Of a stretch of 64,000 bases of DNA, positions 1 through 64,000 are shown one piece after another. Made by a program: the position numbers and the translations under genes. Origin of the DNA: Candidatus Magasanikiibacteriota bacterium (lineage in GTDB: Bacteria; Patescibacteriota; Patescibacteriia; Magasanikbacterales; 2-02-FULL-50-9b). The notes under the pieces were generated by a model that ran no database searches, was not told the origin of the DNA, and worked only from the letters and a program-made list of their open reading frames with translations. Within the stretch, counting starts at the first letter, position 1, and each line of letters begins with the position of its first letter. The stretch lies in contig JAHFHU010000001.1 in assembly GCA_023246755.1 (NCBI GenBank), forward strand, positions 6,072-70,071, written 5' to 3'.

Positions 1-1084
1 TCCACCATGTCTGAAAAAGCACGACCTGCAGCTCGACCGCACACTCGGTAACTCCCGGAATGTGCACAACACCCTTCCAAAGCACGCCGGCGTCTTCAAA
101 GCTTTCGCCGTTGCGCGCACCTCCAATCCGAACGCCATCGATGATACTTGGCCGCGCCCCACGCTTTGAGCTACACATATGCTGCTCAAGCACGGACCGC
201 ACGACGGACCAATCCTCCTTTGAGTGCACGATAATTCGAAACGCAACATCGTCACCAACGCCGCGCCCCATCAATCGTTTTCGCATCGCACTCGCACTGC
301 TTTTCAACTCGCGAAACTCAAGATGCACCCGAATATAACGATCAAGCTCCTCGTTATAAATAAACCGCGGAAGCATTTTGAACACAACGGTGTTTGAACC
401 CGACGTTTCATCAAATTCAGCAAACACCCCACCGCGCTGTGGATCAAACCGCACATGCATCGGCTGCGTGTGCACCGACCCGCGTGGTGGCGTCCGAAAC
501 ACCGTATTTTCAAGAAACGCCCGAATTACCTGCACATCACGATCTTGCACCTGCTCATCGGCCAGATAACTCGCCATCCACACCGACGTCATCAAAATAA
601 ACCGCGCATTCACGCTCCGAAGCGCGAGAATCGGCCCGTGTCGATCGAGCTGCACGACCTCGCCAAGACCAAAAGCCCAGTCCGGATAGAACGCCGTAAG
701 CGCAGTTACAAACGTTTGCGCATCGCTGTGTGATCCGTCGGATCCATATTGATGCCGCACATCTGAAAGCACAAACTCGTCCGCGAGTGAGTCAAGAATT
801 TCGCGCGCGCGATGTGCGCCCGCGACGACTTTTGTTTCTGAAGTTGTGCGCCCGCCAGAAATTCGACCGAGCGCAACAAGCAAACGTCGGCGCTCGATCG
901 ACGTCACATCGTCAAACTTTCGACGCTCTTCAAAAACCACGTGCAGAACTGCGTGCATGTCTGCGACAATCCGCTGCAACGGCTGTGGAAGCGTGTCAAT
1001 CGTTGACGGATCACTACCCGCCATCATCAAAAATGTTGGCTGATGCGTAAGAAGACAGTCGCGTAACAAAAGACCATCTGACAT
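1..1084 (-). CDS. RelA/SpoT-like (alarmone-synthetase-type) nucleotidyltransferase domain protein; partial, 3' end runs off the window
   Basis: Minus-strand ORF starting ATG at 1084..1082 (MSDGLLLRDCLLTHQ...) stays open down to position 1. It is missing from the supplied track because no stop lies inside the window. Its C-terminal part has synthetase-like motifs: 'FRELKSSASAMRKRL' (R-x-K-x3-S-x3-K-like), 'GDDVAFRIIVHS' (D-x-x-G/A-x-R-h-h), 'ECAVELQVVLF' (E-x-Q-like). No HD hydrolase motif seen. Visibly G+C-richer than the neighbouring ndk. Confidence 0.4.
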   Translation of the reverse strand, partial: MSDGLLLRDCLLTHQPTFLMMAGSDPSTIDTLPQPLQRIVADMHAVLHVVFEERRKFDDVTSIERRRLLVALGRISGGRTTSETKVVAGAHRAREILDSLADEFVLSDVRHQYGSDGSHSDAQTFVTALTAFYPDWAFGLGEVVQLDRHGPILALRSVNARFILMTSVWMASYLADEQVQDRDVQVIRAFLENTVFRTPPRGSVHTQPMHVRFDPQRGGVFAEFDETSGSNTVVFKMLPRFIYNEELDRYIRVHLEFRELKSSASAMRKRLMGRGVGDDVAFRIIVHSKEDWSVVRSVLEQHMCSSKRGARPSIIDGVRIGGARNGESFEDAGVLWKGVVHIPGVTECAVELQVVLFQTWW

Positions 1085-1162
1085 GAATCCCCCTTTATGC
1101 GCACAAAGTTTTGCGCATCTCTCAACGCTACATTTTCCAACAAAAAATGTCAACTAAAATCG

Positions 1163-1645
1163 TTACACCCGCTCATCATCCGAATACACGTGCAAATATT
1201 CGCCCTTGTCGTAATCAAGAATTTCGTCCGGCTTAAAAAACCGCGCAACCTCGGCTTGAGCATTTTCAACGGTGTCTGACCCATGAATCACATTGCACCC
1301 ATATCCCATCGCAAGATCGCCGCGAATCGAACCCGCAACTGCAGCACGCGATTTGGTGATGCCCATCACGAGCCGCACCGCATCAACGACCTCAAGACCT
1401 TCAAGACAAAGCGCAACAACCGGCGAAGACATCATAAATTTTTCAACGCTCGGATAAAACGGTTTCGACGCGATGTGCGCGTAGTGTTCACGAAGCACCG
1501 CATCGCCCAGACGCATCATTTTAAGCCCAACAACTTTGAGACCCTTTGTCTCAAAACGCTTAATAATCTCGCCGACGAGCCCGCGTTGGACTGCGTCTGG
1601 CTTAATGAGCACGAGTGTTTTTTCGTGGATGCCGTCGAATTTCAT
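1163..1645 (-). CDS. ndk: nucleoside diphosphate kinase
   Basis: 160 aa; 'LVLIKPDAVQRGLVGEIIKRFE', 'NVIHGSD' (active-site His region) typical of NDK. Confidence 0.95.
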   Translation of the reverse strand: MKFDGIHEKTLVLIKPDAVQRGLVGEIIKRFETKGLKVVGLKMMRLGDAVLREHYAHIASKPFYPSVEKFMMSSPVVALCLEGLEVVDAVRLVMGITKSRAAVAGSIRGDLAMGYGCNVIHGSDTVENAQAEVARFFKPDEILDYDKGEYLHVYSDDERV

Positions 1646-1719
1646 AGGATGTAAATTATTAGCCCGAGTGTATCATCTTTTTTGACGTCTGACAAGTGCG
1701 TGCGCTATGATGGAGCCAT

Positions 1720-2127
1720 ATGAAAAAATTCTCAACGAAACTCGCTGCAGTAGCTCTCGCAACTTTACTACTCGGCGCCGGATGTGCAAAAACACCCGAG
1801 AACACAGGAACCGGCGTTCAGGCAAATAAACCACCACAGGGTGCGGTTGTCCCCGTAACATTTAACCCAAACGCGCTCACGCCATCGGCGATCACGATCA
1901 AAGTCGGCGACAGCATCGAATTTCGCAATAGCGATTTGAAACCACATTGGCCCGCATCAAACCCACATCCATCACACACACTCTATCCTGAATTCGACTC
2001 AAAAAAAGAACTCCAGCCCGGCGAAACATGGGTGTTCAAATTTGAAAAAGTTGGAACATGGGGTTTTCATGATCATCTAAACGGCCGCAACGAAAAATTT
2101 TCAGGCATCGTAACCGTTACGCAATAA
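1720..2127 (+). CDS. putative lipoprotein (possibly small beta-sandwich/cupredoxin-like fold)
   Basis: Signal peptide with lipobox 'LLLGAGC'; 135 aa; no recognisable catalytic motif. Confidence 0.5.
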   Translation: MKKFSTKLAAVALATLLLGAGCAKTPENTGTGVQANKPPQGAVVPVTFNPNALTPSAITIKVGDSIEFRNSDLKPHWPASNPHPSHTLYPEFDSKKELQPGETWVFKFEKVGTWGFHDHLNGRNEKFSGIVTVTQ

Positions 2128-2128
2128 A

Positions 2129-4129
2129 TCAAAAATCGCTCAAGAAACTTTTCTTGCGCCAATCGGTCTCACCCTCAACAGGCTCGTACGAATACGTTGG
2201 TTCGCTCGAGCCTGTTTTATTTCCGCGACCACCATTGTCAATCAAGGCCTCGTCAATCTCTTCGATAAACGGCGACGGCGAAACAACAAAATCATTTTGC
2301 TTGCCGCCGAGCAATGTGTGTGAGAGAAATAAATTTTTTCGCGCGCGAGTGAGCGCCACATAAAAAAGCCGGCGCTCCTCTTCGATTCCACCCTCTTCAA
2401 GCGCCGCGCGTTCATTCGGAAACGCGCCTGCAACCAAATTAATTAAAAAAACCGTGTCCCACTCAAGACCTTTTGATTGATGAATTGTCGACAACACCAC
2501 CCGATCATCCGCCGCTTGCGATTTCGCACGATGCTGTTCTTGCAACGCAGTCTCGGCCAAAAAAGCCTTGAGGTCCGAAATGCGATCCGTAAACGTCGCA
2601 AGTTGCTCGACATCTTTAAGCCGATCTTGGTAATTTTGAAACTCATGCTCAAGATATCCACGATACGCAAAATCATTAATCACGCGAATCATCGCGCCAA
2701 CCGTGTCGTGCTTCATCGATAATTCCCACAATGTTTTTTTCACGACACCCCATCCAACGTTCCACCGCTTTTCAATTTCAAGTTGCGCCTCACCATGCAA
2801 AATTTCGTTTGTCGAACCAAACTGCTTGATCTGATCGTAAAGTTTGCGCGCAGACTCAAGACCAATCCCCTCTTGTTGCGTTAAAACTCGATGCCATGCG
2901 ATCGAATCTTTTGGCGACATAAACGCACGCAGATACGAAAGCACATCTTTGATATGTGCCCGCTCAAAAAATCGCTGGCCACCCCGATAATCATACGGAA
3001 CACCCCGCCGTGTCAATTCAACTTCAAGTGGCTGCGAGTGAAATGTCGAGCGAAATAAAATCGCAATCTCGGAAAGTTTATGCCCAATTCGCTGCAATCG
3101 AATGATGCTATCCGCAATTTTTTCTGCTTCAAGCGCCGCCGTGTCCGCTTTGATCAAGTGCGGCTTTTCATGCGTCGCCAAAATGCTCAACAATTCTTTT
3201 TTATACTGATGTGCATTTTGTTTGATGACATGATTTGCAACGGCGAGAATTTCCGGCGATGATCGATAGTTGGTAAGTAGATGAAAAATTTTCGCGCCCG
3301 GATAATGCTTGTCGAACTGTAAAATATTTGCGATGTCCGCGGCACGAAACGAATAAATCGATTGCGCATCATCGCCCACCGCCAAAACATTGCCATGTGC
3401 CTGCGCCATTTTATAAATAATTTTTGCTTGCACCCGATTCGTATCCTGATATTCGTCAACCAAAATATAATGGAACTGCTGGGATAATTTCGCGTGAACA
3501 TCCGGATGTTGTTCCAAAAGTTTGAGCCACAAACATAATAAATCATCAAAATCCGCAAACCCACTTTCTGTTTTTCGCGTTTCGTAAACGCGAAGCACGT
3601 TTGCAATTTCCGTTGCAACACCAAAGGCGCTTGGCCGCTTTACATCGATCGCCTCTTCGACCGAAATCATCGCATTACGTGAATACGAATAAATATCCGC
3701 GATCACATTGACGGACGGAAATTTCCGCGACTTCAAATCAACCCCCTCGTCCTTCAAAACTTGTGTGAGCAAACTTCGCGAATCTTCCGAATCAATAATC
3801 GTAATATGCGAGGTGAACCCGAGCAGCTTCGCATGCGACTGCACAATCCGATATCCAATATGATGAAACGTGCCGCTCCACATTGTTTTCGGCGCAGCGC
3901 CCACGAGCGATGCAACGCGATCGCCCATCTCTTTTGCCGCTTTGTTTGTAAAGGTGAGCAACAAAATATTTTCCGGCGGAATTCCTTTCTCGAGCAAATA
4001 TGCAACACGAAATGTTATGGTGCGCGTCTTGCCCGATCCCGCGCCCGCAAGCACAAGACATGGCCCGTCCGCATTCAACACCACATGATACTGCTCATCA
4101 TTCAATTCTTTTTTAAAATCAATCGCCAT
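2129..4129 (-). CDS. ATP-dependent DNA helicase, UvrD/PcrA/Rep family
   Basis: 666 aa; Walker A 'AGAGSGKTRTITFRVAYLL', helicase motifs 'VDEYQDTN', 'GDDAQSIYSFRAAD', C-terminal 'VALTRARKNLFLS'. Confidence 0.9.
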   Translation of the reverse strand: MAIDFKKELNDEQYHVVLNADGPCLVLAGAGSGKTRTITFRVAYLLEKGIPPENILLLTFTNKAAKEMGDRVASLVGAAPKTMWSGTFHHIGYRIVQSHAKLLGFTSHITIIDSEDSRSLLTQVLKDEGVDLKSRKFPSVNVIADIYSYSRNAMISVEEAIDVKRPSAFGVATEIANVLRVYETRKTESGFADFDDLLCLWLKLLEQHPDVHAKLSQQFHYILVDEYQDTNRVQAKIIYKMAQAHGNVLAVGDDAQSIYSFRAADIANILQFDKHYPGAKIFHLLTNYRSSPEILAVANHVIKQNAHQYKKELLSILATHEKPHLIKADTAALEAEKIADSIIRLQRIGHKLSEIAILFRSTFHSQPLEVELTRRGVPYDYRGGQRFFERAHIKDVLSYLRAFMSPKDSIAWHRVLTQQEGIGLESARKLYDQIKQFGSTNEILHGEAQLEIEKRWNVGWGVVKKTLWELSMKHDTVGAMIRVINDFAYRGYLEHEFQNYQDRLKDVEQLATFTDRISDLKAFLAETALQEQHRAKSQAADDRVVLSTIHQSKGLEWDTVFLINLVAGAFPNERAALEEGGIEEERRLFYVALTRARKNLFLSHTLLGGKQNDFVVSPSPFIEEIDEALIDNGGRGNKTGSSEPTYSYEPVEGETDWRKKSFLSDF

Positions 4130-4133
4130 GGCG

Positions 4134-4952
4134 TCACTCTACCACAAGCACGCGCGCATTTCCAGTTGCGACACGTGACACATCCGTATCATGATCCCAG
4201 TCATGCATCGCGCTCATCAAAACTTCTTTTTTGTAAACAAAATTTTCACCAAATTGTGTCCCGGGATCATTCGCAATAAAATCGCCATCAGCAGTAAATC
4301 CACGCACCACGATCATATGAAATGTCGGACCTCCATTTTTAAAATACGGATTTTTAAGCGCTTTTCCATCAGCCGGAACAATCACCGGATGGCCGGCGGC
4401 GAGCTCAGCCCGAATCATTTCACGCGTTGGATTTTCAATAATCCGAACTTTTTTGTAATGCAAATACTCACGAGCAATCCGTGCAACCAATTCGATGCGC
4501 GTGCTTTCAAAATGCCCAAACGTCGTAATCTCCCAATCGCGCATATTTGATAATTCCATTTCCATCTGATCGCTCGTGTATGTTTTATGAGCAAGAAACC
4601 CGTGTACACCCAGCAACGCCGCCTCTTCACAAAATTCTTCATGATCAGCGTCCCAATTTTTTTTCGGCGCTTGCGGAAAAAATGCAACGTCCAAATTAAA
4701 CGCATCCGCCAATTTCGGTTCGGTCACTGGCGGCGTCGATGTCGTTACCGCCACAACAGTAGTCGCCGGCATCATAATCAGATTCAAAATCGGAATCTGT
4801 GCAACAGTTGCATGTGCTCGCTCTGCCTCACGAACAAGCTCGGCGTGCGCATGGCGTTTGGTGTAATAATATGAACCAAAAAATCCGGTGATCGCCCCGA
4901 GAACGACTGCAAAAAAAATAATAATTGAGACATCAATCGAATTTCGACGCAT
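4134..4952 (-). CDS. membrane-anchored putative cysteine peptidase (C39-like / papain-fold domain)
   Basis: N-terminal TM helix; C-terminal domain has a candidate Cys ('EEFCEEAALLG'), His ('HMIVVRGF') and Asp, resembling peptidase_C39-like domains. Family assignment is tentative. Confidence 0.45.
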   Translation of the reverse strand: MRRNSIDVSIIIFFAVVLGAITGFFGSYYYTKRHAHAELVREAERAHATVAQIPILNLIMMPATTVVAVTTSTPPVTEPKLADAFNLDVAFFPQAPKKNWDADHEEFCEEAALLGVHGFLAHKTYTSDQMEMELSNMRDWEITTFGHFESTRIELVARIAREYLHYKKVRIIENPTREMIRAELAAGHPVIVPADGKALKNPYFKNGGPTFHMIVVRGFTADGDFIANDPGTQFGENFVYKKEVLMSAMHDWDHDTDVSRVATGNARVLVVE

Positions 4953-5004
4953 ACGTTAATTCAATCTCCATATTGACAGGTTTACCATTTACCTGCAAGA
5001 ATAG

Positions 5005-6876
<1,872 letters not shown>

Positions 6877-6930
6877 TTAAAGGTCTGATATGATATACGT
6901 TCACGCACATCAATCGGTTTCAAAAGTATA

Positions 6931-7956
6931 TCACAGAATAAGTAGCGCGTCTCCGAAACTGTAAAACCGATAGTCACGCGCAATTGCATCATTATATATA
7001 TTTTTCAGGACATCGAGCCCGTCCGCCTCACCCAAAAATGCACTGACGAGCAATAACAAAGTTGATCGCGGCAGATGAAAATTCGTAATCAACCCGTCGA
7101 TTACCTTAAATGAATACCCCGGATTGATAAAAATATTGACATCGTCGGAACCCGCGTGACCACCAAGGCCTTCAAGCGCGCGAACCGTCGTCGTGCCAAC
7201 CGCGATAACACGCCCGCCACGAGCTTTTGTTTCCGCGATCAGCCGTGCGGTCTCAACCGAAATATCAGCCCATTCACGATGCATGGTGTGTGCCTCAATC
7301 GTTTCGGTTTTAATCGGCTGAAACGTCCCGATTCCAACATGAAGCGTCACCTCGGCCAAGCGCACACCGCGCCCACGCAACGATCCAAGCAGTCGTCGCG
7401 TAAAATGAAACCCCGCGGTCGGCGCCGCAACCGAACCGGCGTGCTTCGCATAAACCGTTTGATACCGCGACAAAGATAGTGGCTTCTCGCCAACATACGG
7501 CGGAATCGGAATCTCACCAATCTTATTCGCAAATGCAATTACCTCGCTCACCGACATCATTTTCCCGTCGCGCACAAATGAAAACACAAACCGTCCATTT
7601 TCAAAACGCTGAACAACGCGCCCCCGCACCCGCGTACTCAAAACGACTTCATCGTCCACGCGCAATCGTCGCCCTGGTTTTCCCAAACATTCCCACCCCA
7701 CGTCGCCGTGTGGCCGCAACAAAAAAATTTCAATCTGCCCCGTCCGATCAAACAAGCGCGCGCGAAAAACTTTCGAATTATTAAACACCAACAGATCATC
7801 CGGTCGCAAAAATTCCCCAACATCACGAAAAGTTTTATGCTGCGTCATGCCGGTCGCGCGATCATACACCAACAACTTCGACGCATCGCGCGGCGAAACC
7901 GAATGTTGCGCGATGCGCTCCGGCGGCAAAAAATAATCAAGTTCGTTCGTTTTCAT
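6931..7956 (-). CDS. queA: S-adenosylmethionine:tRNA ribosyltransferase-isomerase
   Basis: 341 aa; 'LDYFLPPERIAQHSVSPRDASKLLVYDR', 'FHLPRSTLLLLVSAF' typical of QueA; adjacent to tgt. Confidence 0.9.
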   Translation of the reverse strand: MKTNELDYFLPPERIAQHSVSPRDASKLLVYDRATGMTQHKTFRDVGEFLRPDDLLVFNNSKVFRARLFDRTGQIEIFLLRPHGDVGWECLGKPGRRLRVDDEVVLSTRVRGRVVQRFENGRFVFSFVRDGKMMSVSEVIAFANKIGEIPIPPYVGEKPLSLSRYQTVYAKHAGSVAAPTAGFHFTRRLLGSLRGRGVRLAEVTLHVGIGTFQPIKTETIEAHTMHREWADISVETARLIAETKARGGRVIAVGTTTVRALEGLGGHAGSDDVNIFINPGYSFKVIDGLITNFHLPRSTLLLLVSAFLGEADGLDVLKNIYNDAIARDYRFYSFGDALLIL

Positions 7957-7958
7957 TT

Positions 7959-8981
7959 TTATTTCAAAAATTTTTTATTCAGCGCGTGCTCGTCGAGTGT
8001 GCGCGCATAATGCACGGCCCCGTCCGGCCCCGTCAGATAATACCAATACCCGTTTGCCACGGGATGCAGCGCCGCACGAACCGAATCAACGCCCGGATTG
8101 CTGATCGGCCCCACCGGCAGCGATCTATATTTATACGTATTCCATGGCGAATCTATCGCGCGCTCCGCACTCGTCGTAAATCGTCCCGATCCATTAACCA
8201 CATATTGCACAGACGCATCAAGCTGCAACGGCATCCCAACAGCAAATCGTCGCCAAATAATATCCGCAACCATCGCCCGATCTTCGAAACTCTTCACTTC
8301 CTTTTCTAATAAACTCGCAACCGTGACTATCTCATGCAGCGAATGACCACTCGCGACAATATCTGCGCGAAAGGGTTTCATAATTTTTGCATCAAACGCA
8401 CGGAGCATCATCGTCACGAGCCCGCGCGCACCCTGCCCCGCATCATACACATACGTATCCGGAAACAGATAGCCCTCAAAAGAAATGTCGGGCGGTACCG
8501 CTTTTAAAAATAAAAATGTCTGGCTCAAAGTAACATCTCGCGACACGCTGCCACTCCGCGCCGTATACGCCGGCCTCCCGGTAATCGAAAATAACGTGTT
8601 CGCCGCAACCACATCGATTGCAGCAAATCGTCTTTTAATATCGCGCAGGTCATCACCTTCCGGAAATGTAATTCGTGCATGATTGGCATCAGCATTCATC
8701 ATCACATTCACCGCGCACACCCATCCACATGCACGCGGAATCACGATCACACCGGGAAAAATTTTTGCGCTCGGCATGAAAATTTTTATATACCCACGAA
8801 CAAAAAAAGATGAGCGAATAATCCCAGCATCTCGCATTTTTTCCGCAACGCGTGTGATCGAATCTTCCGGAGCAATCATAACGGAGCCCGGAGAAATGTG
8901 CGTTGCCCACCACAAAAATCCCGCGAAACAAACACACACCAGAGCGAGACTAAAAAACAATCTCCCCACGCGTGCCGTCAT
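7959..8981 (-). CDS. mltG: endolytic murein transglycosylase MltG (YceG-like)
   Basis: N-terminal TM; YceG motifs 'WNTYKYRSLPVGPISNPGVDSVRAALHP', 'YWYYL'. Confidence 0.85.
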   Translation of the reverse strand: MTARVGRLFFSLALVCVCFAGFLWWATHISPGSVMIAPEDSITRVAEKMRDAGIIRSSFFVRGYIKIFMPSAKIFPGVIVIPRACGWVCAVNVMMNADANHARITFPEGDDLRDIKRRFAAIDVVAANTLFSITGRPAYTARSGSVSRDVTLSQTFLFLKAVPPDISFEGYLFPDTYVYDAGQGARGLVTMMLRAFDAKIMKPFRADIVASGHSLHEIVTVASLLEKEVKSFEDRAMVADIIWRRFAVGMPLQLDASVQYVVNGSGRFTTSAERAIDSPWNTYKYRSLPVGPISNPGVDSVRAALHPVANGYWYYLTGPDGAVHYARTLDEHALNKKFLK

Positions 8982-8982
8982 A

Positions 8983-10050
8983 TTAATTTTTGTTAAACCG
9001 CTCGGCGAGTGTGCTCACATTGTGCGCCAAATCAGCTCGACACACGAGCACATACGCATCCGTTTCAACAACGATAACATCATCGACTCCAACACACACA
9101 ATTGTTTTAGCGCCATCGCCATACACCACATTTCGATGCGCATCAATAAATTCTGCGCGTGCACGCGAAACAACATTTTCCGACGCATCCGCCGACAATA
9201 CATTTTTCAAAACCATCCACTTCCCGACATCAGACCATCCCCACCCATCGGCCAAATACGCGGAACGAACAAGCGCCTGTTTCGTCAGCAACGACTCAAT
9301 CGAAATGATCGGCAACTGTGCCGCTGCAGCACGCGCGCGTTCCTCATCGCCGCCCGCAATCATTTTTTGTATCTCACACACCTGATTCCACACCTCCGGC
9401 GCGCACGATTCAAACAGTGCGACAATCGTTTTTAATTTCCAAAAATACATACCGGTGTGTGCAAACCACGAACCCGCCGTAATCATCAGCGCACACGTTT
9501 CTGCATCAGGCTTCTCAACCCAATCCGTCAACGGACCGACGGGCTCCCCTGAAAAATCCGCGCGCACATAACTATAGCCCGGATCAATATATTCTGGCGT
9601 GACAACCGGCATCACGATGTGCTCGGGATGTGTGTCTAAAAAATTTGCAATTGCATCGATCGCTTCGCGAAATAAATCACTCCGCTCGATATAATCGTCC
9701 GCGGGAATCGAAGCGATCACTGTTTCGACATCGATGCCTGCAGCGCACAAAGACGCGACCTCAAACGCGATGCCCGGACCGGTGTTGCGTTTCAATAACT
9801 CCGCAAAAATATGTGTCGATGGAATTTCCGGAACTTGCGCACGCGTCAGATCAACATAGCGCTGATTCGTCGTAATAAAAATATTTTCATAACCAAACGC
9901 GGCGACACGGCCGACCGTTTCTTGCAGCATCGTGCGCTCGGAAAATACGGGAACAAACTGCTTTGGCAACGTACTCGTCGACAGTGGCCACAAACGTGTC
10001 CCCGTCCCACCGGCGCGAATCACTATTTTGAATTTGGAATTGGTTGCCAT
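8983..10050 (-). CDS. manC: mannose-1-phosphate guanylyltransferase / sugar nucleotidyltransferase
   Basis: 'KIVIRAGGTGTRLWPLSTSTLPKQFVPV' nucleotidyltransferase signature. Start placed at the internal ATG (MATNSKFKIV) at 10050; the Cys/Arg-rich upstream extension to 10197 looks non-coding. Confidence 0.8.
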   Translation of the reverse strand: MATNSKFKIVIRAGGTGTRLWPLSTSTLPKQFVPVFSERTMLQETVGRVAAFGYENIFITTNQRYVDLTRAQVPEIPSTHIFAELLKRNTGPGIAFEVASLCAAGIDVETVIASIPADDYIERSDLFREAIDAIANFLDTHPEHIVMPVVTPEYIDPGYSYVRADFSGEPVGPLTDWVEKPDAETCALMITAGSWFAHTGMYFWKLKTIVALFESCAPEVWNQVCEIQKMIAGGDEERARAAAAQLPIISIESLLTKQALVRSAYLADGWGWSDVGKWMVLKNVLSADASENVVSRARAEFIDAHRNVVYGDGAKTIVCVGVDDVIVVETDAYVLVCRADLAHNVSTLAERFNKN

Positions 10051-10574
10051 ATCAAACTTTTTCTCAAACGATATATGATAGCCGATAGTAACACACCAAG
10101 CACGGCTCCGGCAAGAACATCGCTTGGATAATGAACGCCAACCAACACACGCGCGCACGCAATCAAACCCGCGACAACAAACGCAAACTGCCCCCATTTT
10201 TTGTCATACCGATAGAGCACAAACGCGATCGCAAACGCGGTAATCGCGTGACTTGAAGGAAACGACTTGCTTGTTGTGGGTTCCGCGATCAACGGAATGA
10301 AACCGTGCGTGATAAACGGCCGCGGACGAAAATGGATAAACCCGATTATGCGACTCAATAAATATGCAGAGGCGGCTGAAAAACAGAGCACGAAAAAAAG
10401 TTCTCGCGATTTTCGACGCCACAAAAAAAACGCTGCGCCGCAAACTAAAACCGCCACGCTCGCGTAGTTTAAAAAAATTGCACACGCGCTCACTGCGGGA
10501 TGCGCGAGCATGAACGCGTGGACGGCCTCTACGGCAGAATTATCGATATTCATAGATTTAAAAGTATAACACAT
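10023..10574 (-). CDS. PAP2-family membrane phosphatase (undecaprenyl-diphosphatase-like)
   Basis: PAP2 motifs 'SFPSSHAITAF' and 'GVHYPSDVLAGAVLG'; multiple TM helices; overlaps manC start by 28 nt. Confidence 0.8.
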   Translation of the reverse strand: MCYTFKSMNIDNSAVEAVHAFMLAHPAVSACAIFLNYASVAVLVCGAAFFLWRRKSRELFFVLCFSAASAYLLSRIIGFIHFRPRPFITHGFIPLIAEPTTSKSFPSSHAITAFAIAFVLYRYDKKWGQFAFVVAGLIACARVLVGVHYPSDVLAGAVLGVLLSAIIYRLRKSLIWQPIPNSK

Positions 10575-10666
10575 AAATTAAAAACACCTGCCACCTCAAC
10601 CGACGATGGAACACATCGGGTAAGGTAGCAGGGTGTATGCCGCGGAATGGTTGCGTCGAACACGCA

Positions 10667-11302
10667 CTACTCCGGCATTTGCTCGCGGGAAATGGTGTAA
10701 CGCACGGTGCGCAAACCAGCTCCGCTGTTCGCGACAAAATCGACCGGAACTTCCGGCGCTGGCGCCGCGCCGAACCGAATCGACACGTTGGTCAACCGGA
10801 CGAATCGCTGACTCGGTTGCGCAAAAGGCTTTGGCAGCCCCCGCCCATCCGGTTCCGTCGTCGACAGACCAGCCCAAAAACGAAAGACTGGCGCGCCGTC
10901 ATTGTCCTCCGTCGTCTCGAGATGTGCAAAATTGAGCACACCAACGGACGCTGGCGTCCAGAGTTCGGTGGACATCATCCGACCGCCCTCTTGCCAATCC
11001 AGTGTAATCCACGCGGTTGATACTCGGCGTGCACGCAGGATGTCCTGCGTTGTCTTTGCGCGCATCGAGATGATCACCATGGGCATGACCAATTTGTTGC
11101 CGCTGTGGGGGAAAACGATCCCCACCACCGCGTTTCCGGCATCGAGAATCTCGGGGTCCTTCCCCTCAAGACCAAGCCGCTCGACGAACAGCGCGCGCTC
11201 ACCGCCGAGCTGTTGGTAAAGCGGGTAGCTTGCGCTTGGCGCACCCGTCGTCACATTTCCGACCACACGCTTCGCCGAACTCACTGGACTCATCATCAAC
11301 AT
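10667..11302 (-). CDS. hypothetical protein (G+C-rich, likely acquired)
   Basis: Start placed at ATG 11302 (MLMMSPVSS...), which has a perfect SD 'GAGGAGG' 6 nt upstream. Upstream TTGACA-like box. Visibly higher G+C than flanks; no recognisable domain. Confidence 0.5.
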   Translation of the reverse strand: MLMMSPVSSAKRVVGNVTTGAPSASYPLYQQLGGERALFVERLGLEGKDPEILDAGNAVVGIVFPHSGNKLVMPMVIISMRAKTTQDILRARRVSTAWITLDWQEGGRMMSTELWTPASVGVLNFAHLETTEDNDGAPVFRFWAGLSTTEPDGRGLPKPFAQPSQRFVRLTNVSIRFGAAPAPEVPVDFVANSGAGLRTVRYTISREQMPE

Positions 11303-11443
11303 CGTAACCTCCTCACAACGCTCGTCAATCGAGCTCCTCACCCTACAATAAATTTCAGATTTTGTCAACACCCTCATTTGCGTGTTATTTTCAAACACCG
11401 TATAATGAAAATAATTTTTTTACGCACACATTATATCGCTCTT

Positions 11444-13129
11444 ATGAAATCAGCTGAACAGATCAAACCGATTCCATCTCCGGATGCCGGACGAAGCAAA
11501 GACACATCGTCCGCGAATAAAAACAAAGAGATTAAAAATTTAATCTCGAGCGCTGGTTTTACCATCAAAACTCTCGGATCCCGTGTTGGTAAATATTTAG
11601 CTCAAATAAATCAAATTAAAGAGGATAAAAAATTTGCAGATTTTGGCATGAATGCTCCGAACAATGGTCCGCGACCAGAACAGTCGACCATCGATCAAAT
11701 CAAAGCACAAAATGCCGCAAACGAAGCCAAACTACAAGATTTGTTGGATCGCACACACGAAGCATTGCTTGATCAAGTCGAAAGATTAACCGAGCTTGAT
11801 GCACAACTCAATGCTTTAAACGTTGATACATCAGATCCGCGTCGTAATGAATTTGCTCAAAAACGAGAAAAAGCGATGGGGCACCTTGAGGTTGTATCTC
11901 ACGAGATACACGCGCGCCATATCGACTCCGTGCGCGATAAACTTCATGCGCCAAATTTACGACTTATTCCAAAACCAGCAGAAGCGCCTGTTCAACCCCC
12001 TGTTTTTGAAGGTGACAACGCTTCATTCACTGTTGGCCAGTTAAATGAAAAAATGGATGCGGAGGCAAAGAAAACCGTCGCTTTTGATGAGGAGGGCTAC
12101 GAAAAGGAAATGGATGCGGCGCGCATGGCAGAAGTTGCGCCATCAAAACGCGCTGAATTGCTTGCCAAAGCAGACGCGGAAAGTGGTTCTCCGTATGACA
12201 TAGCTCTGAGCGAAAAACTAGCGAAACGAAGCAAATTAACCGAAATGTCGGCGGGAGCACAGGTGCACTTATCCGAATCAAATAGAACATACAAGGAAAC
12301 AAATCCAAACGAGGCAGCGGATGCCGAATGGGATGCACAAATTGTTGAAGCAACTCAGGCCGGAACTGCACAGGAGCAAGCCCGCGAACAAGCAGAAAAA
12401 GCTGAGCGATTAGCACAAGTCGATCTTCCCCAATTTGAAGCAGGTTTGGCTTACGCAGATGCAGAAAATGACTCGCCTTACGCTCGTGCACTCAAAGAAC
12501 AGATAAATCGTCCGAAACAAACCGTTTCAAAATTGAGAAAAACCGTATCAGGAGAACAATCCTTTCATTCAAATTCCGCTGATAAACCGTTCAATGGAGA
12601 ATTTCCGCATGAAAAACTTTTACGCGAGCTTGAACTAGCGAAAAAAGCTCAGCAAGAGGCGGACGCCGGTCTTGAGGAAATTCCGCTTGAAAATGTAACC
12701 GAATTGCCACCAGATGTTCCTGAAAATATTGATTTCACAAAAATGGGCATTGATCTTGATAAGATTCAACAAAGTATTGATTCAGGAGAAATCATGTCGT
12801 TTGAGGAGTTGCAGGAATCTTTAAACAACATGGGTTTACGCAGTCGAATGAACGAACTGCTTCCTGCCGGAGATCACGACAAAAGTCTCGAGAAGATGAT
12901 GGGGAAACGAACACTAGGATTTTTAGGCAAACCAAAATTTGATCGAGAAACCGCGGCACAATTCTTCAAAAAACTTGGCGAACGCGCATTGTCTCAAGGC
13001 GCTGACGAGCGGGCGTTCAATACAGGAGTAGAGTTTAATCCGAATGCAAAGAAAACAAAAAAACTTGGAGACTCATCTCCAATTAATCGTCGACCACCAT
13101 CTTCAACTGATCCAAAGGGGTTGGTTTAA
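11444..13129 (+). CDS. large acidic coiled-coil protein of unknown function
   Basis: About 560 aa, E/K/A/Q-rich, no TM. Internal repeat 'AKADAESGSPYDIALSEKLAKRSK' / 'AYADAENDSPYARALKEQINRPKQ'. Start could also be ATG 11405 (in frame). Confidence 0.55.
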   Translation: MKSAEQIKPIPSPDAGRSKDTSSANKNKEIKNLISSAGFTIKTLGSRVGKYLAQINQIKEDKKFADFGMNAPNNGPRPEQSTIDQIKAQNAANEAKLQDLLDRTHEALLDQVERLTELDAQLNALNVDTSDPRRNEFAQKREKAMGHLEVVSHEIHARHIDSVRDKLHAPNLRLIPKPAEAPVQPPVFEGDNASFTVGQLNEKMDAEAKKTVAFDEEGYEKEMDAARMAEVAPSKRAELLAKADAESGSPYDIALSEKLAKRSKLTEMSAGAQVHLSESNRTYKETNPNEAADAEWDAQIVEATQAGTAQEQAREQAEKAERLAQVDLPQFEAGLAYADAENDSPYARALKEQINRPKQTVSKLRKTVSGEQSFHSNSADKPFNGEFPHEKLLRELELAKKAQQEADAGLEEIPLENVTELPPDVPENIDFTKMGIDLDKIQQSIDSGEIMSFEELQESLNNMGLRSRMNELLPAGDHDKSLEKMMGKRTLGFLGKPKFDRETAAQFFKKLGERALSQGADERAFNTGVEFNPNAKKTKKLGDSSPINRRPPSSTDPKGLV

Positions 13130-13154
13130 AAAAACAACCAGTTCGCTTGATTTA

Positions 13155-13185
13155 AAATTCGCACCCGAAACCGGGTGCGAATTTT
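13155..13185. terminator. bidirectional Rho-independent terminator hairpin
   Basis: Perfect inverted repeat 'aaattcgcacccg-aaa-cgggtgcgaatttt' between the convergent 11444..13129 gene and gpmI; A/T runs on both sides. Confidence 0.65.
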
Positions 13186-14722
13186 AAATGAGCGCGCGGC
13201 CCGTCATCTCTCGCGGTTGCGGGACTCCCATGGCTTGTAAAATTGTTGGCGCAACATCGGCGAGCATGCCGACTGGCTGTACGAGCGAAAGATCGCTGCC
13301 CGTAGCGTCCCCGCCGCCTTCCCAATCTTTGCTAATACAAATAAACGGAATCGCGTTAGTCGAATGTTCTTTGTCTTTGTCGCCCGTGCGAAGATTCACA
13401 ACCTCTTCGCCATTGCCGTGATCCGCGGTGATAAAAATAGCGCCACCCTGTTCGAGAGCCGCGGACACAACGAGACCCATCGCTGCGTCGACCGCTTCAA
13501 CACCGCGTACCGTCGCCGCCATGTCGCCTGTGTGGCCAACCATGTCGGCGTTTGCAAAATTCATGACGATAAAATCATATTTTTTTGATTCGATTGCAGC
13601 GACCGCTTCATGTGCAACTTCGATTGCGGACATTTCCGGCGCTTCGGCGTATGAGGTGACTTTTGGCGACGGCACAATTTTTCGATCCTCACCCAGCCAC
13701 GCATCCTCAATCGTTCCGTTCAAGAAAAAAGTCACGTGCGCATATTTTTCCGTTTCCGCAACATGAAACTGCAACTTACCCGCTTTTGAAATTGTTTCCG
13801 CGAGTGACATTTTGATAACCTCCGGAGGATAACACACGTCAACAGGCAAACCTTTTTCGTATTCGGTCATGGTCGCAAACAAGAGCGGCTCAATTTTCGC
13901 CCGCGCAAATTTATCAAACTCTGGCACGACAAACGCACCCGTGATTTCACGCGCCCGATCGGGACGAAAATTAAAAAACAAAACCGTGTCGCCCGCCTGA
14001 ACTTTTCCGCTCGGGTCTATCGAAACCGGTACAAATTCTTCATCATATATTTTTTCGTCATATGATTTTTGAATCGCCGCAAGTGGATCACCAACGCTCG
14101 GCGCACCATCGGTCATCACGCGATACATTTTTTCCACGCGGTCCCACCGATTGTCCCGATCCATCGCAAAAAAACGCCCGCCCATCGTTGCAATTTTTCC
14201 AACACCAAGCGTCTTCATTTTTCCGAGCAACCGTTCGATAAACATTTTTCCCGAATCAAATTTTGAATCACGACCATCAAGAATCGCGTGAACAAAAACA
14301 TTCGAGAGCCCTTGCGTTTTACAAAATTCGAGAAGTGCATACAGATGCTCATCGCTTCCATGCACATTTCCCGCAGACACAATTCCAAGGAGGTGTAACG
14401 CGCCACCCTTTTTTGCTGCGGCCGCAACTTTTTGCAGCGTCGCATTATTAAAAAAACTTTTATCGGCGATTTCTTTGCTGATGCGAGGAAGCGTTTGATA
14501 ATAAACCCTGCCCGCACCGATATTAAGATGACCGACTTCGGAATTTCCCATCTCGCCCCACGACAATCCAACATCATTACCCGATGCTTTAATGGTCATT
14601 GCGGGATACGTCGCAATCCAACGAGTGAAATTTGGCGTTTTTGCACGCGTAATTGCATTCCCATCGCTGTCCGGCGCAACTCCCCACCCATCATTGATGA
14701 TCAAAACCGTTGGTCGATACAT
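13184..14722 (-). CDS. gpmI: 2,3-bisphosphoglycerate-independent phosphoglycerate mutase
   Basis: 512 aa; 'VLIINDGWGVAPDSDGNAI', 'ADHGN' metal-binding region typical of iPGM. Confidence 0.95.
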   Translation of the reverse strand: MYRPTVLIINDGWGVAPDSDGNAITRAKTPNFTRWIATYPAMTIKASGNDVGLSWGEMGNSEVGHLNIGAGRVYYQTLPRISKEIADKSFFNNATLQKVAAAAKKGGALHLLGIVSAGNVHGSDEHLYALLEFCKTQGLSNVFVHAILDGRDSKFDSGKMFIERLLGKMKTLGVGKIATMGGRFFAMDRDNRWDRVEKMYRVMTDGAPSVGDPLAAIQKSYDEKIYDEEFVPVSIDPSGKVQAGDTVLFFNFRPDRAREITGAFVVPEFDKFARAKIEPLLFATMTEYEKGLPVDVCYPPEVIKMSLAETISKAGKLQFHVAETEKYAHVTFFLNGTIEDAWLGEDRKIVPSPKVTSYAEAPEMSAIEVAHEAVAAIESKKYDFIVMNFANADMVGHTGDMAATVRGVEAVDAAMGLVVSAALEQGGAIFITADHGNGEEVVNLRTGDKDKEHSTNAIPFICISKDWEGGGDATGSDLSLVQPVGMLADVAPTILQAMGVPQPREMTGRALI

Positions 14723-14723
14723 A

Positions 14724-15956
14724 TTAATTTTGACCTTCTATTTCCATCACCCGATTATATTTTTCGACGCGCTCGCTTCGCGACAACGAGCCTGATTTCA
14801 AAAATTCAGCACCAACCGCGACCGCAAGATCCGCAATAAACGTATCCGACGTTTCACCGCTTCGATGTGAGACTGAAACCTTGTAATTATTTTTCTGCGC
14901 GAGCACGATCGTATCGATCGTTTCCGACAGTGAACCAATCTGATTAACCTTGATCAAAATCGCGTTCGCAACACGTCGCGAAATTCCCTGCGCGAGCCGC
15001 TCTTTGTTGGTCACAAATAAATCATCCCCCACAAGCGTGACAGTGCGACCAAGTTTCGCCGTAATTTTTTCCCAATGTTCCCAATCATCTTCGTGAAGTG
15101 GATCCTCGACGGACACGAGTGGATATTTTTGTACCCATTCTGTCACCATCTCAATCATCTGATCGCCCGTTTTTTTCTTGCCTTCGAACATATAAAAACC
15201 TTTGTCGAAAAATTCCGATGCAGCAATATCAGTTCCAAGTTTAACATCAACACCCGGCTTAAAACCCGCCTGTTGAATCGCTGACATCAAAACTTGCAAT
15301 GCTTTTTCCGAACTACCAAGACGCGGAGCAAAACCACCTTCGTCACCGACACCCACAGAAAATTTTTCATCCTTCAGAATTTTTTTAAGCGCGGCGAAAA
15401 CCTCTGCGCCCACCCGCACCCGCTCACTCAATTTTTTCTGTTGCGGAATAATCATAAACTCCTGCGTCGACAAACCCGAATCTGCGTGTACGCCACCGTT
15501 GATCACATTCATCGTCGGATACGGAAATCGCGCGCCGGTTTTCAACTTAAAAGTTTTTTGTAAATACTGCCAGAGCGGCACACCCGTTACCACCGCACCT
15601 GCCCGCGCCGCTGCGAGCGAAACGCCCAAAATCGCGTTTGCGCCAAGCTTTGTTTTATTTTTCGTCCCGTCGAGTGCGAGCATCACCGCATCAATCTCGC
15701 GCTGACGACGGACGTCCATACCGATGAGTGCGGGCGCGATTTTTTTCTCAACATTTTTTACGGCCTTCAAAACTCCTTTTCCAGAAAATCGTTTTGCATC
15801 GCCATCGCGAAGCTCAAGCGCTTCATGCGAGCCCGTTGACGCACCGCTCGGCACCGCTGCGCTCACCGTAACTTTTCCAACACTCAAAAAAACTCGAATG
15901 GTCGGATTGCCGCGTGAATCGATAATTTCCTGTGCGTGAACTGCAGTAATTTTCAT
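14724..15956 (-). CDS. eno: enolase
   Basis: 410 aa; 'AQEIIDSRGNPTI', 'SHRSGETSDTFIADLAVA', 'LKSGSLSRSERVEKYN'. Confidence 0.95.
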   Translation of the reverse strand: MKITAVHAQEIIDSRGNPTIRVFLSVGKVTVSAAVPSGASTGSHEALELRDGDAKRFSGKGVLKAVKNVEKKIAPALIGMDVRRQREIDAVMLALDGTKNKTKLGANAILGVSLAAARAGAVVTGVPLWQYLQKTFKLKTGARFPYPTMNVINGGVHADSGLSTQEFMIIPQQKKLSERVRVGAEVFAALKKILKDEKFSVGVGDEGGFAPRLGSSEKALQVLMSAIQQAGFKPGVDVKLGTDIAASEFFDKGFYMFEGKKKTGDQMIEMVTEWVQKYPLVSVEDPLHEDDWEHWEKITAKLGRTVTLVGDDLFVTNKERLAQGISRRVANAILIKVNQIGSLSETIDTIVLAQKNNYKVSVSHRSGETSDTFIADLAVAVGAEFLKSGSLSRSERVEKYNRVMEIEGQN

Positions 15957-15962
15957 ATAATT

Positions 15963-16742
15963 TTAGTCTTCAATTTCAAAGGTGATAAAAACATCTGAGC
16001 GAATGTCGAGTGTCCCCGCTTGAATATTGGGCGCGATATCAGGCGCTGCCCCCGCATTTTCTTTTGTCATCGCTGCATAGGGGCTGTGTGATGGATTGCC
16101 CGTCGTTTCGCTGAAATTAACGACGCCCGCAAGCTCAACCCGAAGTTGCCGCGCAAGCACAGCTGCTTTTTCCTTCGCATCGTTAATCGCTGCCGCTCGT
16201 GCTTCAGATTCTAACTTTTTCGGATCATCAATCGTAAATTCGATTCCACCGATCTGATTTGATCCCGCAGCGGCAGCGGCCGAAAGCACCGCCGAAATCT
16301 TTTGTAGGTCACGAATTTTTACTTCAACATTTTGAGAAATCGTATATCCCGTAATCGTGCTACCCGCTTTTGCATCATACGAATATTTCGGATAACCCTG
16401 ATATTGCGTTGTTTTCAGATCGTCACCCGCGATCCCCAATGTTTTAAGCGCCGCAATCAATTTATTCATCTTCTCCGCATTTTCAGATTGCGCGACGCCC
16501 GGATCTGTTTTGTCAGTCACGAGCCCGATGTTTGTCGTCGCAATATTTGGCGCCGCGGTAATTTTCGCTGTTCCTGAAACAGTAATCGTGTATGGTTGAT
16601 GTGGCGCCTGATCAAGCAAACGAAATTTCCTCAAATTTAAAAATCCCGACGCGACCAAGAAAAAGACGAGCGCTAAACCAACTGCAATTTTAATTCGATG
16701 ATGGCCATGGGTGTTACCCGTGCCGCAAGAACACTGCTGCAT
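15963..16742 (-). CDS. SIMPL-domain (DUF541) membrane-anchored protein
   Basis: N-terminal TM; 'YTITVSGTAKITAAPNIATTNIGLVT...' and C-terminal 'IQAGTLDIRSDVFITFEI' resemble SIMPL/26-kDa periplasmic immunogenic protein family. Confidence 0.7.
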   Translation of the reverse strand: MQQCSCGTGNTHGHHRIKIAVGLALVFFLVASGFLNLRKFRLLDQAPHQPYTITVSGTAKITAAPNIATTNIGLVTDKTDPGVAQSENAEKMNKLIAALKTLGIAGDDLKTTQYQGYPKYSYDAKAGSTITGYTISQNVEVKIRDLQKISAVLSAAAAAGSNQIGGIEFTIDDPKKLESEARAAAINDAKEKAAVLARQLRVELAGVVNFSETTGNPSHSPYAAMTKENAGAAPDIAPNIQAGTLDIRSDVFITFEIED

Positions 16743-16787
16743 AAATTTTGTAAAAAAAGACTATGCGGCCATTATAGCGCACCTAAT

Positions 16788-17912
16788 CTATTTTTGCTCC
16801 AAAACGTCAACAGCCCACAGCTTGGCGCCGCCCAAAAATGCGAGCATCGCGCCGCCGCCCGTTGAAATATGAGTAAACCCGCGCGACATTTTATTGTGCA
16901 AAATACTCGTAACCGTTTCGCCGCCGCCTGCAACAACACATGCGCCGCCGCGCCCTGCGCGTGCGAGCATCCGCGCGATGCGTTCGGTGCCAAGATGAAA
17001 GGGTTGCTGCTCAAATTTTCCCGCAGGCCCATTCCACAAAATTGTTTTGCTACTCGCCAACATTTCCGAGATCATGATCAGTGTTGCCGGCCCCATATCA
17101 AAATTCGCCTCATTCGCGCCGCATAATTTTTTATTGTCTGCAACCGCAATCGTTCGAAATTTTTTTGCACCCGTAATCGTTCCGATCACCATATCAACCG
17201 GAAGAAAAACAGTATCATGTTTGATAAGCTTGCGCGCCGCACGCACCGACACCGCATCAACGTACGACCCACCCACATCGTAACCCGCAGCAACCAAAAA
17301 CGCATTCGCCGCAGCACCCACGATGAAAATATGTTCGGCCTGTTTCAAAAATTTTGAAATGACCGGAACTTTTGTTTCTATTTTTGCGCCACCGATGATA
17401 AGCGAAATCGGAGCTTCGGCAGCGTCACGCACGCACGAGAGTTCATGTACCTCTTTTTCAAATTGTAGTCCGGCAAAACTTGGCAGAATTTTTGTGATTG
17501 CATGTGTCGACGCATGTTTACGGTGCGCAGTTGCAAACGATTCATTGATAAAAATTTCTTGCCCCTGTGCAAGTTCGCGTGCAAAACTCGAATCATTTTT
17601 TTCCTCGCGCGAATCAAACCGAACGTTGGGTAAAAAATTAAGTTTTGTTTTGAGTTTGTTTTCCAGATATTTTTGAACGGGCGCGAGCGATAATTTTTTA
17701 TCAACGTTCCCCGCTGGCCGCCCGCGATGACCCATCAAAGTTACCACAGCTTTTTTCCCCAACAAAAATTTAAGCGTCGGAAGCGCCGAGTCCAATCGAT
17801 ATGCAGACTCGCCCACGATTTTCCCCGCGGTAACATCAACATCCGAGTCAATCCGAATCAAAACATGCGTGCCTTTCAAAATGGGTGCAGCAACAATGGT
17901 GCGTAATTTCAT
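16788..17912 (-). CDS. pgk: phosphoglycerate kinase
   Basis: 'LPNVRFDSREEKND', 'ISTGGGAMLAFLGGAKL'. Start placed at MKLRTIV (17912), because the longer ORF start at 17933 would overlap the -10 box. Confidence 0.9.
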   Translation of the reverse strand: MKLRTIVAAPILKGTHVLIRIDSDVDVTAGKIVGESAYRLDSALPTLKFLLGKKAVVTLMGHRGRPAGNVDKKLSLAPVQKYLENKLKTKLNFLPNVRFDSREEKNDSSFARELAQGQEIFINESFATAHRKHASTHAITKILPSFAGLQFEKEVHELSCVRDAAEAPISLIIGGAKIETKVPVISKFLKQAEHIFIVGAAANAFLVAAGYDVGGSYVDAVSVRAARKLIKHDTVFLPVDMVIGTITGAKKFRTIAVADNKKLCGANEANFDMGPATLIMISEMLASSKTILWNGPAGKFEQQPFHLGTERIARMLARAGRGGACVVAGGGETVTSILHNKMSRGFTHISTGGGAMLAFLGGAKLWAVDVLEQK

Positions 17913-17921
17913 AGTGCATCT

Positions 17922-17949
17922 AGTATAAAACAAAACTTGACTTTGTCAT
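17922..17949 (-). promoter_or_regulatory. candidate sigma70-type promoter of pgk (ATGACA-16/17-TATACT), near-leaderless
   Basis: On minus strand 'atgaca aagtcaagttttgttt tatact agatgcact ATG'; the -10 box ends 9 nt before the start codon. Confidence 0.4.
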
Positions 17950-17952
17950 ACA

Positions 17953-18183
17953 ATGTCGCTACGCTTGAAACATATGTCAACCAAACAACTCGAGAAACTC
18001 GTTGTTCGTCTCACGCACGATATAGCAACATTGCGTGCTTCCGTTAGAAATATTGAAAAAACACAAAAGAAGCAAGAGCGCTATAAACCAGCATTCGTTA
18101 AAGACGTTTTAACAATTTCAAAAAAATCGAGTGGCACTAAAAAATTTGTACCAGGTAAAAATTTTCGCGAACTGATTTCATAA
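17953..18183 (+). CDS. questionable small basic ORF (76 aa)
   Basis: Only ORF in the 400-nt spacer between gap and pgk, on the opposite strand. It overlaps the predicted pgk promoter. No motif. Confidence 0.2.
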   Translation: MSLRLKHMSTKQLEKLVVRLTHDIATLRASVRNIEKTQKKQERYKPAFVKDVLTISKKSSGTKKFVPGKNFRELIS

Positions 18184-18331
18184 ATTTCAAAAATATGGAG
18201 GTACTGTTGGAGGGTGATTTTATCATTTCGCTTGAGTCGGGATTACCGTATTATCTTCAAAATTGAAAGAGCTGAAACAATACGAGTTCTTAAGCTTGGA
18301 CATCGAAAAGAAATTTACGAATAATATTCAT

Positions 18332-19336
18332 TTATTTCGACTTTCCCGCGAGCTCAACCATTTCAATCAACCGATGCGAATACCCCCATTCATTGTCATA
18401 CCACGCGAGAATTTTCACGAGGTCACCATCGATCACCTGCGTAAATTCAAGGTCAACAATCGCACTCGCGGTAGAGCCAACAATGTCATGCGAAACAAGC
18501 CCGCCTTCTGAAACTTCCAAAATTCCTTTCCATCGCTTTTCTTTCGCAGCCGCACGAAGCACTGCATTCACCTCCTCTGTAGACGTTTTCTTTTTTGTAA
18601 TGAACGTAAAATCAGATAACGAGCCGACCGGCGTTGGAACACGAATCGAAATGCCATCAAACAACCCTTTCAACTCGGGAATCGTTTCCGTCACCGCAAT
18701 TGCTGCGCCCGTCGATGTTGGAATCATGTTGAGCGCCGCCGAGCGACCACGACGAAAATCTTTGTGCGGCCCATCAACCAAAGCCTGATCAGCCGTGTAA
18801 GAATGAATCGTTGTCATCGCCGCCTTCGAAACACCAAATGCCGCGTGAATAATTGCCGTCACCGGCGCGACGCAGTTCGTCGTACAACTTGCATTATTTA
18901 AAATTTTTGTTCCGCCCGTCGCCATGTCATTCACACCGCGCACAAATGTTGGAACTCCCCCACCCTTTGCGGGCGCCGACAAAATCGCCTTACGCGCACC
19001 AGCCACGACGTGTTTCATCAACCCTTCCGCATCGGTAAAACGCCCCGTCGATTCAATCGCGACATCAACCCTCATTGCTTTCCACGGCAATTTCTCAGGA
19101 TCCTTCTCAGCAAGCACCGGAATTTTGACACCATCAACCACCAGCATTCCCGACTTCGCGGAAACCTTGTGTGGCCATGCGCCATACACCGAATCATGCG
19201 CCAACAAATATGAAAGCTGCTCAGCACTGCCCAAATCATTGATCGCAACAAATTCAATCTTTTTATTTCCAAATCCCGCTTTAAATACCTGTCGACCGAT
19301 ACGCCCGAAACCATTAATTGCAACACGAATAGCCAT
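18332..19336 (-). CDS. gap: glyceraldehyde-3-phosphate dehydrogenase
   Basis: 334 aa; 'VAINGFGRIGRQV', active site 'SCTTNCVAPV'. Confidence 0.95.
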   Translation of the reverse strand: MAIRVAINGFGRIGRQVFKAGFGNKKIEFVAINDLGSAEQLSYLLAHDSVYGAWPHKVSAKSGMLVVDGVKIPVLAEKDPEKLPWKAMRVDVAIESTGRFTDAEGLMKHVVAGARKAILSAPAKGGGVPTFVRGVNDMATGGTKILNNASCTTNCVAPVTAIIHAAFGVSKAAMTTIHSYTADQALVDGPHKDFRRGRSAALNMIPTSTGAAIAVTETIPELKGLFDGISIRVPTPVGSLSDFTFITKKKTSTEEVNAVLRAAAKEKRWKGILEVSEGGLVSHDIVGSTASAIVDLEFTQVIDGDLVKILAWYDNEWGYSHRLIEMVELAGKSK

Positions 19337-19380
19337 ATTTTGTGAAATTGATTAAATCAGTATATCACCTTTTCCCTATT

Positions 19381-19424
19381 GAATAAAAAACAGACCCTTG
19401 CGCTTCCAGTTCGGAAGGGGTCTG
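19381..19424 (-). terminator. terminator-like hairpin plus U-run on minus strand, upstream of gap
   Basis: 'cagacccttgcgcttccagttcggaaggggtctg' (about 10-bp GC stem). On the minus strand it is followed by 'ttttttatt'. It lies in the divergent gap/LOG intergenic region. Confidence 0.4.
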
Positions 19425-19468
19425 CCCCCCTTGCAAAACGTGTCAAATTCGTGTTACTGTTTTTGTCT

Positions 19469-20023
19469 ATGGAACAACCACTACGTAAATTACAAATCGG
19501 TGTCATGGGCTCGGCTGCTGACCTTAATTATTCTGACACAATTCAAACGCTCGCATACGATGTTGGTCGTGCCATCGCTGAAAGCGGCAACATCACGGTT
19601 TACGGCGCGGAAAAAGATTATGACTCATTATCAACGGCAGCATCGCGCGGCGCAAAAAGTGTCGGCGGATTAACCGTCGGCGTGACATACGGAAAAGGAA
19701 AAAATATTTGGGACACCGACGGTAACACCGACGTTATCGTTGTGACAGGTATTGAACGCGGCGGCGGACGTGAATTTGTTTTAGTAAACTCATGCGACGC
19801 GATTGTAATTATTTCGGGCGGATCTGGAACGCTCACCGAAACTGCAATCGCCTATCAGATGAACATTCCGATTGTGGCACTTGTTGGAACCGGTGGTTGG
19901 GCTGACAAATTAGCCGACTCGTTCATTGATGCACGCAATCGCGTTAAAGTTGTTGCAGCGCAAACACCCACCGAAGCTGCAGCGATCGCGATTTCGTTAG
20001 CAAAAGAATATGCAGCGCGATAA
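19469..20023 (+). CDS. LOG-family / TIGR00725-like Rossmann-fold protein
   Basis: Start at MEQPLRK (19469); 'DAIVIISGGSGTLTETAIAYQMNIPIVAL' resembles the LOG/SLOG 'GGxGTxEE' motif. Confidence 0.6.
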   Translation: MEQPLRKLQIGVMGSAADLNYSDTIQTLAYDVGRAIAESGNITVYGAEKDYDSLSTAASRGAKSVGGLTVGVTYGKGKNIWDTDGNTDVIVVTGIERGGGREFVLVNSCDAIVIISGGSGTLTETAIAYQMNIPIVALVGTGGWADKLADSFIDARNRVKVVAAQTPTEAAAIAISLAKEYAAR

Positions 20024-20705
20024 AAAAACGCGCGCCAAAAAACAACTGATCATTTTTGACCTTGATGGAACGCTCTACGAATTACATGGCGGATCATACA
20101 AAAAATCACCGCTATGTAAAGCGGTCTTACGCGGTGCGGTTAAATTTATCGCCGCGCGTATGTCAATTTCGCAAGCACGTGCGGTGCGCACGCTCGATAA
20201 AATCATCGAGCGCTATGGCGAACAAATCAGCATCGGACTTGAAAAAGAATTCAAGCTCGATCGCTACGATTATTTTAACACCGTTTGGGATATTCCAGCA
20301 CATGGCATTGTAAAAAATACTGAAAATTCTCGAAAAATTTTACTCGGACTCAAAAAAAATTTTCAGTGCGCGCTTGTGTCTGACGCGCCACATGTTTGGA
20401 TCATGAATGTTTTAAAAGAATTAAATATTACCGATATATTTAAAGACAAAATTTTTTCTGGCGAAGGAAACCAACGCAAAGAATTTAATAATGCGTTTGT
20501 GAATGTTGCACGTACACTCAAAACCTCAACTCATAACTGCATTGTTGTTGGCGATCAAGAAAAAACTGATATCATCCCACCGCGAGCGCTGGGTATGTAC
20601 ACAATTTTTGTGCACCGGACCAAACGTTCACGGGTGGCTGATATTTCTATCAAATCCATTGCCGAATTACAGATGGCGTTGACACAAATTATCCCCCATG
20701 AATAA
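20010..20705 (+). CDS. HAD-superfamily hydrolase (subfamily IA-like)
   Basis: Motif I 'LIIFDLDGTLYE'; later 'VGDQEKTDI' (motif IV-like). A+T-rich relative to flanks. Confidence 0.75.
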   Translation: MQRDKKTRAKKQLIIFDLDGTLYELHGGSYKKSPLCKAVLRGAVKFIAARMSISQARAVRTLDKIIERYGEQISIGLEKEFKLDRYDYFNTVWDIPAHGIVKNTENSRKILLGLKKNFQCALVSDAPHVWIMNVLKELNITDIFKDKIFSGEGNQRKEFNNAFVNVARTLKTSTHNCIVVGDQEKTDIIPPRALGMYTIFVHRTKRSRVADISIKSIAELQMALTQIIPHE

Positions 20706-21606
20706 GGAATGCCTCATGAACATCGAGAAGATCGAGAAGGAGCTTGATGCAGTTTGCATTGGTTCATATACAGCAGGTCACACAAAATCACAGATTCTCC
20801 GGTTCGTACGCGCGACAGACAACGCAAAACTTGTTGTAAAGTTCGCCCCAACAGACGATTCGGCAGCGTGCGAGGACATCGCTGCGAACCTACATGGATA
20901 TGAAGCAATACGCTCACTTGGTGCACTATCGTTGGAACCGAAAGAGTTGCGCGAACTGACTACCCTAGGCGATACCGGCCGCGCACTCGTTATGATCGAT
21001 CTTGGCACATCAATGTGTGGTGTTGACGGAGGAATCGATGTGGTCAAAGCTCTGTGGAACAATTTCATGCACGTAGTTGAAAAAACCGCAACGGCGAAAC
21101 AGGGCGGCACCCAAATAAACAAGGATGCGCTACCTGAATTTGTCGCCGAAGTATTGCGACATTTCGAACGATTTTCACACAGTGATGTTGCACGACTCGC
21201 AACGCGAATCCGCGCAGCAGACTGGACAAGCAGTTGCTCAAAAAAATCGGCACTCATGCTTCTTGATTTTACACCTGACAACTTGTTTGTGAATAAAGGA
21301 ATACTCTCGTTCATTGATCCATGGAACCAACACACGTATCTTGGTAACCCCGCAGTGAGTATCGGACAATTTATAGAGCTCATGAAAATCTATGAGATGC
21401 GACATGCTGAACAAGCACAAGATTGGCTCAGTGCGCAATGCATCGCAGTATTACCAAAACTACTTGAATGTGATACATCGACAATTGAACGTGCCCTACG
21501 ACTTGGCGCGACCTTGCAACTCGTACTCTCGTCGTACGTTCGTCGTGAATCCAATCAAACACGCGCGGCCGTGTTACACACCGCTGCACACAATCTTTGG
21601 GTGTGA
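20698..21606 (+). CDS. protein-kinase-like fold phosphotransferase (APH/choline-kinase family-like)
   Basis: 'LLDFTPDNLFVN' (catalytic-loop D-x4-N as in HGDxxxxN), 'FIDPW' (DFG/IDWE-like). Start may be ATG 20716. Confidence 0.5.
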   Translation: MNKECLMNIEKIEKELDAVCIGSYTAGHTKSQILRFVRATDNAKLVVKFAPTDDSAACEDIAANLHGYEAIRSLGALSLEPKELRELTTLGDTGRALVMIDLGTSMCGVDGGIDVVKALWNNFMHVVEKTATAKQGGTQINKDALPEFVAEVLRHFERFSHSDVARLATRIRAADWTSSCSKKSALMLLDFTPDNLFVNKGILSFIDPWNQHTYLGNPAVSIGQFIELMKIYEMRHAEQAQDWLSAQCIAVLPKLLECDTSTIERALRLGATLQLVLSSYVRRESNQTRAAVLHTAAHNLWV

Positions 21607-21630
21607 TAAACTGAGTGCAGGAGGTGAACC

Positions 21631-22485
21631 ATGAACAGTGCTTCGCTCGTACTCGTTGATCTCGACAAAACACTTATCGACGGAACATACAAACTCAATA
21701 CCGACATCGCACCACTGCAACGTGCGATTACGCGTGTACAATCACATGGCGGGCTCGTCGGACTATTCTCTGACAGTGCAATGCCGACCCTTGAAAAATA
21801 TGCGACCGAGTTTGGAATGCACGGTCCCATCATTGCAGAACGTGGCGCAATCATGCGCACCTACACAAAAAATGGGAATCACGACACGATCAGTCGTCCA
21901 GAGTTCTTTAAACAGAAGCAAAACACGATGTTGCTGTTACGCGACAAGCTGGTGAGCAAATTGTCAACAGATTGTCACACGCTACTCGTGATTGGAGATG
22001 TGATTGCGCTATCACAACAAAAAAATCCAGTTGCGTATACGCCGAAGAGTTTTGTAACGCGCGTTATACTTCTTAACTCACTGAGGCAGCACAGCATTTC
22101 GTTTTATGTTCGCACTGCAGGCGGTTTCTGTGAACAAGAATTCACCGCCCACACTGTTGCAGAACTCGAAGAAATCGTTGGAGAAAAATCTCTATCAAAA
22201 TATTGGTTTGACGTAAACAACGAATGTGGCATCTGTATAATGCACTACGCCGAAACATCAAAACCCGGTGCGGTAAGCGCAATCAAGAACGCCTTCCCTC
22301 AACGTCAAATTTATATGATCGGCGATAGCATGTCAGATTTTCTCGATTCCGAAGATGTAATCCAATGCGCGGTCGACAATGCTGCGCACGCCTATCAAGA
22401 CCGCTGCCAACTCCATTCACGCAACGACCTCACCCGTGGGGTAATCGATCTACTCGAGCAAATCGCCACGCAATCAGGATTCTGA
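21631..22485 (+). CDS. HAD-IIB (Cof/sugar-phosphatase-type) hydrolase
   Basis: Motif I 'LVLVDLDKTLIDG', motif IV 'YMIGDSMSDF'; large cap insertion between. Confidence 0.7.
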   Translation: MNSASLVLVDLDKTLIDGTYKLNTDIAPLQRAITRVQSHGGLVGLFSDSAMPTLEKYATEFGMHGPIIAERGAIMRTYTKNGNHDTISRPEFFKQKQNTMLLLRDKLVSKLSTDCHTLLVIGDVIALSQQKNPVAYTPKSFVTRVILLNSLRQHSISFYVRTAGGFCEQEFTAHTVAELEEIVGEKSLSKYWFDVNNECGICIMHYAETSKPGAVSAIKNAFPQRQIYMIGDSMSDFLDSEDVIQCAVDNAAHAYQDRCQLHSRNDLTRGVIDLLEQIATQSGF

Positions 22486-22532
22486 AAATACCCGGCAAAA
22501 AACCAGTTCGAGCGCAGCATCCATGCCGCGCG

Positions 22533-22562
22533 GCCCATCTTAATTTGATGGGCTATTTTATT
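22533..22562 (+). terminator. Rho-independent terminator
   Basis: 'gcccatc-ttaattt-gatgggc' followed by 'tattttatt' after the HAD-IIB gene. Confidence 0.5.
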
Positions 22563-22593
22563 AAGAATCAACACTTACAGAAATAAACCGCTC

Positions 22594-23187
22594 TTACTCC
22601 TGCCCCAAATGAAACCGAACGAACCGCTTTACTTGAATGTTCTCACCCATTTTCGCGATGCCGCTTTTCACGACCTCGTCGATTGTCATCGATTCATCTT
22701 TGACAAACCCTTGTTTGATCAAACACACATCCGTGTAAAATTTGGCGATTTTGCCCTCAATAATTTTCGTCATGATCTCCTCGGGCTTTCCCGAACCTTT
22801 CATTTCCTCTTTGTAAATTTCGCGTTCTTTTTCAACTAATTCAGCCGGAACAGCCGCCTCATCCAAATATAACGGATTCATCGCCGCGATGTGGAGTGCG
22901 ATGTCGTGTGCGAGCTGCACGAACGTATCGGTGCGCGCAACAAAATCAGTTTCGCACCGAAGTTCAAGCATCACACCAACTTTACCACCCCCGTGAATAT
23001 ATGAATAAACAATTCCTTCGCCCGCAACACGATCCGATTTTTTACCTGCCTTCAAAATCCCTTTCTTGCGAAGCGACTCTTCAGCAGCAACCATATCGCC
23101 GCCGCATTCTTCGAGCGCAGCTTTAACATCAACGATGCCCGCGCCTGTTTTTTCACGTAACTGTGCAATGAGCTTTGTATCGATCAT
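22594..23187 (-). CDS. tsf: elongation factor Ts
   Basis: 197 aa; 'LREKTGAGIVDVKAALEE', 'LELRCETDFVARTD'. Confidence 0.9.
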   Translation of the reverse strand: MIDTKLIAQLREKTGAGIVDVKAALEECGGDMVAAEESLRKKGILKAGKKSDRVAGEGIVYSYIHGGGKVGVMLELRCETDFVARTDTFVQLAHDIALHIAAMNPLYLDEAAVPAELVEKEREIYKEEMKGSGKPEEIMTKIIEGKIAKFYTDVCLIKQGFVKDESMTIDEVVKSGIAKMGENIQVKRFVRFHLGQE

Positions 23188-23198
23188 ACAATTAAAAT

Positions 23199-23963
23199 TT
23201 ATTGTTGTGCCGCAACGAGCGGACGATCATTGTTGTTTGTTGGATGCGCTTTTTCTTCAACAGCTGCGACAACGGGACGCGCAGCCTTACCCTCGAGAAC
23301 TGCGTCAGCGATACATTGCGTGATAAGCGCAATTGATTTAACCGCATCGTCGTTTGCGGGAATTGGATGTGTCACCATTTCAGGATTTACATTCGTATCC
23401 GTAATTGCGACTGTCGAAATTCCACGCACGTTTGCTTCTGTCACCGCAGTTTTTTCCGTACGAATATCGACGATGAACATCGCGTCCGGCATTTTTTTAA
23501 GCGTGCTCAAGCCTTCAAGCACGACACGTTTTTTTTGATAATCCGTTTCAAGCACCGATCGTTCTTTTTTGGTGTATTTTTCCCATGCACCCGCTTCGCG
23601 ATCCGCGCGCATTTTACGGTAGCGTTCAAGCAACTTACCAATTTCATCAAAATTTGAAATCGTCCCGCCGAGCCAACCTTCAACATTGTACGGCATGCCA
23701 CATCGCGTTGCCTCTGATTTCACAATTTCTTGTGCTTGTTGCTTGGTGCCGATAAAAAGCAACGATTTGCCTTCCATCGCGAGTTTTTTAACGAACTCAC
23801 ATGCTTCAGCGAGCTTTTCTTGCGTTGCTTCTAAATTAATTACATGAATTCCTTGGCGTTCGCCAAAAATATACGGCTTTGACTTTGGATGCCATCGTTC
23901 TGAACGATGACCAAAGTGCATGCCTGCCGCGAGCATTTCCTCGAGTGTAAGTGATTGTGGCAT
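23199..23963 (-). CDS. rpsB: 30S ribosomal protein S2
   Basis: 254 aa; 'LAAGMHFGHRSERWHPKSKPYIFGERQGIHVINLE'. Confidence 0.95.
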   Translation of the reverse strand: MPQSLTLEEMLAAGMHFGHRSERWHPKSKPYIFGERQGIHVINLEATQEKLAEACEFVKKLAMEGKSLLFIGTKQQAQEIVKSEATRCGMPYNVEGWLGGTISNFDEIGKLLERYRKMRADREAGAWEKYTKKERSVLETDYQKKRVVLEGLSTLKKMPDAMFIVDIRTEKTAVTEANVRGISTVAITDTNVNPEMVTHPIPANDDAVKSIALITQCIADAVLEGKAARPVVAAVEEKAHPTNNNDRPLVAAQQ

Positions 23964-24062
23964 AAATTTCCTTTTAATCGACCCCTGTCTCGCCCGAGGA
24001 CCCGAATTTTCGGGCAGGTCTCACGCGGTTAGCAACAAGGTGATTTGTTAATAAGTGAGCGA

Positions 24063-24091
24063 AGTTTAGCAAGGTTACGGCACGGCGTCAA
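24063..24091 (-). promoter_or_regulatory. candidate rpsB promoter (TTGACG-17-TAAACT) followed by a structured leader
   Basis: Minus strand 'ttgacg ccgtgccgtaaccttgc taaact'; the leader contains the palindrome 'cccgaaaattcggg'. The -35 box overlaps the stop of the toxin ORF. Confidence 0.35.
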
Positions 24092-24360
24092 TAGACCTCA
24101 TCGTGAGTTCCTATTGATTCAAAAATAACGGTCGTCGCATCAATAAACCGAAAAATAATGCGATAATCCCTCGTAATTGAAAAGGCGTGGTGGCCCGATA
24201 ATTTTCCATCTAGTTTGTGCGTGTGCAAAAATCGGTGAAACGGATCGTTATGAAAAATCCCAACTTTGTGATTAATTATAGAAAAAAATTCCCGCGGTAC
24301 TTTCTTCGCAGCGCGCGCATAGTGTGAACTAAAAATAATTTTTACCCCCTTCCCCTCCAT
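24088..24360 (-). CDS. type II toxin, RelE/ParE superfamily
   Basis: 90 aa; C-terminal 'KLSGHHAFSITRDYRIIFRFIDATTVIFESIGTHDEVY' matches the RelE/ParE signature (G..YR.RvgdYRIIY.i.d..v.v..IGHRkdvY). Confidence 0.75.
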   Translation of the reverse strand: MEGKGVKIIFSSHYARAAKKVPREFFSIINHKVGIFHNDPFHRFLHTHKLDGKLSGHHAFSITRDYRIIFRFIDATTVIFESIGTHDEVY

Positions 24361-24368
24361 AAATCAGA

Positions 24369-24620
24369 TCATTCATCAACGATCGCTTCCATCGATACCC
24401 ACGACTCGCACAAACCAGCTTTCCGCTCTCGCTCTGACTTCGCAATTCCACGTAACAAAAAAAATAATCTCCACTCCTTGCGAATATGCCTTACGATGTG
24501 TGAAAAATTCGCATGTGGCACACGCACCGCTTCACCCAATGCCCCAAATAATGCTTTGGGTAATGATAAAATTGACGCCTCCTGTTGATTCAACATAGTA
24601 ATATGACTATACCAAATCAA
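24369..24620 (-). CDS. putative cognate antitoxin (family not recognised)
   Basis: Only ORF immediately upstream of the toxin on the same strand, separated by 8 nt. The listed start is TTG; the first ATG gives MLNQQEASILSLPKALFG... (75 aa, 24596). No RHH/Phd motif recognised. Confidence 0.3.
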   Translation of the reverse strand: MIWYSHITMLNQQEASILSLPKALFGALGEAVRVPHANFSHIVRHIRKEWRLFFLLRGIAKSERERKAGLCESWVSMEAIVDE

Positions 24621-24629
24621 CGCACGGCG

Positions 24630-25679
24630 TCAAGCGGCATCAGCCTGATCTGCTTTTTTCAAAGCCATAACAATTCCACCCAAATCCCCGTCCATAATTT
24701 TTGGTAAATTGTGCCACGACTCCTCGATTCGATGGTCTGTCACGCGATCCTGCGGAAAATTGTATGTTCGAATTTTTTCGCTGCGGTCGCCCGTGCCAAC
24801 TTGCGTTTTGCGTTTTGCCGCGCGCTCAGCCGCAACTCGCGCAACTTCGGCCTCAAAAACGCGCGCACGCATAATTTGCATCGCGCGCTCTTTATTTTGC
24901 GCCTGTGATCGTTCATCCTGACATGTCACCACGATGCCGGTTGGAATATGAACCATCCGAATCGCACTGTACGTCGTGTTAACCGACTGCCCACCCGCGC
25001 CCTGCGACGTTGTTGCTTCAATTTTTAAATCCTTCGCATCAAGCACAACATCAACCGCTTCTGGTTCAGGCATAATTGCAACGGTCACGGTCGATGTGTG
25101 AACACGGCCCGCCTTTTCAGTCTCTGGCACGCGCTGCACGCGATGTACCCCACTTTCAAATTGCAGCTCTCCATACACGCCCTGCCCTTTTAATTCAAAT
25201 GTTACCTCTTTAACACCCCCAATTCCGGTTCGACTCATGGACAACAAATCAAATTTCCAACCGCGCACGCCCGCATACATCGTGTACATGCGATACAGTT
25301 CCGCCGCAAACAAACCAGCCTCATCGCCACCAACACCCGCGCGAATTTCGATAATAACATTTTTATTCGCAAATGGATCGGGATCACGAAGCAATTCCGC
25401 AACATCCCGCGCGAGCGCATCAACACGCACAACACAATCATCGATTTCTGCGCGCGCCATCTCAACCAATTCCGGCTCGGCGTTCGCTGCGATAATTTCT
25501 TCCGCTTCTTTGAGCGCGCCTTCAGCGCCGCGCAATTCACGAATTTTTTCAGCAACCAGCCGCAGCTCCGCATATTTTTGCGAAACAACTTTTAAACGAA
25601 GAGAATCTCCAATGACGCGGGGGTCTTGGAGATCCTGTTCGGCGGCCTGAAATTCTTGAAGAACCTCGTCGGCCTTCAT
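24630..25679 (-). CDS. prfA: peptide chain release factor 1
   Basis: 349 aa; GGQ motif '[10 protein letters not shown]'; tripeptide anticodon region '[14 protein letters not shown]' (P-x-T = RF1 type). Confidence 0.9.
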
Positions 25680-25688
25680 AATATAAAT

Positions 25689-25979
25689 TTATTTACCCAC
25701 TGCCTTTTTTTCTGCACGCTTAGCTTTGCGCGCAACTTCTTTTTCTGATTTTGTTCGAGTTGCATCGGATTTCGAGGTAAGCTTCGTTGCCTTTTCCTGA
25801 AACTTTTCGATACGACGCGCGGTATCAACAAAATTCTGTTTACCCGTGTAAAACGGGTGGCACGCGCTGCATAATTCAATACGAAGTGCGGTCAGTGTTG
25901 AACCAACCTCAAATGTATTGCCACATGCGCATGCAACAGGTGCGTTAAGGGTATATTTAGGATGTGTGCCTTGTTTCAT
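25689..25979 (-). CDS. rpmE: 50S ribosomal protein L31 (with Lys-rich C-terminal tail)
   Basis: 'MKQGTHPKYTLNAPVACACGNTFEVGST...CSACHPFYTGKQ' Zn-ribbon L31. Confidence 0.9.
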   Translation of the reverse strand: MKQGTHPKYTLNAPVACACGNTFEVGSTLTALRIELCSACHPFYTGKQNFVDTARRIEKFQEKATKLTSKSDATRTKSEKEVARKAKRAEKKAVGK

Positions 25980-26062
25980 AGTGGGTGCAGTGTAACATGT
26001 GACTATATTTTTGGCAAGATCGATGCTTGACCGCGCGTTTTTTTTCAGATATTGTCTAAGGT

Positions 26063-26851
26063 ATGCAACTTTCCATCGACGACGACTATTTACTGCGCTT
26101 CGTGCTCAAAAAAACGCGCGCGGAATTTTTACGCGACGCGCGCCTGCCGATTTCCGCAGCCGATCGTCGTCGTTTTACCGTGCTTAAAAAAAGACGGGCC
26201 GCCGGCATGCCCATGCAATATATCGTGGGGACCGCATGGTTTTATGGACTCGAATTTTTTGTGTCGCGCGCCGTGTTAATTCCACGCCCGGAAACAGAAC
26301 TACTCGTTGATCGGGCGCGCGAAAAAAAATTTGATCTACTCATCGACGTCGGAACGGGTTCGGGTGCAATTGCGATCGCGCTTGCAAAAAATGTGCCGGC
26401 GACCACAAAAATTATTGCGTGCGATATTTCTGCACGCGCACTCGCTGTTGCCAAAAAAAATTGCACACGCCACAAAACAAAAGTATGTTTTGCTCACAGC
26501 AATTTACTCGCCGAAATTCCATGGCCTCGAGCCCCGCATATTCTAATCGCCGCAAATCTTCCCTACCTTTCAGACGCGCGCATGAAAAAAATTTCCAAAA
26601 CCGAAGTGGCCCATGAACCTCGACGTGCGCTCTATGGTGGACATGATGGACTTGATCTCTATCAAAAACTTTTCGCCCAAATTCGCGAAAAAAAACTCAG
26701 CGCACAACACATAACCGTTCTTGCTGAAATTGATCCTGAGCAAAAAACAAAACTCGCGCACCTTGCAGCACGCGAGCTTCCAAATTCTGAAATTTTATTC
26801 CACACTGATTTGCGCGGCGACATTCGCCTCGCCGAGATTATTATTTCTTAG
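26063..26851 (+). CDS. prmC: release-factor glutamine methyltransferase
   Basis: 'DVGTGSGAIAIALA' SAM motif and 'ANLPYL' (NPPY-type) motif. Confidence 0.85.
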   Translation: MQLSIDDDYLLRFVLKKTRAEFLRDARLPISAADRRRFTVLKKRRAAGMPMQYIVGTAWFYGLEFFVSRAVLIPRPETELLVDRAREKKFDLLIDVGTGSGAIAIALAKNVPATTKIIACDISARALAVAKKNCTRHKTKVCFAHSNLLAEIPWPRAPHILIAANLPYLSDARMKKISKTEVAHEPRRALYGGHDGLDLYQKLFAQIREKKLSAQHITVLAEIDPEQKTKLAHLAARELPNSEILFHTDLRGDIRLAEIIIS

Positions 26852-27515
26852 CGTCTGCACCTTCTGTCGCAGCTTCAGCAACATCCTCTTTCTTACCAAC
26901 GACTTCGATCTTCGAAACGTCAGATGAATTTTCTGCTTCAAGTGCTTTGAGTTGATCTTCGGTGAGTGGCGCCGACACCTTCGCGACAACATCGTCCGCT
27001 TCGTCGAGCACGGTCAAACCTTCGGTCAACATGATATCTGCAACCGTGATCACATCGTCGTATGTTTGCAATTTATCAAGCGAAACTGAAATCGAACGGA
27101 CCAAAAACTTCGGCAAACAACGAACGGTAAGCGCGTCTTTAATTTTCATCACCGTTCCACCCGCTTTCGCCGCCGGTGCTTCACCGACAAATTCGAGCGA
27201 CACATCGGTTTCCAATTCTTTCTTCATCGAAACCGCGTAAAAATCAACGTGCGTAAACGCACCGGTACGCGGATCTGTCTGCATGTCCTTGATAAGGACG
27301 CTATGCTGAGCGCCGCCCGCAACATCGATTTCAACAAGCATGCTTTCGCCCGCTTGAGTTAAAACTTTGCCGAACGGATTTGATTCGATGATAATCGAAA
27401 CAGGCTCCATTTCTGGGCCATAAATAACTGCCGGAATTTTGCGGTCTGCGCGTACGGCCCGAAGTGCGCCGCGGTTAGCTAACTCGCGAATCGTTGCTGA
27501 TAATGTTACTGACAT
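26841..27515 (-). CDS. rplY: 50S ribosomal protein L25 / general stress protein Ctc
   Basis: Start at MSVTLSATIRELANRG...; 'KIPAVIYGPEMEPVSI' L25 family with C-terminal extension. Confidence 0.85.
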   Translation of the reverse strand: MSVTLSATIRELANRGALRAVRADRKIPAVIYGPEMEPVSIIIESNPFGKVLTQAGESMLVEIDVAGGAQHSVLIKDMQTDPRTGAFTHVDFYAVSMKKELETDVSLEFVGEAPAAKAGGTVMKIKDALTVRCLPKFLVRSISVSLDKLQTYDDVITVADIMLTEGLTVLDEADDVVAKVSAPLTEDQLKALEAENSSDVSKIEVVGKKEDVAEAATEGADAKK

Positions 27516-27517
27516 AG

Positions 27518-27862
27518 TCAATTCAAGAATGTTTCTTTTGAAAGCTGATCCTCTTTGAGGAAATTGTGCCACGCGATACAATCGTCCCAGCTGACTGTCT
27601 CGGAATTCTTAAAGCGTCCGAGGTCTTCGGGTACTGTGTCCGTGATGAGCCCGATCGAGCTCATTCCATTCACTTGATTCGTTATCAACGCAACAACAGA
27701 GTGTCTGCATTTTTTACAGGTCACAAACACAAGGTGCTTGCCATCCTGTTCGTCGATAACCTTAATTTCAAGCGGTTCGTAGGCTGTTTCGCAAAGTGGG
27801 CATTGCTGAATTAACTGCATGCCCTCTTCAACATGTGAACGCTTTTTGCGCTTCGGTGCCAT
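27518..27862 (-). CDS. small zinc-ribbon protein (hypothetical)
   Basis: Start chosen at MAPKRKKRS. The two pairs 'CPLC...' and 'CKKCRH' suggest a Cys4 zinc ribbon. Confidence 0.4.
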   Translation of the reverse strand: MAPKRKKRSHVEEGMQLIQQCPLCETAYEPLEIKVIDEQDGKHLVFVTCKKCRHSVVALITNQVNGMSSIGLITDTVPEDLGRFKNSETVSWDDCIAWHNFLKEDQLSKETFLN

Positions 27863-27939
27863 AGAAGAGTGATCAGGTATGGGGGGACTATAGCAGCTCG
27901 AGATATTTTTTGCAAGAGGGGCCGCTCGTGAACATTTTC

Positions 27940-29031
27940 TCAATTTTGATGCGAAATGATACTTTCAACGACGCCGAGTAAAATCAAATTTATAATAAGC
28001 GACGATCCTCCGTAGCTGACAAACGGCAACGCGATACCGGTAACGGGCAACAAACCGGTTGTGCCGCCCAAATTAATCACAATTTGCATGAGCCACAACC
28101 CGAGCGCGCTCATGAGAACGGCCAGTCGGAAATCGTCGCGCGCCGCGATCGCATGTCGCACGATGCGCCAACCAACAACGACGTAGCACGCAAAAAGTGC
28201 GAGTACCCCAACAAAACCGAGCTCTTCACCGACGACCGAAAATACAAAATCTGTTTGGCGTTCCGGCAAAAAATTTAACTGATTCTGCGAACCATACCCA
28301 TACCCTTTTCCAAAAAAACCACCCGAACCAATCGCGATAATTGATTGCTGCACATTATAACCGGTGCCAAGCGGATCGCGTTGTGGATCGATAAACGATG
28401 ATAAACGGTCTTTTTGATATGGTTTGAGCAACACAAACCAGCCGAGCATCGCAACAACTATAAAGCTGCCGAGGAGGAGGAGCAGATACGCGCGGCGCGT
28501 GCCAACAAAAAATAGAAGCCAGAGCCACAAACCACCGAGCACGAGCGCACTTCCCAAATCTGGTTGGCGCATCACCAAAAACATAGGAACGAGCACAAGG
28601 AGCGCAGTTCCGAAAAAAAATAACGCCGTTTTAAAAGCGCGCCCACGTCGATCGATTACGCGCGCAAACGTAAGCGCAAGTGCAAGTTTCATGAACTCGA
28701 CCGGTTGGAATGAAAACCCCGCCATCTGAAACCAACCCTTGGTTCCACGAACTGTTTGTCCAAATAAAAGCACCGCGATGAGAAACGCGAGACCCACAAA
28801 ATACCACGTCCGACTTGTTGCACGAAAAACTTCTGGGTGCATTCGGGACAAAACAAATACCGCTACCACGCCGAGGCCGAGCGCGACAAGCTGGTGTTTC
28901 AACAGACTCAACGTCGTGCCGTAACTCAAATCAACGCTCGAAATCGCAAGAAGCCCGATCAAAATCGCACCAAAAACAGCGCCAAAGAGCACCCAATCAA
29001 ACGAACGATATCGCAAAAAAATCCCGAGCAT
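27940..29031 (-). CDS. SEDS-family peptidoglycan polymerase (FtsW/RodA)
   Basis: 363 aa, about 10 TM; 'GFSFQPVEFMKLALALTFA', 'GYNVQQSIIAIGSGGFFGKG'. Confidence 0.85.
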   Translation of the reverse strand: MLGIFLRYRSFDWVLFGAVFGAILIGLLAISSVDLSYGTTLSLLKHQLVALGLGVVAVFVLSRMHPEVFRATSRTWYFVGLAFLIAVLLFGQTVRGTKGWFQMAGFSFQPVEFMKLALALTFARVIDRRGRAFKTALFFFGTALLVLVPMFLVMRQPDLGSALVLGGLWLWLLFFVGTRRAYLLLLLGSFIVVAMLGWFVLLKPYQKDRLSSFIDPQRDPLGTGYNVQQSIIAIGSGGFFGKGYGYGSQNQLNFLPERQTDFVFSVVGEELGFVGVLALFACYVVVGWRIVRHAIAARDDFRLAVLMSALGLWLMQIVINLGGTTGLLPVTGIALPFVSYGGSSLIINLILLGVVESIISHQN

Positions 29032-29053
29032 AGTCGATTCTAAACTACGCCAC

Positions 29054-29992
29054 TTATTGCATCATGTAAACACTCGGATCAAAAACATCAACCGACGGCG
29101 TCACGATCACCTCGTCAACCAACTGATTTTTCACGTAGTTACGAAGATCGACCGGACGCGTCTCACCTGTTTTGAATTCTTTAATCTGCGTTTCTTCGAT
29201 TCCTTCCACCGCACCGCCGCGCATCAGCACGATTTGAAGCGGCAACGACCAAAAATTGTACGCGGATTTATTTGTAATTTTAAACGTGATGCTGTTACCA
29301 CTGTTATCCGCAATCGGATTATCGCTCGAAAGACCGGCTTGCGTAAATTTCGCATCAATAACGTCAAACGCCGCGTGATCCGTGATAAATTTTTGCGTGT
29401 CCATGATTTCATGCTGATCAATCCGACTCCACAGGGTGTTCGTGATTTTAAGCGCAACATCAGAAACCGATTGTTCAGAACGCCGATCCCCGAGCACGGA
29501 CAAAAATTTCTTCTCTCCCGGCAAAATAAAAGTTGTCTGTGTCTTCGTTGCATCGCCGCCCGCAATATCAAATTGATATGTCACGAGCGCATACCAATCT
29601 TTATTCGGGTTTTGCACCTCAACCGCAAAATCAAATCGATCATTCCCCGCATCGAACGTGTACACACGACCATCACCAAAATCAAGTGGCGCCGCAGCTT
29701 CCGATTTAATTCGATTCGCCGAGGGCACTTGCAAACGACGCGCGATATCAAGCACCATCTGCTGGTCATGCGTTTGACCCGTGAGAAGATACTGAACAAA
29801 TCCAAACAACGCATACGCGATGAGCATCACATCTGCGACGATCCACACCGCGATCCCTAAATTTCGCAGAATCACTTTATGCGTAACAAACCAATAACTA
29901 CGCCCCAACTCTTTTGAGCTGAACGTATCATCGACCGGTTCGTATTTATTTATGCGTGCATCAAAAGAACTCGGCATATTGATGTTGCACAT
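29054..29992 (-). CDS. hypothetical single-pass membrane protein upstream of SEDS gene
   Basis: One TM ('LGIAVWIVADVMLIAYALFGFVQYLL'); about 250-aa extracytoplasmic domain; no motif recognised. Confidence 0.5.
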   Translation of the reverse strand: MCNINMPSSFDARINKYEPVDDTFSSKELGRSYWFVTHKVILRNLGIAVWIVADVMLIAYALFGFVQYLLTGQTHDQQMVLDIARRLQVPSANRIKSEAAAPLDFGDGRVYTFDAGNDRFDFAVEVQNPNKDWYALVTYQFDIAGGDATKTQTTFILPGEKKFLSVLGDRRSEQSVSDVALKITNTLWSRIDQHEIMDTQKFITDHAAFDVIDAKFTQAGLSSDNPIADNSGNSITFKITNKSAYNFWSLPLQIVLMRGGAVEGIEETQIKEFKTGETRPVDLRNYVKNQLVDEVIVTPSVDVFDPSVYMMQ

Positions 29993-30079
29993 TATAGCAC
30001 GGCGTTGACACGTGGTATATTGTATGCAATGATTGTCGTCTCGGGCACATCAATCAACAGTCCGAACACGGAGAAATCC

Positions 30080-30604
30080 ATGAGCAAGCTCATATTGACG
30101 CTACAATGGTGCGCTACTCCCGGGCACCGGCGCATTCACGCTTCGACAGGTCGTCCGATCGCAGACGCGGTGGTCCGTGAACGACTCGAACTTCACTGCG
30201 AACCGCTCGCGCACGAAAGCCCAAGCGTGATCAAAACCATGGCCGTCGACCTCACCGAATTCACGGATCTGAATGTTCCCGAAGAAACTATTGCGCTGTT
30301 CTGCGACCTCGTGCGCGGAATCGTCGAATGTCTGTTCAACACCAGCGCGCTTCTGCAACATGACCCACCCAAAGTCTGGCACACCAACACACACAACATC
30401 TGGCTCGTATACGGAGATACGCGGATCGAAATTGCACACCCCGCGTACGGACAGAAGTTGTATTGCGCGGCGACTGACGATACGCCAGTACGCTTGCGCT
30501 GCAACAGCTCAGAAGACTACCCGCGGCACTTATGGGCGTTCATTAATAGATACGCCACCGAAGTGAAGGCGATCATGGAATCAGTTGCCAACGCAACGCC
30601 GTAA
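30080..30604 (+). CDS. hypothetical protein (G+C-rich stand-alone cassette)
   Basis: Start at MSKLILTLQW with SD 'GGAG' 7 nt upstream; followed by a strong terminator; visibly G+C-richer than flanks; no recognisable domain. Confidence 0.5.
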   Translation: MSKLILTLQWCATPGHRRIHASTGRPIADAVVRERLELHCEPLAHESPSVIKTMAVDLTEFTDLNVPEETIALFCDLVRGIVECLFNTSALLQHDPPKVWHTNTHNIWLVYGDTRIEIAHPAYGQKLYCAATDDTPVRLRCNSSEDYPRHLWAFINRYATEVKAIMESVANATP

Positions 30605-30641
30605 AGCATGGTGCACTCGCACAGTCACACGCAGCCCGCGC

Positions 30642-30689
30642 CGAATGAGACAATCCCATCGTCTCTTCGGCCCGGGCTGATTTTTTTTA
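30642..30689 (+). terminator. Rho-independent terminator
   Basis: 'cagcccgcgccgaa...ttcggcccgggctg' GC-rich stem followed by 'attttttttaa'. Confidence 0.7.
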
Positions 30690-30837
30690 ATAACGTTGAT
30701 TGTAACGAATCCCTCTGCGACATTTTATTTTTGGAGCAGCCGAACAAAATTTTTTCATGCACTAAAAATTAATTTTGCAAAAACAAAATTTTGAGAGTGC
30801 GCCCGCGTTCAAAAATAAAATGCCGCAGAGGAGGGAT

Positions 30838-34218
<3,381 letters not shown>

Positions 34219-34276
34219 TCAATCATTTATGCGTGACCAGTTTACCATGCCCCACCCACACTGACAACAATGTGTA

Positions 34277-35272
34277 TTAGGTTGGAGATGTGTTGTGTTC
34301 CAAAACAAGACGTACAGCCAAAAATTCAGCTGCATAATCTCGCGACTTTGAGCGGACTATGTAATCATCCGTGTCAAAATAACATATGCCGCACAGACCT
34401 TCTACCTCATCACCCTCCACCGCATAATCATCGAACCACGTACAGAGACCGAGAGCCTTGTTGCCAAAATTTTTTCCTGCTCCAGCAAGGCGTGCATATT
34501 CATCCTGTCGAATCAGGCGAAAGTTGTAGTGGGCAGGGTCGAGACCGAGTTTAGTGATGAGTGCGGTGTGCTTAGGGGTTTTTGTTCTATCAGACGGATC
34601 TCCTGTCCACAACGCCTCATCAATTGCGATGCGAGATATATTTACAACTCCGGTTGCAGATTGACCATCTTTTTGTTTCACATCGAGTGCGGTAAGTAAT
34701 GGTGATGTCGTTTGGTCAAAAGCTTCATCATCTATCGATACTTCTTTCCAGTTCTCAATCCACAAAACAGCAGGTTCATCAAAACGAGGAAGAGACACTT
34801 TTTTGTTATCCTTATCAAGGTTGCTGATGACGTTGCCTTCTGCTAGCCGCCTGTGATAGCCATCATGAACGGTGAAGCGACCATTCTGTGTACCATACTG
34901 CAGGGGAATGTTCGGCGCGGCCTTCTTCCATGCAGCACCAAACTGCTGGATTGCAGCAATTGAGTTCCCTGCATCACGCGTCAAAATATCAAGCTTATTA
35001 AAAATTGGTTGGCCATAGATGCGTGCCAGAACCTTTTGCGCCGCGGGGTTACCTTGCACTTCAACACGTTCTAATCCCAATCGTCGTGCCTCAGTTTCGT
35101 TGATCGAACCAAAATTTTCTTTGCTCGCCGTAGAAACGTCTGAAGGAGCTCGTGAAGAAAAGGCGCCCAGCACTTTCGCGAGCAAGCCAGCAGAAAGCGT
35201 GCGACGTGAGCCAGCTTGATTTATGCCGTTTGTTGAATCGGAAACATTTTCAAAATTTGTAGGTTCTCGCAT
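34277..35272 (-). CDS. hypothetical protein; weak ParB/Srx-like 'DGYHRR' motif
   Basis: 331 aa, no TM; 'RFTVHDGYHRRLAEGN' resembles the ParB-N/sulfiredoxin-fold DGxHR motif. Composition differs from neighbours. Confidence 0.45.
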   Translation of the reverse strand: MREPTNFENVSDSTNGINQAGSRRTLSAGLLAKVLGAFSSRAPSDVSTASKENFGSINETEARRLGLERVEVQGNPAAQKVLARIYGQPIFNKLDILTRDAGNSIAAIQQFGAAWKKAAPNIPLQYGTQNGRFTVHDGYHRRLAEGNVISNLDKDNKKVSLPRFDEPAVLWIENWKEVSIDDEAFDQTTSPLLTALDVKQKDGQSATGVVNISRIAIDEALWTGDPSDRTKTPKHTALITKLGLDPAHYNFRLIRQDEYARLAGAGKNFGNKALGLCTWFDDYAVEGDEVEGLCGICYFDTDDYIVRSKSRDYAAEFLAVRLVLEHNTSPT

Positions 35273-35368
35273 ATTAAAACTTTATTTTTATAATCGTCTA
35301 AGCCGCCTCTAATCTTACCACAAAGCTTGCCGACGTACACGACGACTCGATTAAGAAGAAGCACGCCA

Positions 35369-36850
35369 TCATTCAAGTATCGTCCAATTCCGCGCGTGCG
35401 CAACTTTTCGCAAAGCTTTTTTTGGACAAACCGCAATCGCATTCCCAACCGATTCAAGCATGGGAATGTCGGTCGATGAATCCGCATACGCATAACTCCG
35501 CGATAAATCAATGTCATGCAAACGCGCATAATGCTCAATCCCCATCGCTTTTTCTTCGCCCTGACAGAGTCGCACATATTCGCCCGTGTAAATCGCACCA
35601 TGTGGCGCATGCGTTTTTTTCAATTCGGTGCAAATCACCCCATGAACAGAAAATCGATCCTCGAGATATCGTTTAAACTGGATGGCGAGCGGATGCGTAA
35701 CTTCCGTAACCAGCACTAACCGATGGTCGCGTTCCGCATGATCTTTCATCATGTGCAGCATGATGTCGTTAAAACGATGCGTCGCAACCGTATCAAAAAA
35801 TTTCTGCGCTGATCGCTCAACTTTTTGCACAGAAAACCCTCGAAAAACTGACAATGCCGCGGTTGCAAATTTTTCGTGCGTCACCAGACCTAATAATTCC
35901 AATGATTCCAGAAAAAAAACATTGCAAAAATATCCAAAACTCACGCGGCCCTCAAAAAATAAAAATTTCACCCAATCAATTTGGGAATAACCTTTGTATA
36001 GCGTCCGATCGATATCAATAAAAACACCGACGTGTTTACGTGGATGTTGAATAAATTCCGGAATATAGCGCGTAGGAAGCAAATTAAAAACTGCGTGTGA
36101 AATTTGTTTTTGATACGCAAGCACCGCAGAGCCATACGTGTAATCTGCCGTAACGGCCGGCGGATGCATGAGCGGCCCCACGCAGAGCCGAACCGTACCC
36201 GGACGCATACGAATTTTATCGATAAAAATTCGTTCATGCCCGACCAGCGCCATTACCGCGATTGGAGCACGCGCGCTGATCGAAACGCGAGCAGCGCCCG
36301 TATGGAGATAATGTAATTGATGGATGCGCTCGAGATGGCCCTCGGGAAAAATTAGAATATTAAACCCGCTTTTGAGTCGCTCAACCATCTTTTCAATTGC
36401 CGCGTGCTTGGTGTAGCCCGAGAAATGGATTGCGTCTTCTTCGTTGCGAAGAATGTCGATGACACCCATTTTTCGAAACACTTTGTTAAATGGATACGCA
36501 AACATATCCGCAGGGCCGGTAACGGGAATCATGTTAGGGCCAAACAATGAAAAAAAGGTGAATCCATCCAAAATTGACGGGTGGTTTGAAATAAAAATTG
36601 TGGGCTCAGTGATCGAAGGTACGTCGCCATCGATTATGATTCGAACGCGTGCAATCGCGAGCATCACCGCATTATGTCGTTTGACCGCGCGACGCCATAT
36701 AATTTCTCGCGCGGCAGGCCGAAGCCATGGTTGGAGCGCAATAATTGTCGTAACCGTCCAATAATTCGCGACGGAATATAAAAAAAAGGCGAGCCGCACA
36801 TAAATTCCATACAGCAGCTGAATTGTTTTGTTACTCCACAATGAACGCAT
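35369..36850 (-). CDS. fusion: 1-acyl-sn-glycerol-3-phosphate acyltransferase (PlsC-like) + HAD-IB (SerB-like) phosphatase domain
   Basis: N-terminal TM helices. Acyltransferase motifs 'FISNHPSILDG' (NHx4D) and 'IFPEGHL'. C-terminal 'VGVFIDIDRTLYKG' (HAD motif I) and 'YAYADSSTDIPMLESVGNAIAV' (HAD-IB motif IV). Confidence 0.75.
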   Translation of the reverse strand: MRSLWSNKTIQLLYGIYVRLAFFLYSVANYWTVTTIIALQPWLRPAAREIIWRRAVKRHNAVMLAIARVRIIIDGDVPSITEPTIFISNHPSILDGFTFFSLFGPNMIPVTGPADMFAYPFNKVFRKMGVIDILRNEEDAIHFSGYTKHAAIEKMVERLKSGFNILIFPEGHLERIHQLHYLHTGAARVSISARAPIAVMALVGHERIFIDKIRMRPGTVRLCVGPLMHPPAVTADYTYGSAVLAYQKQISHAVFNLLPTRYIPEFIQHPRKHVGVFIDIDRTLYKGYSQIDWVKFLFFEGRVSFGYFCNVFFLESLELLGLVTHEKFATAALSVFRGFSVQKVERSAQKFFDTVATHRFNDIMLHMMKDHAERDHRLVLVTEVTHPLAIQFKRYLEDRFSVHGVICTELKKTHAPHGAIYTGEYVRLCQGEEKAMGIEHYARLHDIDLSRSYAYADSSTDIPMLESVGNAIAVCPKKALRKVAHARNWTILE

Positions 36851-36997
36851 AGACTGATCAAGTATAGGCGAAAACGGGTGTTTTGTAAAAAAAATTTAAT
36901 ATCCACAGACTGTCCACCATTGACAAACTTTTTTTATTGTGGAACCCAGTATAGATAGTTCACGAATGTTCCGTGAACTCCTCCAACGGAGCGCCTC

Positions 36998-37360
36998 ATG
37001 CACACATTGTATTATCGGTTTTTACGATGGCTTCTTTTGTGCGGCCGCAAATTTTCAGCCCGCCCGCTTTGGGACGCGGGCTGTGGTCGCAAAAAATTCA
37101 AAACACTCGTTGAGTACTGCCATGCTATTCCCCGCATGCCAGACGATCTGCCAAACGAAAATCCGCGGCGCATGCGCTCATGCTTAGTGCTCGTCGATTA
37201 CCCTGAAAATGAAGGTGGTCCGTATTGGGTTTGGCTTACGCTTGTCTACAGCAAACTCGGATACGGCTTGTGGTATACCCGCACACCACAACACACGTTT
37301 CGCATCCCGCACACCCACGAAATGGACTGTTTGCGTCTCCGCATGCCAATTTTTGGGTAA
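36998..37360 (+). CDS. hypothetical 120-aa protein in G+C-rich island
   Basis: Trp/Arg-rich; no motif; convergent with the cyclase gene and sharing its terminator hairpin. Confidence 0.3.
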   Translation: MHTLYYRFLRWLLLCGRKFSARPLWDAGCGRKKFKTLVEYCHAIPRMPDDLPNENPRRMRSCLVLVDYPENEGGPYWVWLTLVYSKLGYGLWYTRTPQHTFRIPHTHEMDCLRLRMPIFG

Positions 37361-37404
37361 AAAAATACGTAGGCTGCAGCAGACAACTCTGTCTGCAGCC
37401 TACG
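37358..37404. terminator. long hairpin terminator shared by convergent genes
   Basis: 'cgtaggctgcagcagaca-actc-tgtctgcagcctacg' (about 15-bp stem with one 3-nt bulge). On the minus strand it is followed by 'tattttttta', directly after the cyclase gene stop (37422). Confidence 0.65.
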
Positions 37405-37421
37405 TTCCTTGGTTAGAATTC

Positions 37422-39389
37422 TCACCTCACTACACGAAACCCGTGTAGAAGTTCATCCGCTTTTGCTGCCTGTTCTCCTTTGTACACGAGCAACCGCGGG
37501 CGTCGTGCTGTCGTGAGCGTGGTACCGACCGGCAACAATTTCTTCAGGATGTCGAATCGATCCACCCCGGGAATTGCTTTACCCTCGATCACATGGCCAA
37601 ACAGAATTTCAAAAGGCTGACCTTGCAAAACCTGTGCAGCCGCCCATGAAATCAGCACGGATCCCGGTTCAGCTTTTTGTTCATGTCGTTGCGCGTAGTT
37701 CACATTGCAATTCAAGACATCAAGTCGCCCACCCGTTGTTTGAATCACGACGTTTCCACAATGGATACCAATGCGAACCTGAATCCCGTATTTTCCATCC
37801 GGATCAACAGCGTCATTCACGCACTTCTGAAACTCAAGTGCTGCTGAAATTGCCGTATCAACCAGATGTACTTGCACGTCGGGAACGCTCGGATCATCCT
37901 GCTCTTCGAGCGTGGTAAAAAAGTACAAGCCGCCATCGCCCATCGACTTAGGCGTTAACCCCCTGAACTTGAGGCAAAACGTTTGATCAGCAAATTCATG
38001 GAACTTACCGACCAGCGTTGCAACCTCCATGGCCGCGCTCTTTTCGACCTCAAACGGCGATAATGCGGGGTTTTCACCCCGAACTTCTTTCTGCCGCTTA
38101 AGCTCAATCTTAGTGAATGCCATGATGTCCAGAAATACGACGGCCGCGAACTGGAACCGCCGCTCAAATGGCTTTCCCGTGCCATCCGCTGAACGAAGCA
38201 TGCCCCGCAACCACCCCTCGTCCCGAAATCCATGGCCGAGAAGTTCACGGAAACGCAGTGCCATGTAACGCTCGCGTTGTGTCTCGGCTTTCGAGACCGC
38301 AACCGTCGCGCTCAACGCCACCTGACCTTCGACGCGCCGCGTCAAACGATCCCACGCCGTCTGTGCCAAAGTCACGAAGAACGTGGTGGCCGCCAAAATT
38401 AGCGCATGCACGAACTGCAAAATCGTCTTTGACACGTGGTTGTACACGACTTCCATGATAACCGTCCCCAGCTCGTTCGCATCATCGAGCTGAAAAACTG
38501 TTCCTGCATGGACAAGGGGCAACAACTCGCTTGTCCGCGTACAGACACTCGAGATTGTCTTATCGAGCCGGATCGCGTTAACCGTATGTCCGTTCGGCTT
38601 GTAGCGGATTACCGTTCCACACAACTCACCGTTCACGAACAGCCGATCTCCGGCTTGTGGATTCACAACCCACTGGTCATCCTTACTCGCTTCCGCGCCA
38701 CGCAACCAGCGTATAGACTGGTCGTTCCCGAGCCATTTTTTCAAAAAAGCCTCGAGGTTAACCGGAACCGCCTTGAGCGTGACATCGGACACCGGGTCTT
38801 GAAACTCCCAATGTGCTGGAAAAGTCGACGTGACCCCGGGAATAAAATACATGAGCGACAACGCATCATCTTGTGGGGAACGTCGAATGCCGGTCCTCGC
38901 ATCTTCCACATAATGACCGACGAGCGTGATGAGGCCCGGCACACTGCTTTGTGTCCATCGTTTTGAGTCATTCCACAAACGTGTACCCCGTGGAATCGAA
39001 CGCGCACCGAGACGCGGGTCTGTGATGTATTTGAGGCCCAACTTGAGCATCCATTCACCAAAGTCCGTTGACCCGTGCGCGACTTCGACAGCCGCTTGTC
39101 CGAGTGTGCGCAGATGTGACGGGTGCCCGAGCACGGTCACGACCGCGAACTCGATCTGGATGTACCACCCCAAGGGAACAAACCGGTCTGTTGTGAGACT
39201 CAAAGCCCGATTCTCGTCCTTTTCCTGCTCCGCTTGAAGGAGCGCCTGAAGATGTGGGGGGAGTTTCGCGATCACCTGACTGACCGTGCATGACGGAAAA
39301 TACTTGCGCATCCCCCGAACCATGACCGCCCAATTCAGGCTCAAGTTGACGTCGTGCCACGAATCATCATCTTGCAGTTCAGTTGCCAT
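37422..39389 (-). CDS. class III nucleotidyl (adenylyl/guanylyl-type) cyclase domain protein with large N-terminal domain of unknown function
   Basis: 655 aa. C-terminal CHD motifs 'FAAVVFLDIMAFTKI' (D-I-x-x-F-T), 'KSMGDGGLYFF', 'RIGIHCGNVVIQTTGG'. One predicted TM about residue 335. Strong SD 'GGAGG' before the ATG. Gene is visibly G+C-rich (roughly 58-60% by eye) versus flanks. Confidence 0.7.
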   Translation of the reverse strand: MATELQDDDSWHDVNLSLNWAVMVRGMRKYFPSCTVSQVIAKLPPHLQALLQAEQEKDENRALSLTTDRFVPLGWYIQIEFAVVTVLGHPSHLRTLGQAAVEVAHGSTDFGEWMLKLGLKYITDPRLGARSIPRGTRLWNDSKRWTQSSVPGLITLVGHYVEDARTGIRRSPQDDALSLMYFIPGVTSTFPAHWEFQDPVSDVTLKAVPVNLEAFLKKWLGNDQSIRWLRGAEASKDDQWVVNPQAGDRLFVNGELCGTVIRYKPNGHTVNAIRLDKTISSVCTRTSELLPLVHAGTVFQLDDANELGTVIMEVVYNHVSKTILQFVHALILAATTFFVTLAQTAWDRLTRRVEGQVALSATVAVSKAETQRERYMALRFRELLGHGFRDEGWLRGMLRSADGTGKPFERRFQFAAVVFLDIMAFTKIELKRQKEVRGENPALSPFEVEKSAAMEVATLVGKFHEFADQTFCLKFRGLTPKSMGDGGLYFFTTLEEQDDPSVPDVQVHLVDTAISAALEFQKCVNDAVDPDGKYGIQVRIGIHCGNVVIQTTGGRLDVLNCNVNYAQRHEQKAEPGSVLISWAAAQVLQGQPFEILFGHVIEGKAIPGVDRFDILKKLLPVGTTLTTARRPRLLVYKGEQAAKADELLHGFRVVR

Positions 39390-39489
39390 GAGTACCTCCG
39401 TGCCCTTTATACTGCGCCCCGAAATTGAGACGCAAAAGAGCTTGCTACCTTACATAATTTTCTCAAAACTGTCAACTCCATGGCACAGG

Positions 39490-39498
39490 TGGTATACT
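39490..39498 (+). promoter_or_regulatory. extended -10 promoter element (TGgTATACT) upstream of surface-protein gene
   Basis: 'tggtatact' lies 32 nt upstream of ATG 39531. Confidence 0.35.
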
Positions 39499-39530
39499 GA
39501 CACTCGAAATCCGCTTGCCTCTCATTTTTT

Positions 39531-40631
39531 ATGATCCGAATTCGTCAGTCACACTGGTACACGCTCTGTTTATTTTTTTTCCTCTGTTTTCCGTTTTTAT
39601 CGGCTCATGCAGCCAACATCGGATTTGCGTCGAGCGGCGTATCTTTTGCTACAGACACTCCATTCGCAGGAATTCCCACCAAAGTCTACACCGTTGTGAT
39701 CAACAACCAATACAAAAAAATGACCGCGACGATCTCATTCATCGACAATGGCCAAGAATTTGCACGCATAACAACCGTGATTGATTTCGAGGAAGCGCAG
39801 CAAGTGAGCGCGCCGTGGACACCTACAACAGGACCTCACACAGTCGGCGCTCGTTTTATTTCCGCCGTTGCAACGGACGCGCAAGGAAATACGCGCCAAC
39901 TCAAAACAGCCGAATTAGATGCAATTGCATCGCCTGTCTCACAATCAACAACGATCGACAATGATAGCGACCACGACGGAATCGGAGATCATGAAGAAAT
40001 GGGAACCTACCACACATCGCCGCTCAAATTTGATTCTGACGATGACGGGCTGTCGGATTACGAGGAAATTTTTACGTACAAAACGGATCCTAACAACCCA
40101 AATACCGATGGTGACAGCATGAAAGATGGCGCCGAAATACACGCGGGTCGAAATCCTTTAATTTCAGATGATCCCGCACCCCCGCCTCCACCCGTCTCAG
40201 CTCCGACCGCACCATCTGCTTCTTCCAAATCATTAACGACCGTTGCGCCGACTCAAAAAAGTAGCCCGACGGCTCCATCGTCACCCGTTAAAAAAACGAA
40301 CGCGGCGCAGCCGACACTGACAACTACAGAAACTGGATCGAACACAAAAAAGGTTCAAGCAAAAAAACCAGTCGCCGCTCCAAAAATAATTTCTGCGATT
40401 GCCGACCCGCAAACCGCACCGGCCACAGATTCATCAACGACGCCTGAAACCACGACAAACACGACCACCGATTCAATAGCAGCGCCACCTCGTCAACCAC
40501 GCGCAACCCCGCCCGAAGAAAACCAAACGGGCAATTGGGTCACTGTTTTGGGCGTGCTCGCTGGATTATTTGGAGTCACCGCGGCCGTAACCGGCGGCCT
40601 CGCGTGGCGTGAAAAAAATCGATACTATTAA
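39531..40631 (+). CDS. cell-surface protein with thrombospondin-type-3-like Ca-binding repeats, Pro/Thr-rich stalk and C-terminal TM anchor
   Basis: Signal peptide 'LCLFFFLCFPFLSAHA'. Repeats 'DNDSDHDGIGDHEE', 'DSDDDGLSDYEE', 'DTDGDSMKDGAE'. Low-complexity P/T/S/A linker. C-terminal 'WVTVLGVLAGLFGVTAAVTGGLAW'. Confidence 0.65.
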   Translation: MIRIRQSHWYTLCLFFFLCFPFLSAHAANIGFASSGVSFATDTPFAGIPTKVYTVVINNQYKKMTATISFIDNGQEFARITTVIDFEEAQQVSAPWTPTTGPHTVGARFISAVATDAQGNTRQLKTAELDAIASPVSQSTTIDNDSDHDGIGDHEEMGTYHTSPLKFDSDDDGLSDYEEIFTYKTDPNNPNTDGDSMKDGAEIHAGRNPLISDDPAPPPPPVSAPTAPSASSKSLTTVAPTQKSSPTAPSSPVKKTNAAQPTLTTTETGSNTKKVQAKKPVAAPKIISAIADPQTAPATDSSTTPETTTNTTTDSIAAPPRQPRATPPEENQTGNWVTVLGVLAGLFGVTAAVTGGLAWREKNRYY

Positions 40632-40647
40632 TCGGACTTATCAACAA

Positions 40648-40676
40648 TTGACAAAATTCGCTGTCAGGGCTATGAT
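40648..40676 (+). promoter_or_regulatory. near-consensus sigma70 promoter (TTGACA-17-TATGAT) for secE-nusG-rplK
   Basis: 'ttgaca aaattcgctgtcagggc tatgat'; followed by small hairpin 'gccccacggggc' + 'cttttttag' in the leader. Confidence 0.5.
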
Positions 40677-40724
40677 GACTCCATCATAAAGTGCCCCACG
40701 GGGCCTTTTTTAGAACAAAAAAAT

Positions 40725-40922
40725 ATGGCGTCCATCGGAACACAAATCACCGACTATCTCAAGGGGGCGAACGAGGAACTCCGCAAAGTCGTGTGGCCAA
40801 CAAAAGAAGAGACAATTCGCTCAACCATCGCAGTTATCGCAACCAGTTTGATTGTCGCGGCATTTTTCTGGGTACTTGATGCGGTGTTCAATATCGGTTT
40901 GTCGGCAATCATCAAGAAATAA
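40725..40922 (+). CDS. secE: preprotein translocase subunit SecE
   Basis: 65 aa, one TM; 'KVVWPTKEETIRSTIAVIATSLIVAAFFWVLD'; immediately precedes nusG. Confidence 0.85.
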   Translation: MASIGTQITDYLKGANEELRKVVWPTKEETIRSTIAVIATSLIVAAFFWVLDAVFNIGLSAIIKK

Positions 40923-40923
40923 T

Positions 40924-41469
40924 ATGCCAAAACAAACACTTGATCTCGGTCGTCGCTGGTATGTGATCCACACATACTCCGGGTACGAAGACAATGTGGC
41001 GCGTAACCTCAAACACCGCGTCGAAACCATGTCGATACAAGACAAAATTTTTGGTGTGCTTGTTCCAACCGAGAAAAAAATTAAAATTAAAAATGGCAAA
41101 CGCCACACCGTGATTGAAAAAATTTTTCCGGGCTATGTGTTCGTTGAAATGCTCGTGACAGATGATTCGTGGTACGTGGTGCGCAACACGCCAAACGTTA
41201 CTGGTTTTGTTGGCAGCGGAACGACCCCAACGCCCATTGCGGAAACTGAAATGAAGGCGTTGCAAAAACGAATGGGCGTCGAAGAACCAAAATATCAAAT
41301 CGATGTTATCGAAGGATCGGCGGTTAAAATCGTCGACGGACCATTTAAAAACATGGAAGGCAAAGTCGATCATATCGACGAAGCCCGCGGTAAGATCAAA
41401 GTTCTCGTTAACATGTTCGGACGCGAAACGCCGGTCGAACTTGACTTTTTACAGATTAAGAAAGTATAA
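40924..41469 (+). CDS. nusG: transcription termination/antitermination factor NusG
   Basis: Start [22 protein letters not shown]; KOW region '[16 protein letters not shown]'. Confidence 0.9.
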
Positions 41470-41480
41470 TCCTCGGCACT

Positions 41481-41903
41481 ATGGCAAAAAAGATCAAAAC
41501 CATCATCAAACTACAGATTCCGGGCGGAGGAGCAACCCCAGCCCCACCTGTTGGCCCAGCCCTTGGTCAGCACGGTTTGAATATTCAAGAATTCGTAACC
41601 AAATTCAACGCAGCGACCCAAGATCGCCGTGGCGAAACTGCTCCGTGTGAAATCACGGTCTTCGAAGACCGCACCTTCACTTTTGTGCTCAAAACTCCGC
41701 CAGCAACCGATTTGATCAAAAAAGCTGCGGGTATCAAGAGCGGATCAAAGAAAGCCCCGGGCGAAAAAGTGGGTAAAATCACGTGGGCACAAGCTCGCGA
41801 CATCGCAACCCGCAAAATGCCGGACTTAAACACCGCGAATGTAGACGCAGGCGCTCGGATGATCGCCGGATCAGCTCGCCAGATGGGTGTTGACGTAATC
41901 TAA
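41481..41903 (+). CDS. rplK: 50S ribosomal protein L11
   Basis: '[31 protein letters not shown]'. Confidence 0.95.
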
Positions 41904-41918
41904 AAATTGCGCTCTCGG

Positions 41919-41946
41919 AACTCCCCCACTCGGGGGAGTTTTGTTA
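41919..41946 (+). terminator. Rho-independent terminator after rplK
   Basis: 'aactccccc-actc-gggggagtt' followed by 'ttgtt'. Confidence 0.6.
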
Positions 41947-41958
41947 TAATAGAAACCT

Positions 41959-42294
41959 ATGCAGACAAAAAATATTATTCGCAACGTTTATCTCTATCTC
42001 GTGAGTGCGATCGCGTTGTTCATGGTCGTGTTCGCGGTCGTGAGCTTAGTCAACCTGGGGCTGCGTACGTGGATTTTTCCAAAGGCTGATGATAACTACT
42101 ATTCCCAACCGAGCAAACCTGTTGCGGAAATGGCCGCACAGATTGAACAAGATCGTCAAAATGCCGAAAATAATAAATTAGCGCAGCGTCAACGCGATCT
42201 CGTACAAAATATCTCGTTTCTCATTGTCGCGGGTCCACTGTTTGCGTTTCACTGGCGCTTAATTCGAAAAGATCACCTAATAAATAACGCATAA
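41959..42294 (+). CDS. small membrane protein (2 TM), hypothetical
   Basis: Two hydrophobic helices flanking a Q/R-rich loop. Confidence 0.5.
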   Translation: MQTKNIIRNVYLYLVSAIALFMVVFAVVSLVNLGLRTWIFPKADDNYYSQPSKPVAEMAAQIEQDRQNAENNKLAQRQRDLVQNISFLIVAGPLFAFHWRLIRKDHLINNA

Positions 42295-42298
42295 TTTT

Positions 42299-42865
42299 AT
42301 GATGCTCATTATTCTCATCGCCATCGTCGCAATTCTCGCACTGTGGCTCATCGGCACCTACAACGGACTTGTCACGCTCCGCACACGATCCGAAGAAGCA
42401 TGGTCAGACATCGACGTACAATCAAAACGCCGCTACGATTTGATTCCGAATTTAGTCGAAACCGTAAAAGGATATGCGGCGCATGAATCCGGAACACTGG
42501 AAAAAGTGATCGCCGCGCGTAATGCTGCGATGCAAACACACGATTCGTCGAGTGCAAGCATGCAAGATAAATTACAAGCGGAAAACGCACTTTCCGGAAC
42601 GCTCAAAACTATTTTTGCATTGAGTGAAAGCTATCCCGATCTCAAAGCAAACCAAAATTTCATGAAACTCCAAGACGAACTTGCGGACACTGAAAATAAA
42701 ATTCAGGCTTCACGCAGATTCTACAACGGAAATGTGCGCGACCTCAACACAAAAATTCAGCACTTCCCTACAAACCTCATTGCGAATACTTTTGGTTTCA
42801 CCAAACGAGAATTTTTTGAAGTTGCAGACGCAGCGCAGCGCGAAAATGTGAGTGTAAAATTTTAA
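42299..42865 (+). CDS. LemA-family membrane protein
   Basis: 'LIGTYNGLVTLRTRSEEAWSDIDVQSKRRYDLIPNLVETVKGY'. Confidence 0.85.
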   Translation: MMLIILIAIVAILALWLIGTYNGLVTLRTRSEEAWSDIDVQSKRRYDLIPNLVETVKGYAAHESGTLEKVIAARNAAMQTHDSSSASMQDKLQAENALSGTLKTIFALSESYPDLKANQNFMKLQDELADTENKIQASRRFYNGNVRDLNTKIQHFPTNLIANTFGFTKREFFEVADAAQRENVSVKF

Positions 42866-42871
42866 TGTCCT

Positions 42872-43774
42872 GTGTATACTCAAATCGACGCAAATAAACG
42901 GCGAACAACTGTTCTCATAACCATTTTTATCGCGCTGATCGTCGCGATGGGTTATGCGTACAGTCTCTACTCGGGAATCGATCCGTTCGTTGCGATGACG
43001 GCTGCGTTGATTTTTTCAACGGTGATGGCGCTTTTTAGTTATTACACAGGCGACAAAATCGCTCTCGCGACCGCAGGCGCGCAAGAGATCACCAAAAAAA
43101 CCAACCTGTATCTTTACAACATCGTTGAAAATTTATGCATCACCGCCGGCATGAAACCAACGCCGCGTGTTTACATCATCGATGATCCGGCGATCAACGC
43201 ATTTGCGACGGGTCGCGACCCCGAACATGCATCAATCGCCGTCACCACCGGCGCATTATCAAAATTAGAAAACGAAGAACTTGAGGGGGTGCTCGCACAC
43301 GAACTCTCACACATTAAAAATTACGACATCCGTCTGATGACGATTGTGATCGTTTTGTGTGGTGCAATCATGCTCATCACACACATGCTTCAATTTGGTG
43401 GTGCGGGCCGCTCACGATCGAATGACGATGAAAAAAGCGGTCTTGGCAGCGTCCTCGCAATTCTTGGAATTGTCGTGATCATCCTCTCGCCGATCATCGC
43501 CGAACTCATCAAGCTCGCAATTTCTCGTCGTCGCGAATTTTTAGCGGATGCCTCTGGCGCGCTCCTCACCCGCTATCCCGAAGGCCTTGCACGCGCCCTT
43601 GAAAAAATTCGCGACACGAATCAACCGATGTCAAGCGCAAATCAAGCAACCGCGCATCTGTACCTCGACAATCCATTTCGTGCTGCGGGTTCAAAAATTT
43701 CAAATCTTTTTTCAACACATCCACCGCTCGACGAGCGCATCAAAGCGTTGCGCAACATGGGTCAAGCAAAATAA
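42872..43774 (+). CDS. htpX: M48-family zinc metalloprotease (HtpX-like)
   Basis: HExxH 'HELSHIKNYD', TM helices; classic LemA-M48 gene pair. Confidence 0.85.
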   Translation: MYTQIDANKRRTTVLITIFIALIVAMGYAYSLYSGIDPFVAMTAALIFSTVMALFSYYTGDKIALATAGAQEITKKTNLYLYNIVENLCITAGMKPTPRVYIIDDPAINAFATGRDPEHASIAVTTGALSKLENEELEGVLAHELSHIKNYDIRLMTIVIVLCGAIMLITHMLQFGGAGRSRSNDDEKSGLGSVLAILGIVVIILSPIIAELIKLAISRRREFLADASGALLTRYPEGLARALEKIRDTNQPMSSANQATAHLYLDNPFRAAGSKISNLFSTHPPLDERIKALRNMGQAK

Positions 43775-43851
43775 AAACGCCGAGACCTTGCCTGCGCGTT
43801 GAAACGCAAGCAAAGCCTCGACGATGACGTTCGCCTCAATCTCACTCTGAG

Positions 43852-44049
43852 TTACGTCGTCAAACGAGCGCTGACAAATCCGATCAGAAAGCCGCAGACG
43901 ATGATCACCGCCCACCACCACGATGGCAGTTCTTTTTCAGAATCAATCGAACCCGTTTGACGCATCACCTCCTTCAGTCCAGCAGCGTTGTATGGCCCAA
44001 CCAAAGGCGGTTCACCATATTTTGAGGCATCTCCTTTCTTGCGCGACAT
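43852..44049 (-). CDS. questionable small C-terminally anchored membrane ORF
   Basis: 65 aa from MSRKKGDAS...; the longer annotated ORF overlaps the thrS 3' end. Confidence 0.2.
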   Translation of the reverse strand: MSRKKGDASKYGEPPLVGPYNAAGLKEVMRQTGSIDSEKELPSWWWAVIIVCGFLIGFVSARLTT

Positions 44050-44125
44050 TAAATCCTCCAATCTCCATAGCAAAGTAGGCCATGAAGGGAGAAAAATTGT
44101 ACTATTTTTTGAAATTCTCGTCAAC

Positions 44126-45934
44126 TTACATCGAACGTTCTCGCGAAATCTCCAAAAGCCACGCCTCACATTCTTCGGCGCGCATCACCTTCATTTCTTT
44201 GCTCCCGCGCGCACGAATTTGCCACGGCTCACCACTCATTTCTTTGTCGCCAAAAACAACCGAGAGCGGAATCTTTTCCGTTTCCGCACGACGAACTTTC
44301 GCACCAATCGTTGCAGCGTCGGCGTCAACTTCAACGCGCAAACCCGCAGCGCGCAACTGACGCGCGACTGCAAACGCGGCGTCTGCGTGCTTATCCGCAA
44401 CCGCAAGCAGCCGCACCTGCACCGGCGCAAGCCACACCGGAAACACACCCGCATAATGTTCGATAATCACACTCATAAACCGCTCAATTGAACCCATGAT
44501 CGCGCAATGGATCATCATAATCGGCTCTTTCTCGCCCGCTTCATTCACGCACGTCAACCCAAAATTGCGCGGTTGATTAAAATCCAGCTGAATTGTCGCA
44601 ACCTGCCACACACGACCGATCGAGTCTTTGGCCATAAAATCAATTTTCGGCCCGTAAAACGCCGCCTCACCAACGCCATCGATCCATTCAACTTTTTTAT
44701 CTTCCAAAATTTCGCGCAGCGCGGTTTCGGCTTTGTCCCAATCTTCGGGCGCACCCAAATATTTTTCCGCAGCCGATGGATCACGGCGCGACAAACGTGG
44801 TTTTAACTCGAAACCGAACGCCTGATAAAATTTTTGAATAATCTCCCACACAATTTCAGCCTCGCCCCGAACTTGCGACACGCGACAAAAAACGTGCGCA
44901 TCATCTTGCGTGATCGACAACACACGCGACAAACCGGACAACTCACCCGATTGCTCGTCGCGATACACCATCGTTGTTTCGGCAAAACGCACCGGCAATT
45001 CGCGATACGACCGCTGCTCGCTCGCATAAATTTGCGTGTGATGCGGACAGTTCATCGGCTTCATCGCAAACAAATGATCCTCGCGCGTTGTAATCTTAAA
45101 AAGATCCTGCGCATATTTTGCCCAATGCCCCGACGTTTCGTATAAATCTTTTTTTGTGATGTGCGGAATCGTCACACGCTCATAACCATGCGGCCGACGC
45201 AAACTCCACACAAAATCGTTGAGCAACTCGCGCATCACCGTCCCCTTCGGTGTCCAGAGTGGCAACCCGGGCCCCACCAAATCCGAAAATACAAACAAAC
45301 CGAGCTCACGCCCGAGTTTGCGGTGGTCGCGCTTTTCCGCCTCCTCTTGTTGGCGCACAAATTCTTCGAGCTCCGCGGCGCTCGCAAACGCCAACCCATA
45401 CACGCGGGTCAGCTGATCATTCTCCGCCTTCCCGCGCCAATATGCGCCCGCGAGTTTCGTCAATTTGAACGCGCCGATCTCTTTGGTCGACGCAACATGC
45501 GGCCCGCGACACAGATCAACAAAATCTCCGGTTTCATAAATGCTCGCGATCATCGGCGCGGCCGGATCAAAATCCTGCAACTCCTCATCTTTCAAATTCG
45601 TCGTGCCGCGCGATTTCAAATCGGAGAGCAATTCAACTTTATAGCCCTGCCCCCGACCACGAAAAAATTCAATCGCCTCGTCAATCGGCATCTCGCGGCG
45701 CGTAAACGCACTGCCGCGACCAACAATCTCACGCATCTTCGCCTCAACGAGCACCAAATCATCCGGCCCAAGCGGCGTCACCGTTTTCATGTCGTAATAA
45801 AAACCGTTCTCAATCACCGGTCCAACACCAAATTGCGTTCCCGGAAACAACTCAGCAACAGCCGCTGCCAAAACATGCGCGGTCGAGTGGCGCATCGCAT
45901 CAATCGGTTCAAAATCTTGTGGGAGTTTAGCCAT
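44126..45934 (-). CDS. thrS: threonyl-tRNA synthetase
   Basis: Start MAKLPQDF; 'RHSTAHVLAAAV' (editing/second additional domain), class II motifs, anticodon-binding C-terminus. Confidence 0.95.
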   Translation of the reverse strand: MAKLPQDFEPIDAMRHSTAHVLAAAVAELFPGTQFGVGPVIENGFYYDMKTVTPLGPDDLVLVEAKMREIVGRGSAFTRREMPIDEAIEFFRGRGQGYKVELLSDLKSRGTTNLKDEELQDFDPAAPMIASIYETGDFVDLCRGPHVASTKEIGAFKLTKLAGAYWRGKAENDQLTRVYGLAFASAAELEEFVRQQEEAEKRDHRKLGRELGLFVFSDLVGPGLPLWTPKGTVMRELLNDFVWSLRRPHGYERVTIPHITKKDLYETSGHWAKYAQDLFKITTREDHLFAMKPMNCPHHTQIYASEQRSYRELPVRFAETTMVYRDEQSGELSGLSRVLSITQDDAHVFCRVSQVRGEAEIVWEIIQKFYQAFGFELKPRLSRRDPSAAEKYLGAPEDWDKAETALREILEDKKVEWIDGVGEAAFYGPKIDFMAKDSIGRVWQVATIQLDFNQPRNFGLTCVNEAGEKEPIMMIHCAIMGSIERFMSVIIEHYAGVFPVWLAPVQVRLLAVADKHADAAFAVARQLRAAGLRVEVDADAATIGAKVRRAETEKIPLSVVFGDKEMSGEPWQIRARGSKEMKVMRAEECEAWLLEISRERSM

Positions 45935-45999
45935 ACAAAAACGCAAATAGCGTGAGGTTAAGTCACGCTATTGTACGAGTTTTTTATGTCTGCTGTCAA

Positions 46000-48900
46000 T
46001 TACGAACCGACCTCATCTTTTTTCTTGAGTTCAGCAACGTCCTCGTTCACACGATCAACTACATTTTGGCGATCTGCGTCATTAGGCAACTTTAACGCGC
46101 GGACCTCTGTTCGAGCGGCCACGTCCGGAGAAAGCCCTTCAAGAAGTTTTTTTATTCGACGCTCAACGCCAATCTGCGTTCTGTCGCGAGCACCCTTCAT
46201 GATATCTGATTTAAGAAAGGCATCATCATAGGCTACGTGAAGTAATTTTCCATCCTTTTTCGGCATTGCTTGAATATGAGACGCTAACCTACCAATTAAA
46301 TTCGCTTTACCGATGGTAAATCCGTCAAACGCCGCTTCTGAAGAGGTGAGATTAAACCGCACACTGCTCGGATTATCTTGCCATCGCCCGATCGATTCCT
46401 CTGGTTTTTCAGTCGCCGATATTTCAGCCGCGACATCTGTCACAGGAGCAACAGGCGCCGCCTTTGGACCTAATTCGATTACCGCCGCGCTGATGTCATC
46501 TGGTTTGCTTCGGAAGGATTTTTCTTTGCTCCGTGCCGCGGCCTCCTCAACAAGTGCTCGAGCCGGATCAGCGCTATTATCGATAACCGTTTCAATAATC
46601 TCAAAATCAGTTAAATTGTCGCCAACGCCATCGGTCATGAGCAAGAGACGGGAAACACCCGCAGGTAATTCGATAATTCGGATATTTGGCGCAAAATTAT
46701 TACCCGAACGCCCACTCTTACCACTTCCAATACCCAAATAACTCCCAATCACATTACGTACGCCCCATGCATCTTCCACCTCCTCAGAAAGGAGATCGCC
46801 CGAAGATGACGCGGTTCGCATACGCTGTTCAATCGCCCACTTCGCTGAAATTTCACTTGCAGGTGTTGTGCGAGTAATCAAATCTGACGTGAGTGGTGTT
46901 AATCTGTTTTTGTCATCGAGCACATACACGCGCGAGTCACCGACAGCCGCAACTGCTGCATACGCCTTATTATTCTCCATAAACGGAATTGCGATCGCCG
47001 CCGTTGTTCCGCCCTGTGGTAAGCCCGCATTTCTCAAATTATCAACAACTTCAGCCTGAACATCAGCGAACGCCTGATCAAGCGCAGCAGAAAGCTCCTT
47101 GGCTGACCCGCCGCGCGCAACAACATCGCGCAGACCGGCTGCTCGTTTCTGAAATGCCTCTGCTGCAAATGTCGACGCCTCTTTACCACCGGCGTACCCA
47201 CCCATACCATCAAACATGCCATAAACTTCATTCGCGCGATCAATGAACTGACTATCTTCGTTCTTACCCTTTCCTTTTGTCGAATCAGTATGTTCAAATA
47301 CTTGGCGCACCAAAATTTCACCCTCACCCGGCCCTCTCGTTTCAACCAAATCCGGAACAATTGGTTTAATTTCAGGCTTTAATTTTGTTTGTGCGTCCGG
47401 CGCAGCGCGCTCCGCAGCAAGTGCCGCCTCTCTCGCCGACACTGCCGCACGACGCTGACGTGCAATCTCTCCTTCACCCGGAACGCGGTACATCGATTCG
47501 CGCAATTCGTTGGTTATCGCATCAACATTCGTACCCCCAACAATAACGCGATACATCACCCGTTCGCCGGTTTCCCGCGCAACGTGTTGGATCAGTTTTT
47601 CAATATTTTTTGTGAAAAACGCTACCGCATCGTCGGTTGTTTTGATTTCTGCGCGACCCTCAACTTTTTTGCCAATCATTCTCTGAACATAACTCTCATC
47701 AAGCACATACACAACTGGCTCTTGCGTTCCTGTCTGGGTTCCTGCAGCTAATCGTGCAACTTCCATCTGCTTAAATTGATTTCCATCAAATTCACCAACG
47801 CCAACTAACTGTTGACGAACAGGTAGCGCTTCAATCCGTTCTCCACGAAGTGCTAGCACTTGATACTCTTTTTCCGGCGGTGCATCGGGTGGAGTCACCA
47901 CAACGCCGTTGCGCAAACTTTTTTCAGATACGAATTTAACAGCAACTCCATACGCCGCAAACTTTTTCGTGAATTCTGGGCCGAACACTTGAGCCACCAG
48001 CTGTTCCGTTGTCTGATGTTTTGCAAGTGACGCAGCGCTCACCGCAATCATTAACAGTTCCGGACGTGGCTTTGCAACCGCAAGACGTTGTTCAAATTCA
48101 TCAATCGAGTGAACGCCGCCATGAACACCCTCAAAAGAAAAGCCGCCATCTTGTGCACCCTGCCCAGATTCTGCGATATTGAAAACAAATCCGTCACCCC
48201 ATTTGAGCGGCTCACGAATTTCTCGAGCGCGCGCTTCCGTCAATTTTTCACGAATTATCTCCGGATCATTGGACGACAGTGGATTATCTTTGTTGCTTGC
48301 CACATACGAATCAACTGCCCCATCCATCCATTTTTTGAACTGCGCGTCTTCCACATATTGACGCCCTGTCTGCTCATGTTTCCCACTCAAAACCGTATCA
48401 AAATCAGCGCTTTCAACTAATTTACGGCTCAACTCCTCTTGCGCCTTAAACATTTCTGGCGTTAAGGGGCCACGAGGCGTGCGCTCACCTTTTTGTTTGC
48501 TCTGTTCATCAAGTTTTGGAACTTCCATCGGATCACGCGGCGTCCACGGAATCGGAAAAATAAACGGAATGTCATCACTACCACTCGTTGGAGCTGACGG
48601 AATCGTCGCCGGGGTCTCTTGCCAATCATAAAAGTCTTGCGTCACATCCTTATTCGAGTGCATCAAACGGAACAAACTCGATCTGTGCGCGACAACGCCC
48701 GCGCCGTCGCCATGACGTGTAGCGGTAGCGAGTGTGTGATAGCCCGCGCCGTCGTCAGACGGAATAACTGCTTCAACCGTTGCTTTCAAATCTCCGTGAT
48801 CATCAAACAACACGTTGTACAGCTCGTCACCCGGCTTGATATTGAGCACGCCATCCGGGCCAACCGGCAACTCAAAACTTTCGCCCGAATGCCAATAATT

Positions 48901-51900
48901 TTGACCGACGAACACACGCAACCGAAATTTCGATGCGGCCTCCGCAAACGCTTTGCTCTCAACTTTGTTACTAATGTCACCAAATTTATTATCGATCGAG
49001 CCGTCAGAATTCACTTTGCCCCCAATTGCATTTTTGATCATTTCCTTGATCGACAATGTTCGCGCGCTCGACGTGCCATCGAGTTTCAACTGCAATTCTT
49101 TGCCGTCAGCACCGACCCAACGCCCACCAACATGCTCAACCTTAAAATGTGGATCAGCTTCGTATTGATGGAGATATTTTGGATCAGGCCACGAATCAAC
49201 TTTAAACGAGTGCGGCCCCAGCGTATTTGGACCCTTTGGCATCGGAAGATCACCGGTTTTGTCCGTCACCACCCAATGTGCACCAACTTTGTGCATCGGA
49301 GTTCCGTTGCTGTGCCAATCGAGGCGATGTGCTTTCGATTGACCCATGTGTTCGCGCAAAAACTTCGTGAGCCCATCTCTCGTGTACGACGTCTTATCGA
49401 TGTGGACTTCCTCACGCAACATCCAACCGTGCTGTCGCAACAATGCTGCAGAAGCTGGCAACAATTTTCCATCCGGACCGACTTGAATTCCGCCTTCAAT
49501 CAACCTACCTGTTTTATCGGTAATATCAAATGTTCCGTCAACGTTTGGCTTAATATCCATGTTGTCCGGAATCTCAAAATTATTGGTCACCGCATGATTT
49601 CCAAACTCAACAGGTCGCAAAGTCCCTGAAAATTGATGCCCGGGGACATTTTGGGTTACATGTTCGATGTGACCGCCCCACTCGCTCATCGCATCTGCTT
49701 CTAATACTTTTCCATCCGGAGTCATGTGAAAAAGCGGGCTCACCGGCTTGCCAAAAAGCGTACAAATCCGCCCGCCACCATGTCCGTCAGAAACAAAGAT
49801 TCGGTCGCTTGGCAATCGAAGTATCCCTTTTTCAAACGGAACTTCATGAACACCACGCGGCGCATCCATAAACGAAAACAGTCCACCATGAACAGCAGCA
49901 GGTGCCGCCGGTGGCATCTCTGGCCCACCAAAATTAAATCCGAGCAACCGTTTTGTTGCGGACCATGTGTTACTTGCCCCGTTCAGAACGTAATTACCCG
50001 CAGCTTCTAACTGGTCATGAAACACATGACGCGCTCCCCACATCAACGCACCTGATGCCAAACCAATACTGCCCCCAATAAGTGCCTTGCGATTACTATT
50101 TTTGCTTAAATATTCAGCAAATGCGGTATCGCGCGCCGCAATATCATCAAGAATTTTTTGTTTTTCCGCATCAACTCGGCCCGCAAGCGATGGGTCTTTC
50201 ATCAAATTTGATTCACGGCCCAGTCGCTGAAACTGTCGTTTAATATCATCGATCGCATTCGCGAGCGATAAATCGCGCTCACCCTCTTCGGCGCTCACAT
50301 TAATCGTATCTTTTGCATGCTGCAAACGAACTTCGAGACGCGCATGTGTTTCCGCGATGAGCGTGAGTGCTGCCGCGCGCGCTTCTGGATTTGTTTCTTG
50401 ACCTGTGATCGCACGCAACTGTTCCAAAATTGTATCCGCATTTTTCATCTCTTGAACAAACTCGGACATTTTCTCCGCACGCGGACCACCCGGCGTTCGA
50501 CCAAGTGCGCGATCTCGCGCGACCATGCCACGATCTTGTTTCAACTCTTTGCTTGCACGAATTTTCGCAAACAACCCCGCAGCCAACGTTCCACCAACCA
50601 AACCCGCCGCAATTACCGCTGCAGGACCGCTCAAAACACCCGCACCCGCGATACCCATTGCCGCTGCACCCGTTGCTGCCCATCGAACGCCCGCGCGCGC
50701 TGCGATCGCACCAACAATACCCATCGTCACCGGATTTGCAACGACCGCACCGAGCACTTTGTTAACCGCCGTCGAACCCGTCATGTTTTGCAACCACGAA
50801 ACCGCGCGCTCGCCTCGGCTCATTTTTCCGGCTGGATCGCGCTCAACAACATCGCGCCCCCGTTTTGATAATTCAATATTCAAATCCAACTTGAGCATGC
50901 CTTTCACATAGCGCTTGATCGACTCCGGATCTTTCTCGCCATATTTTTCCTGCGCGGCCGTGATCATGTGGCTTACCTGCTCTTTATACGTCTCGGCCCA
51001 ATGAAACAAATTTGACGCATGCATTCGATTCTCTCGCTCGCTTGCCGTCGACCGACCGCCTTGCGCAAATTTTTTACCACCCATGAGCGGAATGATCTCT
51101 TCTTCAACACGTTTTTCAAATGCCGTTCGATCGCCGATGCCGCCGGTCGCATATTCAACAAACAACGCGCTCGCCGCATTGTTCAACGTTTCATCCGCGA
51201 CAAATTGATCGCCACGTTCTTCTTCATCATGAAGGTCGTCAGCAAAATGTCGGAGCACATCGTCAAATTGTGCGAGTGTCTCACGCGTGTGCGGGTCCGT
51301 CGACTCAACAGCACCACGACCAAACACGCGCGCTTCGAGCGACGCTTTCAAATTACGATTCGATTCAATCGCGTGGAGTGCATCGAGATAAAATTTCCGG
51401 CGATACGCATCTTCATTAATATGCGCAAACGCTTTTGAAAAAATTGCACCAACGCCTTTTCGATTCATGTACGCGCGCAACTTATTTTCCGCAACTAATT
51501 CCGCGAGCTGCTCGATCCACGCCGACAAATCAACGATACGAATATCCATTTTTTGCGGTTTGTTTTCGTAAATGCCCCCATGCATTTTCAATAAGTGCCG
51601 CAAACGCATCGTGCGCTCTTCTTCGGGCGTGATCGTATCCGCTTTATAACGCGAAGCTGGTTCGTTAACCCGAGGCGTTTCATCAATCGGCTGTGTGTTC
51701 ACCATGATCGGTTCAGGGCTGTTTTCGTTGGATGTGTTTTGTTGGACAGCTGCTGCTGCGGCTTCGGCAGCAGCCGCTTCCTGAGCTGCCTGCCGCGCGG
51801 CGAATGTTGCTAGTAAATCCGCGCGCGCCTGATCAGTATCTTTTTGGTCATTACCAGCTAATGGTTGCTCAGCTCGATCAGTCTTTTTAATTTTCTTCGG

Positions 51901-52317
51901 TTCGACAACTGGTTGTGGGTATCCATCCGGTCGCTTAATAAGATTGTGTTTCGGCTTCCGTGCACATCGTGTGAATGCGTCGAGATCAAGCTCTTTCGAC
52001 GCGAAAAAATCGACCCCGTTTGGAGCGGCTGTCGCGACAAGAATTTTTGGTTTTCCCCCGTCATCCGTTACACCAACGATACGCACGCCCTGATGCCACG
52101 ATCTATTTGAATAGAGATCGATCGCATCAAACAAGTTGAACGACATTTTTGCAAGAATTTCTTTGCCAGAATCCGTTACCTTCCCCTCAAGTTCACGCAT
52201 TTTATCCGCCGAAAATTTTGGAACAGGCATGAGATCGAGCGGCTTTCGATCTTGGTTTACAGGATCTGGTCGTTCTTGTGTTTTTGGTCTTCGATCTCCG
52301 TTTTTTGGTTCTCGCAT
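46000..52317 (-). CDS. giant (2105 aa) membrane-anchored multidomain protein with C-terminal PP2C-type Ser/Thr phosphatase domain
   Basis: Uninterrupted 6.3-kb ORF. About 4 TM helices (residues ~545-640 Gly/Ala-rich and ~765-785). C-terminal PPM motifs 'YGMFDGMGGYAGG', 'AAVGDSRVYVL', 'LLLMTDGVGDNL'. The remaining ~1700 aa have no recognisable domains. Confidence 0.8.
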   Translation of the reverse strand: MREPKNGDRRPKTQERPDPVNQDRKPLDLMPVPKFSADKMRELEGKVTDSGKEILAKMSFNLFDAIDLYSNRSWHQGVRIVGVTDDGGKPKILVATAAPNGVDFFASKELDLDAFTRCARKPKHNLIKRPDGYPQPVVEPKKIKKTDRAEQPLAGNDQKDTDQARADLLATFAARQAAQEAAAAEAAAAAVQQNTSNENSPEPIMVNTQPIDETPRVNEPASRYKADTITPEEERTMRLRHLLKMHGGIYENKPQKMDIRIVDLSAWIEQLAELVAENKLRAYMNRKGVGAIFSKAFAHINEDAYRRKFYLDALHAIESNRNLKASLEARVFGRGAVESTDPHTRETLAQFDDVLRHFADDLHDEEERGDQFVADETLNNAASALFVEYATGGIGDRTAFEKRVEEEIIPLMGGKKFAQGGRSTASERENRMHASNLFHWAETYKEQVSHMITAAQEKYGEKDPESIKRYVKGMLKLDLNIELSKRGRDVVERDPAGKMSRGERAVSWLQNMTGSTAVNKVLGAVVANPVTMGIVGAIAARAGVRWAATGAAAMGIAGAGVLSGPAAVIAAGLVGGTLAAGLFAKIRASKELKQDRGMVARDRALGRTPGGPRAEKMSEFVQEMKNADTILEQLRAITGQETNPEARAAALTLIAETHARLEVRLQHAKDTINVSAEEGERDLSLANAIDDIKRQFQRLGRESNLMKDPSLAGRVDAEKQKILDDIAARDTAFAEYLSKNSNRKALIGGSIGLASGALMWGARHVFHDQLEAAGNYVLNGASNTWSATKRLLGFNFGGPEMPPAAPAAVHGGLFSFMDAPRGVHEVPFEKGILRLPSDRIFVSDGHGGGRICTLFGKPVSPLFHMTPDGKVLEADAMSEWGGHIEHVTQNVPGHQFSGTLRPVEFGNHAVTNNFEIPDNMDIKPNVDGTFDITDKTGRLIEGGIQVGPDGKLLPASAALLRQHGWMLREEVHIDKTSYTRDGLTKFLREHMGQSKAHRLDWHSNGTPMHKVGAHWVVTDKTGDLPMPKGPNTLGPHSFKVDSWPDPKYLHQYEADPHFKVEHVGGRWVGADGKELQLKLDGTSSARTLSIKEMIKNAIGGKVNSDGSIDNKFGDISNKVESKAFAEAASKFRLRVFVGQNYWHSGESFELPVGPDGVLNIKPGDELYNVLFDDHGDLKATVEAVIPSDDGAGYHTLATATRHGDGAGVVAHRSSLFRLMHSNKDVTQDFYDWQETPATIPSAPTSGSDDIPFIFPIPWTPRDPMEVPKLDEQSKQKGERTPRGPLTPEMFKAQEELSRKLVESADFDTVLSGKHEQTGRQYVEDAQFKKWMDGAVDSYVASNKDNPLSSNDPEIIREKLTEARAREIREPLKWGDGFVFNIAESGQGAQDGGFSFEGVHGGVHSIDEFEQRLAVAKPRPELLMIAVSAASLAKHQTTEQLVAQVFGPEFTKKFAAYGVAVKFVSEKSLRNGVVVTPPDAPPEKEYQVLALRGERIEALPVRQQLVGVGEFDGNQFKQMEVARLAAGTQTGTQEPVVYVLDESYVQRMIGKKVEGRAEIKTTDDAVAFFTKNIEKLIQHVARETGERVMYRVIVGGTNVDAITNELRESMYRVPGEGEIARQRRAAVSAREAALAAERAAPDAQTKLKPEIKPIVPDLVETRGPGEGEILVRQVFEHTDSTKGKGKNEDSQFIDRANEVYGMFDGMGGYAGGKEASTFAAEAFQKRAAGLRDVVARGGSAKELSAALDQAFADVQAEVVDNLRNAGLPQGGTTAAIAIPFMENNKAYAAVAAVGDSRVYVLDDKNRLTPLTSDLITRTTPASEISAKWAIEQRMRTASSSGDLLSEEVEDAWGVRNVIGSYLGIGSGKSGRSGNNFAPNIRIIELPAGVSRLLLMTDGVGDNLTDFEIIETVIDNSADPARALVEEAAARSKEKSFRSKPDDISAAVIELGPKAAPVAPVTDVAAEISATEKPEESIGRWQDNPSSVRFNLTSSEAAFDGFTIGKANLIGRLASHIQAMPKKDGKLLHVAYDDAFLKSDIMKGARDRTQIGVERRIKKLLEGLSPDVAARTEVRALKLPNDADRQNVVDRVNEDVAELKKKDEVGS

Positions 52318-52323
52318 AAAAAA

Positions 52324-52671
52324 TTAGTTGCTCGCGGCAGCGACAAACGTATCTTTAAAATTCAACATGGTTTGTGAAACAATCTCGACATTTCCCGGAA
52401 CGGCTAATTTCAAAAATCCGATGATTCGATCAGATGATGGGTTGGTTTCCATCATTTTTTCAAATTCATCGAACTTCTGCTGGTCGAGTTTGTCGAGCAA
52501 ATCAAGGATAATCTGTTGTTGTAAACGTGCCGCAAGTTCGCTCATCATCGTCGTGCGAAGCTCCGGGTTCTGGGGTGCGATTCCCGCGTCCTCAAGCATA
52601 CGACTCAAAAAATGTTCGACTTCGGGCGGAATGATAATTGCATCTGGATGCGTTGTTAAAGGTGCTGTCAT
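52324..52671 (-). CDS. hypothetical 115-aa protein, likely co-transcribed with giant gene
   Basis: Start at MTAPLTTHP; stop lies 6 nt before the giant ORF start; extended -10 'tgtatactat' upstream on minus strand. Confidence 0.45.
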   Translation of the reverse strand: MTAPLTTHPDAIIIPPEVEHFLSRMLEDAGIAPQNPELRTTMMSELAARLQQQIILDLLDKLDQQKFDEFEKMMETNPSSDRIIGFLKLAVPGNVEIVSQTMLNFKDTFVAAASN

Positions 52672-52827
52672 ACAAAATAAAAATTTGTATATAGTATACA
52701 GTTTTTGACATAATTTTGCTCTGTGCATAACTTGACACGCTCGAACGCCCATGCTAAACTGCCGACATTAAATTCTCGTGGGAAATCGTGGGTCACACGG
52801 TTGCTTGTACCACACAAAAATCATTAT

Positions 52828-53514
52828 ATGGCCACCAAAGGCAAGACCTATCAGGCGTCAGCAAGTTTAGTCGACACAAAAAAAGTTTATTCCGTCGACG
52901 AGGCGCTCGAACTCATGGAAAAATTTCCAAAGCGCGCGTTTGACGAGACCGTCGAACTGCACATGCATCTCGGGATCGATCCAAAAAAAGGTGACCAGCA
53001 GGTGCGAACGACGCTCGTGCTCGCACATTCAGTCGGTAAGCCAAAGCGTATCATCGCATTTGTAACTGAAGGCGAAATGGCTGCCGCAAAAGAAGCGGGT
53101 GCAGATATCGTTGGTGGTGAAGATCTTGTTGAAGAAATTGTGAAGAGTGGAAAACTTGATTTTGATATCGCTGTCGCAACACCATCGATGATGCCGAAGC
53201 TTGCAAAACTTGCAAAGACTTTGGGCCCAAAAGGTTTGATGCCAAACCCAAAAACGGACACGGTTTCCGCGAACGTTACAAAAATGATCGGCGAACTTCG
53301 TCGCGGTAAGGTTGCGTTTAAAAATGATGACACGGCAAACGTGCACATCCCCGTCGGCAAACGTTCGCTTTCTGTTGAGCAGCTCAAAGAAAATATGGCG
53401 CTTGCAATCGAAGCGGTCAAACGCGCAAAACCAACGAGTTCAAAGGGTGTCTTCATCAAAAGCGCATTCATCGCAAGTACGATGAGCCCTGGAATCAAAA
53501 TTTCAATCGCATAA
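52828..53514 (+). CDS. rplA: 50S ribosomal protein L1
   Basis: Start MATKGKTYQA; 'AFVTEGEMAAAKEAGADIVGGEDL', 'LGPKGLMPNPKTDTV'. Confidence 0.95.
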   Translation: MATKGKTYQASASLVDTKKVYSVDEALELMEKFPKRAFDETVELHMHLGIDPKKGDQQVRTTLVLAHSVGKPKRIIAFVTEGEMAAAKEAGADIVGGEDLVEEIVKSGKLDFDIAVATPSMMPKLAKLAKTLGPKGLMPNPKTDTVSANVTKMIGELRRGKVAFKNDDTANVHIPVGKRSLSVEQLKENMALAIEAVKRAKPTSSKGVFIKSAFIASTMSPGIKISIA

Positions 53515-53526
53515 ACTGCACAATAA

Positions 53527-53598
53527 GATATCCTTCGTCTCGCGCGACCAAACCCACTGGGGTTCGGAAACCGCTCCACGGAGGATATTTTATTTTCC
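53527..53598 (+). terminator. long-range hairpin plus U-tract after rplA
   Basis: 'gatatccttcg' ... 'cggaggatat' enclosing about 40 nt, followed by 'tttattttcc'. Confidence 0.4.
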
Positions 53599-53663
53599 AA
53601 GAATTTAAAATTGCGACGTTTAAAAATTGCCTAAATTCAAACTTTTATTTACAATGCTGTCAT

Positions 53664-54131
53664 ATGACCGAACCAACACAACGCCCCTCGTGGGATCAGT
53701 ATTTCATGGACATCGCGCAGATGGTTGCGAAACGAAGTAATTGCTGTACACGACAAGTTGCCGCCGTCATCGTCAAAGACAAGCGGATCATTTCGACGGG
53801 CTACAACGGCACACCGCGCGGGACAAAAAATTGCGACGAGGGTGGATGCGCACGCTGTTGGGCGCGCGCACACGGAACGGTCGCGGCGGGAACGCAGCTC
53901 GATGAATGCACCTGTTCGCATGGAGAAGAAAACGCGATTGTACAGGCTTCATTCCACGGCGTCGCAATCAGCGGCGGCACGTTGTACACCACATTCAGCC
54001 CCTGCCTCATGTGCGCAAAAATGTGCATCAACGCGGGAATCGCGGAAATTGTTTTTGCCGCGGAATATCCGATGAACGAAACTGCGCAAAATTTGATTCA
54101 GCAAGCAGGACTCACCCTTCGAAAGCTATGA
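53664..54131 (+). CDS. dCMP deaminase (ComEB/cytidine-deoxycytidylate deaminase family)
   Basis: 'CSHGEENAIVQA' (H/CAE Zn motif) and 'SPCLMCAKMC' (PCxxC). Confidence 0.85.
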   Translation: MTEPTQRPSWDQYFMDIAQMVAKRSNCCTRQVAAVIVKDKRIISTGYNGTPRGTKNCDEGGCARCWARAHGTVAAGTQLDECTCSHGEENAIVQASFHGVAISGGTLYTTFSPCLMCAKMCINAGIAEIVFAAEYPMNETAQNLIQQAGLTLRKL

Positions 54132-54676
54132 AATTGATTTTGGGATTTGTTGGACACGGTGCATCGGGGAAAGGAGCCGCGAGCGATTATGTTCAAAAAA
54201 AATATAACGCGGGTTATTTTCGCTACTCAAAAATGTTATATGATTTGGTGACACGTCTCTATTTACCCGCCGATCGCGATCATCTCATTCGCATGTCTGA
54301 AATAGTGCGTCACGAATTTGGTGAGGGCACACTTGCGCGCGTGATGAAGGAAGATGTGATGAACGACCCGCATGAAATTATTTGCGTTGATGGAATTCGT
54401 CGGCTCGCTGATATCTCAGAACTGCGCACAGTTCCGGGATTTAAAATTGTTTACATCGATACCGATATAAAAATTCGCTACGCACGATTAATTCAACGCA
54501 ACGAAAAACCGGATGATCAAACGAAAACATTCGAGCAGTTTTTGGCGGACGAACAGCGCCCAACGGAAATTTCGATTGACGAAGTTGCTCGCGAAGCCGA
54601 TGTCGTTTTACACAACGATGGAACAATCGAAGAATTTCATGCGCAGCTCGATAAATTAATCGGGAATGAACATTAA
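54128..54676 (+). CDS. P-loop nucleotide/nucleoside kinase-like protein
   Basis: Walker A 'GFVGHGASGKGAAS'; about 180 aa, adenylate-kinase-like size; ATGA overlap with deaminase stop. Confidence 0.5.
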   Translation: MKLILGFVGHGASGKGAASDYVQKKYNAGYFRYSKMLYDLVTRLYLPADRDHLIRMSEIVRHEFGEGTLARVMKEDVMNDPHEIICVDGIRRLADISELRTVPGFKIVYIDTDIKIRYARLIQRNEKPDDQTKTFEQFLADEQRPTEISIDEVAREADVVLHNDGTIEEFHAQLDKLIGNEH

Positions 54677-55466
54677 AAATCCGCTACGTCGCAAAAAACT
54701 AGAGGTGCTGCCGCAAATTCACAAACCACGGCGTGAACAAATTGCGGTGTACAAATTTTCTGAACCGCTGGACATTCCGCACATGGTTTTGTTTTCGGAT
54801 TTACATCTCTACGGAAAAACAAATAAGTCGATCAGCGTGTTCCCGGAAAATGTGCGCGAACTCTTTGCGATGCTCGAGCGATATCGCGAAAAAGGTTATC
54901 AATTATTTGGACTTGGCGATATTCTTGAGGGCTGGAGATTTCGTCCCAAACAAATTTTAAAGTTGCACCCCGAATACATGAATTTTTTAATCGAGCACGT
55001 AACAATTATTCGCGGCAACCACGATTGGACGGCGTGGCGTCGCATTGAAAAAAATTTTGGCAAAAAAACATTTGAGCACATTCAGGTCGGGCCGATTTAT
55101 ATGTCGCACGGTCATCAAGCGGATCCGTTGAATCGTAACGCGGCGTGGTACAGCCGTTACGCAACAAAGGTTGCGGGTTATATGAAACGAGTTGGACTCA
55201 ACACAGACAAATTTTACCGTGCCGCACGCGTCAAACACGAGGATCGAATTAAACATCGGTACGCGAATTACACCGAAGCCGTTCAACACACGCTCGCGCC
55301 CGATGCACACATTTTTTGCTACGGTCATTTGCACATGCCGTACATCGATGCATCAAACCCCGCACGCGTCGTAGTTAATCTCGGATCCATCGCAAATTAC
55401 GTTCGCGTTTTTTCGTATGTTGAGGTGACACCAACCGAGCTGACGCTCTGGAAAGTGACGCTCTAA
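54666..55466 (+). CDS. calcineurin-like metallophosphoesterase
   Basis: Motifs 'FSDLHL' (DxH), 'GLGDILEG' (GDxxD), 'RGNHDW' (GNHD/E), 'SHGH', 'YGHLHMP'. Confidence 0.75.
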   Translation: MNIKNPLRRKKLEVLPQIHKPRREQIAVYKFSEPLDIPHMVLFSDLHLYGKTNKSISVFPENVRELFAMLERYREKGYQLFGLGDILEGWRFRPKQILKLHPEYMNFLIEHVTIIRGNHDWTAWRRIEKNFGKKTFEHIQVGPIYMSHGHQADPLNRNAAWYSRYATKVAGYMKRVGLNTDKFYRAARVKHEDRIKHRYANYTEAVQHTLAPDAHIFCYGHLHMPYIDASNPARVVVNLGSIANYVRVFSYVEVTPTELTLWKVTL

Positions 55467-55524
55467 GTGGGGGGTTGACGAGGGTTTTGTTTTGTGCGCG
55501 TCGGGCTGCTAAAATGCACGCACT

Positions 55525-57060
55525 ATGCCACTCGAATCACACGACCGCGACATCTTCGCCATAGTCGGTTTATCCCCCGAAGTGCAGGCTGTTGCGTTTG
55601 CAAAATATTCTCGCTCGCAAGAATCCGTTAAAACAACGATTGATGATTTGACCGATGAAAAATCCGCCGAGTTTCACGAAAAATGGGTGATCGGATATGG
55701 CGATGCATCCGTTGCGGACATGGCGATGATCGCGATCGCGCTTGAAAATATTTCGATGATCGCGAGCAAGGCAATCGAAGATCACCGGCTCGCGTCGTAC
55801 CAAGAAAAATCAACGCGCTATGTGCCGTTTGATCCGACACGATTTCATCGGCCCGCGTGTTTTGAAAATAATCCAGAGTTGCGCGGTGTGTACGCCGACG
55901 CGATGCAAAATTTGATGGATGGCTACACGCATATTTTAGAATCGATGATTGCGTTTTTTCGCGCGAAGTATCCGAAGCCCGATGACATGGCGGACAAGCC
56001 ATACGAAAACAGGTTGCGCGCGCGAGCACTTGATGTTGCGCGTTACGTGTTGCCGATTTCAACGCTCACCAATATGGGGATGGTTGGGTCAGCCCGCGAA
56101 ATTCGCTACATGATTTCACGATTGCGCGCGAGCCCCTTTCAAGAGGTGCGCGAGATTGCTGATGAAATTCAACATGCCGCGCTTGAAACTGCATACAATC
56201 CCAATGCAAAAAAAATGGAAGCACTCATCATTCGTTTGAGTGAGAGCGGTGTGTCAGATGATATTATCGAACAGGTGCGCGCGGGCATGCGCTTGAGTGT
56301 GCGCGGCGCGCCGACGCTCATCAAACACACGGAGCCACGCGAATATCTGTTAAATAAAGATCGGATCGCGCGTTTGGCGTGTATGTTTCTCGAACAAGAG
56401 GATCTTGGTTTTGATGAGCCGCGCGCAGATTTGGTCATGAACGTGTCTCCGGAAGACGAGCTCATCGCGAGTCTGCTTTATCCGCAGGCATCTGTTTCAT
56501 TTCGCTGTCTCGTCGAAAAAATTCGGAAGCTGCCGACGAATTACAAGGCGTCATTGATTGATACGATAAATGCGGGGCGTTCAAACCATGATAATTTAAG
56601 TCGCGAATTTGAAGTGGGTAACCATTTTATCTTTGACACGCTCATGGACTATGGTGCATTTCGTGATTTGCAACGTCATCGTTTGACATGCCAATTGAAC
56701 CAGCCGCTCACGCCGGAACATGGATTTGAAGTGCCGCGCGATTTAAAAGATGCGGGGTTGCTCGCATACTATGAAGCGGTGATGGAAAAAAATCGCGCTG
56801 CATATCAAACGCTCGCCGCATGTGATCCTGACGAAGCGCGTTACGCGCTCGCGATGGCGTGGCGCAAACGCACCGTGTTCAAAATGAATTTGCGCGAACT
56901 GTATCACATCGTTGAATTGCGCACGCGTTCGGGTGGCCATTTCTCGTATCGCGCACTCTGCTATGATATGTATGAGCTCTGCAAAAAACATCATCCGCTG
57001 TTGGCCGCACATATGCGTGCGATCAAAATGGATTTTGATGCAGATTTTTTTGGACGATAA
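55525..57060 (+). CDS. thyX: FAD-dependent thymidylate synthase ThyX-like, long (apparently tandem-fold) form
   Basis: 'AFRDLQRHRLT' (ThyX RHR motif), 'NLRELYHIVELRTRSGGHFSYRALCYDM' (ThyX C-terminal motif); a degenerate copy 'SAREIRYMISRLRAS' lies in the N-terminal half; 511 aa. Confidence 0.6.
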   Translation: MPLESHDRDIFAIVGLSPEVQAVAFAKYSRSQESVKTTIDDLTDEKSAEFHEKWVIGYGDASVADMAMIAIALENISMIASKAIEDHRLASYQEKSTRYVPFDPTRFHRPACFENNPELRGVYADAMQNLMDGYTHILESMIAFFRAKYPKPDDMADKPYENRLRARALDVARYVLPISTLTNMGMVGSAREIRYMISRLRASPFQEVREIADEIQHAALETAYNPNAKKMEALIIRLSESGVSDDIIEQVRAGMRLSVRGAPTLIKHTEPREYLLNKDRIARLACMFLEQEDLGFDEPRADLVMNVSPEDELIASLLYPQASVSFRCLVEKIRKLPTNYKASLIDTINAGRSNHDNLSREFEVGNHFIFDTLMDYGAFRDLQRHRLTCQLNQPLTPEHGFEVPRDLKDAGLLAYYEAVMEKNRAAYQTLAACDPDEARYALAMAWRKRTVFKMNLRELYHIVELRTRSGGHFSYRALCYDMYELCKKHHPLLAAHMRAIKMDFDADFFGR

Positions 57061-57063
57061 AAT

Positions 57064-57768
57064 ATGTTTGTCATCGTTGATGGAATTGATGGGTCAGGAA
57101 AAAGCACCGTGAGTCGCGCGTGGCGTGACATGTTTGAGGCGCGCGGGGAAAAAATTTTTGAGACCGTCACCTTTGAAAAATCTAATGGACGAATTCCAAC
57201 GATTAATGACATTGGCGATGCAACGGTAATTTGTTCCGCAGAACCTGCGTATGCAGGCGTTGGAAAAATTTTGCGTGACGAAATGTTGCGCCCAAACAGC
57301 GGATACACACCACGCCAAATCACCGAAGCGTTCGCCGAAGCGCGCCGCGAACGATACGAATCGTTAATTGTTCCCGCGATCAAACGTGGTTTGCTCATCG
57401 TACAAGATCGTGGAATCACGACGTCACTCGCCTATCAACCCGCGATGAGTCCAGAAATCAGCGAAGAATTTGTTGCGTCGCTCCCCGGCAATCAACTCGC
57501 CATTGAATGGCGTCCCGATGTTGTGATTTTGTGCGAAGTTCCCGCCGATGTTGCGCTCACTCGCCTTGCGCGCCGTGCAGATAAAAATGACGACAGTGTT
57601 TTTGAGCAGCACGATTACATGATGCGGCTTGCACATCGATTGCAAGCGGATTCGTGGAAAACATTTTTGCAAAAAAATGGAACGCAATTTATTGTGTTCG
57701 ATGCTGACCAACCGCTCGCGCTCGCAATCAAATCAGCACAACACTTGCTCATCGATCTGCTATACTAA
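57064..57768 (+). CDS. tmk: thymidylate kinase
   Basis: 'MFVIVDGIDGSGKSTVSRAW' P-loop, 'DRGITTSLAYQ' DRY-like region. Confidence 0.9.
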   Translation: MFVIVDGIDGSGKSTVSRAWRDMFEARGEKIFETVTFEKSNGRIPTINDIGDATVICSAEPAYAGVGKILRDEMLRPNSGYTPRQITEAFAEARRERYESLIVPAIKRGLLIVQDRGITTSLAYQPAMSPEISEEFVASLPGNQLAIEWRPDVVILCEVPADVALTRLARRADKNDDSVFEQHDYMMRLAHRLQADSWKTFLQKNGTQFIVFDADQPLALAIKSAQHLLIDLLY

Positions 57769-57776
57769 GATGCATT

Positions 57777-59270
57777 ATGCACCTTGAACCTGTTATCGGA
57801 CTTGAAATTCACGTTCAGCTCTCGACAAAATCAAAAATGTTTTGCAGCTGCGACAACCGCAGCGAATTGATGCCCCCGAACACCGCTGTGTGTCCGATTT
57901 GTTTGGGCTATCCGGGAACGCTCCCCACGCCAAATGCAGCCGCAATTCGCGCTGCAATTAAACTCGGGCTCGCGCTCGGATGCACAATCGCCCCGCGCCT
58001 CAAATTTGATCGCAAACATTATTTTTACCCAGACCTTCCAAAGGGATATCAAATTTCTCAATACGATGAGCCACTGTGCGCGAACGGCGCGTTCGCCTTT
58101 AGTGTCGCTGGTTCACAGGTCGATCGCGCGCGCGTGACGATTGGGATCGAGCGCGCACACGTTGAAGAAGATTCTGCAAAATCTTTTCACGCAGCAACGG
58201 GCGAAACGCTCATCGATTTCAATCGAGGTGGATCACCACTTGTCGAAACCGTGACGCGACCCGATTTTAAAACACCCCACGAAGCAAAAACTTTTTTGCA
58301 GGAGATGCGCTTACTCGTCCGCGCGCTCGATATTTCAGATGGTGACATGGAAAAAGGACACATGCGTTGCGATGCAAATATTTCTCTGCGACCGGTTGGC
58401 GATGATAAGCTCTATCCGAAAACCGAAGTCAAAAATATCAATTCATTTCGCGCGGTCGAGCGTGCGCTGCAATTTGAAATTGAACGACAAACCGAATTGT
58501 GGAATTCAGGCGAACCACCAATGGTAAGCGCGACACGCGGATGGAATGACGTCGATCAAAAAACGGTGCCGCAACGCACAAAGGAGGCAGCGCAGGATTA
58601 TCGTTATTTTCCCGAACCGGATATTCCCCCATTCATAATCGGCACACTCGTCGACAAAATTCGAATTGAGTTGCCCGAATTACCATCCGCGAAACGAATG
58701 CGTTTTGAACACGAATATGGATTTGCGCCGACCGACGCGCGCCAGATAATCGAAACCGAAGGTCTTGCGGATTATGCCGAACATGTGGTGAGCGAATTTT
58801 ATGATTGGGCCGCGTCGAGCAATACCGATACTGATGAATCGGTTTTAAAACTGCGCGTTGCAAAATTAGTTTCGAGCTGGTTACTCACCAAATATCTCGG
58901 CGTTTTAAGCGAAGTGGGTCGTTTGTTCACCCCTGACACCGTAACGCCGGAAAATTTCGCGGAGTTTTTGCATTTGATTTATGAGAGCAGACTGAATGCA
59001 GCCGCAGCGCTCACCATTTTGAAAAAAATGGTTATGACCGGCGATCATCCACAACATTTGTTAGACGCTGAAGGTCTTGGCAACGCAGATTCGTCGATCA
59101 TCGACGCATGGGTTGACGAAGTTATCGTCGCAAACCCAACGCAGACCACACAATTTAAAGCCGGCAAAGAAGCGGTGCTGCAATTTTTAGTCGGACAGGT
59201 GATGAAAAAATCACGTGGAACCGCGGACGCGGGAGTTGTGACCGAATTGTTACGAACTAAACTTTCTTAA
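57777..59270 (+). CDS. gatB: Asp-tRNA(Asn)/Glu-tRNA(Gln) amidotransferase subunit B
   Basis: 'EPVIGLEIHVQLSTKSKMFCSC', C-terminal YqeY-like tail. Confidence 0.95.
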   Translation: MHLEPVIGLEIHVQLSTKSKMFCSCDNRSELMPPNTAVCPICLGYPGTLPTPNAAAIRAAIKLGLALGCTIAPRLKFDRKHYFYPDLPKGYQISQYDEPLCANGAFAFSVAGSQVDRARVTIGIERAHVEEDSAKSFHAATGETLIDFNRGGSPLVETVTRPDFKTPHEAKTFLQEMRLLVRALDISDGDMEKGHMRCDANISLRPVGDDKLYPKTEVKNINSFRAVERALQFEIERQTELWNSGEPPMVSATRGWNDVDQKTVPQRTKEAAQDYRYFPEPDIPPFIIGTLVDKIRIELPELPSAKRMRFEHEYGFAPTDARQIIETEGLADYAEHVVSEFYDWAASSNTDTDESVLKLRVAKLVSSWLLTKYLGVLSEVGRLFTPDTVTPENFAEFLHLIYESRLNAAAALTILKKMVMTGDHPQHLLDAEGLGNADSSIIDAWVDEVIVANPTQTTQFKAGKEAVLQFLVGQVMKKSRGTADAGVVTELLRTKLS

Positions 59271-60087
59271 AAAGTTTTTTATTTTCAGCTCGCAGTGTGC
59301 GCTCAACTTTTTTGATATCTTCAGAAGGTGGCAACGATTCCGGATGAATTCCGCTCTTCACCAATGTCTCGCGCACGTGCGTGTTGTTTTTCTCGTGCTC
59401 TTGTGTGATCGGGGTTTCACCCTGCATCGTCACATCCTTTTTCACATTAAAATTCGTCATCTCATTTGCAAGATCTTTTGCTTTAATCGTAACTGCGGGC
59501 AAAAAATCCGCGAGTGGTCGTGTCGGCTTCACGCCGAGCCGATGCTTCATATCGGCTGTGTCGTGACCACCAAACAACGCGGCATCACCACGACTGCGAA
59601 TGCGTGCAAAACCCGATGCGTCAACCCCACGTTCAAACAAAATACCGGACAGCTTTTTTTCTGAAAGTGACAGTTTTTCCCGCGCGTGCACGCGTTCCCA
59701 TTCGGCGAGCCGCTGTTCCACCAATTCTTGCTTGCGTGTCTGCACCGCAAAATATGTCATCGCAAACGCAATTTCATCTTTGTGCGGATCGCCATTTTGC
59801 GCGATAAGGTAGCAGGCATAGCGCGTGAGTTTGATGTCAAGGACATCACGCTGTGTACCAGAACCTATATCGACCATTTTGTTGATATCAACAAAATGGT
59901 CCGATACTTTTTGTTTTGCCTTTTCGCATGCAACTTTCGCCTTTTTTATGGCGTTTTCAAAATTACGCCATTCATTGTATCCCAGTAAACCCTGTAGCTC
60001 GCGCGCGAACCAAAATTCAACGCCGCCATTTTCATGAACGAAATCTTCAAAATTCTTGTGCAACCGCACGATAACCTCCTTAAGCAT
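59257..60087 (-). CDS. DinD-like (DNA-damage-inducible protein D family) protein
   Basis: 'EFWFARELQGLLGYNEWRNFENAIKKAKVACE...DHFVDINKMVDIGSGTQRDVLDIKLTRYACYLIAQNGDPHK' closely follows the DinD family pattern; overlaps gatB 3' end by 14 nt. Confidence 0.6.
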   Translation of the reverse strand: MLKEVIVRLHKNFEDFVHENGGVEFWFARELQGLLGYNEWRNFENAIKKAKVACEKAKQKVSDHFVDINKMVDIGSGTQRDVLDIKLTRYACYLIAQNGDPHKDEIAFAMTYFAVQTRKQELVEQRLAEWERVHAREKLSLSEKKLSGILFERGVDASGFARIRSRGDAALFGGHDTADMKHRLGVKPTRPLADFLPAVTIKAKDLANEMTNFNVKKDVTMQGETPITQEHEKNNTHVRETLVKSGIHPESLPPSEDIKKVERTLRAENKKLFKKV

Positions 60088-60177
60088 AGTTATAAAAAAT
60101 AAAACTTACTCTTGTCCCGAGTATACCAAACTAAAACCGAACTTAGATTATTTTGTCAACCCGCCCCCTGTGTATAA

Positions 60178-60696
60178 TTATCCGATCGGAATATCAATAA
60201 TCGGTCGCGTCGACGCAGCGCCCATCAATCCGCCAAACTTTGATGTCGCCGATCCCGTGCTCCCGCCCATCACCGGTTTTTTAAGCGCATCAGCGATCGA
60301 TGTGTAATGCTGTGTTGCGGTCTGATTAATCGAAGTACTGTGTTGGTGCGCATCAACAATTGATTGCGCGAGCGACGAAGGTTTACCAACGCTCGCCGCA
60401 TTAAATTCCGCCATTCGATCTGCTTTGACTTGGCTAACGCGCATCCGCTCCGCCGCATTTGCGACGCGCTCCGCAGATTTAAAAACCGCTCGTGCGTGAT
60501 CTTCGTTCGTAATCGCGCCGGACGCCTTCAATTTTTGAATAATTTTTTGGGCATCTTTAACGCTCGCACCCGTTTGCAAAGATTTTTGTGCGCCGATATG
60601 AAGCAGCGCCCCGCGCACCGTGTCAGCGCCACCGCCAAGTGCGCCTTTTAAAACTGCTTGAAATTTGTTTGCAGAAAATCGTGGACCGAGTGCCAT
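60178..60696 (-). CDS. Ala/Gly-rich hypothetical protein
   Basis: 172 aa, no TM, no motif; overlaps miaA 3' end by 49 nt. Confidence 0.4.
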   Translation of the reverse strand: MALGPRFSANKFQAVLKGALGGGADTVRGALLHIGAQKSLQTGASVKDAQKIIQKLKASGAITNEDHARAVFKSAERVANAAERMRVSQVKADRMAEFNAASVGKPSSLAQSIVDAHQHSTSINQTATQHYTSIADALKKPVMGGSTGSATSKFGGLMGAASTRPIIDIPIG

Positions 60697-61562
60697 ATAT
60701 TCATCTCATCAGACGAATTATACCACACGATCGATTTATTCCGCCGAAACCACGTCAGCTGTCGCCGTGCATATTGTCGGGTGAGTTCAATAATCCGCTG
60801 CTGCGCGGCCGCGGCCGTCAAATCACCACGTAAAAATTCAGTAATCTCTGCGACACCAATCGCCCGCATCCCGGGCTCACTCACGGTGTGACCGGCGTCG
60901 AGCAGCGCACGCACTTCATCAACCGCGCCGCCTTCCCACATCTCACGAGCACGCGTCGCAATCCGCTGATGTAACGCGTCACGCGCACAATCAACCCCGA
61001 TCCACAATGGCGCATACGGCAAATTTCCTTCCGCTGCGCCGAACGCCGTGATTGATGTACCTGTTTGTAAAAAAACTTCGAGCGCACGAGAAACCCGTCG
61101 CGGATTTTGAACATCAATCGTGTTCAATGCTGCCTGATCGATTTCAGCGAGCATCTCGCGCGCGCCCGCTGCATCAAGCATGGCAACGCGCGCCCGAATT
61201 TCCGGCGTAACCGAGGGTGGCGCAACAAATCGCTGCACCAACGCATCAATATATAAACCGGTGCCGCCAACAACAATCGGAACATGCCCACGGGCCCACA
61301 CATCCGCAATTTCACGATCTGCATCACGCACAAATTCCGCAAATGAATACACCTCGTCAACTGATTTCCACGAATACAGCCGCGCATCGGCAATCACACG
61401 CGGCGCCGCGCTTATCACTTCGATCCCTCGATACATTTGCCGCGCATCTGCATTGATTAACACACCATCACCGCGTGCGGTGAGCATTTCAGCAATCGCA
61501 GATTTCCCAACAGCCGTTGGCCCAACGATAATAATCAGCGGAATTTTTCGATTCACATTCAT
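60648..61562 (-). CDS. miaA: tRNA dimethylallyltransferase
   Basis: Start MNVNRKIPLIIIVGPTAVGKS (P-loop), 'GGTGLYIDALV'. Confidence 0.9.
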   Translation of the reverse strand: MNVNRKIPLIIIVGPTAVGKSAIAEMLTARGDGVLINADARQMYRGIEVISAAPRVIADARLYSWKSVDEVYSFAEFVRDADREIADVWARGHVPIVVGGTGLYIDALVQRFVAPPSVTPEIRARVAMLDAAGAREMLAEIDQAALNTIDVQNPRRVSRALEVFLQTGTSITAFGAAEGNLPYAPLWIGVDCARDALHQRIATRAREMWEGGAVDEVRALLDAGHTVSEPGMRAIGVAEITEFLRGDLTAAAAQQRIIELTRQYARRQLTWFRRNKSIVWYNSSDEMNIWHSVHDFLQTNFKQF

Positions 61563-61563
61563 C

Positions 61564-62910
61564 TCAATTTGACTGCTCAATCTCAACATTAATTCGACTC
61601 GATACACCCGGCGCACGATCAATCCACGGTGGCATAAACGTAACATCAACCCCCGCAACACCCTTAATCGATTTTATCTGATCAGTAATTTGTGTACGCG
61701 TTTGTCCCATGAACATGCTCGGCTGCAATGCGCCGACACGCGCATCAAGTACCGCGCTTCCTTCGCGATAAATCTGGAGCGTTGCAATTTTTTTCGCAAC
61801 ATCAATCGTCTGCAACGAAACGGTCGGCGCTTCGTTCAAAAACATGATTTTATGATACGTTGTCGGGGCTTTTCCTTGCACTTCCCGATCCGCGGCTGCA
61901 TAAATCGCCGTTTTCGGATATGCGACATACGCCATAGTCCCCGACGTTTTGATCGTAAATTCACTGACTTGCTCACCAGCTTTGACCGTACTTTCCGCTT
62001 TAATATTCACGGTCGTGTACAACACATCATTGCCCGGCGGCACAACGACCGACGTCAAAATTCGCTGTCCAATTTCAAGAAGAGACTTGCGCGCATCTTC
62101 TTGGGCTTTATCAATATCAGCTTGCGTTACGACACCAACCTTACTTCCGCCACCGGACATCGCGCTTGCTGAAACACCGTAAACATTTTTTTGTTGCCCC
62201 GCATTCAACCCGGGAATAGTAAATTTTCCCGCCGCGATATCTCCTGCTGCACCCGGCTGATCTGCCACGACGTTGAGCGAATCACTCGTGTGCGGCGCAA
62301 GAACCGCAGATTTAATCAACCGAAACAACACACCCCCCTCACTCAAAAATCGCGTGGTTGCAACGAGTGATTGTGGTGTTGAACCGTTATTATAAACCGT
62401 AATCGCACCATGCGCTTTGCCGGGTTTATCAACGGTCGTCACGGGTTTATAAATTGATTGCGTGCTGGTCGTGACCGTCACCACGGTTCCCGAAAAAAAA
62501 TCGGATTCCGACGCGCTTGATGTCGCGACGCTCGCATCAACAATGTTTAAAGAAAACGACGCGGCAACAGGAATTGCATTTTGATGAACAACGATCGTTG
62601 CTTTTTGAAAGGTGAAAAATGCGATAATCCCGACAACGACGACGGTTGCAGAAAAAAATCCAATCGCGAGTCGGCGATATAAATTTACCTTGCGCGGAAT
62701 ATGTGTTGCTGCATCAATTGAAATGCGTGGCCGATGATGAATCAGCGTCGGTTCATTTTCAGATAAATCGTAGGATTGAGCGGCGCGACGGCGCACCGGC
62801 GTCGAACGACGTTTTTGTGTTACCCGTTTGCGCGTTTGGCGGCGCGGCGCTGGAGCAGCATCATCGTCAAATGACGCACCATCAATGTCCATGTCTAATT
62901 CGTCTGACAT
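61564..62910 (-). CDS. single-pass membrane protein of unknown function downstream of pilus ATPase gene
   Basis: Start MSDELDMDIDG; basic cytoplasmic region, TM 'LAIGFFSATVVVVGIIAFFTF', about 330-aa beta-rich extracytoplasmic domain. Confidence 0.5.
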   Translation of the reverse strand: MSDELDMDIDGASFDDDAAPAPRRQTRKRVTQKRRSTPVRRRAAQSYDLSENEPTLIHHRPRISIDAATHIPRKVNLYRRLAIGFFSATVVVVGIIAFFTFQKATIVVHQNAIPVAASFSLNIVDASVATSSASESDFFSGTVVTVTTSTQSIYKPVTTVDKPGKAHGAITVYNNGSTPQSLVATTRFLSEGGVLFRLIKSAVLAPHTSDSLNVVADQPGAAGDIAAGKFTIPGLNAGQQKNVYGVSASAMSGGGSKVGVVTQADIDKAQEDARKSLLEIGQRILTSVVVPPGNDVLYTTVNIKAESTVKAGEQVSEFTIKTSGTMAYVAYPKTAIYAAADREVQGKAPTTYHKIMFLNEAPTVSLQTIDVAKKIATLQIYREGSAVLDARVGALQPSMFMGQTRTQITDQIKSIKGVAGVDVTFMPPWIDRAPGVSSRINVEIEQSN

Positions 62911-62920
62911 AAAATTTTTA

Positions 62921-64000
62921 TTATTCGGCAACGCGGAAAACTTCCGAAAGCGACGAAAGTCCTTCTGCGGCTTTAAGTATACCATCTTGAGCCATGGTGA
63001 CCATACCATCAACAACGGCCTGCTTTTGAATATCAAATTCCGACATTTGGCCGCCCAGAATTAATTTTTCGATTTCCGGCGTCATGGTCAAAATTTCGTA
63101 AATACCAACACGGCCTTTATAACCAAGCCCCTTGCACTCCGCGCAGCCCGGTGCCGTAAAAAATTTTGCCGCGTCAATCGAAAATGTAATGTTCGATTTT
63201 GGAGATAATTCCGACATTGTTTTGACGACACGCTGGCTTTCTTCGGGCTTGAGCGATGTTTCAGTTTTACATTTCTCACACAATTTACGCATCAAACGCT
63301 GACCGATCACCGCGTTAAGCGCCGGCGCAAGCAAAAAGGGTTTAACGCCCATCGATAAAAACCGAGGGATCGCACCCGCAGCACTGTTGGTATGGATGGT
63401 TGACAGCAATAAATGGCCGGTAAGCGCCGCTTGAATCGCAACTTCGGCTGTCGACAAATCACGAATTTCACCGACCATACAAATATCAGGATCCTGACGT
63501 AAAATCGATTTAAGCGCATCGGCAAATGTGTACCCTTTTGACGGATCGATTTGCGACTGATTGATGCCCTCGAGTTTATATTCAACCGGATCTTCGAGCG
63601 TGATAATTTTCACGCCGGGTTGATTTTTCTTTTTTAAAATTGTGTAGAGCGTCGTCGTTTTTCCAGAACCTGTCGGACCTGTTGTAATTACCATGCCATT
63701 TGGACGATCGATTTCACGCGTGAGGCCTTCAAACGCAACGCCCCGAATCCCCAGCTGTTCCATTCCAACGTTTGCTTGCGGTTTTAAAATACGCATAACA
63801 ACGCTTTCGCCGTATGCGGTCGGAATTGTTGAAACACGCACGTCGATTTTGCCCATCTGCAAAACAAGGGTGATGCGACCGTCTTGCGGTTTGTCGTCGA
63901 TATTTAATTTAAGTGCTGCGAGCAGTTTTATACGCCCGATAATTTTTTTCCACATCTCATGCGGCACACTCCCAATTTCGTGGAGCATACCATCAAGACG
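62921..64000 (-). CDS. type IV pilus / type II secretion assembly ATPase (PilB/GspE family), 5' end outside window
   Basis: Walker A 'GPTGSGKTTTLY', 'ITLEDPVEY', Asp/His boxes, C-terminal Zn tetracysteine 'CEKCK...CAECKGLGYKGRVGIYE'. Confidence 0.85.
   Translation of the reverse strand, partial: RLDGMLHEIGSVPHEMWKKIIGRIKLLAALKLNIDDKPQDGRITLVLQMGKIDVRVSTIPTAYGESVVMRILKPQANVGMEQLGIRGVAFEGLTREIDRPNGMVITTGPTGSGKTTTLYTILKKKNQPGVKIITLEDPVEYKLEGINQSQIDPSKGYTFADALKSILRQDPDICMVGEIRDLSTAEVAIQAALTGHLLLSTIHTNSAAGAIPRFLSMGVKPFLLAPALNAVIGQRLMRKLCEKCKTETSLKPEESQRVVKTMSELSPKSNITFSIDAAKFFTAPGCAECKGLGYKGRVGIYEILTMTPEIEKLILGGQMSEFDIQKQAVVDGMVTMAQDGILKAAEGLSSLSEVFRVAE

Follow-up and report, generated by a model that had tools for sequence, protein, structure and literature searches.

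A family of large, predicted membrane-anchored proteins with apparently swappable enzyme heads and a small conserved partner in Patescibacteria

The 2,105-aa protein encoded on the minus strand at positions 46000..52317 (stop codon included) in a Candidatus Magasanikbacteria-like bacterium of the CPR is one PP2C-carrying member of a family of large, predicted membrane-anchored proteins that had not been described. Our best explanation, which we offer tentatively, is that this giant and the small gene upstream of it form a two-gene module, in which a DUF5663-like partner accompanies a membrane-anchored platform whose enzyme head can be swapped and which may work with type IV secretion system (T4SS)-like machinery. 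The family was detected only in Patescibacteria (CPR), bacteria of ultra-small size, with named members among Magasanik-, Buchanan-, and Moranbacteria, and an exhaustive profile search put its size at 271 representative clusters. The first-pass annotation had regarded the giant as a multi-domain protein ending in a phosphatase, a type that, judged by motifs, did not seem to be a described family. The giant is not unique, given the size of the family and a relative that NCBI already labels "PP2C family protein-serine/threonine phosphatase," and the variety of C-termini described below does not support a family defined by a terminal phosphatase.

The family core comprises about 1,000 aa (aa ~236-1265 of the query): domain A and the Gly/Ala hairpin come first, then the helical stalk, which bears a K-x-DRG motif, and after it the Gly-zipper and the beta-rich domain B; most of the 271 representatives share aa ~255-775, and a subset shares domain B too. 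All features of the giant lie on the minus strand. Ahead of the core is a variable, partly low-complexity region (aa 1-235; 51613..52317), delimited by homologue alignment, whose length in homologues varies between 102 and 365 aa. It holds one copy of a small domain of ~70 aa (aa ~35-110), of which P0002 and P0008 have two copies and which L007 encodes as an additional ORF. Domain A (aa 236-515; 50773..51612) is an alpha/beta domain with invariant columns and the motifs AENK, EARVFGRG, and NRMHASNL-HWAE; it was modeled by AF2 at a pLDDT of 85-92, is common to most of the representatives (profile positions ~20-280), and had no match in Pfam, PDB, or fold searches. Because it has no catalytic-looking residues conserved family-wide, the role of the core stays inferential. 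The Gly/Ala-rich, moderately hydrophobic hairpin (aa 516-588; 50554..50772; TM1 518-541, TM2 ~549-586) was modeled with low AF2 confidence, and the long-helix stalk (aa 589-745; 50083..50553) at a pLDDT of 86-97. The stalk opens with an invariant K-E-L-K-Q-D-R-G-M motif, which a regular expression, K/R...[QY]DRG[ML], found in 32 family members. It is followed by the Gly-zipper (ALIGGSIGLASGALMWGA; aa 746-768; 50014..50082), weakly hydrophobic by hydropathy, and by domain B (aa 823-1235; 48613..49851), which is rich in Gly, Trp, and His and has the motifs LDWH-N-TP, GADGKELxLKL, NxDGSxD, and GYHTLATAxRHGDG.

Region C (aa 1246-1480; 47878..48582) has a PF-x-P-x-W-x-PR motif followed by a helical and alpha/beta part, its sole available model being of low confidence. 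Region D (aa 1498-1675; 47293..47826), an alpha/beta linker domain recognized by homologue alignment, had no Pfam match, is restricted to PP2C-bearing forms, and is homologous to aa 1154-1320 of P0012. After the phosphatase domain (aa 1678-1950; 46468..47286) comes a 155-aa tail (aa 1951-2105; 46003..46467) with no known domain, partly shared with P0002 only. The claim that over 80% of the polypeptide lacks a recognizable domain was borne out by Pfam, NCBIfam, PHROGs, and PDB profiles and, wherever an AlphaFold model was usable, by fold searches, none of which returned a relative. The middle ~1,000 aa, likewise described as domainless, indeed match no known domain, yet they are the best-conserved part of the giant. 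ClyA/XaxAB-type alpha-helical pore-forming toxins and phage tape-measure proteins, which resemble it in having long helical bundles around a hydrophobic helical hairpin, were among the weakest Foldseek matches.

The C-terminus varies across the family. Six of the 10 closest homologues that occupy the same rplA|thrS locus lack PP2C and keep the core and the partner; these sister lineages stop at about aa 1480, the end of region C. Among the other relatives, P0012 has a PP2C head, remote ones bear a Ser/Thr kinase (P0017), a GT2 (three members), a GT9 (one member), or no head at all, and one member of the P0034 cluster is named "glycosyltransferase" by NCBI. As judged from sequence, these comparisons show the C-terminus to be a swappable enzyme head and PP2C to be an accessory module that does not define the family.

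The phosphatase domain itself, as first annotated, is real. It scored 35.7 bits against Pfam PP2C_2 (cut-off, 24) and 29.8 bits against PP2C (cut-off, 20.3), and it is predicted to be catalytically complete, with all metal-binding motifs of bacterial PPM/PP2C enzymes intact: NED (1686-88), DGMGG (1703-07), GDSR (1793-96), (S/T)DG (TDGVGDN, 1895-1901), and DD(I/N)(S/T) (DDIS, 1940-43). Its closest PDB relatives are tPphA (2j82), PstP (1txo/2cm1), and Stp1 (Stp1/IreP). However, the NCBIfam Stp1 equivalog gave 61 bits for the giant against a cut-off of 230, and, unlike those enzymes, the domain makes up only 13% of its protein, is optional within the orthologous group, and has ~1,680 aa of unknown fold before it. 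With the 155-aa tail after it, it does not lie at the extreme C-terminus, where it had been placed.

The 115-aa ORF noted 6 nt upstream of the giant proved to be a genuine conserved partner (52324..52671, minus strand), identified by orthologue conservation and Pfam as an acidic DUF5663-like protein (pI 4.5). The upstream ORF extends at most over 52324..52752, the conserved 115-aa form starting from the ATG at 52671, and its stop is separated from the giant's ATG by 6 nt (TAA-TTTTTT-ATG). A partner homologue lies directly 5' of the giant in all 20 loci with upstream DNA (11 close and 9 remote). Among close loci the partners are 60-86% identical and therefore better conserved than the giant. 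Pfam DUF5663 scored 20.3 bits here, under its cut-off of 23.7, whereas the L008 and L014 orthologues reached 26.2 bits. The partner gene and rplA (ATG at 52828, plus strand) are divergently oriented, and the intergenic stretch separating them (52672..52827) presumably acts as a promoter region. The motif TGTATACT, ~20 nt ahead of the partner ATG, is a candidate for the extended -10 element claimed earlier; the spacer base and a -35 element are absent, and a consensus scan did not flag it.

Topology was assessed by hydropathy and charge heuristics. Instead of the proposed cluster of ~4 TM helices, aa 518-586 look like 2 helices, at most 3, to which the weak Gly-zipper may be added. Both flanks of the hairpin are K/R-rich (across the family, the 18 aa that follow it contain 6.1 K/R), which suggests an N-in/C-in hairpin that would anchor the giant. 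The Gly-zipper has a Kyte-Doolittle mean of ~1.0-1.1, carries on average one acidic residue, and exceeds the TM threshold in 62 of 148 members, so that it probably does not span the membrane fully. Hydropathy revealed no TM segment between domain B and the enzyme heads. Given an N-in/C-in hairpin, domains A, B, and PP2C would thus face the cytoplasm; a Gly-zipper that does cross the membrane would place domain B and PP2C on the outside of the cell.

A check of conservation and gene neighborhood, as suggested in the first-pass annotation, found the pair kept at rplA|thrS in close lineages and remote relatives elsewhere, usually beside T4SS-like genes. Gene neighborhood, the sole basis of this link, was compared at six remote loci, and in five of them the pair adjoins either an orphan coupling ATPase of the VirD4 type or an array of VirB2-like pilins together with a gene for a solute-binding protein. 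In L013 and L017, whose giants are only 32% identical, an ATPase of the VirD4/TrwB type follows 1-2 small genes downstream; in L016, L018, and L022, SBP_bac_1 and 2-5 T4SS_pilin paralogues lie beside the pair in differing orientations. The adjacency spans 27-52% identity and rearranged gene order. According to PMC12102498, Patescibacteria have ~5,700 VirD4-like T4CPs, almost all distant from virB4 and of unknown role, as well as VirB2-like pilin arrays. The neighbors of remote members are exactly such elements of this MPF-FATA-like system, the T4CPs matching TrwB_AAD_bind and T4SS-DNA_transf and the arrays matching PF18895 (T4SS_pilin). On the other hand, the giant and its partner match no Pfam profile of T4SS components, including VirB6/TrbL, TraG_N, VirB8, and VirB4, and the sections of PMC12102498 considered here describe no giant-like protein. 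T4SS genes are absent from the locus of the query itself: the window, i.e., the whole 64-kb stretch analyzed, contains no T4CP or pilin homologue, and the 11 close loci have no T4SS-like genes within ~10 kb of available flank. These neighbors are hints, not proof, of a role in T4SS-like machinery.

The remote pairs, operon-like with orphan VirD4 ATPases or beside solute-binding proteins and VirB2-like pilins, lead us to infer that the family, whether as accessory platform or as cargo, cooperates with the type-IV-secretion-like apparatus of CPR bacteria. The DUF5663 partner would be a chaperone or adaptor that binds the conserved core, PP2C would dephosphorylate pSer/pThr proteins at the membrane, and in the Magasanikbacteria clade the pair may have been relocated to the rplA|thrS locus. 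The giant and partner indeed lie between rplK and rplA but do not occupy the whole gap, as DUF5671, lemA, htpX, and thrS are also inside; this location is lineage-specific synteny and gives no functional clue.

It is less probable, if still worth weighing, that the giant is an ordinary membrane-tethered PPM phosphatase, functionally akin to SpoIIE, RsbU, or PstP, with an N-terminal sensor or scaffold, that opposes the cell's own Hanks-type kinases, the T4SS-like neighbors of remote relatives being incidental synteny in small genomes. The bacterial-type PP2C, complete by motifs, would fit this, as would the relative bearing an opposing Ser/Thr kinase at the same position, the normally cytoplasmic nature of every fused head, the NCBI label of the PP2C-annotated relative, and the single-copy, vertically inherited gene amid housekeeping genes. 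SpoIIE and Mycobacterium tuberculosis PstP, like the giant, join PP2C to a membrane anchor via a large non-catalytic region, and the PP2C domain of SpoIIE is likewise C-terminal. However, SpoIIE has ~10 N-terminal TM helices where the giant has an internal 2-helix hairpin after a 515-aa soluble part, the domain order of PstP is reversed, the query has no Pfam SpoIIE match (two relatives match weakly, E 0.019), and the giant's non-catalytic core is common to proteins with other enzymes or none. PP2C is dispensable in six close orthologues that retain core and partner, and phosphatase signaling is therefore not the family's conserved function; the recurrence of T4CP/pilin-array adjacency despite sequence divergence and rearrangement also speaks against incidental synteny.

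We consider it unlikely that the giant is a translocated effector, i.e., T4SS-like cargo whose core delivers it, whose two-TM hairpin enters the host membrane, and whose C-terminal enzyme acts on a host bacterium. The DUF5663 protein would then be a secretion chaperone, by analogy with VirE1, the secretion chaperone of VirE2. The small acidic partner immediately upstream (pI 4.4-5.0 in 11 of 12; 5.7 in L015) and the variable enzyme heads on a conserved N-terminal module recall chaperone-dependent substrates and polymorphic effectors (e.g., VirE1/VirE2), and the T4CP genes in the same gene string at remote loci would also fit. According to a review (PMC12981334), most T4SS transmembrane effectors are moderately hydrophobic and have two TMS in a simple N-in/C-in arrangement, a pattern that the giant's hairpin fits. 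C-terminal tails are often cationic, such as PKPRGKGKK in short Magasanik forms, and 55% of 135 members have a net charge of +3 or more over their last 25 aa versus 12% of 196 neighboring genes, a statistic that does not count independent events because family members are related. Against this, the query's last 25 aa have a net charge of -2, its window lacks T4SS genes, and the gene is vertically inherited in stable synteny with ribosomal genes. Conservation is higher in the core than in the head, a pattern atypical of effectors, and no immunity-like or head-specific gene follows the giant, thrS starting ~65 nt downstream in long and short forms alike. The giant has no sequence or fold similarity to chaperone-dependent substrates or polymorphic effectors.

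It is very improbable that the Gly-zipper is a third span and domain B onward an extracellular adhesin or host-contact structure. The Ca-binding-like NxDGSxD loop and the beta-rich, Gly/Trp/His-rich composition of domain B would suit a surface protein, as would the charge distribution around the Gly-zipper, whose preceding segment is K/R-rich (4.9 K/R of 18 aa) and whose following one is charge-poor; PMC12102498 reports that no PrgB-type adhesin is known from Patescibacteria. But such a topology would leave PP2C, kinase, and GT heads outside, away from ATP, nucleotide-sugars, and phosphoprotein substrates. The zipper, moreover, has a Kyte-Doolittle mean of ~1.0 and on average one acidic residue, and the protein lacks both a signal peptide and a second return span.

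That the ORF is an artefact, whether a chimera of assembly, two genes read through as one, or a pseudogene in decay, can be dismissed as extremely improbable; the sole pointers to it are that the ORF is unusually long and its C-terminal part optional. The 2,105-aa gene is real and uninterrupted, as first reported: its single reading frame has no internal stop or frame break, the identical protein is in NCBI and ENA, and a second assembly holds the identical ORF. The core+PP2C fusion is also present in P0002 (11 contigs, several runs), P0008, P0010, and P0012, and the ORFs of P0008 and L010 have the same length (1,946 aa) and locus. At least four further lineages, independently assembled and 37-56% identical, thus have an equivalent fusion, and this recurrence argues against a chimera. 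Consistent with this, neither GC content nor skew breaks with that of the adjacent genes, and invariant columns are numerous across the entire core.

We confirmed that the giant protein of the first-pass annotation is encoded by a single uninterrupted ORF (46000-52317, minus strand; 2105 aa) and that a small partner ORF precedes it as claimed, with its stop codon 6 nt before the ATG of the giant. At its longest, the partner ORF spans 52324-52752; the form kept in relatives has 115 aa and starts from the ATG at 52671. The giant was continuous with the neighbouring genes in GC content and GC skew, and the identical protein was found both in NCBI, on an 82-kb contig, and in an independent ENA assembly. 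The same architecture, a core followed by a PP2C domain, recurs in four homologues: P0002 (2191 aa, 55% identity), present on 11 contigs from several sequencing runs; P0008 (1946 aa), for which a Rifle MAG contig (L010) has an ORF of equal length at the same locus; P0010 (1866 aa); and P0012 (1589 aa). With the ORF unbroken, identical in an independent assembly and of recurring architecture, no sign of a frameshift or an assembly chimera was seen, and an artefact is a barely credible explanation.

As first described, the pair is located between rplK and rplA, but it is not the only occupant of that space, in which four other genes are also found. After nusG come rplK (41481-41903) and then, likewise on the plus strand, a DUF5671 gene, lemA, and htpX; next, all on the minus strand, are thrS, the giant, and the partner, and then rplA (ATG at 52828, plus strand), beyond which lie a dCMP deaminase gene and, further on, thyX, tmk, and gatB. 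The DUF5671 gene is in keeping with a Patescibacteria genome, as is the DUF5663 affinity of the partner. The rplK and rplA genes are usually adjacent; here they stand approximately 11 kb apart (41481-53514), an arrangement kept in those close-clade loci that reach that far, some of which also include a Band_7 gene. The TGTATACT motif upstream of the partner gene, the putative extended -10 promoter of the first-pass annotation, lacks the spacer base and a -35 element, and it was not among the candidates listed by a consensus promoter scan. Directly past the stop codon of the giant, a near-consensus sigma-70-like promoter was found on the minus strand (45946-45999; TTGACA, an 18-nt spacer, and TACAAT, with 11 of 12 matches), followed by a 10-bp hairpin immediately before the thrS start. 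These elements suggest that thrS may have its own promoter or leader instead of being cotranscribed with the giant.

The partner is acidic (pI 4.5) and better conserved than the giant, with 60 to 86% identity among the close loci, i.e., those with the pair between rplA and thrS, versus 37 to 56% for the giant. Its score against DUF5663 (PF18908) was 20.3 bits, under the gathering score of 23.7, and both its orthologue at the close locus L008 (60% identical) and the partner at the remote locus L014 passed at 26.2 bits; we therefore count it as a DUF5663 member by homology to these passing members. Using an HMM built from four partners, we found a partner homologue directly upstream of the giant, on the same strand, wherever upstream DNA exists. 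This holds for the close loci L001 to L008, L010, L012, and L020, plus the contig-end fragment L011, and for the remote loci L014 to L019, L021, and L022, where the E-values ranged from 1e-16 to 1e-49. At L017, one extra ORF of 591 aa, for which we obtained no match, is located between the two genes. The pairing of partner and giant is the most robust result of this analysis. Our literature search found no paper mentioning DUF5663.

An alignment of the ten closest homologues showed aa ~236-1480 to be the best-conserved stretch; dozens of its residues are invariant, in motifs such as EARVFGRG, NRMHASNL-HWAE, KELKQDRGM, LDWH-N-TP, GADGKELxLKL, NxDGSxD, and GYHTLATAxRHGDG. Six of these ten proteins (1327 to 1424 aa) end right past aa ~1480, with thrS next, indicating that the PP2C domain (aa 1678-1950) and the linker region D (aa 1498-1675) form an optional C-terminal module; thrS follows approximately 65 nt past the giant in long and short forms alike. 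Since the more divergent P0008, P0010, and P0012 all carry the PP2C domain, its presence is probably the ancestral state of this clade, followed by a single loss. Pfam at an E-value of ≤1, NCBIfam, PHROGs, and a search of PDB sequences with a profile from 10 homologues gave nothing beyond PP2C, so that a known-domain explanation of the middle region was rejected, in line with the initial impression that about 1000 aa of the giant have no recognisable domain. Internal tandem repeats, which the first-pass annotation had proposed to look for, were not found by self-BLAST either. An HEPN-like Rx4H motif in 'RENRMH' was rejected because its His is not kept in remote relatives. The query has a single copy of a small N-terminal domain of ~70 aa (aa ~35-110), and P0002 and P0008 have two each; another copy is found at the locus L007 in an extra 218-aa ORF between partner and giant (9341-9997), which may be either a gene that has been split or a module that has been duplicated.

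The PP2C domain itself scored 35.7 bits against PF13672 (PP2C_2; cut-off 24) and 29.8 bits against PF00481 (PP2C; cut-off 20.3). The metal-coordinating motifs I, II, VIII, and XI are all in place (NED 1686-88, DGMGG 1703-07, TDG 1895-97, and DDIS 1940-43), together with GDSR at 1793-96 and with TDG lying in TDGVGDN (1895-1901). NED and DGMGG aligned residue by residue to tPphA, which, with PstP and Stp1, is among the best relatives of solved structure, and the domain is predicted from these residues to be catalytically complete. It is not a member of the Stp1/IreP equivalog NF033484, as it reached 61.1 bits where 230 are required and matched only the N-terminal half of that model. We also rejected membership in the SpoIIE-type membrane phosphatases, which have an N-terminal polytopic domain of about 10 transmembrane (TM) helices, whereas the giant has one internal hairpin instead and no Pfam SpoIIE match (two relatives matched, only at an E-value of 0.019). 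The phosphatase domain reported in the first pass is thus present, but not at the extreme C-terminus, since it ends near aa 1950 with 155 residues beyond. The giant phosphatase protein is likewise real, but the phosphatase does not distinguish it, being the optional and least distinctive part.

A word-indexed homologue search returned only ~11 close clusters, and with the profiles A2 and A4 this kind of search yielded no more than 9 and 4 proteins, respectively. An exhaustive HMMER search with a profile of aa 236-1430 against 1.84 billion representatives recovered 271 proteins at an E-value of ≤1e-3 (143 at ≤1e-10), nearly all of 1,200 to 2,300 aa. Most members have aa ~255-775 in common, i.e., domain A, the hairpin, and the stalk, and a subset also has domain B. 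The members with a taxonomic name belong to Candidatus Magasanikbacteria, Buchananbacteria, and Moranbacteria. In a Pfam scan of 28 remote members, the C-terminal enzyme domain, or head, was PP2C in one (P0012), a Ser/Thr kinase in another (P0017, aa 1825-2006), GT2 in three, and GT9 in one, and a member of the P0034 cluster is labelled 'glycosyltransferase' at NCBI; motif and phmmer probes of the GT2 head with SpsA were uninformative. These differing C-terminal fusions indicate a family made of a conserved core and a swappable enzyme head. A polymorphic toxin system was considered and rejected: the heads vary, but no head-specific downstream (immunity) gene accompanies them. Behind the kinase-bearing member, a second DUF5663 paralogue, a 62-aa ORF, and a 1267-aa protein follow (L021, 16106-20440). 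The last has a family-like spacing of hydrophobic segments and weakly resembles P0039, P0077, and P0084 in their N-terminal regions, and the string is probably a tandem, divergent second pair. The last 25 aa carry a net charge of +3 or more in 74 of 135 members (55%) versus 24 of 196 neighbouring genes (12%). Such cationic tails, e.g., PKPRGKGKK and PKKRAPKKN in the short Magasanik proteins, are common although the C-terminal domains of the members (P0001 to P0157) are not mutually homologous.

In the hydropathy profile of the giant, aa 518-586 stood out as a Gly/Ala-rich cluster and aa 746-768, more weakly, as a Gly-zipper, and in 148 family members the hydrophobic segments were confined to these conserved positions. 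The Kyte-Doolittle value of the query rises to 1.97 across the cluster, while the means over 97 aligned members were just 0.77 for TM1 (median, 23 aa) and 1.29 for TM2 (median, 34 aa). In the same alignment, the 18 aa after the cluster hold 6.1 K/R and the 18 aa before the Gly-zipper 4.9 K/R; the zipper has a mean of 1.0 and about one acidic residue. No TM segment was found between domain B and the enzyme heads, and one suggested there by hydropathy in P0012 was rejected because of its Glu residues and its alignment to region D, which is soluble. Enzymes of the kinds fused as heads are normally cytoplasmic. Judging from these hydropathy and charge heuristics, the most economical topology would place a two-helix hairpin (N-in/C-in) in the membrane and the rest of the protein in the cytoplasm. 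Of the first-pass cluster of about four TM helices, the hydrophobic Gly/Ala-rich cluster is retained, and by hydropathy it looks like a two-helix hairpin in place of four helices.

A first AlphaFold2 model from 8 sequences (pLDDT 50) was left out of the fold search, and a second, from 40 family members and covering aa 236-1270, reached a pLDDT of 77.5 and a pTM of 0.54. In the second model, domain A (aa 236-515) is alpha/beta (pLDDT 85-92), the hairpin (aa 516-588) is helical with low pLDDT, the stalk (aa 589-745) consists of long helices (86-97), and domain B (aa 823-1235) is beta-rich (76-91). A Foldseek search of the core model against the PDB gave nothing at an E-value of ≤0.001, and the BFVD viral structures gave no significant match. 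Within the libraries searched, no known family is related to the core, and its predicted structure appears to have no recognisable fold relative.

In the Magasanikbacteria-like clade, the pair always lies between rplA and thrS, and no genes for a type IV secretion system (T4SS) were found within a few genes of it at the close loci. Because the window holds no homologue of a VirD4-type coupling ATPase (T4CP) or a pilin, any T4SS link of the query is indirect. Remote relatives are encoded at other places, and T4SS-like neighbours were found at five of the six remote loci with enough flanking DNA (L013, L016, L017, L018, and L022). At L013 and L017, an N-terminally anchored ATPase of 830 to 841 aa lies on the same strand, one or two small genes downstream; its matches to TrwB_AAD_bind, T4SS-DNA_transf, and TraG-D_C identify it as a VirD4-type coupling protein. 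At L016 (8601-12740), L018 (7563-9941), and L022 (5657-9402), an SBP_bac_1 gene heads an array of 2 to 5 small secreted, VirB2-like paralogues matching PF18895 (T4SS_pilin) and TrbC; at two of these loci the array lies downstream of the pair, and at the other it is upstream and divergent. A 2025 survey counted 5,713 VirD4-like T4CPs in Patescibacteria, just 148 of them near virB4, and also found VirB2-like pilin arrays; the sections of it consulted do not mention the SBP_bac_1 combination (PMC12102498). Neither the T4CPs nor the arrays are known to have a substrate or role. The giants at the five remote loci with T4SS-like neighbours are only 27 to 52% identical (32% between L013 and L017), suggesting that the linkage outlived deep divergence and rearrangement. 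T4SS component profiles (VirB6/TrbL, TraG_N, VirB8, VirB4, and T4CP) had no Pfam match in the giant, 10 close homologues, or 28 remote ones, and the core had no structural match to such components either.

CPR/Patescibacteria account for a large part of bacterial diversity and have an epibiotic lifestyle, and to our knowledge, little has been established about their action on their hosts. The two genes are a genuine, conserved pair, the enzyme heads are swappable, and T4SS-like genes adjoin remote relatives. The reading we favour, tentatively and with somewhat less than even confidence, is a membrane-anchored platform that works with the partner and presumably with a CPR T4SS-like apparatus. 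The giant would be anchored by the N-in/C-in hairpin, the partner would serve as a chaperone or adaptor of the core, and the family would be functionally coupled to the apparatus. Confidence in each rival was judged separately, and these judgements are not intended to add up to a whole. An ordinary phosphatase for the cell's own signalling is possible but doubtful, as the PP2C domain is dispensable. A translocated effector with DUF5663 as its chaperone would fit the acidic partner encoded upstream, the cationic tails, which are commoner in the family than among neighbouring genes, and the moderately hydrophobic two-helix hairpin, a pattern given for T4SS transmembrane effectors (PMC12981334). 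However, the tail of the query is anionic (net charge of -2 in its last 25 aa) and the synteny is that of housekeeping genes, which makes this explanation unlikely. We give a similarly low rating to the possibility that DUF5663 and the ~1000-aa core constitute an unrecognised Patescibacteria T4SS-like delivery module, the long-sought partner or cargo of the thousands of 'orphan' VirD4 ATPases, with a head that would reprogram the host. The hairpin protein, bound by its chaperone, may then pass to the machine and end up in the membrane of the host bacterium, and the interchangeable head (PP2C here; a kinase or glycosyltransferase elsewhere) may act in the host. That the family represents a categorically new secretion-associated module is improbable to about the same degree. 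It is very unlikely that the giant is a surface protein whose domain B lies outside the cell.

The giant is best seen as one of an already-known class, the membrane-tethered modular enzymes; what is new is the core, which we detected in CPR genomes only, the obligate DUF5663 partner of this core, and a possible connection with orphan T4SS elements. The family is large, confined to CPR among identifiable members, and in several lineages encoded in the same gene string as such elements, making it a concrete candidate for what orphan T4CP/pilin systems handle. Even if the T4SS link fails, a core of ~1000 aa has been defined for which neither sequence nor fold relatives could be detected, DUF5663 has a first functional context, and the annotation 'PP2C phosphatase', which covers 13% of the protein and is not its conserved function, has been corrected.

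Several other genes in and around the window drew our attention. The slot next to rplA is occupied by the dCMP deaminase gene in the window (53664-54131) and in most relatives, and by a dCTP-deaminase/dUTPase-like (DCD) gene instead at L002 (8078-8701) and L012 (3396-3965), an apparent non-orthologous displacement in the supply of dUMP upstream of thyX-tmk. A 366-aa protein (39531-40631, plus strand) has a signal-like N-terminus, Asp-rich thrombospondin-type-3-like repeats (DSDHDGIGDHEE and DSDDDGLSDYEE), a long Pro/Thr/Ala linker, and a C-terminal TM anchor; in L005 and L006, a gene of comparable size (332 to 336 aa) just past secE, on the opposite relative strand, is matched by Pfam TSP3_bac. 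Finally, a 655-aa ORF (37422-39389, minus strand) carries in its C-terminal part the stretch 'FLDIMAFT', which we take to resemble class III nucleotidyl cyclases.
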